The position numbers were made by a program, and so were the translations under genes. From Elusimicrobiota bacterium (GTDB taxonomy: Bacteria > Elusimicrobiota > Elusimicrobia > F11), in the NCBI GenBank assembly GCA_044221725.1, contig JBGAON010000005.1, positions 128,001 to 192,000 on the forward strand: a stretch of 64,000 nucleotides of DNA, given 5' to 3'. Of this stretch, positions 1-64,000 are shown in pieces (the first letter of the stretch is position 1; the number at the start of each line of letters is the position of its first letter). The notes beneath the pieces were generated by a model that saw only the letters and a program-made list of their open reading frames with translations, did no database searches and had not been told where the DNA came from.

Positions 1-2406
1 CAGCTCGATATTGCGGATCAGGTAAGGAAGCTCATCAAAAACAATCCGGACGTCGTGGTCGCGCTAGAGGGATTTTCTGGCCGGTACGATCCGACCGCGG
101 TGAGATCGTTTGTGCTGCCGAACCTCGTCGCAACAGTGTCCCAAAATCTTCTCGAACAGAATAAAATTTCCGGAGCCATACACGGTGTTTGGACGGCCGA
201 CCATAACGCACAGGTGGTTGGTATTGATGATGATGGCCACCACGAGTCAAACGTTACCGCGTATTTAAGATCGCGGTATTTTTTCGATAAGGCCGAAGCG
301 AAACTGCGACGCGATGAAGCGCGAATTTCGAAAGAAAAGCGCCTTCTTTTTCATCGTTCTTTAAGAAGATTCGACGCGATGGTAGAAAAATTCACAACCA
401 CTCAATCCGAGCTTTCTGCCTATTTGTCCGAAGTCGCCGCCAATGCGCCCGAAAACTATCCCGAAATCGCTCGCTATGTCCGGGTGGATTCTGCCGAGCG
501 CGACTTTCAAATGAACCGTGCCATTCTTACCCAAGCGGTTCACATTTCCGGCGAACGTCTTTTGTCTGAAACGAAGGTTGCCGAGAAAGCGGCTTACGAG
601 CATCTCTGCCAAAATGAAAACGAACGGAAGTTGGTGAGCGCTGGCCGCCGGCTCCGGCTTGTCCGAAAATTATTGACATTTTCGCTGACGCGGCAGGAAT
701 GGGAAGATTACAAGCTCCAGCGTTTCCACCAACAAACCGATTTGGAACCGTTTGAAAGTTTTTACCGCGAAGCCGAAATCCGCGATGCATTGATGGCGAA
801 GAATGTTCTTTCTTTGGCGAAGAAAAACAAAACGATTGTGCTCGTCACGGGCGGATTCCACGCCGCTTCGATGGATCGGGCTCTTGTTGCGGCTGGTGGT
901 TCGGTGCAAACGTTCGTTCCCAAAATCTCGAGGCCGATCTGTCGTGACGGATCCTCGTATTTAAATTCTTTTCTCGCCGATCACCCAGTCCCGCATCGCG
1001 CTCTCGTTGAGCTGGTTGATGAAGTCGGAAAAATCGCTTTGCAGCGAAAGAAAATTTCCGCAGCGGCGTTCCAAGGCTGGGCTCAGAAAGTGTGCGAACA
1101 TCCTGATTCGAGCCGAGCCCGAAAAAATGTGATTGCGGATCGGCTGTTGCGCGTGCTTGGTTTGGATGATCGGTTAAAGATTGCGGTGCTTTTACAAAAA
1201 TCATCTTCGGACGGACCGGTTCTCATCGAAACGATTGAGTTGCCAGAAGGTCCCATGAAACATGGACTCGAAATCCTTCGGGAGCGACTGAAAGGAAATC
1301 GGTTTTTCTTGCTGCACCGGCACAATCGATTAATCGCTGTCTATCCGGATCCGGCGCAATTTAAAGATAAGCGCGGACTCGAATATTTTGACTTTTCGCC
1401 GTTTTACACCGATGTTCCGCAGTTCGGTACAGACGACATGATGAATCGTTGGGCCGCCTTTGCGACGCAGCGCGAACAGGATTTCAAAGAAGTGGATTAT
1501 TTTGCGAACTATCTTTGCACGCTCAATCACTTCAAATATTTTTATCCGGTTTCCAAAGAAGCCTATGGTTTTAATCTTGTCAGCGTTGACGTTAACGCGC
1601 GCCATCTGAGTGTCACGCGGCTCGATCTCAAAGCGCCCCAACGGACGCTGCATCCGTTGCTCTCAACGAACGCCCATGTTCGACGCTTTATTTTGCCCAT
1701 TTTTCCAACGGTCTATAATCCTGAACCGGTTTTTGGCGAAGACAAAGCCTTTTATGAAACCGTTTTGAAAAGCGGCCTGACGCAAGAATGGTCCGATAAT
1801 TTTGCGGCTCTTGTGGTGGGCGCGGGCAGCGGATTTGACTCTGTGATCCTTTATCTTGCTTGGCTTTTGTCTGTCGGAGAAGATGCATTGTCCTCAAAAC
1901 GGCAACCCAAGATGGGGTTTCGACTTCGAGACATTAATCCAATCGCACGTGAGAATGCGTTGGTGACCGCTGCGTTGGTTGGCTTTCCGGTGGATGCTCA
2001 AGTGGGCGATAACGCGCCGACCGAGGGAAATTTTGACATGGTGGTTTGGAACATGCCGGCGGCTTACGATCGTCATCGTCCGCCAACAGGAGTTTCTGCT
2101 CGTTTTGAGTTTGCGCACGACGGCGACCCTGACTTTTTGACGTTACGGGTTTTTGCATCTCGATTGCCAGCGCTGTTGCGCACGGTTGGCGGTCTCGGAA
2201 TATTTTGGAACACGAACGGGCTTTCCAATATTGCGGTGCGTCTTTTCGAGACGGCAGGAAGGAGCACGGAAGACGATGAGACGCCGAAACTCATGGACGT
2301 CGAAAAGCTTTCACGAGGGAACAGACCCGACGATGCAGCGACCTACACGGTCACCCATTTGAACAGCTTTTTGCATTCAAATCGCGCTGTTTTGGCTTCT
2401 TCGTGA
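1..2406 (+). CDS. 5'-truncated modular protein: conserved family N-terminal domain plus C-terminal class I SAM-dependent methyltransferase (HemK/PrmC-like)
   Basis: Frame is open from base 1 (QLDIADQVRKLIKNNPDVVVALEG), so the gene starts upstream of the window. It carries the family motifs ALEG, VGIDD, FSLTRQEW, FESFYREAEIRD, VTGGFH, VPKIS..SSYL. The C-terminal part has VVGAGSG (motif I), DINP and DMVVWNMP (motif IV-like). Confidence 0.8.
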   Translation, partial: QLDIADQVRKLIKNNPDVVVALEGFSGRYDPTAVRSFVLPNLVATVSQNLLEQNKISGAIHGVWTADHNAQVVGIDDDGHHESNVTAYLRSRYFFDKAEAKLRRDEARISKEKRLLFHRSLRRFDAMVEKFTTTQSELSAYLSEVAANAPENYPEIARYVRVDSAERDFQMNRAILTQAVHISGERLLSETKVAEKAAYEHLCQNENERKLVSAGRRLRLVRKLLTFSLTRQEWEDYKLQRFHQQTDLEPFESFYREAEIRDALMAKNVLSLAKKNKTIVLVTGGFHAASMDRALVAAGGSVQTFVPKISRPICRDGSSYLNSFLADHPVPHRALVELVDEVGKIALQRKKISAAAFQGWAQKVCEHPDSSRARKNVIADRLLRVLGLDDRLKIAVLLQKSSSDGPVLIETIELPEGPMKHGLEILRERLKGNRFFLLHRHNRLIAVYPDPAQFKDKRGLEYFDFSPFYTDVPQFGTDDMMNRWAAFATQREQDFKEVDYFANYLCTLNHFKYFYPVSKEAYGFNLVSVDVNARHLSVTRLDLKAPQRTLHPLLSTNAHVRRFILPIFPTVYNPEPVFGEDKAFYETVLKSGLTQEWSDNFAALVVGAGSGFDSVILYLAWLLSVGEDALSSKRQPKMGFRLRDINPIARENALVTAALVGFPVDAQVGDNAPTEGNFDMVVWNMPAAYDRHRPPTGVSARFEFAHDGDPDFLTLRVFASRLPALLRTVGGLGIFWNTNGLSNIAVRLFETAGRSTEDDETPKLMDVEKLSRGNRPDDAATYTVTHLNSFLHSNRAVLASS

Positions 2407-2412
2407 CCGGCC

Positions 2413-2467
2413 GTTACCAAAGATTTACAACAATTTCATCTGCTTTTAAGAGGACCGGACGTAGAAT
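2413..2467 (+). promoter_or_regulatory. Four-repeat direct-repeat operator plus -10 box upstream of the TPR gene
   Basis: GTTAC(2413), TTTAC(2424), TTTCA(2434), TTTAA(2445) are spaced 11/10/11 bp, followed by TAGAAT at 2462-2467. The same geometry occurs at 25696, 33424 and 61152. Confidence 0.55.
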
Positions 2468-2473
2468 ACGCCC

Positions 2474-4303
2474 ATGAACAGCATGTTCCGCGAACGGGTG
2501 GATGCGCTGACCAAAGCCGGTGCAAAGGCGGCTTTGCAGCAGCTTCGCCACACGTTAAACCAAGCTCAGAAGAACGGTGATTCGGACAATACCGCGTGGG
2601 CGCTTATCCACACGGCGATGGTTCTGCGGGGTCAGCGGAAGCTCACGTCGCTTCTCAAAATGTTGCAGGAAGCGCAGAGCATTTTCTCCTCCAACAACAA
2701 CACCGCCGGCGAAGCCGCCGCCATTTACGAACAGTCACTCGCAAACCGTGAAATTGGTCGCCCAACCATTGCACTGGAATTGGGTCTTAAAGCCGCGGCG
2801 ATGTTTCAGGGACTGAATCAAACCGCGGAATTGGGTTGGGCCTACAGCAATCTCTCCCTCATTTATTTCAATCAATTGCGCCGCGCCGAAAGCCTGAGCT
2901 ACGCGAAAAAGGCCCAAGCTATCTTTATGGAATTCGGTTCCGAAAACGGAATGGCGTGGAACAACTGTAATCTCGGCGCTCTCTACCATCAGATGGGTTT
3001 TGTCGAGGAAGCGCGTCAGCATTTTTCTAACGCACTTGCCGCGTTCGAAAAGCTCAACAGCAAGCAAGGTATTGCTTGGGCGCTTTTGGGACTCGGTATG
3101 GTGCAGCGCACCGAATGCAAATTGGCGGACGCCGAATTTACGCTGAACCGCGCGAAGGGTTTGTTCGAAGACTTGGATCTTAAAGACCGCATCGCGTGGT
3201 GCTCGCTCAACTTGGCGGCCATCAAGCGCTACGGGGGGCAACAAGAGCAAGCGATTGAGCTCAACAAGGAAGCCATTCAACTTTTCACGCCGCTGCGCAA
3301 TCACGACGGTGTTGCGTGGGGCCTGTTCCAAATGGCACAAATCACGCGTGATCAGGGGCATCTCATGAAAGCGTGGCAAACGTTTCGTGAGGCGCTTGTG
3401 CTGCACGGTGACGTGATGAACCGCACCGGCGGCGGTTGGGGTGAAAACGAGCTCGGTGAGACATTCCTCGACCTGGGCGATTTGGCACGCGCGCGCGAAT
3501 GTTTCATCAAAGCCCGCGTGGCCGCCGAGCAATTGGATCTGGTGTCGCTGCGCGCCGAGTCCGAAAAGAACATGGCATGGCTGTATCTTGAAGAAGGCGT
3601 GATTCAGAAAGCAACCGCGGCGCTCGACCGCGCGGAGTCGATTGCTCAGAAACACTTGATGCGCGACATTCTTGCCGAAGTTTTGTTGGTCCGCACACGA
3701 TTGTGGCTCATTCTCGGCGAGGTGAAACAAGCGCGCGACGTGTTGCAGTCGGCAAACGCGCTGATCGGTGCCACCGATCTAAAATATTTAAAGACCGATC
3801 TCGGCATTCTCAACGGCGAGCTTTTAGCGTTGGAAGGCAAAAAAGAAGAGGCGCTTGTAATGTTTCATGACACCGCGATTCTGGCCAAAAAAATGCGGCA
3901 GCGTCGTCAACGCGCCGAAGCCCTGTTGGGCGCCATTCAGCTGCAACGCCATGACAAAAATCCTGCGCAGCTCGCGCTTTCCTTGTTTCATGTCGAAAAA
4001 GACGTGCGCGCGGTCGGATCACGGAAACTGAAATCAAAATATCTCGCAGTGAAAGGATATTTGGCATCGCATTCGGCGCACGCCGGAGACAACCGCTTCT
4101 TCGACCAAAGTCTCGAAGGGTTGGACGCCGGAGAATTGCGCGTTTTGCAAAAACAGGTTTTGGATTTGACGCTGCACGTATCAAACAATCCGTCGTATCA
4201 ACATCAGCTTCGACAGTTGCTTGAGACCGGTTACGTTGATTTGCATTTGGTCCGTCCGCGAACCGAATGGATTGAAATATTGCCGGTGTCGTTAGCTGTA
4301 TAA
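2474..4303 (+). CDS. Tetratricopeptide repeat protein
   Basis: 609-aa ORF with many ~40-aa helical repeats (GxAW...LG/A...G...A...F..A..F). No enzymatic domain recognised. Confidence 0.85.
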   Translation: MNSMFRERVDALTKAGAKAALQQLRHTLNQAQKNGDSDNTAWALIHTAMVLRGQRKLTSLLKMLQEAQSIFSSNNNTAGEAAAIYEQSLANREIGRPTIALELGLKAAAMFQGLNQTAELGWAYSNLSLIYFNQLRRAESLSYAKKAQAIFMEFGSENGMAWNNCNLGALYHQMGFVEEARQHFSNALAAFEKLNSKQGIAWALLGLGMVQRTECKLADAEFTLNRAKGLFEDLDLKDRIAWCSLNLAAIKRYGGQQEQAIELNKEAIQLFTPLRNHDGVAWGLFQMAQITRDQGHLMKAWQTFREALVLHGDVMNRTGGGWGENELGETFLDLGDLARARECFIKARVAAEQLDLVSLRAESEKNMAWLYLEEGVIQKATAALDRAESIAQKHLMRDILAEVLLVRTRLWLILGEVKQARDVLQSANALIGATDLKYLKTDLGILNGELLALEGKKEEALVMFHDTAILAKKMRQRRQRAEALLGAIQLQRHDKNPAQLALSLFHVEKDVRAVGSRKLKSKYLAVKGYLASHSAHAGDNRFFDQSLEGLDAGELRVLQKQVLDLTLHVSNNPSYQHQLRQLLETGYVDLHLVRPRTEWIEILPVSLAV

Positions 4304-4313
4304 TGCGAGACCT

Positions 4314-5039
4314 ATGAAACCTCAGCGCACACAAAAAAGATCGGTCTCTCCTTTCGGCTACGGGCCCGCGACGATTGATGATCCGTTCGCGCAACTTCGT
4401 GAACGGTTGTCCGCGTTGTTCCCGGTGCCCTCCGAAAACGCCAAATCCCAACTAAAAATTATTGAAGACGCCTGTTTCCTTCCCGAATGGATCGAAAAAA
4501 TTTCTGATGCTCCGGCAAACGACGCCCCCGGTTTGGACACGCTGTGCCAATTTATTCTTCGGTACCGTGAAACGTTTCGTGAACGCGGGTTAGAAGACAT
4601 TCTGTTCGAGACAATGAAGCAATTGTTCGATCGGAAGACCGAACTTTTCATGGTGGACCATCAAGACCGGGCCCAATGTGAGCGAATGGGTTGGTCGGCC
4701 GACTACCGCGATTTGGTTTTGTTTTCGAAAGAGCGCGATGCGCTGGTGGGCCGGTTCTTTGCGCCGTTCACGGAGATGCAACCCGGATTGTTTTCGGAAT
4801 TTGTGAACCGTTGGATTGAATCAGAAAATCCGGATCGGATTTTGCACTTCTTGGATTTCTGTACGGGTTCCAAAAATCCCACGTTTGAGCATTACTTGTT
4901 GTTTTCGCACCCGGCGCTGGCGCGGGTTGTGACGAACAAGGCGCAACTAAAAGCGTTGTTCGAAAAGACGAAGCCGCTCGTCTCGAAGTTATCGTCTCCT
5001 ACTTGGGAGCATGATGCGCGGCTGGCGCTTTCGGTTTAG
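4314..5039 (+). CDS. Hypothetical protein
   Basis: 241-aa ORF 10 bp after the TPR gene, with TATAAT at 4299-4304. Overlaps the next gene tail-to-tail by 41 bp. Confidence 0.7.
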   Translation: MKPQRTQKRSVSPFGYGPATIDDPFAQLRERLSALFPVPSENAKSQLKIIEDACFLPEWIEKISDAPANDAPGLDTLCQFILRYRETFRERGLEDILFETMKQLFDRKTELFMVDHQDRAQCERMGWSADYRDLVLFSKERDALVGRFFAPFTEMQPGLFSEFVNRWIESENPDRILHFLDFCTGSKNPTFEHYLLFSHPALARVVTNKAQLKALFEKTKPLVSKLSSPTWEHDARLALSV

Positions 5040-5859
5040 CCGGCCCCGCGGCCGCTTTCTCGGCTCGCTTCTTCGTCGCCTCAATCGATTTCTTTAGTTG
5101 ATGGCGCGTTTCCTCATCGGCCTCACTGTTGGCCGCACTTCGTAACCTCTTCAAATCTTTCGAGGTTCCGTGCTGCGTGAAATACAGCGCAGCAAAAAGT
5201 CGAATGTCCACGTCGGCCGAATCCAAGTGCGCGAGCACGGTTTTGTTTTTCCGCGATGCCACTTCCAGTCCTTTGTTTGCGCGTTCCTGAACGTACGAAT
5301 TTTGATCGGCGGCCATTTGTTTAAGCGCCTCTGAAAAATCGTTCTTGGACGATTGCAAGGACGCCATTGCGAGCGCTGCGGCGCCGCGAATTTCCGGTGC
5401 CGGATCTTGCGCCAGTTTCACGAGCGCGGGAATGGCTTTATCCGATTGCAGAAGTCCCAGCCCGAGTGTCGCGTTTTGGCGCAGCGAAAGAATCGGATCT
5501 CCCTCTGCAATCTCCACGAACGTCGGTAACGCCGAAACGGGTCGCAAGCGAATGAGGGAGTTAAGCGCCGCCGAACGCACGAGCAGCCCTCGGTTCTTGG
5601 AAGCTTCAATCAATGTTGGGACCTTGGATTTCGCGTCCAGTTCGCCCAGCGCCCAAGCGGCACGTTCCTTTACGCGAATGGTCGTGCCGGGATCTGTTAG
5701 TGCTGCGGAAATCTCTTTGATCTCCGACTTGCTGGCTTTCTTTTGCTGGACGATTTTGTCGATCTTTGCGGCGGCGACTTCTGGATCATCGGATACCAGA
5801 GAGGCAAACGAGGATGCCCAAACGCTGCTTATTAAAAGGAAGGTAAGCAGTTTTTTCAA
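4999..5859 (-). CDS. Exported HEAT-repeat protein
   Basis: Signal peptide MKKLLTFLLISSVWASSFA and HEAT/PBS-lyase-like repeats (VKERAAWALGEL, VRSAALNSL, IRGAAALAM). Start overlaps the recR stop. Confidence 0.8.
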   Translation of the reverse strand: MKKLLTFLLISSVWASSFASLVSDDPEVAAAKIDKIVQQKKASKSEIKEISAALTDPGTTIRVKERAAWALGELDAKSKVPTLIEASKNRGLLVRSAALNSLIRLRPVSALPTFVEIAEGDPILSLRQNATLGLGLLQSDKAIPALVKLAQDPAPEIRGAAALAMASLQSSKNDFSEALKQMAADQNSYVQERANKGLEVASRKNKTVLAHLDSADVDIRLFAALYFTQHGTSKDLKRLRSAANSEADEETRHQLKKSIEATKKRAEKAAAGPAKPKAPAAHHAPK

Positions 5860-6452
5860 AGTGATTTTCGCCCTTCCAGCGCGCGCGCCAGCGTCAACTC
5901 GTCCGCGTACTCGAGCGCCACGCCCGATGGTAATCCATAGGCGAGCCGCGTCACGCGTTTTCCGAGCGGATGAATAATCTGAGCCAAATACGTGGCGGTT
6001 GCTTCGCCTTCGACGGTCGGATTCGTCGCGAGAATCACTTCTTCGATGCGCGGATCCTCGGCTTCGAGCCGCTTTAAAAGCACATCAATGCGCAATTGTT
6101 TGGGACCGATTCCATCGAGCGGCGAAAGCACGCCGCCGAGCAAATGATAGGTGCCGCGGTACGCGCCGGAGCGTTCCATTGCCTCCAGGTCCGCCATTTC
6201 TTCAACGACGCACAACATTTGGCGCTCCCGTGTCGCGTCGGAGCAGCGCACGCACGGATTTTCTTCGGTGAACATTCCGCACAGCGAACAACGTCTTAAA
6301 TTTTTCTTGGCGTCCGCAATTGTGCGCAAAATACTTTCGGTGTCGTCCGATCGCATCAGATGAAGCGCAATGCGCTCGGCCATCTTCGGTCCCACGCCCG
6401 GCAGTTTCCGGATGGCCAGAACGAGGTTATGCCACCGCTGAGACGGCATCAT
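5856..6452 (-). CDS. recR: Recombination mediator RecR
   Basis: LPGVGPKMAERIA (HhH), CSLC..CVRC zinc finger, Toprim motifs CVVEE and EVILATNPTVEGEATA, and LEYADELTL..ALEGR. Confidence 0.97.
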   Translation of the reverse strand: MMPSQRWHNLVLAIRKLPGVGPKMAERIALHLMRSDDTESILRTIADAKKNLRRCSLCGMFTEENPCVRCSDATRERQMLCVVEEMADLEAMERSGAYRGTYHLLGGVLSPLDGIGPKQLRIDVLLKRLEAEDPRIEEVILATNPTVEGEATATYLAQIIHPLGKRVTRLAYGLPSGVALEYADELTLARALEGRKSL

Positions 6453-6497
6453 TTTGTCCCCCGGGGAATCCTGGATAGAAACATTCCAGGATGACGG

Positions 6498-8273
6498 CTA
6501 GGACTTTTTCTCACGCTTCACGGTTCCCGGGAAATGTTTGAGCGCTTTTTGTACGCCGGCGCTCGTTTCGGTGGGTTTCACTTCTTCGAAATTGTCGGAG
6601 CTCGCGACGTTCACCGCCAACGTTGGGCTCGGAGCTGGCCGCGCGGTAACGGCCGGTGGCGGGGAAGCTGGCATCGCGGTCTTTTCGATTTTTAAATCCA
6701 TCGGAATCCAAGCACCAAAGCGTTTCGTGAACAAATCTTTGAGCGTGTCCATTGAGCGGTTCACCATGTCGTGATTGAAAACTTTATCGAACCTTAGCAA
6801 CAACCGACCACCATCGTCCGCGACAATGGCTTGCTCGAGCGCGGACGCCAGCGAAGCTTTCACGGTCGCCACGTCCGAAATAAAACTGCTCCAGGATCCA
6901 AGCGCGATTTGCGCAGAAACACCAGAGGAAGAAGTGACTGGTGCCGGAACGGGTGTCGAGGGTGTTGTTGCTGGTAGGGAAGCAGAAACTTTCTCACCTC
7001 TCCCTTCAGGGAGAGGTCGATCGCCGAAGGCGGTCGGGTGAGGGGCCCCCGCGGGAGCCACCTCTTTCTTGCCCTCTCCCGCCCAGCTTCGCTCTAACGA
7101 GCTACGCTGGGCACCCTCTCCCTGAAGGGAGAGGGCACGAGCTGGAGCTTTCTCCAATTTCTCTAGCCGCTCCAAAAGAATTTTGGCATCCACGGTTTTT
7201 TGTCCGAGCCGCAGCGCCGCAATTTCAAAAATGGCGCGCGGCGTTTCGGAATGCCGCATGTCTTCAAGCGCGCGCGACAACAGGCGAATATTCCGCTCGA
7301 GGGTTTGGAAATCGAACGCGGCCGCGGCTTCTTTGAGCGTCTTCGAATTGACCTTAAACGCATCTTCGACGCCAGCCTTCGATAACAACAAATTGTGATA
7401 GTAGCTCTGCAAATCTTTCGCGAGCTGCATGAGATCAATTCCGTTCTGAACCGCTTCGTTCGCTGCCCGTAAAATTGCGGCCGGTTCGCCGGCGGCGACC
7501 GTCGACGCAAAATTCTGAATCATCTCCATGGGCAAGAGTCCCAGCAAGTCGCGGATCGTGTTCGACGTAATACCGTTCGGCGCGAACACAATCGCCTGAT
7601 CGAGCAGCGACAACGCGTCGCGCAAGCTGCCTTCCACAAATCGCACCACGTCGGACAATGCTTCGTCGGCCACTTTGATTTTCTCTTGCTGACAAATTGA
7701 TTTCAGATGTTTCAATACATGCTCGGCCGAAATAGGGCGCAGGCTGAAACGTTGGCAGCGCGACAAGATTGGCGCTGGAATTTTCTGCACCTCGGTGGTG
7801 GCCATCATGAACACCACGTGCGGCGGTGGTTCTTCGAGCGTTTTGAGCAGAGCGCCAAACGCGTCTTTGGTTATTTGATGCGCCTCATCGATGATGTAGA
7901 TGCGGTAACGGCTGTGCGCGGGGGCGTACTTCGCACTCTCGCGCAGTTCGCGAATCTGTTCGATGCCGCGGTTCGAGGCACCGTCGATCTCCAGCACGTC
8001 ATCGGTGGAATTGCTTTGGCTGATGGAGACGCACGCCGAACATTTGTTGCACGGCGTTTTCGTGGGGCCTTTCTCGCAGTTCAAACATTTCGCGAGAATG
8101 CGCGCGGTGGTGGTTTTGCCAACCCCACGCGGACCAGAAAAAACATACGCGTGGGCAACGCGGCCTGCTTCCACGGCGTTTAAGAGCGTTTGCGAGACCG
8201 CGTTTTGGCCTACTACTTCTTCAAATGTTTGCGGTCGGTATTTTCGAGCAAGAACAACGTACGAACCTGACAT
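6498..8273 (-). CDS. dnaX: DNA polymerase III subunit gamma/tau
   Basis: ARKYRPQTFEEVVGQ, Walker A GPRGVGKTT, zinc cysteines, EIDGASN, IIDEAH, LLKTLEEPP, SRCQRF. Confidence 0.97.
   Translation of the reverse strand: MSGSYVVLARKYRPQTFEEVVGQNAVSQTLLNAVEAGRVAHAYVFSGPRGVGKTTTARILAKCLNCEKGPTKTPCNKCSACVSISQSNSTDDVLEIDGASNRGIEQIRELRESAKYAPAHSRYRIYIIDEAHQITKDAFGALLKTLEEPPPHVVFMMATTEVQKIPAPILSRCQRFSLRPISAEHVLKHLKSICQQEKIKVADEALSDVVRFVEGSLRDALSLLDQAIVFAPNGITSNTIRDLLGLLPMEMIQNFASTVAAGEPAAILRAANEAVQNGIDLMQLAKDLQSYYHNLLLSKAGVEDAFKVNSKTLKEAAAAFDFQTLERNIRLLSRALEDMRHSETPRAIFEIAALRLGQKTVDAKILLERLEKLEKAPARALSLQGEGAQRSSLERSWAGEGKKEVAPAGAPHPTAFGDRPLPEGRGEKVSASLPATTPSTPVPAPVTSSSGVSAQIALGSWSSFISDVATVKASLASALEQAIVADDGGRLLLRFDKVFNHDMVNRSMDTLKDLFTKRFGAWIPMDLKIEKTAMPASPPPAVTARPAPSPTLAVNVASSDNFEEVKPTETSAGVQKALKHFPGTVKREKKS
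6996..7135. repeat. Inverted pair of REP-like palindromes inserted in-frame in dnaX
   Basis: ACCTCTCCCT-TC-AGGGAGAGGT (6996-7017), then hairpin CGATCGCC-GAA-GGCGGTCG, then GGTGAGGGG. An inverted copy at about 7072-7135 ends CCCTCTCCCTGAAGGGAGAGGG. Confidence 0.8.
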
Positions 8274-8276
8274 AAG

Positions 8277-9020
8277 TTATCCGTGACTGTGCTTGAACAT
8301 CGCCATGAGACCAAAACCGGAGGCGAGCAGCGCAATTTGCCCGAGTGTTTCTTTAATCGTGGTTTGTTCGTGCAGTTGGGGAATTAAATCGGCCAGCGCT
8401 ATATAGAGGAAGCCGCCGGCCGTGAACGGGATAAGAATCGTTTGGGAGAACGGTGCCGCTTCCAAAAAGAAATACGTGATGATTGAACCGAAGATCGCCG
8501 TTGTGGCGGTGATCAAATTGATGCCGAGCGCTTGCTTCATTGAGTAACCGCCGTGCACAAGAATGCCGAAGTCGCCAATCTCTTGTGGAATTTCGTGCAG
8601 CAAAATGGCGGCCGTGACCGAAATCCCGACTTCGCGACTTACGAGAAACGAGCTCGCGATGATTGCGCCATCTATAAAGTTATGGATCGCGTCTCCAAAA
8701 ATCACCATGCGCGCAGCGGTCGGGCGATGATGGTCGTGCGAAAACGGATGCGAGTGGCAATGTCGCCACACAAGCAACTTCTCCAAAATAAAAAAGAAAA
8801 ACACGCCGCCGCAAACCGCCATGAGTGTGCGATGCGTGTTCTGCTCCAGCGCCTCCGGAATCAAATGCAAAAACGCGCTGCCGAGCATGGTGCCGGAAGC
8901 GAGACTCACGAAATAAAACGTGAGTTTGTTGATGTTGGTTTTCGTTACGAAAAACACGATGCCCGTGAGCGAAATAAGTCCGACGAGGGACGTGGCCGCA
9001 ACAATTGAAAGGAACGTCAT
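8277..9020 (-). CDS. ZIP family zinc/metal transporter
   Basis: Multi-TM protein with AFLHLIPE, a His-rich loop (HCHSHPFSHDHH), GDAIHNFIDG, LLHEIPQEIGDF and GFLYIALADLIP. Confidence 0.93.
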   Translation of the reverse strand: MTFLSIVAATSLVGLISLTGIVFFVTKTNINKLTFYFVSLASGTMLGSAFLHLIPEALEQNTHRTLMAVCGGVFFFFILEKLLVWRHCHSHPFSHDHHRPTAARMVIFGDAIHNFIDGAIIASSFLVSREVGISVTAAILLHEIPQEIGDFGILVHGGYSMKQALGINLITATTAIFGSIITYFFLEAAPFSQTILIPFTAGGFLYIALADLIPQLHEQTTIKETLGQIALLASGFGLMAMFKHSHG

Positions 9021-9087
9021 GCACGGAAATTACAAAAAATCGGAGTCCCTCCCCATGTCTCGTCAATGGGGAGGGGAGGGTGGGGCA

Positions 9088-9231
9088 TTAATTTTCCTCG
9101 TAAACACCCAATGGGTGTTCTCTGCGAAATTTTAATCCGTGAATATTTCTTTTGCGTAAGCGATACCAGAGTGTTTGCTGGGCTTTTGTGGGATTCTGTC
9201 TTAGGTCGCGGGCGAAATCGAAGTGACGCAT
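9088..9231 (-). pseudogene. Truncated duplicate of the DUF559 gene (N-terminal 47 aa)
   Basis: MRHFDFARDLRQNPTKAQQTLWYRLRKRNIHGLKFRREHPLGVYEEN* is near-identical to the start of 9432-9764. It lies within a ~294-bp duplication (9100-9393 vs 9633-9928). Confidence 0.85.
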
Positions 9232-9431
9232 AAAGCCTCCTAGATGTAGGAGGGGAAAGTTTGGAAGGGGGCAGAGTGTACAGAATGAGGAAGTGGGATT
9301 AATACCCCACCCTACCCTCCCCGTTGATAAGACACGGGGAGGAAAACTTCGACGCTCTCCCTGTTTGTTTACCAGGAAATCAAAATCCCTCCCATGTTTC
9401 GTCAATGGGGAGGGTAGGGTGGGGTATTAAA

Positions 9432-9764
9432 TCACCCCTTCAACAAATCAAAAAGCACGCCAAGCACCGTTTCGGTGTTCCGAATAACTTCGTTATTCCA
9501 AAACCGAACGACGTTAAAACCTTGTGCGGCGAGCCAAGTGGTGCGTCGTTGATCGTATTGCGTTTGTATGGCGTGTTGCCCGCCATCAATTTCGATAATT
9601 AACTTCTTCTCCAGACAGACGAAATCAACAATGTAAACGCCCAATGGGTATTCTCTGCGAAATTTTAATCCGTGGATATTTCTTTTGCGTAAGTGATACC
9701 AGAGTGTTTGCTGGGCTTTTGTGGGATTCTGTCTTAGGTCGCGGGCGAAATCGAAGTGACGCAT
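9432..9764 (-). CDS. DUF559 family (Vsr-like) endonuclease domain protein
   Basis: ARDLRQNPT.A...LW..LR, KFRRE.PLG.YIVDF.C, IIEIDGGQH, DQRRT.WL...GF.V.RFWNNEV. SD AGGAGG upstream. Confidence 0.92.
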   Translation of the reverse strand: MRHFDFARDLRQNPTKAQQTLWYHLRKRNIHGLKFRREYPLGVYIVDFVCLEKKLIIEIDGGQHAIQTQYDQRRTTWLAAQGFNVVRFWNNEVIRNTETVLGVLFDLLKG

Positions 9765-9905
9765 AAAGCCTCCTAGATGTAGGAGGGGGAAGTTTGGAAG
9801 GGGGCAGAGTGTACAGAATGAGGAAGTGGGATTAATAACCCCACCCTACCCTCCCCGTTGATAAGACACGGGGAGGAAAATTTCCGACGCCCTCCCTGTT
9901 TGTTT

Positions 9906-10085
9906 ACCAGGAAATCAAAATCCCTCCCCGATTCGTCCCGGGAACACGAAAAAATCAGCCCCCATTCATAAACCGGGAACGAAAATCCCTCCCCATTCAT
10001 AAACGGGAAACGAAAAACCCTTTTTTCGTAAACCAGGAAATCAAAATCCCTCCCTTTCATACACGGGGAAATGAAATCCCTCCCC
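9906..10085. repeat. About six degenerate ~30-bp tandem repeats
   Basis: Units resembling AACCRGGAAATCAAAATCCCTCCCCATTCATA repeated head-to-tail, merging into the last REP-like copy. Confidence 0.75.
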
Positions 10086-10132
10086 ATGTTTCGTCAATGG
10101 GGAGGGTAGGGTGGGGTATTAATTTTCCTCTT

Positions 10133-11191
10133 TCAGTTCCCGATGAGAATGTCGGTGAGTGCGGAATTGATGCGGGCGCTTTGGGTTTGTTTCCACGCGT
10201 CTTTAAAACTGGCGAGAGCGGCCGGCACGCGGGGGTGATGCGTGGCTTTTAATACGCCGAGTATGGAGAGCACTTCGAGTTCCGTTTCGTCTTTGGCCGG
10301 CGTCTTCGTGAGTTCGGTGAGCCGAACGATTAAATCTTCGATGATGTTGCGGTTGTTGGCGAGTCCGCGTTCGTTGAGGGCGGCGAGCGCGGCGTCGCGA
10401 ATCTTTGGATCGGGGTCGCGGTAAAGTGCTTTCCACGACGAACTGTAATCTTCGTGTAAAGAGACGAGCGCGATGATACGTGGGCCCACCACGCGGTGGA
10501 CTACCGGGTCCGGGTTTTTCATGGCGCGGTCGTAGAAACTCAGCGTCGAGAACGACGGATCGTTGCCGAGCGTGACCGGCGAGAGCTCCATAATAAACTC
10601 CTTGGCGTCCGCGGGCTCAAACACATTGAGGTCGGACTTGCGAATCCAACCGTCTTTGTCCGGGAAGCGTTCGCCGGCGGGCTCCACTTGTTTTGTGGTG
10701 GCCGCCAGATAAAGGTCGAGGCCCGGCTGAACATGCCAGAACGACGGGTTCGCGTCCGGAAACACGCGCACAAAATCGCCGGTCGTTGTTCGGAACAATT
10801 CGGTTTTTGCATTGGGTGCGTCGTAGATCGGCACGTTGTCCCACAGAACCACCCCCATCGGCAGTCCTTCGCGCTTTTTGCGTGAAATTGCTCGCGGTGA
10901 GAGTGCCGGTGCCGAAACCGGAGCGGAAGCGGTGGCATCGACTTCGGTAGGCACTTCCGGAATCGCGAGTGTGCGCTTCGAACTCCAAGGTGCATTTTCA
11001 TTGATAATCGGATTGGTTTGTTTTGGAAGCCTCGTTGATTGTACGACCGGAGCGGAAGTCGAATTTTCCGGACGTTGACCGAAGGTTGCTGGCAGAGGCT
11101 CTATCGTGGACAGTTGCTTCTGTCGCCACTCGTACATAAAGGCCAACGCGAGAAATAACAGCAGCAGGGCGATGGCGGTTCGTTTGCTCAC
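10133..11191 (-). CDS. Membrane-anchored protein with SH3-like and HEAT-like regions
   Basis: N-terminal TM, Pro-rich linker, VPIYDAP...GDFVRV...W..V...GWI (SH3b-like), and DPDPKIRDAALAAL (HEAT-like). Confidence 0.65.
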   Translation of the reverse strand: MSKRTAIALLLLFLALAFMYEWRQKQLSTIEPLPATFGQRPENSTSAPVVQSTRLPKQTNPIINENAPWSSKRTLAIPEVPTEVDATASAPVSAPALSPRAISRKKREGLPMGVVLWDNVPIYDAPNAKTELFRTTTGDFVRVFPDANPSFWHVQPGLDLYLAATTKQVEPAGERFPDKDGWIRKSDLNVFEPADAKEFIMELSPVTLGNDPSFSTLSFYDRAMKNPDPVVHRVVGPRIIALVSLHEDYSSSWKALYRDPDPKIRDAALAALNERGLANNRNIIEDLIVRLTELTKTPAKDETELEVLSILGVLKATHHPRVPAALASFKDAWKQTQSARINSALTDILIGN

Positions 11192-11201
11192 GGACGAAAG
11201 C

Positions 11202-12623
11202 CTAGTAAAGAATTCGAAGCGTTACGTTGTGAGTGAGACCCAGATCTTGGCTCGTTGAGAAGCCGTAATCGAGGCCGATGAGAATGTGGGAATTGGCCGG
11301 CATGGTGGTTGGTTCGGCTTCTCCGCTTTCGCGGGCGCTGCCAAGCGTGTTTCTCTCGTGAAAATCTTCGACGGCAATTTCGGCGTAATCGGTGGCCAGC
11401 ACGTCGCCATCGGCGCGGGCAAGGATCCGGGTGTTGATGGCCAATTTTTCGTCCTTGTGTTCCAGGCTCCCTGTGACCATCAAATCGGAATCAGGAATCT
11501 CGCCATTGGACGATCCCTTTAGGTAACGGAAATTCGGATTGCTTGCGAAATCCTTTTCGAGCATCTTGGAAACATTCACGGCCGCTTTTTCTCTGGAATC
11601 GATGGGCAGCACCGTAATGGTCGGTTTGTCGTTCGTCGCCGCGGTTTTCAGATACTGCGCACTCAATTTTTCCACCGAGTGCGCGACGATTTGCTGCGAC
11701 ATTGCCGACGGCACCGGGTCGTTCGATGCTTTTTTCCTCTTCGGCTGGTCCACGTACGACATTTTTTGCGGACCGCGAAATTGAATGCCGACGCCACCCG
11801 TAAATTCCAAAGCGGTATCGTGAAACGTTCCGCCGCGAAGGAACAACAGCCGGTTCACACTCCACTCAACGCCCGCTGATTTCCGAATCACGCCATCGCG
11901 TGCGCCGGACACGTCCGCTGAAAAAAGCCAGTCAAAATATTGGTAGGCCGCTCCGGCCCGCAGGGCCAGCGGCAAAGGATCTGATTCTTTGTCGAGCGCT
12001 TTGGACGTGCCGGCGTTTTGAACCGCGGCGCCCACGCTCCAGCGGCTGGACAATTTTGCGACCGCGCCCGCATCGAATGCGTAATTGCTCACGGATTTGT
12101 CTTGAATCTTGTTTGAAATCATTTTGCCGGAAACGCCCACGCTCATCCGCGGCGTCACCGGATATGCGAAGCCGAGCGCGAGCAATTGGTCCTTCACGTC
12201 GAATTCGTCTTGCTTCACACCGATGTTGCTGCGGCCAATGTCTTTGGCGCGAAACGCGCGGTACTCAAACCCGACCGACAGTTGATTGGGGCCGAATTCC
12301 GCATCTTCGAGCGGCTGAACCTTTTGGGATTGTCCAAGTGAAATGGGAAATCCAACGAGCGCGGATTGCAGCGTGGTGTCTTCAAGATAATCCAAATAGT
12401 TTGCTTGCAGGTCCGTGCGGCGAATGCCGGCGAGCCCGGCGGGATTGTAATCGAGCGATGCCACGTCGGTTGCGAGCGCGCTATAAGCGCCGGCCATGGC
12501 CGTCGCGCGACCGCTCAAAGGAATTTTTAGGAATGGGGAACTCGTTGTTCCGGCCCCATCCGCCGCGAACAGAACGGTCGGCGACAACAATATAAGGAGC
12601 GACGAGCGCAGTGTCTTCTTCAT
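11202..12623 (-). CDS. PorV/PorQ-family outer-membrane barrel with an inserted CsgG/FlgO-like domain
   Basis: Signal peptide, FLKIPLSGRATAMAGAYSALATD..SLDYNPAGLA, FDAG, VQNAG, DPLP..LRAG, and C-terminal DYGF...DLGLTHNVTL. Confidence 0.8.
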   Translation of the reverse strand: MKKTLRSSLLILLSPTVLFAADGAGTTSSPFLKIPLSGRATAMAGAYSALATDVASLDYNPAGLAGIRRTDLQANYLDYLEDTTLQSALVGFPISLGQSQKVQPLEDAEFGPNQLSVGFEYRAFRAKDIGRSNIGVKQDEFDVKDQLLALGFAYPVTPRMSVGVSGKMISNKIQDKSVSNYAFDAGAVAKLSSRWSVGAAVQNAGTSKALDKESDPLPLALRAGAAYQYFDWLFSADVSGARDGVIRKSAGVEWSVNRLLFLRGGTFHDTALEFTGGVGIQFRGPQKMSYVDQPKRKKASNDPVPSAMSQQIVAHSVEKLSAQYLKTAATNDKPTITVLPIDSREKAAVNVSKMLEKDFASNPNFRYLKGSSNGEIPDSDLMVTGSLEHKDEKLAINTRILARADGDVLATDYAEIAVEDFHERNTLGSARESGEAEPTTMPANSHILIGLDYGFSTSQDLGLTHNVTLRILY

Positions 12624-14224
12624 TTAATAATCGACACTTTTCCCTTCGCGTCGCCGGCCGCGGTTTTCACATAAAAGAAATAGAGGCCGGAAGCGACAAG
12701 CTTACCGTCTTCGTTCTTGCCGTCCCACGTCGTGGTTCTGGACAGCGTTCGCACGCGTTCGCCAGCAACCGTGAATATTTTGATTTCGATATCTTGGCTG
12801 CCCAGCGCATTGGACAGCGAAAAAGTCACCGTGTCGCCGGCCGCAATGTGGGCCGGGTTCGGGTAGGGGAACGTTTCGCTCGGTGTCGCGACCGATGGAG
12901 GAATAATGCCGGTTTGAGCCGCCTGCAGCGCGCGCTTCGCGTTGAGAAGTCCAAAACCGTAGCCATTATCAAACCCACTCGTGCCAAGATCGGTGGCCGT
13001 AAAGTCAATGTAGCGCGTCACGTCGGCCACCGTTGAGGTGGGCGCAATCGACCGGATGAGCGCGGCCACGCCGGACACAATCGGTGTTGCGAACGATGTG
13101 CCATCGCCGCCCGAGGCGCTCGTCGTGTTCGGAGGAATCGTCGACAAAATTCCAGTTCCGGGCGCTACCAAATCCAATTTCGAGCCCGTGTTCGAGAAAT
13201 ACGCCAACGAGTTGGACGCGTTCGTTGCGCCAACGGCGATCACAGAGTCGATTGAGGCAGGAAAGTCGACCGAAGACGAATTGCCGTCGTTACCGGCGGC
13301 TGCTACGACCACCACGTTGTGCGCGATCGCGTAGTTCACGGCGGATGTCACCGCCGCGGATGTTCCCGGCCCGCCAAGACTCATGTTAATGACATTGGCG
13401 CCGTGATCAACCGCGTACACGATCCCTTCGGCGATCGCCGCGTACGAACCGACGCCATGATCGTTCAGCGCCTTAACGCCCATAAGTTGGCAGTTGCGGC
13501 ACACGCCGGCCATGCTCGACGCGTTGTTCGTCACCGCGCCGACGATTCCTGAAACGCGCGTTCCGTGATATTCGTTTGTGGTGATCTCGGAGCACGACGC
13601 GTCAAAACCATATTGGTTGTCGTCGGTCGGATCGGAACCCGCGCATTGTTCGGCCCCAAGGCACGAGGCGATCGGCGGGTCCGTGCAGGCGCCATTTTCA
13701 TCCCAATCGAGTTCAATGCGGGTTCCGTGCAGCCCGGAATTTCCGCTGGGGCTGGGGTTCACCCACAAGTTGCTCGCCAAATCCGGATGCGTGAGCGTGA
13801 CGCCGGTGTCGATGATAGCCACAACAATGGTCGCCGAGCCGGTGCTGATATCCCACGCGGATTCCACGTCGGTATAGCCGGAGTGCAAATAATATTGGTT
13901 CGTGTATTGCGGATCGTTTGGCACATCAAGAGCTCGCAGAATGCCGTTGGGTTCAGCGAATTCGATATCCGGATTCTGTTTCAACTCATTAAGGAAAGTG
14001 TCGACAGTTTTGCTGGCGGGGATTTTGACCACGTCCACATCGATGCGCGGTACGGATTTTGAGCGGACCGCGCCCAGAGACGAAAGAACAGCCCGTTTTT
14101 CATTGGCGGTGCGGTTGGATTTGTATTTAACGAGAACTTGGTGTGGAACGAATTCGGCGGAGGCGATGGCGCAAGACAGGAGGGTGGCTAGAAAAAGTTT
14201 GAAATGTCGATGATGTCGGGGCAC
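12620..14224 (-). CDS. S8 (subtilisin-like) serine peptidase with C-terminal FlgD-Ig / T9SS-CTD-like domain
   Basis: Triad motifs IIDTG, HGTRVSG and GTSFATP, oxyanion AAGN, and tail YPNP...IKIFTVAGERVRTL...WDGKN..G..VASGLYF. Confidence 0.93.
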   Translation of the reverse strand: MPRHHRHFKLFLATLLSCAIASAEFVPHQVLVKYKSNRTANEKRAVLSSLGAVRSKSVPRIDVDVVKIPASKTVDTFLNELKQNPDIEFAEPNGILRALDVPNDPQYTNQYYLHSGYTDVESAWDISTGSATIVVAIIDTGVTLTHPDLASNLWVNPSPSGNSGLHGTRIELDWDENGACTDPPIASCLGAEQCAGSDPTDDNQYGFDASCSEITTNEYHGTRVSGIVGAVTNNASSMAGVCRNCQLMGVKALNDHGVGSYAAIAEGIVYAVDHGANVINMSLGGPGTSAAVTSAVNYAIAHNVVVVAAAGNDGNSSSVDFPASIDSVIAVGATNASNSLAYFSNTGSKLDLVAPGTGILSTIPPNTTSASGGDGTSFATPIVSGVAALIRSIAPTSTVADVTRYIDFTATDLGTSGFDNGYGFGLLNAKRALQAAQTGIIPPSVATPSETFPYPNPAHIAAGDTVTFSLSNALGSQDIEIKIFTVAGERVRTLSRTTTWDGKNEDGKLVASGLYFFYVKTAAGDAKGKVSIIK

Positions 14225-15538
14225 CTAAACTCCATTTTTCATTGTGACTTGTTTCTGTTGGTTGGCGGGTTGCGCGTGTAACCGCGCCATCGCTTCATCC
14301 CGCACACGAAAGAAGTCCGGTAAATTTTCTTTTGAAACCGATGCGGACGCCGGAAAACTCATGCGCAAAAAATTCTGCTGCACGCCATCCACCAACATTT
14401 CGAAGTGTAGATGAGGACCGGTGGATAATCCAGTGTTGCCAACTCTTCCTATATATTGGCCTTGGGCAATTTGCTGATTGCGGTGCACCGCAATTTTTGA
14501 CAAATGCCCGTAGCGCGACGTGTAACGCTGATTGTGGCGTATGTCGATGCAATTGCCGTACCCTTTGTACCACTCCGCGCGAACGACGGTTCCGTTTCCG
14601 ATCGCCGACACCGGCGTGCCGACCGATGCGGCGTAATCGGTTCCATGATGCGGCCGGTAAATCCGGAGAATCGGATGAAAGCGATGCGGATTAAAGCCGG
14701 ACGACACGCGGAACGCGCCTTTGGTGAACGGCGCGCGCAAGAAGGCGCGCTTCATCGCTTTGCCTTCGGGATCATAAAAGTCTGCATGTTTGGCGTCCGC
14801 GCTCTGGTAGCGGATCGCATAGTTTTCCTTGTTCTTTGTCCCCGAACCTGTGTACGAAGCAACGATCACGCGCATGTGTTGGCCGCCCCCGATCGGATGG
14901 TCTTCGCCAATCATGTACTCTTCTTCCAGTAGCACATCCAGTTTGTCGCCTTTGCGTTGTTCCGTAAAGAAGTCGATGCGCCATCCAAAAATATTTTCAC
15001 CGAGCTCAAAGGTGAGATTGTCAATAAGTCGCGTATCGTAACCGGCTTGACGCAAGTCGTACTCGAGAAATTTTGTGACTTCCACGTTAACGCGTTTTTC
15101 TATCCAAACAGTTTTCTCAAAGTTTTCGGCGGCGCTGTACACGTCGGCGCTGCTTCGCGTGACAACATACGCGTGAACAGGGAAATCTTTCCAATAAGTA
15201 AATTTTTGGAACACGCCTGAAGTCGAGGTAACAATCTCGAAGCGCTGCAGGGATTGGATACTTTCCGGTTTCATAAGAGGCCGAATTGATTTCTGGATCG
15301 GGCCCACGTATTTTGAATCCAGGCCCTTGCGTGCCAACATGACACCAAACACGTCCCCGTTTTGAACGGTGCCGGTGGTGATAATGACCGGTGGCGGGGC
15401 GGGAGTGAAAAGCTTCGTTGGGCCGCTGCGGCTCACAAAAATAAGCAGAATCGTAACGAGCGCAACAACTCCGATGGCCGCGATGGTACGCGCACGCGCG
15501 CGCCGCTCTTCGCGAGAGGGAAATGACGATGGTTCCAT
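14225..15538 (-). CDS. M23 family peptidoglycan DD-metalloendopeptidase (MepM/Csd3-like)
   Basis: N-terminal TM, RFHPIL...HHGTDYA, GYGN, YGHL, STGPHLHFE. ATG 15538 is preferred over TTG 15565 because an extended -10 (TGTTATAAT) lies just upstream. Confidence 0.92.
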   Translation of the reverse strand: MEPSSFPSREERRARARTIAAIGVVALVTILLIFVSRSGPTKLFTPAPPPVIITTGTVQNGDVFGVMLARKGLDSKYVGPIQKSIRPLMKPESIQSLQRFEIVTSTSGVFQKFTYWKDFPVHAYVVTRSSADVYSAAENFEKTVWIEKRVNVEVTKFLEYDLRQAGYDTRLIDNLTFELGENIFGWRIDFFTEQRKGDKLDVLLEEEYMIGEDHPIGGGQHMRVIVASYTGSGTKNKENYAIRYQSADAKHADFYDPEGKAMKRAFLRAPFTKGAFRVSSGFNPHRFHPILRIYRPHHGTDYAASVGTPVSAIGNGTVVRAEWYKGYGNCIDIRHNQRYTSRYGHLSKIAVHRNQQIAQGQYIGRVGNTGLSTGPHLHFEMLVDGVQQNFLRMSFPASASVSKENLPDFFRVRDEAMARLHAQPANQQKQVTMKNGV

Positions 15539-15640
15539 GCTGTTTCGATTATAACACAGCGCCAAAAATAATTTTTTGCGCGGTATTCACAACTTGATTT
15601 TCCGTCGGAAATTGTAAAATTTCCCTATGATCGTGTCGGT

Positions 15641-15695
15641 TTGACACAAAACAATATGTTGTAGTAGAAAGCCACTCTGCCCCAACGGGCGGTAG
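15641..15695 (+). promoter_or_regulatory. nrdJ promoter with NrdR box
   Basis: TTGACA at 15641-15646. AAACAATATGTTGTAG (15649-15664) fits the NrdR consensus acaCwAtATaTwGtg. A weak second box lies 31 bp later (15680-15695). Confidence 0.65.
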
Positions 15696-15712
15696 TGTTC
15701 AAATTTTAAGAG

Positions 15713-18700
15713 GTGAGTTCCCCTATGCCGACTCCATCCCTAGCCAAACCCAGCAAAATCAAAAAAGGTCTTAAGATTGCACCACGGTTCTGTCCAACCG
15801 GTGTTGATCCGTTCGATGTCATTGAATGGGAGCAACGCAGTTCGATTATTTCGAACCCGGACGGCTCTGTTGTATTCAAAATGGAGAACGCGCGTATTCC
15901 GCGCGGCTGGTCGCAAGTGGCGACCGACATTTTGGCGCAAAAATATTTCCGCCGTGCCGGCGTTCCGGTCGCTTTGAAGAAAGTTGCCGAATCCGATGTT
16001 CCCGAGTGGTTGCAGCGTTCGGTTCCGGATACGGCCGAACTGTCCAAGCTTCCCGAAAGCCAACGCTTCACCGGTGAATCGGACGCCGCGCAGGTGTTCA
16101 ACCGGTTGGCCGGATGCTGGACCTATTGGGGCTACAAATACGGCTATTTCGCGTCCGAAGAGGATGCTCGCTCCTATTATAATGAGATGGTGGTGATGTT
16201 GGCCCGCCAAGTCGCCGCTCCGAATTCCCCGCAGTGGTTTAACACCGGTCTCAATTGGGCCTACGGAATTGAAGGACCGGCCCAAGGTCATTATTTCGTC
16301 GACCCGGCCACGAGCCACATGCTTCGTTCGACGAATGCTTACGAACATCCGCAGCCACACGCATGCTTTATCCAATCGGTCTCCGACGATTTGGTGAACG
16401 AAGGTGGCATCATGGATCTGTGGGTGCGCGAGGCGCGCATCTTTAAGTACGGTTCCGGCACCGGTTCGAATTTTTCGTCGATCCGTGGTGTGGGGGAGCC
16501 GCTAAGCGGCGGAGGAAAGTCCTCGGGCCTAATGTCGTTCTTGCGTATTGGTGACCGTGCGGCGGGCGCCATCAAATCCGGCGGCACCACGCGGCGCGCC
16601 GCAAAAATGGTGACGCTCGACGTCGACCACCCGGATGTCGAGGAATATATTAATTGGAAGGTCGTTGAAGAGCAGAAGGTTGCCGCGCTCGTGACCGGTT
16701 CCAAGCTCTGCGAAAAACATCTAAACGAAATCATCAAAGCCGCGCACGCGTGGCCCGAAGGGAAAGAGAAATTTGACCGCAAAAAGAATACGCGGCTTTC
16801 CGCCGCCATCCGCGCCGCGGCGGGTGCCTGCGTACCTGCCAATTATGTGGAGCGCGCGCTGCAGCTGGCGCAACAGGGTGTGACCGGCATCAAATTCCCG
16901 GTGTACAACACCGACTGGAACTCCGATGCGTACGTGACCGTGTCCGGACAGAATTCGAACAACTCGCTGCGCGTGACGAACGCCTTCATGGAAGCCGTGG
17001 AAAAAGGCGGCGAGTGGCAGCTCGTGTGGCGCACCGAAAAAGCGAAAGCCGCCCGCGAAGGCCGCGAGCCGAACCCGTGCAAAACAGTGGACGCCCGCGA
17101 ACTGTGGGAACAAATCACTTACGCGGCCTGGGGCTGCGCTGATCCGGGTCTTCAGTACGACACAACGATCAACGAATGGCACACCTGTCCCGAAGATGGT
17201 CGCATTAACGCGTCCAACCCTTGCAGCGAATACATGTTCTTGGACGACACCGCCTGCAACTTGGCGTCGCTCAATCTCATGAAATTCCACGACGAGACCA
17301 CGGGCCAGTTCAATATTGAACTTTATCGCCACGCCAACCGGTTGTGGACGATCACGCTCGAGATCAGTGTGCTCATGGCGCAGTTCCCGAGCGAAGCGAT
17401 CGCCCAAAAGTCGTACGACTTCCGCACATTGGGCCTTGGTTACGCAAACTTGGGCGCGTACTTGATGGTGAACGGCATTCCATACGACTCGAAACAGGCG
17501 CTTGCCATTTGCGGTGCGCTCACAGCGATCATGCACTGCGTGGCCTATGCCACCTCCGCGGAAATGGCGCAAGTAAAAGGTCCGTTCCCACGTTACTTTG
17601 CCAATCGCGAGGCGATGCTCAAAGTTATCCGCAACCATCGTCGCGCCGCTTACAACGTGCCTCAGGAAGAGTATGAAGGCTTGACCGTTAAACCGATGCC
17701 GATTGATCCGGCGAATTGCCCAGCGGACATGTTAAAAGCCGCTCGCGAAGATGCCGATCAAATGCTCGCGCTCGGTGAGCTGTACGGTTATCGGAACGCG
17801 CAGGTGACGGTTATTGCTCCGACCGGCACCATCGGTCTTGTAATGGACTGCGACACCACCGGCATCGAGCCAGACTTCGCTCTCGTGAAATTTAAAAAGC
17901 TCGCGGGCGGTGGATATTTCAAAATTATTAATAGCTCCATTCCGCCGGCGCTTCGCAAACTCGGTTACACCACGCCACAGATTGAAGCGATTGTTCAATA
18001 TTGCCGTGGCGCCGGTTCCATTAAAGGCGCGCCGCACATCAATCCGGAATCGCTGAAAGCAAAGGGATTCACGGACGAGGTTCTCAAGAAAATTGACGAC
18101 TCTCTGCCGCAGGCGTTCGACATTAACTTCGTGTTCAACAAATTCTCCCTCGGCGAGGAATTCTGCACGAAGACGCTTGGTATTTCCGAGGCGCAGCTCA
18201 ACGATTGGACATTCAACATGCTCAAGTTCTTGGGCTTCACCGGCGAACAAATTGCCGAAGCGAACGCCTATGTGTGCGGCACGATGATGCTGGAAGGTGC
18301 GCCGCACTTGAAAGAGGAGCATTTGGCTGTGTTCGATTGCGCGAACAAGTGCGGAACGAAAGGCAAACGCTTCATTGCTCCGCTCGCGCACATTGGAATG
18401 ATGGGCGCCGCGCAACCGTTTATCTCGGGTGCGATCTCAAAGACAATTAATTTTCCAGCCGAGGCGACGATCGACGACATCAAAGACGCGTACATGAAGT
18501 CGTGGCGTTACATGATCAAAGCGAACGCGCTGTACCGCGACGGTTCGAAACTCAGCCAGCCGCTGAACACCGCATCGGATTCGCAAGACGACGGTGCGGC
18601 CGCGCAAGAGCCGGTAGCATCCACGCCTCTGCAAATGGCCGAAAAGATTGTTCATCGCTACATTGCGAAACGCCGCCGGCTTCCGGATCGTCGTGCGGGC

Positions 18701-19492
18701 TACACACAGAAAGCAAAAATTGGCGGCCACACGGTTTATATTCGCACCGGCGAATACGAGGGTGGCGAGCTCGGCGAACTGTTCCTCGATATGCACAAGG
18801 AAGGTGCCGCGTTCCGCAGCCTCATGAACTGTTTCGCGATCGCGGTTTCGCTCGGTCTTCAACACGGCGTTCCGCTCGAAGAATTCGTCGAAGCCTTTGT
18901 GTTCACGCGGTTCGAACCGAACGGCATGGTGAACGGCAACCCGCGCATCAAAATGTCCACGTCGATTATCGATTACATCTTCCGCGAACTCGCGATCACG
19001 TACTTGGATCGCCAAGACCTGGCGCAGGTTCAACTCGAAGACATTCGCGTCGATTCCGTCACGAAAGGTGTGGAGTTTGAATCCGAAGAAGTAATGTTCG
19101 AACGCGTGGTTCCGTTCCGCGAACCGTCGCCGTTTAAATTCACAACGCCGCGCTCGGGTCACGTTGAAAACGACAACGTCGAGAAACTCGATATTTCAAA
19201 ACCGAAGTCCGACGAGCCGGTGCCAACAACGCCGCGCTTGGGCACCGTCGCTGCCACCGCCTCACCGGTGGTCAAAGAAGGAACAACGGTCGCCGGATTT
19301 GTGGCCTCGGTCCCGGTGCAGTTGTCGTCCGCGGCGCGCCCCGGCAAATCCGACTCCGCCCGCCGCATGCACGAAGCGAAGCTCAAAGGCTACGAAGGCG
19401 ACCCCTGCCGCGAATGCGGTCAGTTCACAATGGTGCGAAACGGCACGTGCCTCAAATGCAACACCTGCGGCGCCACCTCCGGCTGCTCGTAA
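15713..19492 (+). CDS. nrdJ: Vitamin B12-dependent (class II) ribonucleotide reductase with TSCPD domain and C-terminal zinc ribbon
   Basis: [62 protein letters not shown], and C-terminal CRECG...CLKCNTCG...GCS. True start may be ATG 15725 (SD GAGGTG). Confidence 0.96.
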
Positions 19493-19520
19493 GTTAGACC
19501 GGTCTTCAATCTTAAAAGAC

Positions 19521-19560
19521 AACGCCCTCCGCATGGGTTCATGCGGAGGGCGTTTTGTTT
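19521..19560 (+). terminator. Rho-independent terminator after nrdJ
   Basis: 15-bp stem AACGCCCTCCGCATG / CATGCGGAGGGCGTT, 4-nt loop, T-rich tail. Confidence 0.9.
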
Positions 19561-20571
19561 ATTACGTCGCGGGTATTATTTTGCTGTTCAACCAATTATC
19601 CAAACAACAGTTTCCTCAAAGATTTAATTCGGGAGTTCCCCTCGTTTCTCGACGGTATTTTCGCTGCATTTTCGGATGCAATTTATCACGGAGCAACGAC
19701 GTGAATTGATGTAGCAAGTAAAAAGTTCGGTTATAAATTTAACTTGTATGCGTGACTTGCGAACCAAACAAGCGATCAAATGTTTAAGCCAACGTCGCTT
19801 CTCATTCAATCGTTGGTCGCGCGGAACGACGCTCGTCGAGCTCATGCTCGCTGTTGCTATTTTGAGCATTATTGGTTTGGGGCTCGTCGGTACATTTGGC
19901 AGCGTCGGCAGAGCCATTCAATTTTCAAAAAACCGAACGCTCGCTTCAAACTTGGCGCAGGAAAAAATTCAGATTCTAAAAGAACAAAGTTTCAATAGAG
20001 TTCTTGTCACGACAGCTCCCGCTTATTTAACCGCCTTTAGTCCTGCGGTGCCTTATGATCAGGGTTATTACACTCCCGAATCGATTTTGGAAGGAGGCAA
20101 AAACTTCACGCGCTACACCTATGTTGAAGTGACCGACGAAAACAGTGGTTCTCTGGTTTATTCTGGAGCCGCTCCTGATACGGGAATGAAAGCCATAACG
20201 GTGACCGTAACATGGTCGGAAGGAACCAGCAGCAAAAAACTCCAAATAAGAAACATTCTTGGAAATATCAACATGAGAATGAACAACTCAATTGTTAAAG
20301 GAGTTGTTACCCGATTTGGCACCGCCACCGGAATTCAGGGTGCGCTTGTAACCATGGCCGAAAATGTAGGTTACCAGGATTACACGGACGCGAGTGGAAA
20401 TTACCTTATCAATTTACTTCCCGGGACTTACACGATGAATGTTACCGCCAAAGGTTATTTTCCCGCCTATATGACACTTTCCGTTTCTCCGACAGCTATC
20501 AATCAACCAATTTCTTTGGTGGCGATGGGCTCTGGCACCGTGCAAGGAACCGCGTGGATAAACGATCACTT

Positions 20572-21976
20572 CCGTCAATCCTTTTTTCAGTTGGAATTGC
20601 CCATGGCTCTCAAGCCGCCATCAATAATTCCGCTTGTTGATTTTGCTGATTCATCCGTTGCATCGCCAGTCGTAACATCGGCAGCGAACGATACCCTTTA
20701 ACCTTTCGCAGCTTTGGTTCGACCGTTATTAGAACTGTTCCCAACCATCGCTGCCGTTGATCAGAATTTTTCCAGTGACAGACTCGATTGGTTTTTGTTT
20801 CCACCAATTTGTTCACGTTTTCAATTACGTTCGTCGTTTTGAAACTGATGCCAAGCTGCTCAAAGATCCCAAGTTTCTGCAGCATTAGCGTGTCTTCGAA
20901 TCCTTCGTCGAGGCTATTGGCTGCAGAAACATTTACCCGTGACAGCTCGGTTCGAATTTCTTTGAGTGCATTCTTGGCTTGCGTGTACGAACTCGTCTCA
21001 TAAGCAACCTGTAGTTTTGGCCGGAAATAATTTTTGTCCGTCTCGCTCAAGTACGACAACACATCCTCGCGCTTGTGCCACGTGCACCGTTGGACAAACG
21101 CCGTGTCCGGGAATTCGTCATCCACACCTTTGCGGATTCCTTTGCTTCCGTCCATGACGAACAGAATCTCTTTGTCCACACGAAGTCCACGCGCCTTCAA
21201 CCCTTGAAAGAATTGTCGAATGACGCGGTGGTTCTCCGAACTCGTCTCTACAAACCCGAGAACCACTTTGTCGCCGGTCAGCGTGATCCCGACGGCGATC
21301 ACCATCTCCTTCTCACGCGAGAACGCTTTGCCGTCGATAAAAATCGCGATGATGTCGTAACTCGACAAGTTGCGTTCTTGCAGCGCACGTAGTTTCTTGG
21401 CAGACGAGCGGATCCACCGCCGGCTCACGCTGTTGCGCTTCAGTCCCATCGTTTGCGCGATCTGTAAGGCCGATTCCTCGTAATTGCCGGCGCTGATCCC
21501 ATGAATCATTCGCGACAGCGTCACCGCCTCGATTGTTGTCGGCTCCTGCAGCGCCGCATAACTCATTAGCGGTATTTCCTCGCCTGTCTTTTTGTTCCGA
21601 ACACGCGGAACCAGCGTCCTCACTTTCTGGTCGTACATGTACACCGATCCAGCGTTGAAGCCGTGTCGTCCATTTTCATGACCTCGATTGTGATAGCGAG
21701 GTCCCGCCAACTTGAAAACTTCCGCTTGCAGTTTTTCTTTCACTGCGTTCAACCCCAACGGAATCAATGCTTGGATCATCGCTATCTTTGCCGTCTCTTC
21801 TGGATTTTCTTGCCGCAATTGCTCTCGCAGCATTTCTTTCTTCTTGATGCGTATACCTGGATTTTTTACTGTCATCTTCACCTGTGGCCTCCTTTCGGCT
21901 CTATGATTTCTCGTCGAAACCATTAAAGCGTCTGTGAGGTCATGGGTCAAATTTCAACTGAATTTAGGAAACCGCC
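20572..21976 (-). mobile_element. IS256-family insertion sequence
   Basis: Flanked by direct repeat CGATCACTT (20563-20571, 21977-21985). Imperfect terminal inverted repeats share the core TTCAGTTG(G/A)AATT. Confidence 0.92.
20610..21881 (-). CDS. IS256 (Mutator-like) DDE transposase
   Basis: VPRVR, IFIDG, VMDGSKG, QRCTWHK, TTNVIENVN. GTG 21881 has SD GGAGG (track ORF starts at 21950). Confidence 0.93.
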   Translation of the reverse strand: MKMTVKNPGIRIKKKEMLREQLRQENPEETAKIAMIQALIPLGLNAVKEKLQAEVFKLAGPRYHNRGHENGRHGFNAGSVYMYDQKVRTLVPRVRNKKTGEEIPLMSYAALQEPTTIEAVTLSRMIHGISAGNYEESALQIAQTMGLKRNSVSRRWIRSSAKKLRALQERNLSSYDIIAIFIDGKAFSREKEMVIAVGITLTGDKVVLGFVETSSENHRVIRQFFQGLKARGLRVDKEILFVMDGSKGIRKGVDDEFPDTAFVQRCTWHKREDVLSYLSETDKNYFRPKLQVAYETSSYTQAKNALKEIRTELSRVNVSAANSLDEGFEDTLMLQKLGIFEQLGISFKTTNVIENVNKLVETKTNRVCHWKNSDQRQRWLGTVLITVEPKLRKVKGYRSLPMLRLAMQRMNQQNQQAELLMAA

Positions 21977-23748
21977 CGATCACTTGGTGATTAGCCAAGT
22001 TGTTGGAAACTCCATTAGTCCTTCTGGTTTTAATCAAGAATGGGTGGAAGTTTTTAATCCCACCACATGGACGTGGACTGCGTCGAATGTCGGACTTAAA
22101 TTCCAACGCGCGCCCAGCATCGATCCTGTCCCCGTCAACATTGCGATTAACTACGTTTCTGCGTCCATCGCGCCGGGCCAATTTTATTTGTTTGCAAACA
22201 CAACCACGATCACGGCCTCCGGGGCACCGGTGAGCGCGGATGCGACTTGGAGTTTAACGGCTGGCACCAACGACACCGCTTTTAATCCACGGTTCAGTGC
22301 AGCGAGTCCCAACATCATCACTACCTACGAAGATTCAAGTGCGTGGGGGAGAGGAAGCCTGATACTTTACAATGTCGCCAACGGATACACATTGGACATG
22401 ATGGGATGGAAAGGCGATGGTTCTCAGTCTCCTCCTCTTTACGAAGGAAGCCCCATGACGCAAGTTCAGGGACTGAATGATAGCGAGCAGTATTTCCGTC
22501 TTTCGAGTACGAGTGGTTATAACCCGGCTTATGGGCCGGCCTATGACTCAGGAAATAACGATGTGGATTTCGGGGCATTGAGTTCGGTGGGGTGGTTACC
22601 GAAAAATACACTTACAGCGACGGTTCCAATTGTTTCTGGTGTCCCAGCGATAGGCGCTTTTGTGACAGCGACGGATGGTCTTTCGCAAGTAGCCAATGCC
22701 AGTTCTTTCGGGAATCCTCCTTGCGCGCGGTTCCAATTAACATCGGTGGCAACGGGAACGTGGGTCGTATTCATCGCGAGCTCCAATGTATTCATGGAAA
22801 TCTCGTCCGTTACTGTTTCGCCGAACGCCACGACGTATATTCCGAATGCCACAACGTCTCCTTCATGGCCCGCTAACGGATACAACGCGGTTGTTCTTTC
22901 ATCGGCAGCGACCCAAGGATATGTTACGGGAACCGTGTTAAGCGCGATGGGCATCCCTATCAGTCCGTCCATCACGGTGAGTGCCAATGCTCTGACCGCC
23001 CAAGCAAACACTTCGAACGGGTCTTATCTTTTGCCTGTTCCGCCAGGCACTTATAACGTCATGGCCAATGCTCTCAATCAGAATTCACTTTACGTATACG
23101 ATTCGTCGGAAAGCGTTGTGGTCGCGTTGGGAGAGGTTACGTCAAATGTCAATTTCACTTTGACCCAAGGTGGAAAGATTCGCGGGTTCTGCACCCGAGA
23201 TGGCACAAACGCCCTGCCGGGAATTGTGTTTACCGCAGTAAATGCCGGTGGGGCCACAATCGATCAAGAAGTTTCGGGAAGCGATGGCAGGTATTTGCTG
23301 CAAAATCTATCGACGGGAACCTACACGGTTACTCCGACATTGGATTCCGGAGAAGTGGCATCGCCGACCAGTTCGGCCGTTACCGTAACGGCGGGCGCTG
23401 TTGTTTCGGCTGCCACGTTCACCATCACGGGAGCATTTGGAAGTGTGGCGGGCAGCGTGACCGATGCGGGAGCGGCCATAAAAACAGGCGTTGTTATCGT
23501 TTGTTCGACAATGACATTGTCCAGCGGGCCACCGCGTTTGAGTTCAAGCACGTTGACCACTGCGGCGATCTATGTGAGCAACAGCTATGAAGATGGAACC
23601 TATGCGATGGATGTTCGGGGCAGCACAAACACCACGTACGTTTTGTACGCGTATTACCCCAAATCCAATGGAATGGGATTTACCGTGAGCTCCCGCACGG
23701 TGACCAATGTTTCTATCACGCCGGGCGTGCGAACATCGGGAGTCAATT

Positions 23749-24252
23749 TTGCTTTCTGATTTTAAAAGAAATCGGCATGGAACGACCCTGCTCGAGATCA
23801 CGATTGTGGTCGCTATCATGGGTGTGTTGGTGATGATTGCGCCGAATTTGTATCGGCAGGTTCGAAAATTTTTTTTCCTTAATAACGCACGTATCGATCT
23901 TCAACGCGAAGCGCGCACCGTCATGGAACTCGTCACGCGACGTTTGCGGCAAGCGCAGCCAACAACGTTGGTGATGGATCAAGTAAGTGGACAGCCTTAT
24001 TATTCGCGAATTGCCTTTACGGATATCGATTCAAAAGCCACGGTCTATTATCAAAACGGTAAAAATCTCATGATGGTCGTGAATGGTTCGACATCGACGT
24101 TGACTGCGAACTTACGTTATCTCGCATTTGCTTTGCCCCGGTCGGATGATATGGGCATTGTTTCTGTTTCAATCACACTTGAGAAAACAATCTATCAAGG
24201 TCAAACGAAGGCTCTGCACATGGCTTCAGAAAAAGTTCGGGTGATGAATTAA
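23749..24252 (+). CDS. Prepilin-type minor pilin / pseudopilin (PilW/GspJ-like)
   Basis: G|TTLLEITIVVAIMGVLVM motif. TTG 23749 has GGGAG upstream and overlaps the previous stop (track start 23707). Confidence 0.82.
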   Translation: MLSDFKRNRHGTTLLEITIVVAIMGVLVMIAPNLYRQVRKFFFLNNARIDLQREARTVMELVTRRLRQAQPTTLVMDQVSGQPYYSRIAFTDIDSKATVYYQNGKNLMMVVNGSTSTLTANLRYLAFALPRSDDMGIVSVSITLEKTIYQGQTKALHMASEKVRVMN

Positions 24253-25667
24253 TGAGAGACAAATCGAAAGGATTTGCGCTGCCGATTGTTTTGGCGATTC
24301 TGTTGGTTTTCATGGTTCTGCTTCCGGCCATTGTTATGTTTACGCAACAGGACACGAAAATGTCGGTGAAGACAATAAAAACAAGCCTGGCCTTTAACCT
24401 TGCCGAAGCAGGAATTGATAGAGGCATGTGGAAGCTAAAAAGTTCATCATCCACTTTCGCCGCCGCGTTGAACGGAACCGCTGTAACCGGTTACAACTTT
24501 GATTCAACTTACACGGACGTTCCAGGGGGCAAATACCGCATTAAATTTTCTTCAGGTCCCGCGTCCAAGCAAGTAACAATTTGGGCCGAAGGACGCGACA
24601 CCGCCGGAAATCAAACCCGGTCCATCAAAGAAGTTGTACAGAATCAGACGATCTACAGTGCGTTGATGGCGGGTGGAAATATATCGTGGGCCAAAGGCTT
24701 GTGTGTCTATTGGGGACCCATCATGTCACAAGGAGATCTCACGCTAGCCGACGACAGCGTTGCGGGTTGGTATTTCCCATTAAAATACGCGAAGGGCACC
24801 GTGATAGGGACGGCCACAAACCCGAGAGACACGAACAGTTTGACGCCACCCAACACGGACAACACGGAGTGGTGGTCCGAATACGACGGTGTTCCCGATG
24901 TTCCTGTTCTTGATTTTGCTGCGCTGCGATCTTCTGCCGCCGCGACCGGTACGTTAAATGTGTACGGATGTCGTTCCACTCAGGGCGGTGCCGGCACGAA
25001 TAATAGTGCGACCGCGTGGGACACACGTGCCTCTTGCTCGTCGGCCGGCGCTCATGCCACCCATTTCGGTAACTCGTGGTGCCATCCGAAATCGGCGCGC
25101 AACACTCCCTCCACGAATTATGTTTGGTATTGGGATGGAGATGTCACATTGAGCGGCGCTTGGTGTGGTTCAAGTCCTTGCAATCAAAGCACGGGATTAA
25201 GAGGCACTTTTATTGTTCGCGGCAATCTCACAATTGATACACCGGGCGAATACAATTACACGGGCAATGTGCCTACGAACGCATGGCAGCAAGAAAACAA
25301 ATTAACGAAAACGACGTTCGACAGTTCGTCGGCCTCCGAATATCCGGGAGATCTCGGGCTTCATAACAGCAAAGCCACGTATGCTTTCGGCACGGATAGC
25401 TGGTGTCAACCTCTATCCGGTTGCGGATGGCGAGCCACCGTCGGTCTTAGAGGGTTTACCTATGTCGGCGGGAACCTAACCATTCTCCAATACCTTGATT
25501 TCAATGGAGCGGTGTGGGTGAATGGAACGGTAACGGCAAGCGGAGGGACCTCCACCACTTTTTGCACCGTATTTTACGACGATACGTTAACGGTGCCGGC
25601 CCTTAATGTAATTCTCATTCGTGTATCATGGAACGAAGTGGCTCCGAGTTCCACTGTCTGGAACTGA
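24252..25667 (+). CDS. PilX-like minor pilin with Cys/Trp-rich C-terminal domain
   Basis: KG|FALPIVLAILLVF lacks Glu5, and AFNLAEAGIDRG is the PilX N-terminal signature. Translationally coupled (TAATG). Confidence 0.82.
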   Translation: MRDKSKGFALPIVLAILLVFMVLLPAIVMFTQQDTKMSVKTIKTSLAFNLAEAGIDRGMWKLKSSSSTFAAALNGTAVTGYNFDSTYTDVPGGKYRIKFSSGPASKQVTIWAEGRDTAGNQTRSIKEVVQNQTIYSALMAGGNISWAKGLCVYWGPIMSQGDLTLADDSVAGWYFPLKYAKGTVIGTATNPRDTNSLTPPNTDNTEWWSEYDGVPDVPVLDFAALRSSAAATGTLNVYGCRSTQGGAGTNNSATAWDTRASCSSAGAHATHFGNSWCHPKSARNTPSTNYVWYWDGDVTLSGAWCGSSPCNQSTGLRGTFIVRGNLTIDTPGEYNYTGNVPTNAWQQENKLTKTTFDSSSASEYPGDLGLHNSKATYAFGTDSWCQPLSGCGWRATVGLRGFTYVGGNLTILQYLDFNGAVWVNGTVTASGGTSTTFCTVFYDDTLTVPALNVILIRVSWNEVAPSSTVWN

Positions 25668-25695
25668 CCTGCGACCATACGAGCAGCGGAAAGTT

Positions 25696-25749
25696 GTTAC
25701 AACAAATTTGCAAGTCCTTAAGATTGGCTTAAGACAGCTCTTGTCTAAT
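25696..25749 (+). promoter_or_regulatory. Four-repeat operator upstream of the 2529-aa gene
   Basis: GTTAC(25696), TTTGC(25707), CTTAA(25717), CTTAA(25728), then a -10-like TCTAAT at 25744. Confidence 0.65.
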
Positions 25750-25756
25750 AGAAATT

Positions 25757-28700
25757 GTGAAAAAATCCCTCGTAAGGAGCGTTGCGGCGGCTCTATCGGT
25801 TGTTTATTTTGCAACGAACATTGCGTGGGCACACCAATCAGCCGTTGTCGAATTGGATTTCCGGTCTCACGCGACAATTTGGGCGGACCGCAAACCAACA
25901 GAGCCGTACCCAAAGACTCCGCCAACAAAGCTCGCCGCCCTGCCTGCCAACATCAATGCGCAACTGCCCTCGATCAATCGCCAATTCTCTGCGATCAAAG
26001 AAAACGCCGCTTCGATTTCTTCCCGCATAAGTAATTCGCTTTCGGAGAAGAACGCGCAAATGCTGGCGCCGCTTTTTCGCACGCTGCCGCAAACCGCGGG
26101 CACAATTCGAAAAATTGAAGTACCGCGCGCGGAGCCGCGCGGAGTCGTCGTGCACATTCAGGATGTCCACCGAAATTTTGAAGCGCAAACGAATATCGGG
26201 AACGCCGTCGAGCAGCTGACCCGTGCGAATCTCGTTCAAGCGGTGGCGCTCGAAGGCGCGTTCGGTCCGATTGATTTGTCGTGGTACAACAATTATCCGT
26301 TTCAGGATTCGGTGAAAACCGTTGCCGACTACTTATTAAAGGAACACCGAATTTCTGGACCCATCCGTGCGGGTATGACCGCGGCGAAGAACCAGGAACT
26401 AGGAACATCGTACATCGGTATTGACGATCCCACTCATTACGCCGCCAATGTCCGGGCCGTGCGCGCCGCAAAGACAGCCGAGACGAACATCAAAGAGGAT
26501 CTCGAAAAACAAAATCGCGAGCTCGCCGCTGCGAAACTGAAATATTTCAGCGCTGCGCTAAGAGATTTCGATCGTCACGTGGAGGCTTATCGCCGCGGAA
26601 ATGTTTCGTGGGGCGATCACGTGGAATATCTTTCCGACAAATCCGTAACGCGGGTTTCTCCACGCATCGACGCATTCCTTGTTGCATTAACGATGGAGAA
26701 AGAACTGAATGTTGCGGCGATCGAATCGGAGCGTGCGCGACTGCTTGAAAAGCTGGCGGGCAAGCTATCGAAGGGCGAAACGAACGAGTTGCTAGCGATG
26801 AGCGCGGCTTTCCGTGATGGGCGCCTTAATCACGCTGACTTCTATTCGTTTTTGAAAAGATTCTGCCAACAGAAGTCCATCGACCTAGCGAGCTACCGTT
26901 CATTCGACGGGTATGTTCGTTACGTGTTGCTTTGCGAGCGTTTGGATGTGGAAGCAATTCTCGAAGAAGTGGCGACGCTCGAAAAAACAACCTATTCATC
27001 GCTCGCACGAACAGAAAAAGAAAAGGAATTGGTGCAAACGGCGCGCGGGCTGTATTTGGCGGGGAAATTAACGGATTTTGCGCTGACGAAGGAAGAGTGG
27101 ACGGAATATAGGAGTGAATTTATAACATGGGGAGGGAAAAGGCCCTTTGAAGAATTTTATAAGCAGGCCGAGCTTCGAGACTCGGCAATGGCCAATAATC
27201 TCATCCACGTACTACGTAGCCGGTACAAAGTACCACGTACGTCTCTCAGCATCCTTGTCACCGGCGGCTTCCACTCGACCGGTATCGACCGCCAACTTGT
27301 GGACGCGGGATACACCGTCGTAACCTACATTCCGAAAATTTCGAAAGTCGACGACGTCGCGGGCTCTTCCTACCTCAGCGTGTTCACGCAGGAAAAAACG
27401 CCGCTCGACCAACTGTTCGCGGGCGAGAAACTTTTCTTGGCCGAGAAGCCGGTTGCCTCTGCCGCAATGATGTCGTCGAGCGTGCACATGGTAAATCAAA
27501 TTAATCATCGCGGCGCAGAATCTCCAGCACCATTGGATGTTCCAGCAAAAGACGTTGCCGAGACCAAGGTGAACGGTGACGAAGCGCAAATGCCGATGAA
27601 GGGTGGTATTTTGAAAATTCGGGCGAGATCTGGTGGCTTGCTTGATATTCGATTCAACCCGTCATTGCTTCAGCGAATTGCGGGTGTAATCGCGGTGGGC
27701 GCCCTCATGTTGTTTGCTGGCGTTTTGCCCGCGCAAGATTTTGCGCAAGGTTCCCAGGGAGCGCCGGCGGCCACGGCGCAAGATGCGAATGCTGTCTCGC
27801 TTGCGTTGAAAATTACGGGCGTGTTCTTCGGCTTGTTTGCGGTGCTCCAAACCGTGATCACTGTTCAGCGCACATTCGAATGGAACCTTCGCGATTGGAA
27901 GCGCGGACAGGTGAGGCCAAGAGAGATGCTTTCCATGGCAGGCTCGTGGCTGTTCGTTGACATTTCTTTGCCCGCGATGTTCGGCACGGCGTGGATGATT
28001 TTGCATCTTGGATACAACTTCGCGATTTCAAACATTGGGATGCGGGCGCTCCTTTTTGGAGCTGAGAAAGAATATTTCACTTTTATGGCGATGACACTTT
28101 TCCTTGCGATCGTTCTTTTTCTGCTACGCGATCCCCGGTTGTATTCTGTCCGGCAGGAACGCGAAGGCGTGACGTCCGGGCCGGAGGGAAATAACGACAG
28201 AGCGCATTTGCGCTATTTGGTCCCCTGGCTTTTTGCACCGATCATCGCCGGCGCGATGCCGAGCGCGATGTTGGCCCAGTCGGGCGCGCCGCCGGTGGAA
28301 AATTCGAATCGCGGTTTTTATCAAGCCGCCGCCAAGAATGCTGCGGTGGAAATTGCGCCGGAAGCTGACGCTGCTCAGCCGAAATGGAAGGAATTAATGA
28401 ACTTCGGTTTCCAATTCACGGCGACCGGTGACATTCGCGGCGGCTGGGGCAAAACCGATTTTGATTGGAACCGCACGAAAACCGAGCAGGCGAAATTGGT
28501 GGAGATGTTTAAAGGCAACGTGTACACGACGTTCGTGAATGATTTCGACCAAAAATTGAAAGACCGTGAGCTCACGGCCAAATTTCTCAAGAACCCGACA
28601 TGGCGCAAGAAAAAGATTGATGAGATGGTCGAGCTCGCAAAAGGCAGTCTCGGCGTCGGAATTGATTTTGAAAACATGTCGCGCAACAGCACGGCTGATT

Positions 28701-31700
28701 TCAAGTTGTTCATTGAAGAGCTCGCCAAAGAACTCCACGCGAAAAATTCAAAGCTTTGTGTGATTGTCGAGCCCAAGACCGATACAAACGTCGGTGATCG
28801 CGGACGCGCGATTGACTGGGCGCATCTCGCAAAACACGCCGACGAAGTTCAGGTGATGGCCTATTGGTACGGGCAAGGCCCCACCCGGCCCGACCAGATT
28901 GCGCCGCTCAGTTGGATCAAGCAAATGGTCGCGCTCGCGGAAAAACAGGGACTCAAGGGAAAATTCACCGTCGCGCTCACCACATTCGGTTACGACTGGG
29001 CTTTGGATGGGTCCGGCCGGCAGGCGCTCAGCAAAACCGCGTTCTCGGAAATCGAAGCGCAGAAAGCGAATTGGAAGCGCTACGCGGACGGCGGCTCGAT
29101 TTACTACGAATACACAGCGAACGACGGCAAGCAACACCGAGTTGTCACGGAAGATCTCGTCAGCATCCAACAAAAATACGAAGAGTTGAAAAAATTACAG
29201 ATCCCCGTCGTGTTGTGGGCGTTTGGTTTTGGTGACCCGGAAATTTTTAAGTGGGGTGAAAAAGCAGGTCTGTCCGTTTATCTTCCCTACTTTAGCGAGC
29301 CGGTCAAAGAGCTTTTGCGCAAACCGCAAACGCCGAAGACCGATAAGGTTGACCTGCAATTCCGCGGAAGCCCGTTTTTCCTCTTGGCATTGATCGGCCT
29401 GTTCATCGGTGCGCCGTTGTCGTTCGCGAATTCCAGTTCGGTCTCCAATTCCGCGAACGCCGGGACTCCGTCGGTTCCGGTTTTTGCTCAAGCTGGTTTG
29501 CTTAAAGAATATTGGTTCCTTCCTGTGATTGTTGGAATCGTAACTGCCGCGGTCATCTTTTTTATTTTGCGGAGCCGGTGGCCTAGCAATCCGCCGGCGA
29601 CGGTTATGGAAGCGCCGACGCCGAATTACGCGTCGGACGAAGAACTTAAATCTTTCGTCGAGCGAAATCTTGCCCGATCGTATCTTGACGTGCCACGGAT
29701 TTTGGTGGATGCACGACAAATAGTCGCCCCGCCTTCTGTTCAGGATCTGGTTGGTCGTCTTATTGCCGTGTGTGCTGATTTTGTTGCGACGGAACAGCGC
29801 ATCGAAGACGCCGACGAAGCCGGATCAAAAATAACTGCTGTACTGAAAGCCATTCAATCCCGAGTGAAATTGAAAGTTGAAGCTCGTTACATCTCCCAAC
29901 AAACGGCCGACGATTTTTGGATTACAGATGAGCAGCTTTTATCGAGAACCGCAGAATTCTTGGATTGGATGAATGATGGCCTTGCCGGCGAACGCAAAAA
30001 GCCGGCCACGATGATTCCCGAGCCAGATTTGGTATTGCCCACCGGCAATGAAGTGGGAACATCCTTCGTCGTAAGCATCGGCGGAACGAATGGTTTCTTG
30101 CAGGAAGTAACGCTGTTGGGCCACGGCGAATTTGAGAACAAAGGCAAAACGCGCGTCGATATTTTGCGCTACAAACAGGATATTTCGGGCATTTTCGACG
30201 AATACGCCCAGGCGATTGCCGCGCGCATGGGAAACCAAAAAAAAGAGCAACGTTCGGTTGGTGTTGTTTGGGCGCATCCGGTTGAAAAGATCCGCGGGAA
30301 GGTGATCGCGCGCGGCTTGTCAAAAGGCTGGCTCGATCCGCAGAAGAAAGTTGTGGACCAGGATATTCAGCAATTGTTCAACGATGCGCTTCGACGTGCC
30401 GGTCTTGCGAACGTAACGGTCAGTATTGTCGTGAACGATACCTTTAATCCGCTGGCGGCACTGTCGTACATTCTTATTGGCAAACGCAAAAAGACCAAAG
30501 CGGCGCTTGCCGGTGCGATTTTGGGCACCGGTTCGAACGAAGCTTTCTTCGTGCCGGGATTTGGTTGGATAAACGGCGAGACCGGCGCCGATGATATGAC
30601 CAACCGCGATGGTTACGAACTATTTTCTACGCTCGAAGACAAAATTGTCGCTGCCGAAGATCCCGTCAATGAACACCGCTTTGAAAAACGTGTCGCTGGT
30701 AATTATCTCGCGAAGCTGTTTGTGCTGCGTCTCAAAGCAATCCGAAACGGAACAGGCATGTTTCGCTGGCTCGACGAAATTCCCCAATTTCGCGACGAAA
30801 CATTGGACAGTTCGTTCCTGTCGTTTGTTGCGGACAAAAATATTCGGGACCTGATTTCCATTGAGCGAAAAATTCGGGAAATGTATTGGCGATCGCGCAA
30901 ACATTCCCGTTTTGTTGCCAAGTTGTTGTCCCACACGGAAAAAACTTCTTTCGCGAGCGATCACGAATTGTTTGTGATGTACGAAGCCGTAAAAGCGATT
31001 GCCGAACGATCCGCACGGCTTTTGGCCACGCATTACGCGGGTATCGCGCTGCGAAACGATCCGGAAATTAAGGAGCCGCAATGGTTCGCCGTTGAAGGCA
31101 GCGTGTTCAACAAATACCCGGGCTACAAAGCCATGGTGATGAATGCGATTGTGAAAATTGTCGGAGTGGAAAAAGCCGCCCGCATCGAATTGATCGGAGC
31201 CGAGGAAATTGCCCAAAATCTCGAAGGCGTGGGCGCTGCCATTCTCGCGATCACGGCGTACAACAAGCAGCGTGTTGCGCCACACGACGCGGTAAGAGTT
31301 TTTGAAGAGCTTCGCGCCGCGTCCGGCGGACGGCGGGTCACGGTTGTCGGAGCCAATGATTTTGCGGTGCAACATGAGGCTATTGGAAATCTGTTTAACG
31401 TCGCGGGGCCCACGGAAATCGCTGTATTAACGGGAGGCAACTGGGCCCAAACCGGCGCGCGTGTCGAAGCGGCACCGCATACGAAAGCCATTGGAGTATC
31501 GTCCGAAGATTTTCTGCAGTTGCTAAACATTTTCGCGGAAGCGTTCTCCAATTTGAATGGCGTGAACCAGCACATTGTTCAAGAATTCCGAGAGGCGGCG
31601 CAGCGATCGGGCGTGCTCGTGCCGAGAGAATTCTTGACTGGCCTTCACGTTACACCCGACGCGATTTACAACTCGCATCCGGCGGTCGGTGCACTGAACG

Positions 31701-33346
31701 AGGCGCTCCAGCATCTTGCTTTACCGGCGGAGCACCCCATTCACTCTTTCGGGCCGAAAGATACGCACGTGTACTATCTGGACTTGGTTGTGCGGGATCG
31801 TGAAGGAACTGTGCGCGTGGTACCCACCCATCGAAGCGCACCCATTATCGCGAGCGACGTCGAAATTCTCGGTATGGGACCTCGAACCATGGAAGTGTGG
31901 GCCAATATCATCGCGGAATCCGGTGGCATTATTCAGCTGGGCGCCGCACCGCACGTCGATCTGCCGACAGGCCAACATTACAGGGCGGCGGGGGTCAAAG
32001 CGCGCATGCACGATCTCGCCTCGCAAGGCCTCGTCGTTGAAGAATTCTTAGATGGAGTGACGCGCTACACATTGAAACTGCCGACAAACGCGGTCGACTT
32101 GCGTGCGGACTCTGTTTCGACGAATTCTGGGGGCGCTGCGTCAGCGGCGGGCTATCACGGGCTTATCGTGTTTTTTACGCCGAGTCGAAAAGTTTTGATC
32201 GCTTCCGTGCTTTTGTTGGTAACAGAAATTGGCGGACTTTTGTGGGGAAATTCCCATTCGTTGTTGCTTGGGGCCACCATCGCTGCCGCGGCTCCGTTTC
32301 ATGTCGTTTTTGCGGAGCAAGGCAAAGATCCGTGGCTCGCGCGCGCCAATCAAAATGACCAGATGCTCGGTCATGTGTTGACTTGGGGGCTTTATCCGCT
32401 CGCGTTTCTTGCGATGCGCGGCTTATCGGCGATGATGTTGCCGTTGCCAGCGGTCGCTTATGTTCCTCTGGCCGCTGCGGTCGCCTATCATTTGCAAAAA
32501 GATTTTCGCTATTTCCGCCAAACGTTGAACCGCATTCGTGCTGCTGAAAAAATTGCGGCCGTGAATCACGCAATCGAAAGTTCCCCAGCGGATTCCAACG
32601 GGAATGCGAGCGTGCAACACGTGCTCGCGAATCTTCGAGCGCGGGATCGCAAAGATGGCGGTCTCTCCAAAAATATTTCGGAACTCACGCCACATTTAAC
32701 GAACAAAATTTGCACGTCACCGCTGTTGAGATGGTCGCGGATCGTCATGTTAAGCGCTGCAATGTTGGGGACGAACGGAATAAGCCAAGCGAACACCGCC
32801 AACGTGAAGCTCGACCGCGGGAGCAACATCGTCACGGTTGTGGTTATGGACGCGAGCGATGTCGAAGACAAAAAGGGAAGCCTGTTGCACGACACGCTGC
32901 GCAATATCGAAAAGCAGATTCGAGAGGGGAAGCTTGGCGCGACGGTCACCGTGGCCATCCCGGAATCGATGGTGGAAGACGCTTCCGCTCTCAGGGAAAG
33001 TGCCAAGCGATTGGCGCTTGATTTTGACGTTCCGGTCGTCGTGACGATTGACCGCGCGATAATCGGTCGAGGATTTGATCAACCGAACCGTTTCACGTTG
33101 AACCAACACTACGATGACGCTACGAGAGAAGTTGATAATCACGGTTCGCACAAGGCCGCGGAAAAAATTCGTTTCTACCAAAACAAAAATTTTGCGGGCG
33201 TGAACGTGAAAGTGGTGGCTTCGAAAGCGACGCCGTACACGGCGAATGGCGCGCTGACCCAAATTGCGCAGATGACAATTGCTGGCGTGACGATTTCTAT
33301 CAGCGAAGCAATCAAGCTCGCCGAACTCGCCTACAAGATGGCGTAA
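25757..33346 (+). CDS. 2529-aa modular membrane protein: family N-terminal domain, GH18-like domain, hexokinase domain, possible SLOG-like domain, TM segments
   Basis: Signal peptide, then IQDVH, ALEGAFG, VTGGFH, SYLSVFTQEKTP. GH18-like GVGIDFE, QVMAY, LWAFG. Hexokinase SIGGTN, VNDT, ILGTGSN, NGETG, FEK, EGSVF, GVGAA. Confidence 0.85.
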   Translation: MKKSLVRSVAAALSVVYFATNIAWAHQSAVVELDFRSHATIWADRKPTEPYPKTPPTKLAALPANINAQLPSINRQFSAIKENAASISSRISNSLSEKNAQMLAPLFRTLPQTAGTIRKIEVPRAEPRGVVVHIQDVHRNFEAQTNIGNAVEQLTRANLVQAVALEGAFGPIDLSWYNNYPFQDSVKTVADYLLKEHRISGPIRAGMTAAKNQELGTSYIGIDDPTHYAANVRAVRAAKTAETNIKEDLEKQNRELAAAKLKYFSAALRDFDRHVEAYRRGNVSWGDHVEYLSDKSVTRVSPRIDAFLVALTMEKELNVAAIESERARLLEKLAGKLSKGETNELLAMSAAFRDGRLNHADFYSFLKRFCQQKSIDLASYRSFDGYVRYVLLCERLDVEAILEEVATLEKTTYSSLARTEKEKELVQTARGLYLAGKLTDFALTKEEWTEYRSEFITWGGKRPFEEFYKQAELRDSAMANNLIHVLRSRYKVPRTSLSILVTGGFHSTGIDRQLVDAGYTVVTYIPKISKVDDVAGSSYLSVFTQEKTPLDQLFAGEKLFLAEKPVASAAMMSSSVHMVNQINHRGAESPAPLDVPAKDVAETKVNGDEAQMPMKGGILKIRARSGGLLDIRFNPSLLQRIAGVIAVGALMLFAGVLPAQDFAQGSQGAPAATAQDANAVSLALKITGVFFGLFAVLQTVITVQRTFEWNLRDWKRGQVRPREMLSMAGSWLFVDISLPAMFGTAWMILHLGYNFAISNIGMRALLFGAEKEYFTFMAMTLFLAIVLFLLRDPRLYSVRQEREGVTSGPEGNNDRAHLRYLVPWLFAPIIAGAMPSAMLAQSGAPPVENSNRGFYQAAAKNAAVEIAPEADAAQPKWKELMNFGFQFTATGDIRGGWGKTDFDWNRTKTEQAKLVEMFKGNVYTTFVNDFDQKLKDRELTAKFLKNPTWRKKKIDEMVELAKGSLGVGIDFENMSRNSTADFKLFIEELAKELHAKNSKLCVIVEPKTDTNVGDRGRAIDWAHLAKHADEVQVMAYWYGQGPTRPDQIAPLSWIKQMVALAEKQGLKGKFTVALTTFGYDWALDGSGRQALSKTAFSEIEAQKANWKRYADGGSIYYEYTANDGKQHRVVTEDLVSIQQKYEELKKLQIPVVLWAFGFGDPEIFKWGEKAGLSVYLPYFSEPVKELLRKPQTPKTDKVDLQFRGSPFFLLALIGLFIGAPLSFANSSSVSNSANAGTPSVPVFAQAGLLKEYWFLPVIVGIVTAAVIFFILRSRWPSNPPATVMEAPTPNYASDEELKSFVERNLARSYLDVPRILVDARQIVAPPSVQDLVGRLIAVCADFVATEQRIEDADEAGSKITAVLKAIQSRVKLKVEARYISQQTADDFWITDEQLLSRTAEFLDWMNDGLAGERKKPATMIPEPDLVLPTGNEVGTSFVVSIGGTNGFLQEVTLLGHGEFENKGKTRVDILRYKQDISGIFDEYAQAIAARMGNQKKEQRSVGVVWAHPVEKIRGKVIARGLSKGWLDPQKKVVDQDIQQLFNDALRRAGLANVTVSIVVNDTFNPLAALSYILIGKRKKTKAALAGAILGTGSNEAFFVPGFGWINGETGADDMTNRDGYELFSTLEDKIVAAEDPVNEHRFEKRVAGNYLAKLFVLRLKAIRNGTGMFRWLDEIPQFRDETLDSSFLSFVADKNIRDLISIERKIREMYWRSRKHSRFVAKLLSHTEKTSFASDHELFVMYEAVKAIAERSARLLATHYAGIALRNDPEIKEPQWFAVEGSVFNKYPGYKAMVMNAIVKIVGVEKAARIELIGAEEIAQNLEGVGAAILAITAYNKQRVAPHDAVRVFEELRAASGGRRVTVVGANDFAVQHEAIGNLFNVAGPTEIAVLTGGNWAQTGARVEAAPHTKAIGVSSEDFLQLLNIFAEAFSNLNGVNQHIVQEFREAAQRSGVLVPREFLTGLHVTPDAIYNSHPAVGALNEALQHLALPAEHPIHSFGPKDTHVYYLDLVVRDREGTVRVVPTHRSAPIIASDVEILGMGPRTMEVWANIIAESGGIIQLGAAPHVDLPTGQHYRAAGVKARMHDLASQGLVVEEFLDGVTRYTLKLPTNAVDLRADSVSTNSGGAASAAGYHGLIVFFTPSRKVLIASVLLLVTEIGGLLWGNSHSLLLGATIAAAAPFHVVFAEQGKDPWLARANQNDQMLGHVLTWGLYPLAFLAMRGLSAMMLPLPAVAYVPLAAAVAYHLQKDFRYFRQTLNRIRAAEKIAAVNHAIESSPADSNGNASVQHVLANLRARDRKDGGLSKNISELTPHLTNKICTSPLLRWSRIVMLSAAMLGTNGISQANTANVKLDRGSNIVTVVVMDASDVEDKKGSLLHDTLRNIEKQIREGKLGATVTVAIPESMVEDASALRESAKRLALDFDVPVVVTIDRAIIGRGFDQPNRFTLNQHYDDATREVDNHGSHKAAEKIRFYQNKNFAGVNVKVVASKATPYTANGALTQIAQMTIAGVTISISEAIKLAELAYKMA

Positions 33347-33423
33347 CACAATCCTAGTCGCTTTTTTCCGTCGATCTTTAAGCAAACACATCTATAAATC
33401 AGTTCGTTTTTCGACGGAATTCG

Positions 33424-33477
33424 TTTACTGAAAATTTACTACTTCTTAAGGCAAACTTAATCCACTTCCGATAGCCT
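33424..33477 (+). promoter_or_regulatory. Four-repeat operator upstream of the 8862-aa gene
   Basis: TTTAC(33424), TTTAC(33435), CTTAA(33445), CTTAA(33456), then TAGCCT at 33472. SD GGAGG at 33498. Confidence 0.7.
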
Positions 33478-33506
33478 GTCTTATAAGAATTCGGGGGGGA
33501 GGCCTT

Positions 33507-36500
33507 TTGATTCAATTCCGACGCGTATCCACGATGATATTTGCGCCAAAAACAATCGCGATTTTGTTGGTTTCGGTTCTCACATACGAAACTGTTGGTA
33601 CACCTCTAGCAGAAGCCAGTCAATACAGCTCGCTGTGGTCCGAACGACGCAAAACTTCCTCTGCCACTCAAAACGAAAACGGCCAGAATCTTCTCGCTTC
33701 GCTTCCGTCCCAGTCTCTTCTGAAGCAAATGCCGTCGGTGAAAGCGGCGCTTCCGTCCTCCGTCGTAACAACACCGATCTCGAATGAAGCAAGAAAAATT
33801 CCGCCGGTGTTGCGCGCGCTCGTGGCGGCTGTTCCCCAGAATCAGGGCATCGTGAGAGAAATTTATGCTCCTCTCTCATCGAGCAACGAACCGATTGTGT
33901 TGGCGCAAGACGTGCACATGAATTCGGAAGCGCAAATGAATTTGGCCGGGGTCATCCAAAATATTGTGCGCGAAAACAAAATTGATGTGATCGGAGTTGA
34001 AGGAGCGTTTGCGCCGTTCGATTTTGCTCTCGCACGCAAAAGCGGTTCAACGGAATCGCGCACACAATTGGCCAAGGCTTTTATGGACAAAAAACTCATG
34101 GGCGCTGCTTCCTACATTGGTCTCGTGAACGATTCGCTACCGCCCATCGTCGGTGTCGACGATGAGAAACACTACGATGCGAACGTGCTTGCGTATTTGA
34201 CGATCCGGCCGATGAAAAAGAAGACGCAGAAAGACCTTCAGAAGCTCAAGCGAAACTTGGATGAACGAAAGGCACAGGAATTCTCGAAAGAAATGCTCGC
34301 GTTCGACGCGTTGCGCAGCGGTTACCACGAAGGAACAATCCCGTTTGGTGTGTATGTAAAAAAGCTTTCGGCGCTCAGCTATCAGCTTGTTGATAGTTCG
34401 TCTTCGCCGGACAGCGGAAAGCGGATCGCTGAAAGCTCTCTCGCCGTTGAGCAGTTCATCGCCGCGTACGAAATGGAAAAGTCACTCGACTTTGCGCGCG
34501 TCGAAGCCGAACGCCGACGCGTGATCGAGAAACTCGCATCGGTGCTCAAAGGCGAGGATGTCACGACGCTCATCAATCACAGCGTTGCGTACAAGAACGG
34601 ACAGATCGGTTTTGGAACTTACTACCGTTTCCTTAAAAATTTGTGCGAAAGCAATGGCGTGCGCCTAAGCGACACGACCGCGTTCGATAACTACGTTCGT
34701 TATGTCTTGCTGTCCGACGGTATCAAAGCGGATCAATTGTTCGCAGAAATCACGAACATAGAAGACCGGGTGACAAAGGCGCTCGCACGCACGCCCGTCG
34801 AAAAGCAGTTGGCTGACGAAGCCGAGCATCTCGCGCTGGCGAACAAGCTCATTGAGTTTGAGTTGACGCCGGAGGAATGGGCCAAGTATTCGTCATCCGG
34901 GCATGATTTTGGCCGGGATCTAGGTGCTCTTGAGGATTTGACCGCTTTTGAAAATTTCTACCGTGAAGCCGATATCCGCAGCCACCGCATGCTCTCGAAT
35001 TTGCTGGGACGAAATCGCCAGCGGGCATCGGTTCTGCTCACCGGCGGTTTTCACACCTCGCAAATGACGTCGTTGCTCAAAGAGAAGAAAATACCCTACA
35101 TCGTCGTGTCGCCGAAGCTCACAAAAGTCTCTGAGGACGAATCGGGCAGCGCGTACCTAAGCGAATTCTCACGGGAAAAAACTCCGCTTGAGAAAATGTT
35201 CAGCGGTTCAAAACTTTTTGTTCTGCCAAAAACACAAATGGCCGGTTCGGCGGGCGGCCTCACAACATTCAAAGCGTTTGTGGTTTTCTTGATCGGTATT
35301 GCCGGCCTATCCACGGGAAAAACCCGGGCGGATGTGGATTTGACCATCAACAATGTTCCGGTGCACGCGGTGGTTCAGCGCGGCGATATCCGCGGCGCTG
35401 TCGAAACCGTGGAGTTATCAGAGAAGGGTACCCCACAAACCTATTCTCTTTTGTATCCGTCGCTTTCAGCGCGCGGCATGGATTTCTTTTTTAATCGCGT
35501 CGCTTCACCGAAACGGCTCGTCATGGCCTTGGGCGGCATTTTAAGCGCTGTATTGCTGTCGCCCGCTCCGGCTCAAGCGGCTTTGGCCCCAAGGCTCTAT
35601 GGCGTGGCCGCCGAAACGTTGTGGGGGGCCGCCGGTGGCGCGTTAATTTTTTCGCTTATCATCGGCAATTTTTTGTGGACCCGTTTCAATACACGGGAAC
35701 CAAGAGTGAGCCCGCAACCCGACAATCGTTTTCGTCCAGGCCTCGACCAATTGGAGCAAAAAGAAACCCCGGCGAACCTGAACGTGTGGGTGGATCCGAA
35801 TGGTGTTGTGCGCCCCGATGTTTTAACCGGGGGATTTAGCGATCAAGAATCAAAATCCGGTTTGCCGAGCGTGGAAGTTCGATTGGCCGATGGTTTCCAT
35901 TTCTCGAACGGGGATCTCGTGCGCGTTTCGCTCAGTGGTCCGGCGGGTTCGCAATCTTCCGGCTGGGTTCCAGCGGCCGATCGCATGGTTTTCCCCTACC
36001 ACGGCGAAACGGGCATGGGGCTGCGCGCCGTGCATGCGGATGGAACAGACGCCGTCGCAACTGCCGTGCCGGGAAGTTTCGCAACGGCAATCCCCGTCTC
36101 GGAAGCGGCGCCTGGCAATCTCGGTTCGTTCGATTTGTTTACGGTGCGCACGCCTCCCGAAGAACCGGTTCAAGACCGAATCAGCGTGAACAACCAAAGC
36201 GTGAACGGTGACCGCGTGCAATTGCAGTATTCGTTACCGTCCGACATGTTGGTTCGGTTCTCGCACGTAAACGCCGGAGCCAACGGCCAAACCGAACTTG
36301 GGTCGGGAACCGACTTTTTACCGGCGACACAGTTTAAAGACGGATACGCGATTCTCATTGCGAACGGACCGCTGAGAGCCGGGAATTCTGCTGATATCGG
36401 ATTTGCGGCGTATCGGTTGGATGCCTCGGGAAATTACGTCGAAGTGAAATTTCAGCCGGGGGAACCCGATTTGCCAATAACGGCCACGCTGGCGAACGCC

Positions 36501-39500
36501 GCCATGATTCCTGACAACCGCTTAACACCCACCAACACCTACACGCTTCAGCCGGACGGAATGGGTGGGTTTTTCATGAACGTGCCGGCGGGCACAAAGA
36601 GCGTTGCTTTTACCGTGAACAGCTTGGCCAACGCCGATCAATTCGTTTTCACACAATCCCATAAAAATGGGAACGGCGACATCGTTGTGGATGCGTTGAC
36701 GCCTTTTGCTTCGGACGACCAGCATCGTTACGTGTTGAACCTTTTACCGGGCGTGACCTCCGTCGGAATTGCGGCGTTTGCGGACAACCAGATTGTGAGC
36801 ATTCCCGATTCCGAGTTTGCGATTGGTACGGTGTTTGAAAATATAGCGGCTGATGCGATGGCGAACAACGGCCGATTGCTCACATTGACGCAAGATCAAA
36901 AAGCGGCGTTCGTGGTGGTAGATCCGGCGAACACGGGACACGTTCAAATTTTCGCGCCCGATCAACCGAACGCGAACGAATTCTTCATTGTTCGTAATCG
37001 CACGGACGAATTCGGCAACACGGTCGCTATTGACGCGCAGATCGTTCCTGATAATCAAACGTTCTATTCGGTGAATGTTGATGATCCTCGCACCACATCG
37101 GTCAGTATTCGACCGTTATCCGTTTCTGATAAGGGTTTCTCCGCGGTGCCCTTTGCGAACGGACTTCTTAAAGCGGATTTAACCAGGCAGTCGGTCGCGA
37201 ACGCACTTCCAATGACGGTCCGGCTGTTGCAGCCCGGGGACAAACAGGGAACGAGCTTCGTGATGACCGTGAATGCCGAGGTTCGGAACGTCAAGCTGCG
37301 CGTGAACGACTTGAACGGGGATCGGTTGTTCGTGACTTATTCCCAGGAAATTGCGTTCGAGGACGGAACAAAAGCAAATGTGCCAATGGTCGCCGCCATC
37401 GAACCCGACAACGAAGGATCGTATTCGTTTAACAAGCCCGAGGGCGCAAGCGGATTTGGTTTCCAAGAATTGATTCGAAACGCGGACGGTAGTTTCGATT
37501 TCACGACGATACCGTTGGACAGTATTGTTATCGCGCAAACGGCGAGGCGCGCGGACCCGAACGCGCGCGCAATGGAGCTTCGGATCTTAACCCCGGCATT
37601 CTTTGCAAATGCCGAGGGCGTGAACGAGTTGCGCTCGAACATTCTTGGAATCGCCATTCCCGAAGGGGCACAAAGTTTCGATGTGAACGAGATCGGACTG
37701 CGAATTCCTTTGAGCGACCACGTCAAATTTAATTTCACAAACGCCGAAGGGAAGATTATTTCCCAATTCGTATTGCCGCCTTTCGGTTCGTCCGCTTATA
37801 ACGCGCTCGTCTCGAGTGGAAAATTGCGTGTGACCGTGAACAACGGATACTTCACGTCAATCGTCCTCAATCTACAAACGGCTGGTGCCACGGCTTTTGC
37901 AATTGAAGTAACGCGGCCAAACGGAGCGCCCGAGCCTGTGGTGGGCACTGTTACCGTTCGCTTCTCTCCCACGGTGGGCCAACGCTCGATTGCGCCAATA
38001 GCGGTTTCTCCTTCCACGAATCCCCAACCGGTGGTCAACATTTTCCCGCAGTTTCCGTCGAACCCCTCCGTGGGACTTATCGGTTTCGGCGGGTCGTCTC
38101 TCGATAACACAACGTCCTCTGTTTTCAGTTACAGCAACATGAGCGGGCGCTGGCAGTACGATATCGGTATCGGATGGTATTGGGTCGACTACACAAAGAG
38201 CGGTGCGCCCAGTATAACGCCTGCAAAGAATAGGCCTCAATTGGAAGATGTGCCGCTCAGCTACAGCATTGTTATTTCGTACCGGCTCGAGATTGGGAAC
38301 GAGACGCCAAATGTTCAGGCGCTGTTGAGGAATGACGGTACCCTTATCGTTGAACGCGATATTAATATTGATCAGGCTCCGCTGGAGAGCGTGACGCTCA
38401 ATGGCCTTGTCGACGACAATGGAAATCAAATTGAAAGCGTGAACGTCCGCTTCGTGGCGCGGGGGCGAGAGCGAGAACTCAAAAATCTTAAAGTCACGAA
38501 CGGGAAAATCAGAATTCGTACGCCGATTGATCTGCCGACCACGACGCGTTTTGAAATTCGGTCCGCCGAAGGCAAGCGTGTTGGAAAACCATCCCGCATT
38601 GAAGTGAATCAAAATGATGAAGGCTTGCTGCCGGACCAAGCGCCGATTGTTGTCGATAAAATGCCGACGCCGTTAAAAACACAGTTGCCGTGGAAAGGTG
38701 TTCAGTTTGTATCGGCGCGTCACACGTCGCTGGGGGATGCTCCGGACGCGGCGGAACAAAATGCGGTGGCCGCAATCGAAGGTCCTTTTGTTGGACAAGC
38801 GTCGCAAACCAACGGAACGAGCCGTGCCAGTGAAACAACGTCCTCGCCGAGTTTTGTCGTGCGCGTGCTGTGGAATTATTTCGGTTGGTTGATTGGCCCC
38901 GTGTTGTTCGTGGCTTTTTTTATTCGAGAAACCGTCGAGAAGAAATTAAAAGCAATTCCACGCGCGGACAGCGCGCGCGAACCAATTGTGATCGACGGCC
39001 TGGTGCCACCACCGAACAATCTAATTCCCGCGGTTGCCGACATGCCGGCCGCGGTTCCCAATTCGACCGTCGCCGTCTCCGAAGGCCGCTCGCCTCCGGT
39101 GCGCCACCTCATTTTCGCCGCCGTTTTTTACGCCGCACTCTTTTTCGTCGTTCTTCCTTTTGTTTCTACCACGCTCGCTCATTGGGGCGACCTGTTGTCC
39201 GCTCTTCCGTCCACCAGCCCATGGATCTTCCCGGCTCGCGCGCTTCAATCGATAGTTGGTTTGTCGTCGTGGATGCTGTTCTTTACCGGCAATGTTGTCA
39301 TGGTGCTCATGCTGCTCAATTTGCAAACGCGGTTTCACGTTGGGCGCAAGGCCTTGTTGGTTCAATCGCTGGTGTTGTCGGCCGCGGCGGCGGCCGGGCT
39401 TGTCAGCGTCAGCACGGGACTCTTTATTCTGGCAACAATTGGGTTTGTCGCGATCTCGCGCACGAGACTGGGAGCGGCGGTTGGTCAATGGATCGCACAT

Positions 39501-42500
39501 CCATTCAAAGAAGCGGACCCCAAAGAAAAGAAACAACTTTCGCTGCTCGGAAGATTTCAACAATCAATCACACATTTGCCGCTGGGTCTCATGAAGACGA
39601 TGTATTCGTTCGGCTTCGAACCGATCGATCGATTGGTTCTTTTGATGATGGGTCGCCCGGTCGCCGGCGAACGGAGCCGCTCGGAACGACTGTTCAATCG
39701 CATGCCGCTTGTAGCGCAATTAATGGCGTTGCCGTTCTTCGCGGCGAATGCGCTTCTCGGCAAGCGCCTGAAACTTAAGCTCTACAGTTTCGCGACCCAG
39801 ATCGTTCTCATCACTGTTTTCTCCGGACTCGCTGTTCTTATCGCGCCAATGTTCGGTTTGGACCCAACGCTCACGCTGTCGTGGATGATGAACTTCAATA
39901 TGCTGGATCCGACCGCCACCGGCTGGGCGCACAATGTGATTCAGGATGGTGGCGTCGTCGGTGCGCTGCTGCAAATTTTCACGGTCTTCGCGATTTTAAA
40001 CTCCTATGTGCTGCAGGTGATTCTCACGTTCTTCTCATCGCGTCGCACGCAGCCGAATTTGGGAATTGGTCGCCGGTTTTCATTGTCGTTGCGCTCCGGG
40101 TTTTCGGCGTTCAAATTCCTCGAGGGTCTCCATTGGGTGAGTTTCGAAATCGAAATCCTCAAATACATGAGCGGCTTTGTTTCTCCGCTGCACGATTTGG
40201 TTTTGACGATTGAAGGGCACTCGGGTGTGCTCGGCGCCGGAGATGAAGCGGTGCAACGCGCGGTGGCACCGTTCGGCGTGAGCCCAGACAACCTCACGCG
40301 ATTTATTCCGTGGACCACGGGCTTGAGCCACAGCGAACTTATGCAACTTGCTCCCATTCAACGCACCATCCGTGATCAAGCAAAAGAATTATCGGCGGTC
40401 GTAAAGGCGAGGGACTTAAGTGAGGTCGCAAATCGCCAAGTGTGGCTAAAAGCGCTGCGATCGGAACGCGACACCGTGCTCAAGTCGATCAAGGCGCTCG
40501 AAGATCAGGCCGCGGTTTCACCGGCGGAGCGCGCGATGGTAGCGGAAAGAATGAGCGCGGAGAATAAATGGATTCAAGAAATCGACGCGCTCGCCGCTGC
40601 TGTAACGATCGATACGATTACGCTGGAGCAGAAGCAGATTGTTGTGGCCAAGCTTGGTGAGCGTCTGCAGAGTTCTGAAGCGCAACTCGCAAAGATTAAA
40701 GACGTCGCAACCAAAGCCACTGCCAAACATCGGTCGCACGTTGAGCTGGCGGCGCCGGCCGACACGAACAAAGAGGTCACGGTTCCTGCGGACACAAAGA
40801 ACGGCGCGGGGGGCGGTGGGGACAAAAACAAAACTTTGAATAACGACGATACGGCGTCGCTTCCGAAGAATTCGGCCAACGTGCTTGCGTCCATTCAAAA
40901 GAACGTGGACGAATCCGTAAAACGCGGCGAGCGAGCAGTGGCCGCGGCCCAGCGTGAAACGGCCGCCAAAGATCGTGCCGTTGCGCAGAAAGAATTGGAC
41001 GCGCTCGCGCCGGCGTTGACGGCGCTCGCGGGTCGCTACGAAAAGGTCACGAAAGAATTGCAGGCGCTTCGGGACCGGTTGAAAGCCGCGACATCCGAGA
41101 AAGTGGTTGGTGTTGATTTGCGCGCGGCAAACGAACGGTTCGATGCGGAATCGAAACGCACAAAAGACTTGGTGGCGCGGTACGACAACGACCAACGGCC
41201 GGATGTTCGACATTTCCTGAACATCGTTGAACGAAATGGAATCGTTTTGCGACCCGACAACACGTACGTGGCGCTCACGCGTGCGGATGTTCCGAAACTG
41301 AAATTCGACGCCGCTGGAAAACTGACGCTCGCGGGCTCGAATGGCACCGTGTGGTTGGGCCAGCAAACAATTGAGCGCTTGCGCTTGCACGCCGTGGCCT
41401 CCGCTTTGGGTGCCGATGTGGAAGCGACGCTGCTGCAACTTGGAAGAAATCCCGTGGTCGACGCGCAGTTCGAGTTCGGCCGCGCCGTGTCGGTCGCATC
41501 GGGTCGTGAATATAGCGTGCCGCAAAACCGCATTGGTGGTCTTGCGGTATCCAGCGATGGAAGCCTGGTGGCCGAGAGCGTTGAAGGCACGCTTCGAGTT
41601 CAATTGTCCGAGAAAGGTCTCGACGTGTTCGAGCCGATGTGGCTCGGCAAGAAAATCGAAGTTCTTGAGAAACAAGCAGAATCTTTGAAGCAGAAAAGAG
41701 TTCAAGATATCAGCGCTGCGCTTGAACAAAAAAATGAGGAATTGGCCTCGGTGGAAACGGATCGGAATGTTTTACGCGATCAGGTCGCAGCGCTCATGGC
41801 CAGAATTAATGGCGAAACCGTTCCGCCAAACGTCGTTAATAACGATGTGGTGCTCGTTAATCACCGTGATAACGTTCAATCTTTTGCGGACCTCAAAGAA
41901 AAGGTTCTCGCCGAGTCCGAGAAGCTCAAACAGAAGAACCGCAATGACAAGGGCTTCACGCTCGAAGATCCAACCGATCCGCAATCGCTCTCTCGCGTTG
42001 TGCAATACACGAACACGCAAGAGATTCGCAACGAGCTGAAAGCCGGCAACATTGGCCGCGCGCGTGACCTGTTAAAGAAATCGCTGAAAGGCCCGTCGAG
42101 CCACGGCGGACTTGCCACCACCATTGATGTGCGCTCTTTTGATCTTCGTGCCAACGAGCAGAGCGAAGACTTTGGCCCGATGTTGCTCATGGTGCAAGCC
42201 GGTCTTGAGGTTCTCGTGACCGACGCTCAGAAAGGAAATTTCGACAAGGAGCTTTTCTTCCAATTGAAGGATCTGTTGGATTACGCCCTCTTTTATCAGT
42301 TGCCAACCGGGGAGATTCCGCACGGCGTCACCTGGCGTCTGCTCACGCCCGAACTTCAAATTGATGCGAAAGCGTTCCGCATGATGCATCTGCTTACCGG
42401 TGAAGAAAAATATTTGAAGGCCGCCGACGCCTCCGAGCAGGCGCTCATGAAAATGTACGACCCCCAATCGAAGAAATTCCTTGCGCGCCGCGAAGACGGA

Positions 42501-45500
42501 AGACTCGACGAACCGGCGGACGTGCCCGGCTGGGCCATGTCGCAGCTTGGTCCTGAGAAATTGAAAGAGCGCGGAGTCGATGTCGAAGCGCTCGTTCAAC
42601 GCCTGCGCGAAATGCCCAAAGATCGGTTCATCGTTGAATGGCAAGTGAACCGCGCGTTTGGCCTCAAGCGCGGCATTGAATATTTGCGCAGCATCGGCAA
42701 CAACGCCGCGGCCGACGCTGCTCAGAAAGATTTGGAAAAAATGACGAATTTCTTGTTGTCGCTGGGGATGGCGTACGCGTACGAGCGTGACCTGAACAAT
42801 CCTGACAAATGGGTTCCGGCGCTCGGCAAGAGCATGGATTGGGGGGTCACGACACAGAGCGGCACCGAGAGCAACACAACGCGTGTTGCGCTCGAAGCGC
42901 TTGCGCGCGGTACCGATCCGATGCGTACGTTGCCGGACGAAGCTTATGTAAAGGCGCGCGCGTCCGTTCCGAAAGACAATCCGGCGCGAAAACCTTATTT
43001 CGGTCGCGGCACCGGTCCCACCTGGCGTACGAAAGAAGCGAGCCGCGATTTGTGGTTCGCCGATGCGCGCGCGAACGCGGCCAAGCAATTGTTGAAGCCC
43101 GACAACAATGTGTTGGCATTTATTCTGCCCGAAAAAATCGGCGATCCGGTTGAGAAAATTGAATATGCGGGCGCCGCCTCACAGGACAAGTTGCCGCCGA
43201 TCGCGTTCAAAACCATTTGGTTGAGCGCTGCTCCGTCGTGGGCAAAATTCGATGCGGACGGTTGGGCTCTGGCGCCGGAAAATCTGTACCAAGCGGGCTA
43301 CCGCGCAATTCAGCGGGATGAAAACGGTCGGCTTTATTTGTGGCGCCTTGGCGTCGACGTCGGAGAGGAAGCGCAACTCGAGAGAAACGAGGGAATTATT
43401 GAGATGCGCGAATGGGTTCGCGGAAAGACGCGGCCGGGCCGTCAAATTTTTGTTGATCCGGAATCCGGGCGAACGAACTTTAATTGGTTCGCAAAACGCG
43501 ACACCGGCTATCTGTATCTGCTCATGCAAATCACGGGCGGCATCATCGTTAATGAATCACAGGCACGCGGGAACAATATCACGACGAGCATTGGAGCGTT
43601 CATTCTGCGGGAGCAGTTGATCGCCGATCTCGAAACGCGACGCACCGTGGAAGCGGTTGCCAAAAAGGTGACCGATCCTATTTTGCGCGCGACGCTGCTC
43701 GATACGCTCGCTCGCGGGGCGCGCACCGAAGACGATCCGGCGCTGCGTGCATTATCGCTCCGAATGGCGCAGGTATCGCACGACGAAGAATTTGTTCGCT
43801 TGCGGCGCTTGTTGCGCGCCGACCCGAAACTTCGTGCGGGTTCCGCGGAGCTCGAACGCTACAACGACGTTCGCGCTCAGGTGATGGACCGGCTCACCGA
43901 AGTTTATGCCACGTATCGCAACGCGCGCCGCGCTATTTTCGCGTTGAACGATGTTGAAGCGCGGCTCGGCGATCGTCGGAATGCCGCGGATCTAAAAGTC
44001 ATCAGCGATGCAAAGAATCAATTGTGGATTTCGGCGAACGGCAAGAGAGAAATTTTTGTGTTCGGAAAAGAAAACGTGATGGCCGCCGAACGGCTTCTGC
44101 CAATGCTCGCGGAGCCAGCGAAAGCGGAGTTGCAGCGCAAGATCGATTTCGCGAAGCAGCATGGGCTCGACCTCGAAACCCCGGTTTTGAAAATTGGCCC
44201 GCGCACGTTTGGGTTGCCGAGACAAACGGCGTTTGATCGCATTTATTTTGACCGTATTGATGCGAACGCTATTTCAATTTGGCTGAACGCTATGGCCGAG
44301 TTGGATCCGGCGAAGCAAGAGCAGCTCCGCCAAGAATACGAATGGGCACGTCGAACAATGACCGCGCGTTGGGACAAAGCCGGCTTCGTGATGATTCCGG
44401 GAGCGATTGCGACCGAAGAACGCGCCGCGCTCGCGCAAATGGCCGATGATGGCGTCGTGCGCGCCACGGAGAAACAGCCCCGTATTGTCGGAAGCGAGCC
44501 GATTTATCCGATGTCTCTCGAAGGCAAAGTGGAAGCCGTTGAAGAAATCCTTCCGCAAGACCGACGAATTGAAGGGAACACATGGGTTCGCATCACGCGC
44601 GCGAAGTTGCCGCCGGTGCTCGGTGTGCGCAGCCCGCGCGGAGAAATCATCGCGGTCATTCGGTCCAACGAGTTCGGAAAACTCAAGGTAAACGGTCGTC
44701 CACTCGAAGAGTTGAGATTTCCGCTGAACGAAATTACCAGCGTCTCCGGCGACGGCCTCTATTTAACGATGAACGAATTCGATCCGGTGCGCGGCCGCTT
44801 CGCTGGATATTCTACGTATCACTTTGGCGCCAACGAATCGAACTTTGCGGCGAAAGGCTTCATGACCACGGTGGGCCGGGCGTTGGTGGCAAGAAATCCG
44901 CTGACCCGCGTCGAATTGACCGCCAATCCGAACATCGCGAGCGAAATCACGGCCCGTGTTCGTTCGAACAACGGTGACAGCTGGGTCGATACCTACAGTT
45001 ATCCAACGTTCCAGGATCCGGAATCGAGAATCAAAGAACGCGTTTATCCGACGGGCCGTGTCGAGAAATACAGCGACTATCGGTTCAATGCCGTAACGGG
45101 CCAATGGGTCGCGGGTCGCACCGAGATCTATCAAGCGGGCGCCTTGAAATCCGTGAAGCTTGTGACCGGCATCGACGAACGAGGTCGTGTTTCCATTGAA
45201 GAACAAACGGTGCTCATGCGGCCCAAAGCCGGCAACGCGAAAGAATACGAACCGCGATTTGTTCCGACGCGCCGCGACCTCATGGACGGCCCGCATTTGG
45301 TAATGCGCGATGATCTCTCGAAAAACGAGCGCACCATTTACAATCTCGAACGCGAAAAAGAATACGAGCGTGCCGGATTCCGAGTGGAAGTGCCCGCGGA
45401 AGCCTTCGAACTGAGAAACGGCGCCGTCGGGAACAAAGTCGCTGACTTCACGGTGAGCGTGGAAGAATCAAACGCCGTGCTCGCGTCGGTCACGATCACG

Positions 45501-48500
45501 CGCACCACCGTGAACGGGAAAGAACAAGAGGTCGATGTGTATGTTCGGTCGCCGGCGAATTATTCCGACGGCAATGGTCAGCCCATGGCGACGCGCCTCA
45601 AACACAAATACGTCATCGCTCGAGCGGATCGCTCCGCCAGCGGCTTGGGCCCAATTCTTTCGCGCACGCACGAAGAAGTGTTCTACGAAGACGAAGCGGC
45701 GCGCATTCCGGATTTCTTGCTTAAAGCCGTCAGCGAAATGAAGCGAAAAAACACGGGTCGTGCGTCGGAAGTGGGGCGCGTGGTGCGGCTTTTGCAGGCC
45801 GACGGTCGCAATATTATCGATGCGGACGGTGTCGCGCCGGTGGTGCGTCATTCGGTCAATCTTGGTTTCGACTATTCGATGTTCAATGACAAAAACGTTC
45901 ATGCGCGTTTGTCCGGCAGTGTTGCGAGCGTTCGTGTCGATCATGCGAAAGACACCAGCGGACGTTGGTACACGAGGAAGCCGATGATTGAGTTTTATCA
46001 AGGCGAGATGAACGTGGCCCGGTTGGACCGCGAAAAGGGAGTGGCTTCGTTCAAACGGTCCGAAGGTGAAATCAACGATCCACAAAAATTTCCAGACCGT
46101 GAAAGAGCCGGTTGGGACGATTTTGAATTTAAAGCAGCGGACAAAAATTCCGCCGGCGATATCGGTGATCTCAAGTATTACAGTATCGATGCACAGATTT
46201 TCGATCTGCTAGCAAACCCGAATTCTATTCCGGCCGCGAAGCGTGCGTTTCAGTCTTATCAGTTGAACCGGCTGACACAAAATTTCCAGTGGAACGAAAC
46301 GGTGATCATGGACGAATGGGGGCATGCGCTCGCGTACATTCGTCCGGATCCGCTGTACTTCGATATCAACCGTCGTGTGATCGCGATCAATGGATACGAC
46401 GGCAAACAAGAAAACGTCGAGACCGGGAACGTGCGCGAGACAATCGTGCGAGCCTACGATCAGATTTCGAAATCCATTGGTTTGGAAGACCTTGGAAAAG
46501 CGACCGCGCAATTACCGAATGGCATTATTAATTTCAACAATCCAAACGTGGCGGGCTTGAACGAAAAAGGCGTGTCGCTTTTTGAAATTGTGGACTACCG
46601 AAGCGCCAAGAGGTTTTTCGCGTTCTTTGACACGTTGCACGAAAATTCGTCGATCGCGCGCATTGAAGGCGATGGTGCGCGAAATTTGCGGCGCATTATT
46701 CTTCCGCGATACAAAATCGATGTGCCGGCAAACGAGCGGGATAAATTCAACATCCTCGGCGATCTCGAGGCCACGGGCGAGCGTACGTTCGAAATGGATA
46801 ACGGAACCGTTGGCAACCAAACGTATCGTTCGCGTGTGGTGCTCGACAGAAACTTAATTCCGCGGTTGATTGCACAAATGGAAAACGAGGGACTGAACCT
46901 CGTAGCGAAAGCGATTCAGGGACCGCAAGTCCTCGCGTACGAAGTGGAGTCGCTACAAAAACCAAATCCGCAGGACCCGAACGCCGAACAGAAGGTGATG
47001 TCGAAATTTACGGCCATCTTCAATAAATTCCAACAGCACGTGAAGATCGACCAGCGGCCGAACGAGCAGCGCCTCATGCGCACAAACATCAATTTTGCGT
47101 TTTTCGATCCGGAGCGTCCGTGGGTGGACTTGGGCGGGATCAGTTACGACTATCGGGGCGACAAAATCGGAGAGGCGGTCGGCTTGTCCGTGACGCTAAA
47201 ACCCGGTGATTCGCGTTACGATATTCCGGGCACAAAACGCGTCATGGTGCGCACACTGGGGCTCAAGTCCGGATTCATCGAACATCGTTCGAACGACGAC
47301 GGTGTGGTGGAAGCACAAGATACGGGGGAATTCGTTTTTCCGCGCGAAGGAACCAATAATTATGACGAGCTATACGCACGCGTGTTTGAAGAGCGCTCCC
47401 GCATCACGCTCGAATCGTTGAAAACAGGAAAATGGGAAGAAGCGCAACGCGCCGCCGAAAACGATTACCGGTATTACGCGCGCCTCGCTTTTGACTTCAA
47501 ACCGTACAGGAATTTCACGGCCTCGCATTTGCGTCAGCTTGGTGCCGCCTATCAAACGAAGGCGTTTCTTTATTCGAACAACGTGCTGTCACCGTTCGCG
47601 AGCAGCACTTCAACGATGATCAATATTATGACCGACGATGCGCTCGGTTTTCTTGTGGAATCGTTCCGGATGGGAACCGGTATCTATCGAGGCGAAGAAC
47701 TTATCACGACGCGCAAAGAAACCATTGTGAACGGCGACAAAGTTATGGTGTCGCATGGTCGGTGGAAAACCGGCGCCGTTAAACCCGAAGGGGTTTCGTT
47801 GGAGAAGTGGGTCGCTGACAACTTCGTGGAGCGGTTGCGGTTCTTCTCGTTCATTGATCCGACGTATCCGGGTTCGTTGGCGCACCACGGAATCGCGAAC
47901 ATAACCGCGGTGTTCCGCGCAAGCGAGAAAGGTCTTGTGATGTCCTCGCGCGCAAACTCCACGAGACTTCTTCCGAACGGCGACGTGTTCTTCGGAACGT
48001 TGCGCGGCGTTAGCGATGTTGCACTCCCGGCGGATCTCACGCCATTCCAATTGTTGGAATACGCGCGGAAAAATGTGCCGACGCTGCCGATAACACCAAT
48101 TGCAATCGAAGGTGAAAGAAAAGACGCTCTTGGGCGCTTGAAGGCGAAATTCAGCGGATACCAAGAAGCCAATGAAAAAGGTTACCCGAGCGATCTCACC
48201 GCTCCACAACGCGTGGTGTTCTTGGAATATCCGGTGGACATCAAAGATTTCGGTTCGGTGTTTGCGTGGCACGAACTTTTGTCCGACCGCGGAATCGAGT
48301 ACGAATTCAGCCGGGGTAAATTCAATCGCGAAGCTTATGGCGACAGTCGTCGCCTGGATACATTTAGCAATCTTCGCATTGTGAACACGCGCGTCGACGG
48401 CGTCGTCCATCGTGTGTTGAATTACACGGTGGACAGTCGACGGTCCGGCGGCGCGATCCTTGAAAAAGAAGTGAACCTCGATGGTTTGCCCGAGGACGAC

Positions 48501-51500
48501 ATTTACGCGGGCGAATTTGGCATCGATTCGCGCAACCTCATTTATTACGGTCTCGATCAATTGCCGGCGCGCAGCATCGGAAAAACGGGAGAACGCGAAA
48601 GCTTGCGTCATTTGTTCCAGTACGCGACGCTCGAAAAAAATGGGCACAAATACCTAATTACCCGAACGTTGGACCTCACGCGCAATCCCGCATTGGAGCG
48701 GATTTATCCGGACGACATGGAAGTTCGGCGCGACGGTATCGTGATCTACAAACGCGTGAATGGACAGATCTCACCGTACGAAGACAATCTCGTTCTCGAC
48801 CCGCGCAACGAATTCAATCGCAGCCTGGTTGCAAAATTGTTTGGCCAATGGTTGCGCCCGTCGTGGGCAAAGGAAGCGGAGCGTTTGATCGCGGAAGCCG
48901 ACGCGAACGGTTTGTTCGAGTTCACCGAAGGCTCGCGCCAATATATTCGGGAGTCCGGAAAGAATTTCGGTCAACTTAAAGGCGCCGCGCAGCTCGCTTA
49001 TTACGAAAAAGGCATTCACTTGAACGCCATTTTTGCATTGGCCATTTCCAGCATGCTCGCGTTTGGTGTGTTCATGTGGAAATATTTCTTGCCGTGGCGT
49101 GCGTTTCGGCGCGCGCCGTTCCGAGCGAACGGAATGTCCAAGGCCGAAGTGGGACAATTTTTGTCGCCGACCGACACGGCGGCGTACATTTCGTTCCGTA
49201 ACCGCGTCGGATTTATAAATGAGACCGACAAAGAAGCACTGCGCCGCGTGATGAAGCACAGTCGCGATAAAGCCACGTTCGAAAAATTCTGGAACCGGTT
49301 GTCGTTCCACGAAGGTGGGAACGTCACACCGACTTACAAAGCCGCGTTGCGCGTGACGACCGCCGCACTCGAGGCGACCAATTTCCGGACGGAAGGAACC
49401 GAATTGGGCCAAGCGAGCGACGTGTTAGGGCCGATCATGGCGCCGATTCACAGTTTTGTTGATAACAGATTCCTCTCCGCCCGGCAGATTGCAACGATCA
49501 TTAACGATGTTGCCGATCGTGCAACCAATGGCGGAGTTAATCGCGTCCAACTGCGCGAGCGCATTTTGCAACAACTGATCAAGAACGCGTATTTCAATGA
49601 TTTCGGAATGAAAGAAAGCGTGAAAGAAGTTTTCCGTGTTGAAATTCGAAAACTGTTTGAAGCCTCGGGTTTTCGGCTCGGTGAGTTCGACACGGAATAT
49701 TACGTGGAACATGCGATCGCCGAATTGGGTGCGGTTCCGATGGATTACGTGGCCGCTGCTTATGTGGCCGACGATTCTCCAAACAAAGAATTGGTTACCG
49801 CAAAGAACACGTCCAAGTTCATCAAAAATATTTTTATCGCGGAAAACCGGCGCTTGTGGCGTCCGGAAGATGAGAATGAATCGACGCGAAATCATGGTCA
49901 GTCGGTATTGGGCTGGGGGGCAACGACGCTCGAAGAATATGTGCTCTTAAACACGATTGTGCCGCGGTTCATTCCGGTCATGAACACAAACACGCCGGCG
50001 GCTCACTACTACGCGAATCAAATTTTGCAAAAGATTCGCAGCGGAGCTTCGCACGAGAATATTCAACAGTTCATGAAACGCCACGAGCGGTTCTGGTACC
50101 AGGTTCATAAAGACCAAATGACCGTTCGCCTTGAAACGAATCGCGACATGCGTATTCCCGGGTTGTCCTATGAAAACGACACCGAAAAGACCTGGACATT
50201 CTTGGCAACGTGGGACGAATTCAATGAATTCTTCCGTTACCTGCAGTGGGGTTCGGACATGACGCTTGATGGTCGGTTGCCTGAGAATCTGCGGAACGAT
50301 GCGGCGTTCATCCGTCGTTTCCGCGAGAACCAGACGCGCGCAGGGGAATTGCTTCGAAAGGTGAGTGACGGTGAATTTGATTTCGGACGTCCCCAGGCGA
50401 ATTTGCGTTCGGACGTAATTCAGCGCGCGGTCAACGACGGCATGCGCCCGCTCGTGCGCGATACACAAAACGCACTGAACATTCCGCGTTACGATTCAGA
50501 GGGCAACGAGAATGACACGATCGCCTATGTTTATAAACTAATCACGGATCCGCGCGTGTGGCGCGCACCGACGATGGCGCGACTTGTGAAAACCGTTTTC
50601 ACGGCCGGCTTGGCCGCGTTCATGATTCAGGTCGGTGTCGAGCTTCCGTATGTCGGCGGCGTGGTGGCGCTCGCGTTCGCGTTAAGCCAGGTTCATTACA
50701 CGCGGTTCGTTACATCATCGAATGTTGGCGTGATTCGCCAGGTTTTATCGTGGGGGGCACTGGCGGTTGTAGCGTTCCTCCTATTATTAGGCCCCGGTTT
50801 GGCCTTTGTCGGTTACGATTTCGCAACCACGTTCCCCATCATGGGAATTGATACTTCGGTTAAAGATGTGATGTTGACGGTTGGTACCGCGGCCATCGTT
50901 CCGTTCCTCATGGGTATCTATATGAACAAGACCGTGTACCCGGGTCGCCAAGGCAAAGACACTCTTCGCAACATGCGCGCTGCGTTCTTCTGGTCAATGG
51001 TCACCGTAATTTCTCTAGCGTTTGCGTTCTTTGTGTGCGCGTTTTTGGTTGTCACCATTGTGTTTATGCCGGTTCCGTTTGAAGTGAGCGGCCTCGGTGT
51101 GCTCGCGCCGTGGACGCGCGTCGGATTTTTGATGCTTGGCATGGGCCCTCTGCGCGATATGTTTTTCCTTACGTATTTCGGTGTCGCGAATTTGCTGAAA
51201 GGTATCGTGCGCATTTATGTGCTTCGCGAATACGAATTTGCGAAAGCGCGCACGTACGACACGAACGCGCATGGGTGGCAAAAAATCTATCGCGTGCTTC
51301 CTCCCGCGCGCGCGGTGTTCCTAGCTTCGGCTGTGGCGCTTGCCGTTACAACGGTTGTGCTGGCGGTCGGCGGAACGTTGGCGCCGCTTTACGTGGCGTT
51401 GGGGCTCGTCGTAGCCGCGGTGGTTTTCATGTCGTCCATCGGAATGCAGGACCACAGCAAAGGCGCCGTGCAACTGGTGCCCCAAATGGTCGCCAACGAC

Positions 51501-54500
51501 CCGGAAATTCTCACGGTGATTCGCGAGGTGTTCTTGCCAGATTGGCTCGGCGAAGCGTATTTGACCCGACAGGAACACGACCGAATCTTAAACGCCATCA
51601 ATGCGCTTCAACCGGAAGTTGAGCGTTTGCAAAATTCTCGAATCTTTGATGACTCCAACGAAGGGAACGGTTTGCTGCGCTTAATCAATAAAGACGTTCA
51701 TGCAAGCGCCGCAATGAAAAATCTCGTGGACGCGCTGAGCGAAAAAAATATTTCTCTGCCGGAGATGCGAGGTTTTATTCAAGACGTCGTGAACAAAGCG
51801 TTCCGCAAAGACATTCCGGCGGCCCCGAAGAATTTCGACGAACTTCGCTCGGTGACGTATCAGATCAGCGGATACAACGAGCCTCCCTATGTTTTATGGG
51901 AAGAGTTCAATAAGAAGACGAACGAACAAACGCAGTTCGGTATGTTGGCGGCGTCTTATCCGGAACAATTCGCGCTTCTGGTCAACAGACTTCAGTCGGA
52001 GGGTCTGTTGTCGCTTCAACAGCGACTGGATTTGGAATTCGCGAAAACGAAACCAAGCCATATTGTTAACACGTTGAAGCGGGGTGTGGACGACCAGGCG
52101 ATCAAGCAAATAGAACACTGGTTCAACATGCGTTCTCAAACAATCTACGCAAACTTTCAAGGTGCCGTGAAAGCGCGAGCGGTGTATTCCTATTACATTC
52201 GTAAGTTCTATCGCGAGAAAACTGGCTCCGATCCAGCCCCTGACGTTCTCAAGAAGCTGGTGGAACAGAAAGTGCAAGTCGTCATTAACCACACGATGGC
52301 CGCCGATGAATTTATTCGGTTCTTACGTGAAGCATTTAAAGGCAAGTCCTTTAACAACCATTCGTTGAACAATCTGTCACTGAACGAGTACATGGACCTC
52401 ATGAAACAAGGATTGGATTTCCCTGCGGAGACCAATAACAATAAATTGAAATCAGGGTTTCCATTCCCGGCGTGGAACCATTCGACGGCGAAGAGTTACA
52501 TGGATTTCCTTGTTAAAGAAAACGTCGATCTGCAATACGGTGCCCGCGCGCAAAAATCCGACGCACACCAAGAGAAATACGAAGGATGGATGCACACGGA
52601 CATGAACGTGCGTGGTGAAGTTGTCATTGCCTGCGACTTTGATATGCGCCACGACATTCAAGAAACATGGATGGTTCCGAACGTGGGCCGCGAATACGAC
52701 ATCGACCCAACGTTCGGTGTTGGTGTCTACTCCGGATACATCTTCACGGAACCGATTTCGCCGCAGGCGCTCGTGATGGCGAAGATGGAAATGGGCTGGT
52801 TACAGGGCGAGCAGCCGACGAAGCGCGAAATCGGCACTTTAGAAGCGTACGGAAAATTCACTTATCGTCGTCAGATGATCAGCAACCTGGAAGCGTTGCC
52901 CGCTCACCTCGTTGCCGAAGATGCGAAAACAGCCGAGCGCGTTTTGACTTTTGGAGGATCAACTGGGCACCTTAGTTACTACAAGCTCGGAAAAGGGCTC
53001 AGCAATCAATGGGGCGGTTCCTTAAATCCATTGCGCAAATGGTCCGGCGACGCGCCGGAGTCGATTTACTCTCCTTTGTTTGTGAAGTTTATGTTCAGCC
53101 CTTATCAGCACTGGACGGTGAAATTGGATGCGTTGATGAGCTATGCGTTTTATCTGAAGAAGCCATCGGTGTTTCGAACGACGATCAATGTTCTCGTGCT
53201 TTTCTATTTATTGAACTTCAATCCGTGGACCGGATTGCCTCTGACGATGTTCCTTTCAAGTTTGATCATTTCGCAAGCTATCGGTTACGGTGCGATGATG
53301 CTGTACGTGGAAAAACACGGCTGGATCAAAGGTGTCGCAATGTTCGCTCGCGACATGGTATGGCCAATTTTCCCGTTCGCAACCACGATCATTCCTCAAT
53401 ATTCCGACTCGGTAACGAAGGGATTTATGAAGAAGGCAAAATTCCTGCGCACCGGCGGTAAAGGTGGCGCGCTCGGCCGCTACGATTTCGAAGATCTTTT
53501 TATATTTATGCAATACGGCGTTTTCCCGGGCGTTATCATGACGTTCCTGGTCGGATTTGCATCGTTTGATGTTTTGAAATTTTCGATCTGGTTCCCACAG
53601 ATACTTATGGTGTCGTATGGGTTTTGGACCGCCGCGTTTCTGTTTAACTCAACGTTTGATCGGCAAACAGTTTGGACTCGTCTCGCTCGGTTTGTTTACG
53701 TTGGGGCATTGATTGCCGCGGTTGTCGTACCGCTGGTGTTGGATTTCCCAATTATTGCGATGCTCGCGCCGACGCTTGTGCTCATTTATTGGGTGGATGC
53801 GAAGGTATTTAAACAACGGACGCGCTGGCAAAACATCGGAGATATTTTCTGGCGTGCGCCCAAAGCAGTTTTAAAAGACGCACTTAACAATTCTACACGG
53901 TTGCTCGAAATAGTGACGCAACCGATCGCAACGGTCGTCGCTTTGCAACGAGCGATTCCTTTGCCATTCCGGATTACAACGTTGGGTTTAACTGCGGCGC
54001 TAATCGTCATTGTGAATCAGGCGACGTTCTACGTTTTTGCCGGTGTTCTGATTGCGCTTATCGTTGGTGGCGCTGTTTCGCCTCGCTTTGAAAGATGGCT
54101 GCACCGCCCAAGTTATTCGTGGTCGCGCCTTGCTGGAACGGACGAGGAAATCTATCGAAAATCTTTAATCGCCATAAAAATGGCGCAGTTGTTAAAAGTA
54201 AGCCCGCCGGATCTGGGTGTATTAAATAGCTTTGTCGGTCCTTACTTTGCACAGGGCGATGATGGCAACCGAAGAAACGATACTCCAGGGTTTTATAACT
54301 CTTTAGCATCGATGATGACGGGTCCGGCGCGACAAAATCCATCCAGGGTTCTGTTAGATAAAATCAGCCGGCACACCTCAAATGTCGAAAACCACGTTGC
54401 TGCTGTCGTTCCTCGTTACGATTTATATCGTTCCGCGTTTGATGACTTGAACGACTACCGCGGGCGAAATCCATCCGATAAAAATGGAATTGATCAACGA

Positions 54501-57500
54501 CAGAAACGCCTAAATGAAGTTATCAACGCGTATACGAATTATCAAACCGCCCAAAAGGAATTGGCGGATCTAAGGAAGAGCAACACACCAGACCAGGCCA
54601 AAGCAAACGAGCTACAAGAAAAGATCACAAGAAATGAAGGCATGCTTGGAAATAGCGGTGATTATAAACGCTTCGTAAGTTTAGCGGAATCAATTCTAAA
54701 TTTCGGTCCAACCGTTATTCCGACGAACGAACCGGTGTGGAACGATCGTTTGGAAGATTTGATTGAGGGCGGGAATGTGACCGTCGAGTCCGCGTGGGCG
54801 CGAATTTCGGCGAGCGAACGTCGGTCGCTGTTGGATATGCACGATAACGATTTGGGCCGCGCCCAAACTTATCTGTGGGACCGCTTGAGAAATTATATCG
54901 ATGCGCGCATTCGCATTGAGATTGAATACGTGTTGCTCGCCGACCATGCTTCGTTGCTGTCGGATGTGCGCGCTGAATTCATTCGTGTTCGTGCGCTCGG
55001 CGCGGAAAATCCCGATTTCAATCGTGAGCGACAGGCGTTATTGGACCGTATCGTGGAATCGGACGCGATGCGTCCATCAACGGAAATTTTGTTGAGTCTT
55101 TCGAACCCGGCCGACATTCAGCAAAGGATTTATCAAGCTCTGAATGATCTTGTGCCAGTCCCGGCAGCGCGTCAAGAACAACAAACTGTGGAACTGACGC
55201 CACTTCCGCCGCCACCGGCACCACCAACAGCGGAGCAAGTTGCCGCCCAGAATGCCGCTCAAGCAGCGCAGGCAGCGAAAGCCGCACGAAACAGAACGGC
55301 TGCGCGCGTTTTTGGTGTGCTGATCGAAAACCGGGAACGATTGCTGGGCCGGTACGGAAGCCGCCTGCGCCAGCTGAGCCGCGTGAACCCGTTGTCCGTG
55401 GATAGCAACGAAGTGAAATCGGTTCTGAACGCGATCGTGAAAGATTCTCGTTTCGCCCCAGCATGGCCGATTTATCTTGAGCTTTCGGGAAACAACGAAC
55501 AAGAAGCGCAGAAATTGTTGCTGAACGATGTCGTCACGCTCATCGATTTGCAAACGACCGCAGAAGCAGAATACGCAAGTGATCCTTTGGCGCTGAAAGA
55601 TTTGGCGCTCAGCGTTCAAGAGGAAGCGCTCATAATTAAGCGAAACGGTGGACTTTCGCAGGGAGACAAGCGCGCATTTGAACAGAGGGTTTTCCGGTTC
55701 CTTGGCGCGTCGGCGACAGAGATATTAAAGGACAAGAAAACAACGGTTGATGCTGCCACGCGGGTTTCTGACTACGAGATTGTGCAGAAGGCGTACGACG
55801 AAGCCGTCAAATTAGCGGAAGCGGACATCACAAAAGAAATCAATCCGCTCAAAGGCGACGCGTTCCGCCACCATCTCGAGAACAGTCGGTTGAATGCGGC
55901 GCTTCAAGACACAACCATCAGCGAATGGAAACGTTGGAATCTCCGTTCAAAACGCGACCGCGAGATCGCGGCGTTCGCTAGGGATTTCGTGAAACTGGTC
56001 AACGCGCAGAAACGGGTTTCGCCAGCGGCAACGGTGGCGCTCAAGGCGCGTTGGGAAAGCGAAGGTCTTAACGGTCGCGCACCGCCCAGCTCAGATATCG
56101 TTAAAGAGGCCTATTGGAAAATCCCGTCTTCTCTAAGAAAAACCTATTCCGAAGTTACCGGATTCAATCCATCCTCATCCGAACCAAGGGTCTCCGCGGT
56201 TGGAGTAAACGCCGATGCGATCGGCGATGACGTGGCCCGCCAACTGCTACGGGACGCGTACGACAGCAACTACGTTATTGAAGGCTCCAAAAATTCCGCT
56301 GGCGACGCGGAACTGGACCTAAACGAACAAAACAAAGCTATTGCTCAGCGTCTGATCGGTAGCGACGGCATGTCCGCTCTTAAAGCGGCGGTGGAACTTG
56401 CGCTATCCATTGTTGATAACGGTGATGACGATGGTTACCGCACCCGCGATCAGATAAAAGAAATCACAAAAGACGGTCGCGTCGTCTTTGTCTTCATCGA
56501 ATCGAATCACCCGACGTGGAAAAACAATTTCTTCCTTTGTTTCAATAGCTCGGACGAAAACATTCTTGCGCTTGGCGGCCGCGGATTGAACAAAGATCAG
56601 CGCAAAGCTTACGTGCCGGCGGCGCTTGTTGTCGGTCTCATGGGAATGCGTACGGCCCACGAAAACGGTTCCAAAACAAAGCTGAGCCGGCAAGAAATCG
56701 ATTTGGTGTTGCGCCTTATTGTGCGCCACGAACTTCAGCACGCGGCCGAAAAAGAAAAGGGGAATGCCACGTGGTTGAATCACGATGCCGAAGTCACGGA
56801 AATTCTGAATTTGCTCGCGAAGGGCGGCTTCTTCCCTGGCGCGAGCGCGCAGCCAGGCAATACGCCAGACGTTGCGAAAATAGCTGTGGTCGGCGGTCTT
56901 GTTGATGAGGCAAATAAAGACGGACGGATCGTGTCACTATTAGCGCCGGTGACCGCCGATTCTCCTGTTCGTTACCGTTACGCGAAAGCGGAACAAAACC
57001 TTAACGGCGCGCCGGATATTAATTTGGCGATTGAGCGCGTGTTCGAAATGCAACGCGAAGCCGTCAACACCGATTTCGACAACGCCGGTAAAGGAAAATA
57101 CTTCAAGATACTCGCGACCAGCGGTTCAATCCTCACGCGTCGCATAAAAGTTGGCGCCAATCAGTTCGTGCGGTTTGTTGTGAACATTGCGCGGCAATCG
57201 AAACCGGGCGGATTGGGGCTTTCGCCAGTTTGTTTCCTCTGTTGGAACACGGTTCGCACAAGCTTCCCGCACGAGTTCGGCATGGTGCTCGGAAACCTGC
57301 GAATTTATTTCAATCCCACCGCGGTGTGGCCGCCGACGGTGTTTGGTCCCGCGTCGGAACAGCCGCAAGCGCTCGTCGTGACATTGAATGATCAGGAGCA
57401 TCCGAGCGTTTCTCAAGGAAACATTAGTAAGGTGAACACACTTCAAGAGTTGCTCACGCAGTGGGTGCGCGCGAACCAATCCCCCAGTTTGCAAGATGCC

Positions 57501-60095
57501 GATGAACAGCGCAGCGCGATGCTTGCGCCGAAACATCGCTTCCGAATGGCGATCAATGGCTTGGGCGCCGGCGCCAGTCAAGACCATATCCACGCGCATT
57601 GGGTGCGTGAGCGTTTTGAAATTGAATCCGTGAAAATTAACGATGTCGTTGATTATCCGGCGCAGGCGCGGGTGACAATCGGCACTGTCGATATTTTGCC
57701 GGCGGCTATCGGTGCAACCGCCGAACCGGTTCTCGGTTTGGCACTCGAGGCGAACATCAACGATGTCCCGACTCTCGCGCAGGCCCTTAGTGATGCGCTA
57801 ACAAAAATCAGCAAGCACGGCGAAGGATACGATGTCTTTTTCTATCAGACCGTCGCCAACAACGCGACCGTCCTACGTGTAATTGTGACCGGTCGTCGCT
57901 TTGAGCGGACAAAAACGTTTGACGCCCCTTGGGGTGCCAATCAGGTGACGATGCGCGAAGTAACAATCGAAACCGAAACTGGGAAGGGACTTTTTGAAAA
58001 ATCCACAAACGACGAACTGCTGCAGGCCTATCGCGAAGCGCTCGCGGAGACTTCTTACACAGCCGATCAAACGCGAACGCTGCTCAAGGAAATCCTTCGG
58101 CCAAACTTTGAATTTGGAAATGTCGTCCGGTTTTCCAACGACCCGGTTGCCGGACGGACATTCCGAATCGGAGGACCGATTGATCAAACGAATCTGTGGT
58201 ATTCGGCAGCGGATAGCACGCGAGGCGAAGCGAATTCCGTCATTGTGACGGAGAAGGATTACGGTCCGACCATCGAAGTCGACAACGAATTCATGGGCGT
58301 CAGGACTTACAAAAAAGTATTGGAAGACCCGGCGACCGGAATTGCGTTATATGAATTCGGCGGCTACGCGGCGGCTGACCAGCAGCACAACATCGGACAA
58401 CATGGTTTCCCGTTCGGACTTTACCGAAACGTGGATGTGAAACGTCTGATCACTATTCTTAGCGACGTTCAGCGCGGTGTCGATCCAGCAACAATCCCAA
58501 TAACATCACTGAAAACAAGTGAGCGAACTCCTTCTTCTTCGTTTACGCCGGTCTATTCTTATGCAATCTCAGGTTATTTTGGCGGACGCACACATCACGC
58601 GGAAAAACCGGTCTACTCAAATTATGTGTTCTATGTTCCGGCCAACCAACAGAAGCCATTCAGCCGCGCCTTTGAACCGCAGGATCGCGAAGTGGGTGCG
58701 GATCACAAAACCGCGTCGTGGAGTACTGTCGCACGTCAGAAGGGAATGTTCCTGGAGTACACGATCAAAGGAACGGAAACCCCCGTCAGTTACGACGATG
58801 CGGTGCTTGTTCGCGACTTAACCGAAGCAAATGTGCTCTCCAGAGAAAATCCCACGTCGCGCGCCGAAGCGCTTCGTTTGCTCGGACGAACAGAAGACCA
58901 ACAGCGACAGTTTGAAAAACAGATTTTGGAGGAACTGACGACCGGTTCGCCGGCCCAATCCCGCTCACCGATTTTCCAATTCGCAATCACATTCTTCTTT
59001 GCGGGGTTGGCATCTGTTGCCGGGACGCTTTCGTGGTTGCTCACAAACCAAATTGCACGAGAGGCCTGGATTTTTATTGCCGCGTCTTTGACCGTGACCG
59101 GATTGGTCTTTGGTTGGGGCGTGTACGAAGCGATATCTGTTACCATCGCGAAGCGGACGTACGAACGGCATCCGTTGTCGACGGACGAAGCGAATTTACG
59201 GCTCGGCCGCGCCCTTGAGCGAATTCCGGCGGATCTGTTGAGCGGCAAGACCACGATCAGGCTCGCCGAGAACAATGAGCTCGCTCTTTTTGAATCCGGT
59301 CGCACCGAAGAAAGCACGGTCATAATCCACCCCGCTTTCGTTGATAACTTGAATATTTTGTTGCACGAACTGAGCCACCGTGATGGTGCTGGGGAGCTCC
59401 GGGCGCGCTTCCGCGAATGGAAACTGGCGTGGAGAATCGCTACGAACGAACGCGTGCAAAAACAACTTGATCAAGATGCGCGCACATTCGCTTATATACG
59501 GGTTGCGCACGAAGCAAGCGTTGGCACAGGAGCGAGCAAACAAGGGCTTGTGAGTCTTTTATCCGGCATAAATGTCGCAGGGCCCATTGGGCTCGAAGAG
59601 TTCGTAACGAACCCGCGGCAAATTGCGCATCGTGTGTACGCGGCGCGCAAAAAACTTTCGGAACAATCCGCTAACGCGTTTATGTCCACGCCGGCGAACG
59701 TCGAAGGCGTTTTGAAATTGGTTTATATCCCGAGAGCGAAATCGGCTCCAGCGATTGCGCAAGAAATTTCGGCACTCTTGCAGTTGCCGGCGGCAAAGAA
59801 TCGGAGAATAGATATCGTCGTAAAGACGCACGAAGAACTGGAGCGTATGAATGTTAGCGATCTTTTGTCTGTTGACGGGCAGCGCGCCGCCGCGCTTCGC
59901 CTCGTGTTTGCTGAAGGCGCGCAGCGGCCGAAGAATTTTGAGAATCTCATTCGGACCATTGGCGCGAGTTACCGTTCCGTTAATTTCGATTGGGGCATGT
60001 TAAACGCTGATGGCACGTTCGTGCGGAAAATGAGTATCTCCGAGTCTTTTGAGTTGCGCCGGTTTGAGGATGCTATCGTAGGTTCGCAAGCGTAG
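33507..60095 (+). CDS. Giant 8862-aa modular membrane protein: family N-terminal domain, beta-rich extracellular region, TM bundles, (alpha/alpha)-barrel-like region, FKS1/GT48-like glucan synthase module, HIT phosphorylase-like domain, two HExxH motifs
   Basis: Single uninterrupted 26.6-kb ORF with AQDVH, GVEGAF, LTGGFH, AYLSEFSREKTP. Cargo motifs are listed in the findings. Confidence 0.88.
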   Translation: MIQFRRVSTMIFAPKTIAILLVSVLTYETVGTPLAEASQYSSLWSERRKTSSATQNENGQNLLASLPSQSLLKQMPSVKAALPSSVVTTPISNEARKIPPVLRALVAAVPQNQGIVREIYAPLSSSNEPIVLAQDVHMNSEAQMNLAGVIQNIVRENKIDVIGVEGAFAPFDFALARKSGSTESRTQLAKAFMDKKLMGAASYIGLVNDSLPPIVGVDDEKHYDANVLAYLTIRPMKKKTQKDLQKLKRNLDERKAQEFSKEMLAFDALRSGYHEGTIPFGVYVKKLSALSYQLVDSSSSPDSGKRIAESSLAVEQFIAAYEMEKSLDFARVEAERRRVIEKLASVLKGEDVTTLINHSVAYKNGQIGFGTYYRFLKNLCESNGVRLSDTTAFDNYVRYVLLSDGIKADQLFAEITNIEDRVTKALARTPVEKQLADEAEHLALANKLIEFELTPEEWAKYSSSGHDFGRDLGALEDLTAFENFYREADIRSHRMLSNLLGRNRQRASVLLTGGFHTSQMTSLLKEKKIPYIVVSPKLTKVSEDESGSAYLSEFSREKTPLEKMFSGSKLFVLPKTQMAGSAGGLTTFKAFVVFLIGIAGLSTGKTRADVDLTINNVPVHAVVQRGDIRGAVETVELSEKGTPQTYSLLYPSLSARGMDFFFNRVASPKRLVMALGGILSAVLLSPAPAQAALAPRLYGVAAETLWGAAGGALIFSLIIGNFLWTRFNTREPRVSPQPDNRFRPGLDQLEQKETPANLNVWVDPNGVVRPDVLTGGFSDQESKSGLPSVEVRLADGFHFSNGDLVRVSLSGPAGSQSSGWVPAADRMVFPYHGETGMGLRAVHADGTDAVATAVPGSFATAIPVSEAAPGNLGSFDLFTVRTPPEEPVQDRISVNNQSVNGDRVQLQYSLPSDMLVRFSHVNAGANGQTELGSGTDFLPATQFKDGYAILIANGPLRAGNSADIGFAAYRLDASGNYVEVKFQPGEPDLPITATLANAAMIPDNRLTPTNTYTLQPDGMGGFFMNVPAGTKSVAFTVNSLANADQFVFTQSHKNGNGDIVVDALTPFASDDQHRYVLNLLPGVTSVGIAAFADNQIVSIPDSEFAIGTVFENIAADAMANNGRLLTLTQDQKAAFVVVDPANTGHVQIFAPDQPNANEFFIVRNRTDEFGNTVAIDAQIVPDNQTFYSVNVDDPRTTSVSIRPLSVSDKGFSAVPFANGLLKADLTRQSVANALPMTVRLLQPGDKQGTSFVMTVNAEVRNVKLRVNDLNGDRLFVTYSQEIAFEDGTKANVPMVAAIEPDNEGSYSFNKPEGASGFGFQELIRNADGSFDFTTIPLDSIVIAQTARRADPNARAMELRILTPAFFANAEGVNELRSNILGIAIPEGAQSFDVNEIGLRIPLSDHVKFNFTNAEGKIISQFVLPPFGSSAYNALVSSGKLRVTVNNGYFTSIVLNLQTAGATAFAIEVTRPNGAPEPVVGTVTVRFSPTVGQRSIAPIAVSPSTNPQPVVNIFPQFPSNPSVGLIGFGGSSLDNTTSSVFSYSNMSGRWQYDIGIGWYWVDYTKSGAPSITPAKNRPQLEDVPLSYSIVISYRLEIGNETPNVQALLRNDGTLIVERDINIDQAPLESVTLNGLVDDNGNQIESVNVRFVARGRERELKNLKVTNGKIRIRTPIDLPTTTRFEIRSAEGKRVGKPSRIEVNQNDEGLLPDQAPIVVDKMPTPLKTQLPWKGVQFVSARHTSLGDAPDAAEQNAVAAIEGPFVGQASQTNGTSRASETTSSPSFVVRVLWNYFGWLIGPVLFVAFFIRETVEKKLKAIPRADSAREPIVIDGLVPPPNNLIPAVADMPAAVPNSTVAVSEGRSPPVRHLIFAAVFYAALFFVVLPFVSTTLAHWGDLLSALPSTSPWIFPARALQSIVGLSSWMLFFTGNVVMVLMLLNLQTRFHVGRKALLVQSLVLSAAAAAGLVSVSTGLFILATIGFVAISRTRLGAAVGQWIAHPFKEADPKEKKQLSLLGRFQQSITHLPLGLMKTMYSFGFEPIDRLVLLMMGRPVAGERSRSERLFNRMPLVAQLMALPFFAANALLGKRLKLKLYSFATQIVLITVFSGLAVLIAPMFGLDPTLTLSWMMNFNMLDPTATGWAHNVIQDGGVVGALLQIFTVFAILNSYVLQVILTFFSSRRTQPNLGIGRRFSLSLRSGFSAFKFLEGLHWVSFEIEILKYMSGFVSPLHDLVLTIEGHSGVLGAGDEAVQRAVAPFGVSPDNLTRFIPWTTGLSHSELMQLAPIQRTIRDQAKELSAVVKARDLSEVANRQVWLKALRSERDTVLKSIKALEDQAAVSPAERAMVAERMSAENKWIQEIDALAAAVTIDTITLEQKQIVVAKLGERLQSSEAQLAKIKDVATKATAKHRSHVELAAPADTNKEVTVPADTKNGAGGGGDKNKTLNNDDTASLPKNSANVLASIQKNVDESVKRGERAVAAAQRETAAKDRAVAQKELDALAPALTALAGRYEKVTKELQALRDRLKAATSEKVVGVDLRAANERFDAESKRTKDLVARYDNDQRPDVRHFLNIVERNGIVLRPDNTYVALTRADVPKLKFDAAGKLTLAGSNGTVWLGQQTIERLRLHAVASALGADVEATLLQLGRNPVVDAQFEFGRAVSVASGREYSVPQNRIGGLAVSSDGSLVAESVEGTLRVQLSEKGLDVFEPMWLGKKIEVLEKQAESLKQKRVQDISAALEQKNEELASVETDRNVLRDQVAALMARINGETVPPNVVNNDVVLVNHRDNVQSFADLKEKVLAESEKLKQKNRNDKGFTLEDPTDPQSLSRVVQYTNTQEIRNELKAGNIGRARDLLKKSLKGPSSHGGLATTIDVRSFDLRANEQSEDFGPMLLMVQAGLEVLVTDAQKGNFDKELFFQLKDLLDYALFYQLPTGEIPHGVTWRLLTPELQIDAKAFRMMHLLTGEEKYLKAADASEQALMKMYDPQSKKFLARREDGRLDEPADVPGWAMSQLGPEKLKERGVDVEALVQRLREMPKDRFIVEWQVNRAFGLKRGIEYLRSIGNNAAADAAQKDLEKMTNFLLSLGMAYAYERDLNNPDKWVPALGKSMDWGVTTQSGTESNTTRVALEALARGTDPMRTLPDEAYVKARASVPKDNPARKPYFGRGTGPTWRTKEASRDLWFADARANAAKQLLKPDNNVLAFILPEKIGDPVEKIEYAGAASQDKLPPIAFKTIWLSAAPSWAKFDADGWALAPENLYQAGYRAIQRDENGRLYLWRLGVDVGEEAQLERNEGIIEMREWVRGKTRPGRQIFVDPESGRTNFNWFAKRDTGYLYLLMQITGGIIVNESQARGNNITTSIGAFILREQLIADLETRRTVEAVAKKVTDPILRATLLDTLARGARTEDDPALRALSLRMAQVSHDEEFVRLRRLLRADPKLRAGSAELERYNDVRAQVMDRLTEVYATYRNARRAIFALNDVEARLGDRRNAADLKVISDAKNQLWISANGKREIFVFGKENVMAAERLLPMLAEPAKAELQRKIDFAKQHGLDLETPVLKIGPRTFGLPRQTAFDRIYFDRIDANAISIWLNAMAELDPAKQEQLRQEYEWARRTMTARWDKAGFVMIPGAIATEERAALAQMADDGVVRATEKQPRIVGSEPIYPMSLEGKVEAVEEILPQDRRIEGNTWVRITRAKLPPVLGVRSPRGEIIAVIRSNEFGKLKVNGRPLEELRFPLNEITSVSGDGLYLTMNEFDPVRGRFAGYSTYHFGANESNFAAKGFMTTVGRALVARNPLTRVELTANPNIASEITARVRSNNGDSWVDTYSYPTFQDPESRIKERVYPTGRVEKYSDYRFNAVTGQWVAGRTEIYQAGALKSVKLVTGIDERGRVSIEEQTVLMRPKAGNAKEYEPRFVPTRRDLMDGPHLVMRDDLSKNERTIYNLEREKEYERAGFRVEVPAEAFELRNGAVGNKVADFTVSVEESNAVLASVTITRTTVNGKEQEVDVYVRSPANYSDGNGQPMATRLKHKYVIARADRSASGLGPILSRTHEEVFYEDEAARIPDFLLKAVSEMKRKNTGRASEVGRVVRLLQADGRNIIDADGVAPVVRHSVNLGFDYSMFNDKNVHARLSGSVASVRVDHAKDTSGRWYTRKPMIEFYQGEMNVARLDREKGVASFKRSEGEINDPQKFPDRERAGWDDFEFKAADKNSAGDIGDLKYYSIDAQIFDLLANPNSIPAAKRAFQSYQLNRLTQNFQWNETVIMDEWGHALAYIRPDPLYFDINRRVIAINGYDGKQENVETGNVRETIVRAYDQISKSIGLEDLGKATAQLPNGIINFNNPNVAGLNEKGVSLFEIVDYRSAKRFFAFFDTLHENSSIARIEGDGARNLRRIILPRYKIDVPANERDKFNILGDLEATGERTFEMDNGTVGNQTYRSRVVLDRNLIPRLIAQMENEGLNLVAKAIQGPQVLAYEVESLQKPNPQDPNAEQKVMSKFTAIFNKFQQHVKIDQRPNEQRLMRTNINFAFFDPERPWVDLGGISYDYRGDKIGEAVGLSVTLKPGDSRYDIPGTKRVMVRTLGLKSGFIEHRSNDDGVVEAQDTGEFVFPREGTNNYDELYARVFEERSRITLESLKTGKWEEAQRAAENDYRYYARLAFDFKPYRNFTASHLRQLGAAYQTKAFLYSNNVLSPFASSTSTMINIMTDDALGFLVESFRMGTGIYRGEELITTRKETIVNGDKVMVSHGRWKTGAVKPEGVSLEKWVADNFVERLRFFSFIDPTYPGSLAHHGIANITAVFRASEKGLVMSSRANSTRLLPNGDVFFGTLRGVSDVALPADLTPFQLLEYARKNVPTLPITPIAIEGERKDALGRLKAKFSGYQEANEKGYPSDLTAPQRVVFLEYPVDIKDFGSVFAWHELLSDRGIEYEFSRGKFNREAYGDSRRLDTFSNLRIVNTRVDGVVHRVLNYTVDSRRSGGAILEKEVNLDGLPEDDIYAGEFGIDSRNLIYYGLDQLPARSIGKTGERESLRHLFQYATLEKNGHKYLITRTLDLTRNPALERIYPDDMEVRRDGIVIYKRVNGQISPYEDNLVLDPRNEFNRSLVAKLFGQWLRPSWAKEAERLIAEADANGLFEFTEGSRQYIRESGKNFGQLKGAAQLAYYEKGIHLNAIFALAISSMLAFGVFMWKYFLPWRAFRRAPFRANGMSKAEVGQFLSPTDTAAYISFRNRVGFINETDKEALRRVMKHSRDKATFEKFWNRLSFHEGGNVTPTYKAALRVTTAALEATNFRTEGTELGQASDVLGPIMAPIHSFVDNRFLSARQIATIINDVADRATNGGVNRVQLRERILQQLIKNAYFNDFGMKESVKEVFRVEIRKLFEASGFRLGEFDTEYYVEHAIAELGAVPMDYVAAAYVADDSPNKELVTAKNTSKFIKNIFIAENRRLWRPEDENESTRNHGQSVLGWGATTLEEYVLLNTIVPRFIPVMNTNTPAAHYYANQILQKIRSGASHENIQQFMKRHERFWYQVHKDQMTVRLETNRDMRIPGLSYENDTEKTWTFLATWDEFNEFFRYLQWGSDMTLDGRLPENLRNDAAFIRRFRENQTRAGELLRKVSDGEFDFGRPQANLRSDVIQRAVNDGMRPLVRDTQNALNIPRYDSEGNENDTIAYVYKLITDPRVWRAPTMARLVKTVFTAGLAAFMIQVGVELPYVGGVVALAFALSQVHYTRFVTSSNVGVIRQVLSWGALAVVAFLLLLGPGLAFVGYDFATTFPIMGIDTSVKDVMLTVGTAAIVPFLMGIYMNKTVYPGRQGKDTLRNMRAAFFWSMVTVISLAFAFFVCAFLVVTIVFMPVPFEVSGLGVLAPWTRVGFLMLGMGPLRDMFFLTYFGVANLLKGIVRIYVLREYEFAKARTYDTNAHGWQKIYRVLPPARAVFLASAVALAVTTVVLAVGGTLAPLYVALGLVVAAVVFMSSIGMQDHSKGAVQLVPQMVANDPEILTVIREVFLPDWLGEAYLTRQEHDRILNAINALQPEVERLQNSRIFDDSNEGNGLLRLINKDVHASAAMKNLVDALSEKNISLPEMRGFIQDVVNKAFRKDIPAAPKNFDELRSVTYQISGYNEPPYVLWEEFNKKTNEQTQFGMLAASYPEQFALLVNRLQSEGLLSLQQRLDLEFAKTKPSHIVNTLKRGVDDQAIKQIEHWFNMRSQTIYANFQGAVKARAVYSYYIRKFYREKTGSDPAPDVLKKLVEQKVQVVINHTMAADEFIRFLREAFKGKSFNNHSLNNLSLNEYMDLMKQGLDFPAETNNNKLKSGFPFPAWNHSTAKSYMDFLVKENVDLQYGARAQKSDAHQEKYEGWMHTDMNVRGEVVIACDFDMRHDIQETWMVPNVGREYDIDPTFGVGVYSGYIFTEPISPQALVMAKMEMGWLQGEQPTKREIGTLEAYGKFTYRRQMISNLEALPAHLVAEDAKTAERVLTFGGSTGHLSYYKLGKGLSNQWGGSLNPLRKWSGDAPESIYSPLFVKFMFSPYQHWTVKLDALMSYAFYLKKPSVFRTTINVLVLFYLLNFNPWTGLPLTMFLSSLIISQAIGYGAMMLYVEKHGWIKGVAMFARDMVWPIFPFATTIIPQYSDSVTKGFMKKAKFLRTGGKGGALGRYDFEDLFIFMQYGVFPGVIMTFLVGFASFDVLKFSIWFPQILMVSYGFWTAAFLFNSTFDRQTVWTRLARFVYVGALIAAVVVPLVLDFPIIAMLAPTLVLIYWVDAKVFKQRTRWQNIGDIFWRAPKAVLKDALNNSTRLLEIVTQPIATVVALQRAIPLPFRITTLGLTAALIVIVNQATFYVFAGVLIALIVGGAVSPRFERWLHRPSYSWSRLAGTDEEIYRKSLIAIKMAQLLKVSPPDLGVLNSFVGPYFAQGDDGNRRNDTPGFYNSLASMMTGPARQNPSRVLLDKISRHTSNVENHVAAVVPRYDLYRSAFDDLNDYRGRNPSDKNGIDQRQKRLNEVINAYTNYQTAQKELADLRKSNTPDQAKANELQEKITRNEGMLGNSGDYKRFVSLAESILNFGPTVIPTNEPVWNDRLEDLIEGGNVTVESAWARISASERRSLLDMHDNDLGRAQTYLWDRLRNYIDARIRIEIEYVLLADHASLLSDVRAEFIRVRALGAENPDFNRERQALLDRIVESDAMRPSTEILLSLSNPADIQQRIYQALNDLVPVPAARQEQQTVELTPLPPPPAPPTAEQVAAQNAAQAAQAAKAARNRTAARVFGVLIENRERLLGRYGSRLRQLSRVNPLSVDSNEVKSVLNAIVKDSRFAPAWPIYLELSGNNEQEAQKLLLNDVVTLIDLQTTAEAEYASDPLALKDLALSVQEEALIIKRNGGLSQGDKRAFEQRVFRFLGASATEILKDKKTTVDAATRVSDYEIVQKAYDEAVKLAEADITKEINPLKGDAFRHHLENSRLNAALQDTTISEWKRWNLRSKRDREIAAFARDFVKLVNAQKRVSPAATVALKARWESEGLNGRAPPSSDIVKEAYWKIPSSLRKTYSEVTGFNPSSSEPRVSAVGVNADAIGDDVARQLLRDAYDSNYVIEGSKNSAGDAELDLNEQNKAIAQRLIGSDGMSALKAAVELALSIVDNGDDDGYRTRDQIKEITKDGRVVFVFIESNHPTWKNNFFLCFNSSDENILALGGRGLNKDQRKAYVPAALVVGLMGMRTAHENGSKTKLSRQEIDLVLRLIVRHELQHAAEKEKGNATWLNHDAEVTEILNLLAKGGFFPGASAQPGNTPDVAKIAVVGGLVDEANKDGRIVSLLAPVTADSPVRYRYAKAEQNLNGAPDINLAIERVFEMQREAVNTDFDNAGKGKYFKILATSGSILTRRIKVGANQFVRFVVNIARQSKPGGLGLSPVCFLCWNTVRTSFPHEFGMVLGNLRIYFNPTAVWPPTVFGPASEQPQALVVTLNDQEHPSVSQGNISKVNTLQELLTQWVRANQSPSLQDADEQRSAMLAPKHRFRMAINGLGAGASQDHIHAHWVRERFEIESVKINDVVDYPAQARVTIGTVDILPAAIGATAEPVLGLALEANINDVPTLAQALSDALTKISKHGEGYDVFFYQTVANNATVLRVIVTGRRFERTKTFDAPWGANQVTMREVTIETETGKGLFEKSTNDELLQAYREALAETSYTADQTRTLLKEILRPNFEFGNVVRFSNDPVAGRTFRIGGPIDQTNLWYSAADSTRGEANSVIVTEKDYGPTIEVDNEFMGVRTYKKVLEDPATGIALYEFGGYAAADQQHNIGQHGFPFGLYRNVDVKRLITILSDVQRGVDPATIPITSLKTSERTPSSSFTPVYSYAISGYFGGRTHHAEKPVYSNYVFYVPANQQKPFSRAFEPQDREVGADHKTASWSTVARQKGMFLEYTIKGTETPVSYDDAVLVRDLTEANVLSRENPTSRAEALRLLGRTEDQQRQFEKQILEELTTGSPAQSRSPIFQFAITFFFAGLASVAGTLSWLLTNQIAREAWIFIAASLTVTGLVFGWGVYEAISVTIAKRTYERHPLSTDEANLRLGRALERIPADLLSGKTTIRLAENNELALFESGRTEESTVIIHPAFVDNLNILLHELSHRDGAGELRARFREWKLAWRIATNERVQKQLDQDARTFAYIRVAHEASVGTGASKQGLVSLLSGINVAGPIGLEEFVTNPRQIAHRVYAARKKLSEQSANAFMSTPANVEGVLKLVYIPRAKSAPAIAQEISALLQLPAAKNRRIDIVVKTHEELERMNVSDLLSVDGQRAAALRLVFAEGAQRPKNFENLIRTIGASYRSVNFDWGMLNADGTFVRKMSISESFELRRFEDAIVGSQA

Positions 60096-61143
60096 AAGTT
60101 CGCATAGTAAGTGCAACAGTAAGTAGTTGAGGAGTTGGTTATCCCTTTAAACTGAGGGATACCATGAAATACAAGCACTTAACCGACGGCGAACGAGAAA
60201 CGTTGTCGTATATGAGAGCTTGTGGCAAATCGATACGAGAGGCAGCGTTCTATTTGAATCGAGCGCCCAGTACGATTGCCAGAGAAATACGGCGCAATAA
60301 GAGTCGAGCACGTTATCGGTCCCATCTGGCCCATCGGGCTGCTATAGATCGACGCCATCAGACGCTCCGACGTCAACATCGGTTTAAAGCTGATCCTCAG
60401 CTGAGAGATCGTGTTATCGAATGGCTTAAGGCAGGATGGTCCCCTGAGATTATCGCAGGCCGACTGAAGCGTGAAGCCCATGGCAAGTCCGTAATACATC
60501 ATGAGACCATCTATCGTTGGATTTATCGATACGATCGATCTCTCATCAAGTGTCTCGTCCGATCACATCCTCGTCGGTATCGTCGTCATCAACGGCGCTG
60601 GCCGAATCGAATTATCCCTCGACGGATTTCAATTCTCCAGCGCCCCGATTTCATTAACCAGCGCAAACAACCAGGGCATTGGGAATCTGACTTGGTGTGG
60701 GGATCTGGACGCGCTGCTCTGCAAGTGCTTGTCGAACGAAAAACCCGTTTCGTCTTTATTCGCAGAACCCGCAATAAATCCGCTCAAGCCAATTACGATG
60801 CGCTCTCTGAAGCATTGGAACAAATCCCAACTTCTTTACGGCGCACCATCACGTATGATAATGGAAGCGAGAACACACTGCATTGTGAACTCAATGACCG
60901 TTTCCAACTGCAATCGTTCTTCTGTCAGCCGTATCACGCCTGGGAAAAGGGAACCGTAGAAAACACCAACGGTCTGATCCGTCGATACTTCCCCAAACGC
61001 ACCAACTTCGATACCATCTCAGTTCACCAAATCGAAGACGTTCAACGTCGCCTTAACAACAGACCTAGAAAATGTCTTCGCTTTCAAACAGCCGGGGAAG
61101 CCTATTCTTCCACCTTCCGTTGCACTTAAAACGCGAATTCAGC
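60093..61143 (+). mobile_element. IS30-family insertion sequence
   Basis: 26-bp imperfect inverted repeats (60093-60118 TAGAAGTTCGCATAGTAAGTGCAACA; 61118-61143 CGTTGCACTTAAAACGCGAATTCAGC). 3-bp target duplication GCG (60090-60092, 61144-61146). Confidence 0.9.
60164..61129 (+). CDS. IS30 family transposase
   Basis: HTH (LNRAPSTIAREIRRN), WSPEIIAGRL, HETIYRWIY, GHWESDLV, TITYDNGSE, WEKGTVENTNGLIRRYFPK, LNNRPRKCL. Confidence 0.96.
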   Translation: MKYKHLTDGERETLSYMRACGKSIREAAFYLNRAPSTIAREIRRNKSRARYRSHLAHRAAIDRRHQTLRRQHRFKADPQLRDRVIEWLKAGWSPEIIAGRLKREAHGKSVIHHETIYRWIYRYDRSLIKCLVRSHPRRYRRHQRRWPNRIIPRRISILQRPDFINQRKQPGHWESDLVWGSGRAALQVLVERKTRFVFIRRTRNKSAQANYDALSEALEQIPTSLRRTITYDNGSENTLHCELNDRFQLQSFFCQPYHAWEKGTVENTNGLIRRYFPKRTNFDTISVHQIEDVQRRLNNRPRKCLRFQTAGEAYSSTFRCT

Positions 61144-61151
61144 GCGTAAGA

Positions 61152-61205
61152 TTTACATTTTGTTTACGCGTTCTTAAGGAATTCTTAATCCGCGGCGATT
61201 AGTAT
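61152..61205 (+). promoter_or_regulatory. Four-repeat operator upstream of the terminal family gene
   Basis: TTTAC(61152), TTTAC(61163), CTTAA(61173), CTTAA(61184), then TAGTAT at 61200-61205, 6 nt before the ATG. Confidence 0.7.
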
Positions 61206-61211
61206 TTCTTT

Positions 61212-64000
61212 ATGATCTACGCCGATCGAGAGCAAGTTTCAGTATTTGTTCGACTCAAAAAACTCACTGCGGTTTCCATCCTTTTTAGTTTCACGTTCAA
61301 CCAAATCCTTTTCGCGCATGTGCCCGAGACATCGGTTTGGTCCGAACGCCAACGAGCCCAGCCGTCATCCCGGCACGTATTTGGCCGGGATTCACGTGTT
61401 CTCCACGAAAACCTAGGTCTCGTACCAAAGGAACGTACCGGGACGATGGGTTCTCTCGCCGCCTTCTCCACGCTTCGTGAAACCTACAAAGGCGGGTCTG
61501 GTACATCCCTCCTTATTATTCAGGATATTCACTTAAACACCGAGGCCCAAGCGAACATTGTGAAAATGTTCGACGTGCTGAAAAAAGAAGGGCGCCTTGG
61601 CACCATCGCCACCGAAGGCGTTTCCGGAAAATTCAATTTCGCACAGTTTTTTGCGCCGGGCAATGAGTCGGCTCGCAAAGTGGTGGCCCAGGCATTTTTG
61701 AACGATAAACGAATTGCAGCTCCGTCGTATTTTGGCGTTACCGCTCAGCAGCCAAACGCGAACGTGTTTGGCGTTGATGATGAGTCGCTCTATGCTCGAA
61801 ATGTGCAGGCGTATGTTGACAGCTCGAAAAAACAGAAGGAGCTAGTTAAGAATATAGAAATCGAGCGCCGTGCCGTGGCTGAGCAGAAAAGAAAAATATT
61901 CAACGCCGACTTGATGCGTTTGGATTCGATAGTTGATTCGTATCAGGCGGGCAGCCTTCCGCTTGGAAAATTTTTGCCGCACCTTACGTTCACGTCGCCG
62001 GCGTTAAAGAAGTTCGCGGAAGCGTATGCGCTCGAGCAGAAAATCGATTTTGATCGCGTCGCGCGCGAACGCCGCTCCGTCATGGAAGTGCAAGCGCTTT
62101 CCGTTTCTCAGAAGAAAATGTTCGGCGATTATTTGCGCTACGTCGATTTGGCAAACAGCATCAACGCCGATGAACTTGTTCGCGAATTGCAGGCGGCCAC
62201 GAAAGCATCGTTGCTGGTTCTCGCAAAAACGCCAGCCGAACGCGAGCTGCTGCAAGCGTCTCGCGCGCTCGTTCTAAAAACACATCTTGTTAAGTTCTCC
62301 CTAACGCCGGAGGAATGGAAAGAGATCCGTGGCCTCAAAGGTGTCGGCTTTAAGCCGTTCGACGATTTTTATTCGCTGGCGGACTCTCGCAGCGAAAAGA
62401 TGGTCGAGAACCTGTTGAACGAAAGCTCAAAGCCATCCGTTCTTGTGATCGGCGGTTTCCACACGCCGGGGGTCACGGCAGCGCTCAAAAAGCGCGGCAT
62501 TGGTTATTCTGTCCTCACACCGAAAGTTACGAAGCTCGAAGATTCCGATTCCTCGTATCTGTCCATCTTCACGCGTGAAAAGACGCCAATCGAGAAATTG
62601 TTCGCTGGTGAAAAGCTTACGATCCTACCGCAGCAAGTGTTGATCGGAGGAAACGGTCGGCTTGCGCAACAGTCCAATGACTTGTTTCGCCTCGAGTTGG
62701 CTTTCACGGAACTCGCTGCACAAATTCGTGCGATGCGCATTCACCGGTATCAGAGCACCGTTGGTGAGAACATTGCTTACACCAACATTCAAGGTCAGGA
62801 TTATTATGGAATTGATCCGACGCTGGGAATCAATGTGCCGAAGGGATTCGAGAGACACGGCCTTATCACGGCGCCGGATGGAACGCGTGTCCTTCTCCTC
62901 GAGCGAACGTCCAAGAGCATTTTCTCCATTGAAGGATTGAAAGGTGCCGTACAAGCACTTAAAGATGTTAACAGCGTAATAGCAGCGAATCGTTACACGA
63001 TAACGCTTCTGGCGGGCTTGGTGTTGTTCGCATCGACGGGAAAAACATTCTTCCTTGGAATTGCGGCGCTTCCTTTTATTTTCGGCCTCACGATCGTTTC
63101 TTCCCCGGTCGGCGCGTCCAATTGGGTAGAAGAAAACACGCCTGGTTTGGCGGGCAAGAATATCATCGAAGTAACAATGGAGATGGCGTTACCCGATGCT
63201 GCGATCGAGGAGCTTTCGCGCCGCGGTGCAACCGATGACGAGCTCCGCGCCGTTGCCATGGCTTCTTCGACGGGCGGGATCGGTCCGTTGTTGCACGAGC
63301 GCGTTATTGCGCAGTCCAATTTGGGAGCCCACGTTACCGCGGTTTCGCTTTTGTACGACAAAGTGTGGGTTCAGAAATTCAAAAAAGACAAAGACGGTCA
63401 TGACATCATCAATCTCGAGAAAGTGGAAGTCGGGCATCTGCTGCGAAATTATTTCGAAAAAATGCCGTTCACGATTGATCTTGAAATGTACGACGAATCC
63501 ATTGTCACCGCAGAGGTGTACCGCGCACCAACTGGCCTTTACGGACGTGCCAACGTGTATTTCCTTTATCACCCGTCGATGACCGAAGTGGTGTACCCCG
63601 GCGAAAGAGATTTTCCGGATCCCCAAGAACCCGAAAAAACCACAAAGCGACGGCAGTTTAAAGAGACCAGCCGGTTGCAACAAAACTGGTTGGTGGGCCG
63701 GGGAACCTTGGCGTTGCTCGAAAAACTGAACGAACAGACCAACGTGGCGCCCGATGTTATCGTCATGAGCGAAATGCCGACGGTGTTTGTTCATCACCGA
63801 ATGTTTTTGGATCGGTTCTCGGAACACCCACTGTTCCGAAAAGCAAGTTATATTTTCAATGATCACACGCCGCTCGAATATGCGCATCCGAAATGGATGT
63901 GGCATGAACTGAAGAACATGCGACTTGACCCGCGCTATTACGAAGGAATTCCGTCCGTGTGGGGAAGCAAAGATGGGGAGCGGGCCGTTGATGGCACCGC
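61212..64000 (+). CDS. 3'-truncated fourth family member (>929 aa): N-terminal family domain plus alpha-glucan phosphorylase (GT35)-like domain; not in the ORF track
   Basis: My translation of the start, the middle and the end of this frame: MIYADREQVSVFVRLKKLTAVSILFSFTFNQILFAH..WSER..IIQDIH..ATEG..VIGGFH..SYLSIFTREKTPIEKLFAGEKL, then a TM, then EVTMEMAL..STGGIGPLL..VSLLY..RLQQNWLVGRG..IFNDHTP. No stop seen in the parts I translated, and all motifs lie in one frame. Confidence 0.88.
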   Translation, partial: MIYADREQVSVFVRLKKLTAVSILFSFTFNQILFAHVPETSVWSERQRAQPSSRHVFGRDSRVLHENLGLVPKERTGTMGSLAAFSTLRETYKGGSGTSLLIIQDIHLNTEAQANIVKMFDVLKKEGRLGTIATEGVSGKFNFAQFFAPGNESARKVVAQAFLNDKRIAAPSYFGVTAQQPNANVFGVDDESLYARNVQAYVDSSKKQKELVKNIEIERRAVAEQKRKIFNADLMRLDSIVDSYQAGSLPLGKFLPHLTFTSPALKKFAEAYALEQKIDFDRVARERRSVMEVQALSVSQKKMFGDYLRYVDLANSINADELVRELQAATKASLLVLAKTPAERELLQASRALVLKTHLVKFSLTPEEWKEIRGLKGVGFKPFDDFYSLADSRSEKMVENLLNESSKPSVLVIGGFHTPGVTAALKKRGIGYSVLTPKVTKLEDSDSSYLSIFTREKTPIEKLFAGEKLTILPQQVLIGGNGRLAQQSNDLFRLELAFTELAAQIRAMRIHRYQSTVGENIAYTNIQGQDYYGIDPTLGINVPKGFERHGLITAPDGTRVLLLERTSKSIFSIEGLKGAVQALKDVNSVIAANRYTITLLAGLVLFASTGKTFFLGIAALPFIFGLTIVSSPVGASNWVEENTPGLAGKNIIEVTMEMALPDAAIEELSRRGATDDELRAVAMASSTGGIGPLLHERVIAQSNLGAHVTAVSLLYDKVWVQKFKKDKDGHDIINLEKVEVGHLLRNYFEKMPFTIDLEMYDESIVTAEVYRAPTGLYGRANVYFLYHPSMTEVVYPGERDFPDPQEPEKTTKRRQFKETSRLQQNWLVGRGTLALLEKLNEQTNVAPDVIVMSEMPTVFVHHRMFLDRFSEHPLFRKASYIFNDHTPLEYAHPKWMWHELKNMRLDPRYYEGIPSVWGSKDGERAVDGT

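Follow-up and report, generated by a model that had tools for sequence, protein, structure and literature searches.

A predicted Tiki-superfamily hydrolase domain at the head of giant mosaic proteins in Elusimicrobiota

Closest described systems

The Tiki superfamily contains, besides peptidases, esterases and non-enzymes, and PMC6254334 describes several ways of using its active site. RRSP, a Ras/Rap1-specific endopeptidase of this superfamily (PDB 6a7h, 5w6l), employs E3900, H3902, E3930, R4001 and H4030 and is metal-independent; the metal is structural in EreB and Bcr136; Tiki itself is metal-dependent; and PMT, which lacks the residue set, is inactive. The head domain described here resembles RRSP in the order of acid-x-His, a Glu 28 residues later, Arg and His, so that RRSP may serve as an endopeptidase precedent without a metal requirement (same source). 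It differs from RRSP by Asp in place of the first Glu, by a helical insert of ~215 residues, by a signal peptide and by the Arg-to-His distance (29 residues in RRSP, R4001 to H4030, versus 32 in the head, R474 to H506), and the Foldseek match between the two is weak (E 0.17).

Three other groups share parts of this pattern. EreC and Bcr135/Bcr136 (PDB 6xcq, 2qgm, 2rad, 3b55) are the best structural matches and also have a core split by a helical insertion, but identity is only 12–17%, and the Ere proteins are small-molecule esterases rather than heads of mosaic proteins. ChaN (PF04187; PDB 2g5g) shares the fold, the acid-x-His followed by Gln, the Glu and the terminal Gly-x-His, whereas it carries Trp (in a Trp-Asn-x-x-Met helix) where the head has Arg, and true ChaN proteins occur separately in the phylum. 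The TraB/PrgY/GumN and Tiki peptidases (PF01963) share the R-x-x-x-M helix and an aligned Gly-x-x-His, and TraB/PrgY provides a precedent for an exported, membrane-tied peptidase, as described in PMC7117660.

In overall architecture the nearest relatives are the C39- and S8-headed giants of Omnitrophota, which also combine a signal, an N-terminal peptidase-like domain, membrane segments and mixed enzyme cargo (bioRxiv 10.1101/2023.11.21.568195 and 10.64898/2026.06.07.730766). Their head fold differs from ours, and the only C39 match in the genome studied here is a 354-aa frame. According to the former preprint, the N-termini of giants “generally lack identifiable domains”, C39 and S8 being the exceptions, and the word Tiki is absent from the main texts of both preprints. 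Our literature search, of partial coverage with subscription journals and supplements outside it, returned no work joining Tiki or ChaN terms with these phyla; a supplementary domain table could already name the head family. We also considered PMC11573180, PMC11257099 and PMC8939145. Export and possible cutting of giant mosaic proteins in Elusimicrobiota and Omnitrophota is an open question in the papers considered here, and the split genes described below make the processing idea testable.

Residues and predicted fold of the head domain

We analyzed a window of 64,000 nucleotides from an Elusimicrobiota genome of 2.82 Mb. Four large ORFs on the same strand (A–D) carry a shared N-terminal domain of ~430 residues, here referred to as the head, and the motifs that a sequence-only reading had placed there were confirmed by sequence in all four. 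The first motif reads QDVH at 26159 in ORF B, QDVH at 33906 in ORF C (33507–60095) and QDIH at 61521 in ORF D (61212 to beyond the window), while in ORF A it reads HDVH and lies 26 bases upstream of window base 1. The Glu-Gly at the strand end (26243, 33996, 61605 and 58 in ORFs B, C, D and A), the R[DS]xxM motif (27176, 34977, 62388 and 781) and the GGFH motif (27263, 35043, 62451 and 850) follow in the same order. The first motif had also been likened to that of the superfamily; here presence and position stood and the nature of the acid did not, since Q-D-x-H has Asp where the named families carry Glu (G-E-x-H in ChaN, E3900-x-H3902 in RRSP). The features are collected in Table 1.

Table 1. 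Coordinates of the head domains, their motifs and the annotated cargo in the window.
Feature	Coordinates	Strand	Basis
ORF B, 2,529 aa: signal, head, membrane segments, GH18, hexokinase, tail	25757..33346	+	sequence, domain search
ORF B predicted Sec-type signal peptide, probably cut after Ala25; family Thr-Asn/Gln present	25757..25831	+	sequence, leader profile
ORF B leader motif W-x-[DE]-R-[RK], shared with stand-alone heads	25880..25894	+	
ORF B head (residues 113-532): predicted Tiki/EreA/ChaN-type core, split by helical insert	26093..27350	+	model pLDDT 90, fold searches
Q-D136-V-H138 and Q144, end of first core strand	26159..26188	+	
E166, end of second core strand, 28 residues past H138 as in RRSP	26252..26254	+	
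Helical insert, about residues 225-439, mostly absent from compact paralogues	26429..27071	+	
R474-D-x-x-M helix	27176..27190	+	
G-G-F-H506	27263..27274	+	
Conserved head-cargo junction ending K-L-F-L-A-(P/E), low model confidence, candidate processing site	27371..27445	+	
ORF B cargo, GH18 domain (glycoside hydrolase family 18)	28583..29179	+	
ORF B cargo, hexokinase domains	29897..31252	+	
ORF B C-terminal amphipathic helix, last residue Ala	33296..33346	+	
ORF C (8,862 aa) head and junction	33846..35228	+	
ORF C tail ending in Ala	60045..60095	+	
ORF D head and junction; ORF D extends past the window	61455..62630	+	
ORF A head; ORF A begins upstream of the window	1..975	+	

The five residues D136, H138, E166, R474 and H506 (numbering of ORF B) are invariant in all 26 paralogues of the genome, where merely 17 of 280 well-filled alignment columns are invariant. 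Asp-x-His, Glu, Arg and His are likewise unchanged in 34 of 34 divergent relatives with a mean identity of 25%, and among 196 domains, a sample biased to the best matches, the set is kept in every one of the 183–190 rows that have the respective residue. The motifs are also present in 63 of 64 metagenome heads. In the model's secondary structure these residues map to core-strand ends and to the neighbouring helix, and from this topology the five would be expected to converge in three dimensions. The proposal of a catalytically intact residue set is thus supported by invariance in the sequences. Metal dependence, which the proposed metallo-hydrolase implies, is no more than a possibility; RRSP, with the same residues, works without metal.

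The model of ORF B residues 113–562 has a pLDDT of 90, except for its last 29 residues. Among 48,161 chains, the top four matches were EreC (Z 8.9, rmsd 4.1, 164 residues aligned), Bcr136 (8.8), ChaN (8.7) and Bcr135 (8.4), with HopBA1 seventh and PMT 23rd, and both halves of the head align to one EreC/ChaN core; Z values of 8–9 give modest support for the superfamily. With Foldseek the same model gave weak matches (EreC E 0.087). We also modelled a compact paralogue in which most of the insert is absent (pLDDT 88). Its Foldseek ranks 1–4 were Bcr135 (E 0.0046), HopBA1, Bcr135 and ChaN, and E never came down to 0.001 with either model. In the VIA comparison, ChaN led with Z 9.2 and superfamily members took ranks 1, 4 and 5; tetrapyrrole methylases tie with ChaN on Z, aligning about 100 residues versus 150–175.

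Sequence profiles agree in part. Pfam ChaN (PF04187) matches 14 of the 26 paralogues at E up to 0.1, with a best value of 3.7e-8; ORF B scores 16.2 bits, below the curated cut-off of 27.7. TraB/PrgY/GumN (PF01963) matches one of the 26 (E 0.0036), also below its curated cut-off, and at E 1e-10 neither PF04187 nor PF01963 has a match in the genome. Erythromycin esterase (PF05139) is not among the 18 Pfam families matched by the 26 paralogues, and PDB sequence searches returned no superfamily match. Profile-profile comparison with hhalign gave probabilities of 11 for ChaN and 17 for TraB (the TraB side being a two-row alignment), and only the second half aligned, weakly. As for the insert, weak Pfam PAH matches occur in 6 of the 26 paralogues, Sin3-type chains appear in the structural comparison, and a likeness to calmodulin or myosin light chain was found at E 6e-4. 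It seems to consist of two similar helix-Gly-helix units, which may be a compositional artefact.

Taken as model-based evidence, EreC, Bcr135/136, ChaN and HopBA1 as best structural matches, together with Pfam ChaN, favor the proposed Tiki/TraB/EreA/ChaN-type fold, in which helices pack against a core of parallel beta-sheet. Because these fold matches come with an invariant residue set of RRSP-like spacing, we consider it well supported that the head is a predicted Tiki-superfamily hydrolase with an intact site. We would place it in the superfamily but probably in none of its named families.

Distribution, stand-alone heads and split genes

A profile built from three window copies was run against the genome's 13,683 stop-to-stop ORFs; 26 matched, all with E of 1e-48 or better, and a second profile round over the same ORFs added no head at E up to 10. 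The 26 ORFs span 775–8,881 aa; seven longer ORFs of this genome have no head, and a stand-alone head is lacking there. In 204 proteins the head is near the N-terminus in every copy, starting at residue 149 at the latest, and it sits behind a signal-like peptide, often also behind a W-x-E-R-R motif. The tree places 25 of the 26 paralogues in a single clade, with terminal branches 0.4–1.35 changes per site long; P0163 was left out of this tree by a motif filter, and a scan with it gave no match.

Beyond this genome, 9,625 database clusters (50% identity) match the head at E up to 0.001. The closest relatives of the domain are labelled Elusimicrobia or Elusimicrobiota in 8 of 8 records, and the nearest Atlas clusters are unnamed and mostly from Omnitrophota where the phylum is known. 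The source annotation of head proteins is “hypothetical”. Across the phylum 65 of 201 genomes match, and among related genomes 22 of 41 do, with 15–43 matches in each of 21 positive relatives and zero in the remainder. These data make the head family a new and very large branch of a known superfamily, which would add to it an unannotated family of over 9,600 clusters. In the genus g48 (family f16), the genomes of 1.0–1.3 Mb hold few candidates at most (10 of 29 match), against dozens in larger relatives; these small genomes may be those of flagellate endosymbionts. In genome G077, two giants of 3,075 and 4,993 aa (L052 and L054) have heads equal in score and length, which suggests recent duplication or conversion.

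New here is that the head also exists as a stand-alone, predicted-exported protein beside or with headless signal-bearing cargo. Stand-alone heads are 341–623 aa long, have a signal-like peptide and end soon past the last helix. Intact ones number two in G043, two in G044 and one in G048, plus one broken fused copy and one contig-edge piece, and the heads of these three genomes belong to one clade. A leader profile of signal plus L[RA]xP found 22 matches in G043, 8 in G044 and 22 in G048 (14 of these being training rows); in the other 198 genomes, 76 have 1–6 weak matches, mostly to the signal part only. In G043, one stand-alone head lies behind a run of same-strand signal-bearing ORFs starting L-R-[PAV]-P. 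Altogether 38 leader-bearing proteins at 21 loci have no head, and 7 of 23 scanned headless proteins carry known domains, including transketolase, pyruvate oxidoreductase, phosphoglycerate mutase and enolase.

A second set comprised 77 metagenome loci of unknown taxonomy, with 14 fused and 53 stand-alone heads. L[AS][PA] follows 10 of the 14 fused heads, versus 31 of 604 cargo windows by chance. For 36 of the 53 stand-alone heads a downstream ORF is in view, and 35 of these have a signal-like stretch. Right past it, L[RK] or LA[AP] occurs in 34 of 35 partners versus 35 of 63 controls from the same loci and 78 of 332 from the window's genome, these and the other motif patterns having been picked after inspection of the data and 28 of the 36 partners being one family. 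The strict pattern L[RAS][PAV]P was found in 1 of 110 signal-bearing neighbours in these loci, and the looser one was adopted later. The 23 complete long partners have 0–1 membrane helices. At one locus (L248), split shortly ahead of the motif, the head stops at a point past which fused relatives run on, and the gene that follows carries a signal of its own and then L-A-A-P; its cargo is homologous to that of one fused protein. At another (L224:11407-21318), a signal-bearing, membrane-free fusion of aldolase, glucose-6-phosphate isomerase, phosphofructokinase and pyruvate phosphate dikinase (3,304 aa) lies behind a stand-alone head, and it has relatives in 37 of 51 such loci. The sequence pattern of split and fused genes ties the head to the start of the cargo, and it fits cutting and binding alike; either of the roles suggested by the sequence-only reading, autoprocessing or export targeting, may apply.

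In the head family the junction reads K-L-F-L (76%)-A/S (73%)-P (43%) over 164 of 196 rows. F-[LV]-x-[PE] occurs there in only about half of the 26 paralogues, ORF B having Glu at the Pro position, and the junction has a pLDDT under 50 in both models. A matrix of the headless motif scores best at the fused junction in 38 of 158 proteins versus 6.8 expected, a count that 4 of 43 column-permuted matrices reach equally, so the permutation control was not passed. The likeness of the junction to the headless cargo-start motif is accordingly suggestive only. In a scan of the window's genome for signal plus motif, 15 of 570 matched, none of them a clear headless family member.

Other sites were tried. 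A repeated internal GAR[LM]A site showed no enrichment (1 in 279,026 cargo residues versus 2 in 635,187 of background). R[GA]PP is enriched in cargo (37 among the matches listed versus 3 in background), but it was rejected as a universal cut site: it sits in membrane-module loops and does not occur in ORF B or in the window part of ORF D. It recurs between cargo membrane helices, e.g. at 56076–56087, and HExxH modules recur too. In ORF B (27677–29570), three membrane segments resemble signal peptides put to a second use, their ends being of the Ala-x-Ala kind (near residues 641, 821 and 1206), at which signal peptidase could cut the protein internally.

Possible roles of the head and the nature of its cargo

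The reading that we prefer, tentatively and at somewhat less than even chance, is that the head is a maturation peptidase acting at the Leu-[Ala/Arg]-Pro cargo-start motif after predicted Sec export, in cis or in trans. The head, fused or free, and the cargo would both be exported by Sec and meet outside the inner membrane. Catalysis may proceed by water activation on the His/Glu pair, by analogy with the mechanism put forward for RRSP and Ere. The head would act in cis in the four window proteins and other fusions, and in trans on the neighbouring cargo where the gene is split. Either way the cargo would be freed, and its defined new N-terminus would license it for further transport. More speculatively, the spare cytoplasmic enzymes and membrane modules might be destined for another cell. 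Cutting is preferred because the site has the residues of RRSP and TraB and has been kept throughout; that none of the 26 long-branched copies shows decay would be expected of a task that every chain requires. A headless 8,370-aa protein with the tail, together with the absence of a stand-alone head in the window's genome, counts against maturation. The unit is small: a stand-alone predicted enzyme of 340–620 residues, with five candidate catalytic residues and a candidate site left on the cargo by natural gene splits.

The split and fused pattern would be equally expected if the head bound Leu-[Ala/Arg]-Pro without removing it, either as a chaperone or adaptor in the periplasm that directs cargo to a transporter of the outer membrane or as an enzyme that modifies or ligates the N-terminus. 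We regard this as unlikely, while giving it appreciable weight: the insert is weakly like peptide-binding helical bundles (PAH, Sin3-type, calmodulin-like), the HlyB C39-like domain is cited as a chaperone precedent in bioRxiv 10.1101/2023.11.21.568195, and a prepilin-like operon lies upstream of ORF B. Yet if the head were an adaptor only, some copies should have been free to lose catalytic residues, and none of 26 has lost them; PMT, a non-catalytic member, lacks the motif, and the insert is dispensable in compact copies. That the nearest solved folds are esterases and effectors speaks for a surface or periplasmic hydrolase of an outside substrate, such as an ester or peptide of the host or prey envelope, which would accompany the cargo and open the way for it. 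PrgY, a peptidase bound to the membrane, acts outside the cell on a free peptide (PMC7117660), and Omnitrophota giant proteins are linked to predation in bioRxiv 10.1101/2023.11.21.568195. Such a role leaves unexplained why the cargo-start motif remains on the cargo after the gene split, and why G048 has a single head versus 26 intact ones in the window's genome; we hold it to be improbable.

Very improbable in our judgement is a non-catalytic ligand binder like ChaN, which binds haem, with the giants as sensors or scavengers in the cell's own inner membrane. ChaN is indeed the best Pfam match and the best VIA match of the compact model, and in 94 of 129 fused relatives a membrane helix lies no further than about 240 residues from the head. 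Against it, the head invariably carries the Arg typical of catalytic members at the position of the ChaN Trp, PF04187 is without a match in the genome at the stringent threshold given above, and split cargoes have 0–1 membrane helices. 

For the maturation reading, topology is a difficulty. Lys/Arg predominate on the N-terminal side of the first membrane helix past the head (60 vs 34 of 111, p 0.006), which argues against a simple arrangement of head outside and cargo inside, and the stretch past the junction is only mildly hydrophobic. This N-in lean, together with the membrane-free glycolytic cargoes, would fit delivery to another cell, the helix calls being crude. Extending the maturation reading, we consider unlikely, though worth stating, a protease-gated delivery pathway of several uncultured lineages, in which proteins with signal, Leu-[Arg/Ala]-Pro and a helix/small-residue tail would be exported, matured by the Tiki-fold head, be it fused or free, and delivered into a host or prey, whose metabolism spare glycolytic and signalling enzymes would reroute.

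The cargo itself is diverse. Besides the two enzymatic domain types of ORF B, recognisable cargo occurs in 9 of 17 scanned fused proteins, with dehydroquinate synthase, adenylate kinase, PP2C, kinase, sigma-70 and WD40 among them, while the 8,862 aa of ORF C gave no Pfam match under E 0.01. The signal-bearing fusions of cytoplasmic enzymes (aldolase, glucose-6-phosphate isomerase, phosphofructokinase, pyruvate phosphate dikinase) are a puzzle. That cargoes are the cell's only enzyme copies was rejected for the five enzymes tested, since ordinary separate genes exist for dehydroquinate synthase and adenylate kinase in the window's genome, for enolase and pyruvate oxidoreductase in G043 and for transketolase in G048; these five cargoes thus duplicate cytoplasmic enzymes as spares. 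The window's genome yielded no second gene resembling hexokinase. Contigs from RNA libraries were discarded as a sign of transcription, as they cover head parts but intergenic DNA too.

Ala is the last residue in 21 of the 26 fused proteins versus 107 of 1,033 other long ORFs, in 11 of 12 fetched ends of G077 (the twelfth end being unidentified) and in 5 of 5 of G032. With a matrix from 78 tails of other genomes, head-bearing proteins were 9 of the top 10 among 1,397 ORFs, while some rank low (427 and 1,274). The tenth is the headless 8,370-aa protein (G000:C5:256702-281814), which has the fourth-best Ala tail and a family-type signal. An attempt to assemble 97 tails into one C-terminal domain family failed, the largest group holding 8, and the Atlas gave no usable match for the C-terminal domain of ORF B. 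The tail may resemble C-terminal protease or unfoldase tags.

Directly upstream of ORF B, at 21942–25667, lie three ORFs, of which one has a prepilin N-methylation motif and one carboxypeptidase-regulatory-like repeats; judged from sequence, they may form an operon of the pilus or type II secretion kind, similar to what has been reported next to giants of Omnitrophota. A Mutator-family transposase (20610–21950) and an integrase-core transposase (60164–61129) flank the cluster, the second lying between ORFs C and D. At 11202–14224, a PorV/UPF0164-like protein stands beside an S8 peptidase with an end like the FlgD/Por secretion tail (weak matches). Several headless giants of the genome have tails that look similar to this FlgD/Por-type end, which suggests a second, separate export class among them.
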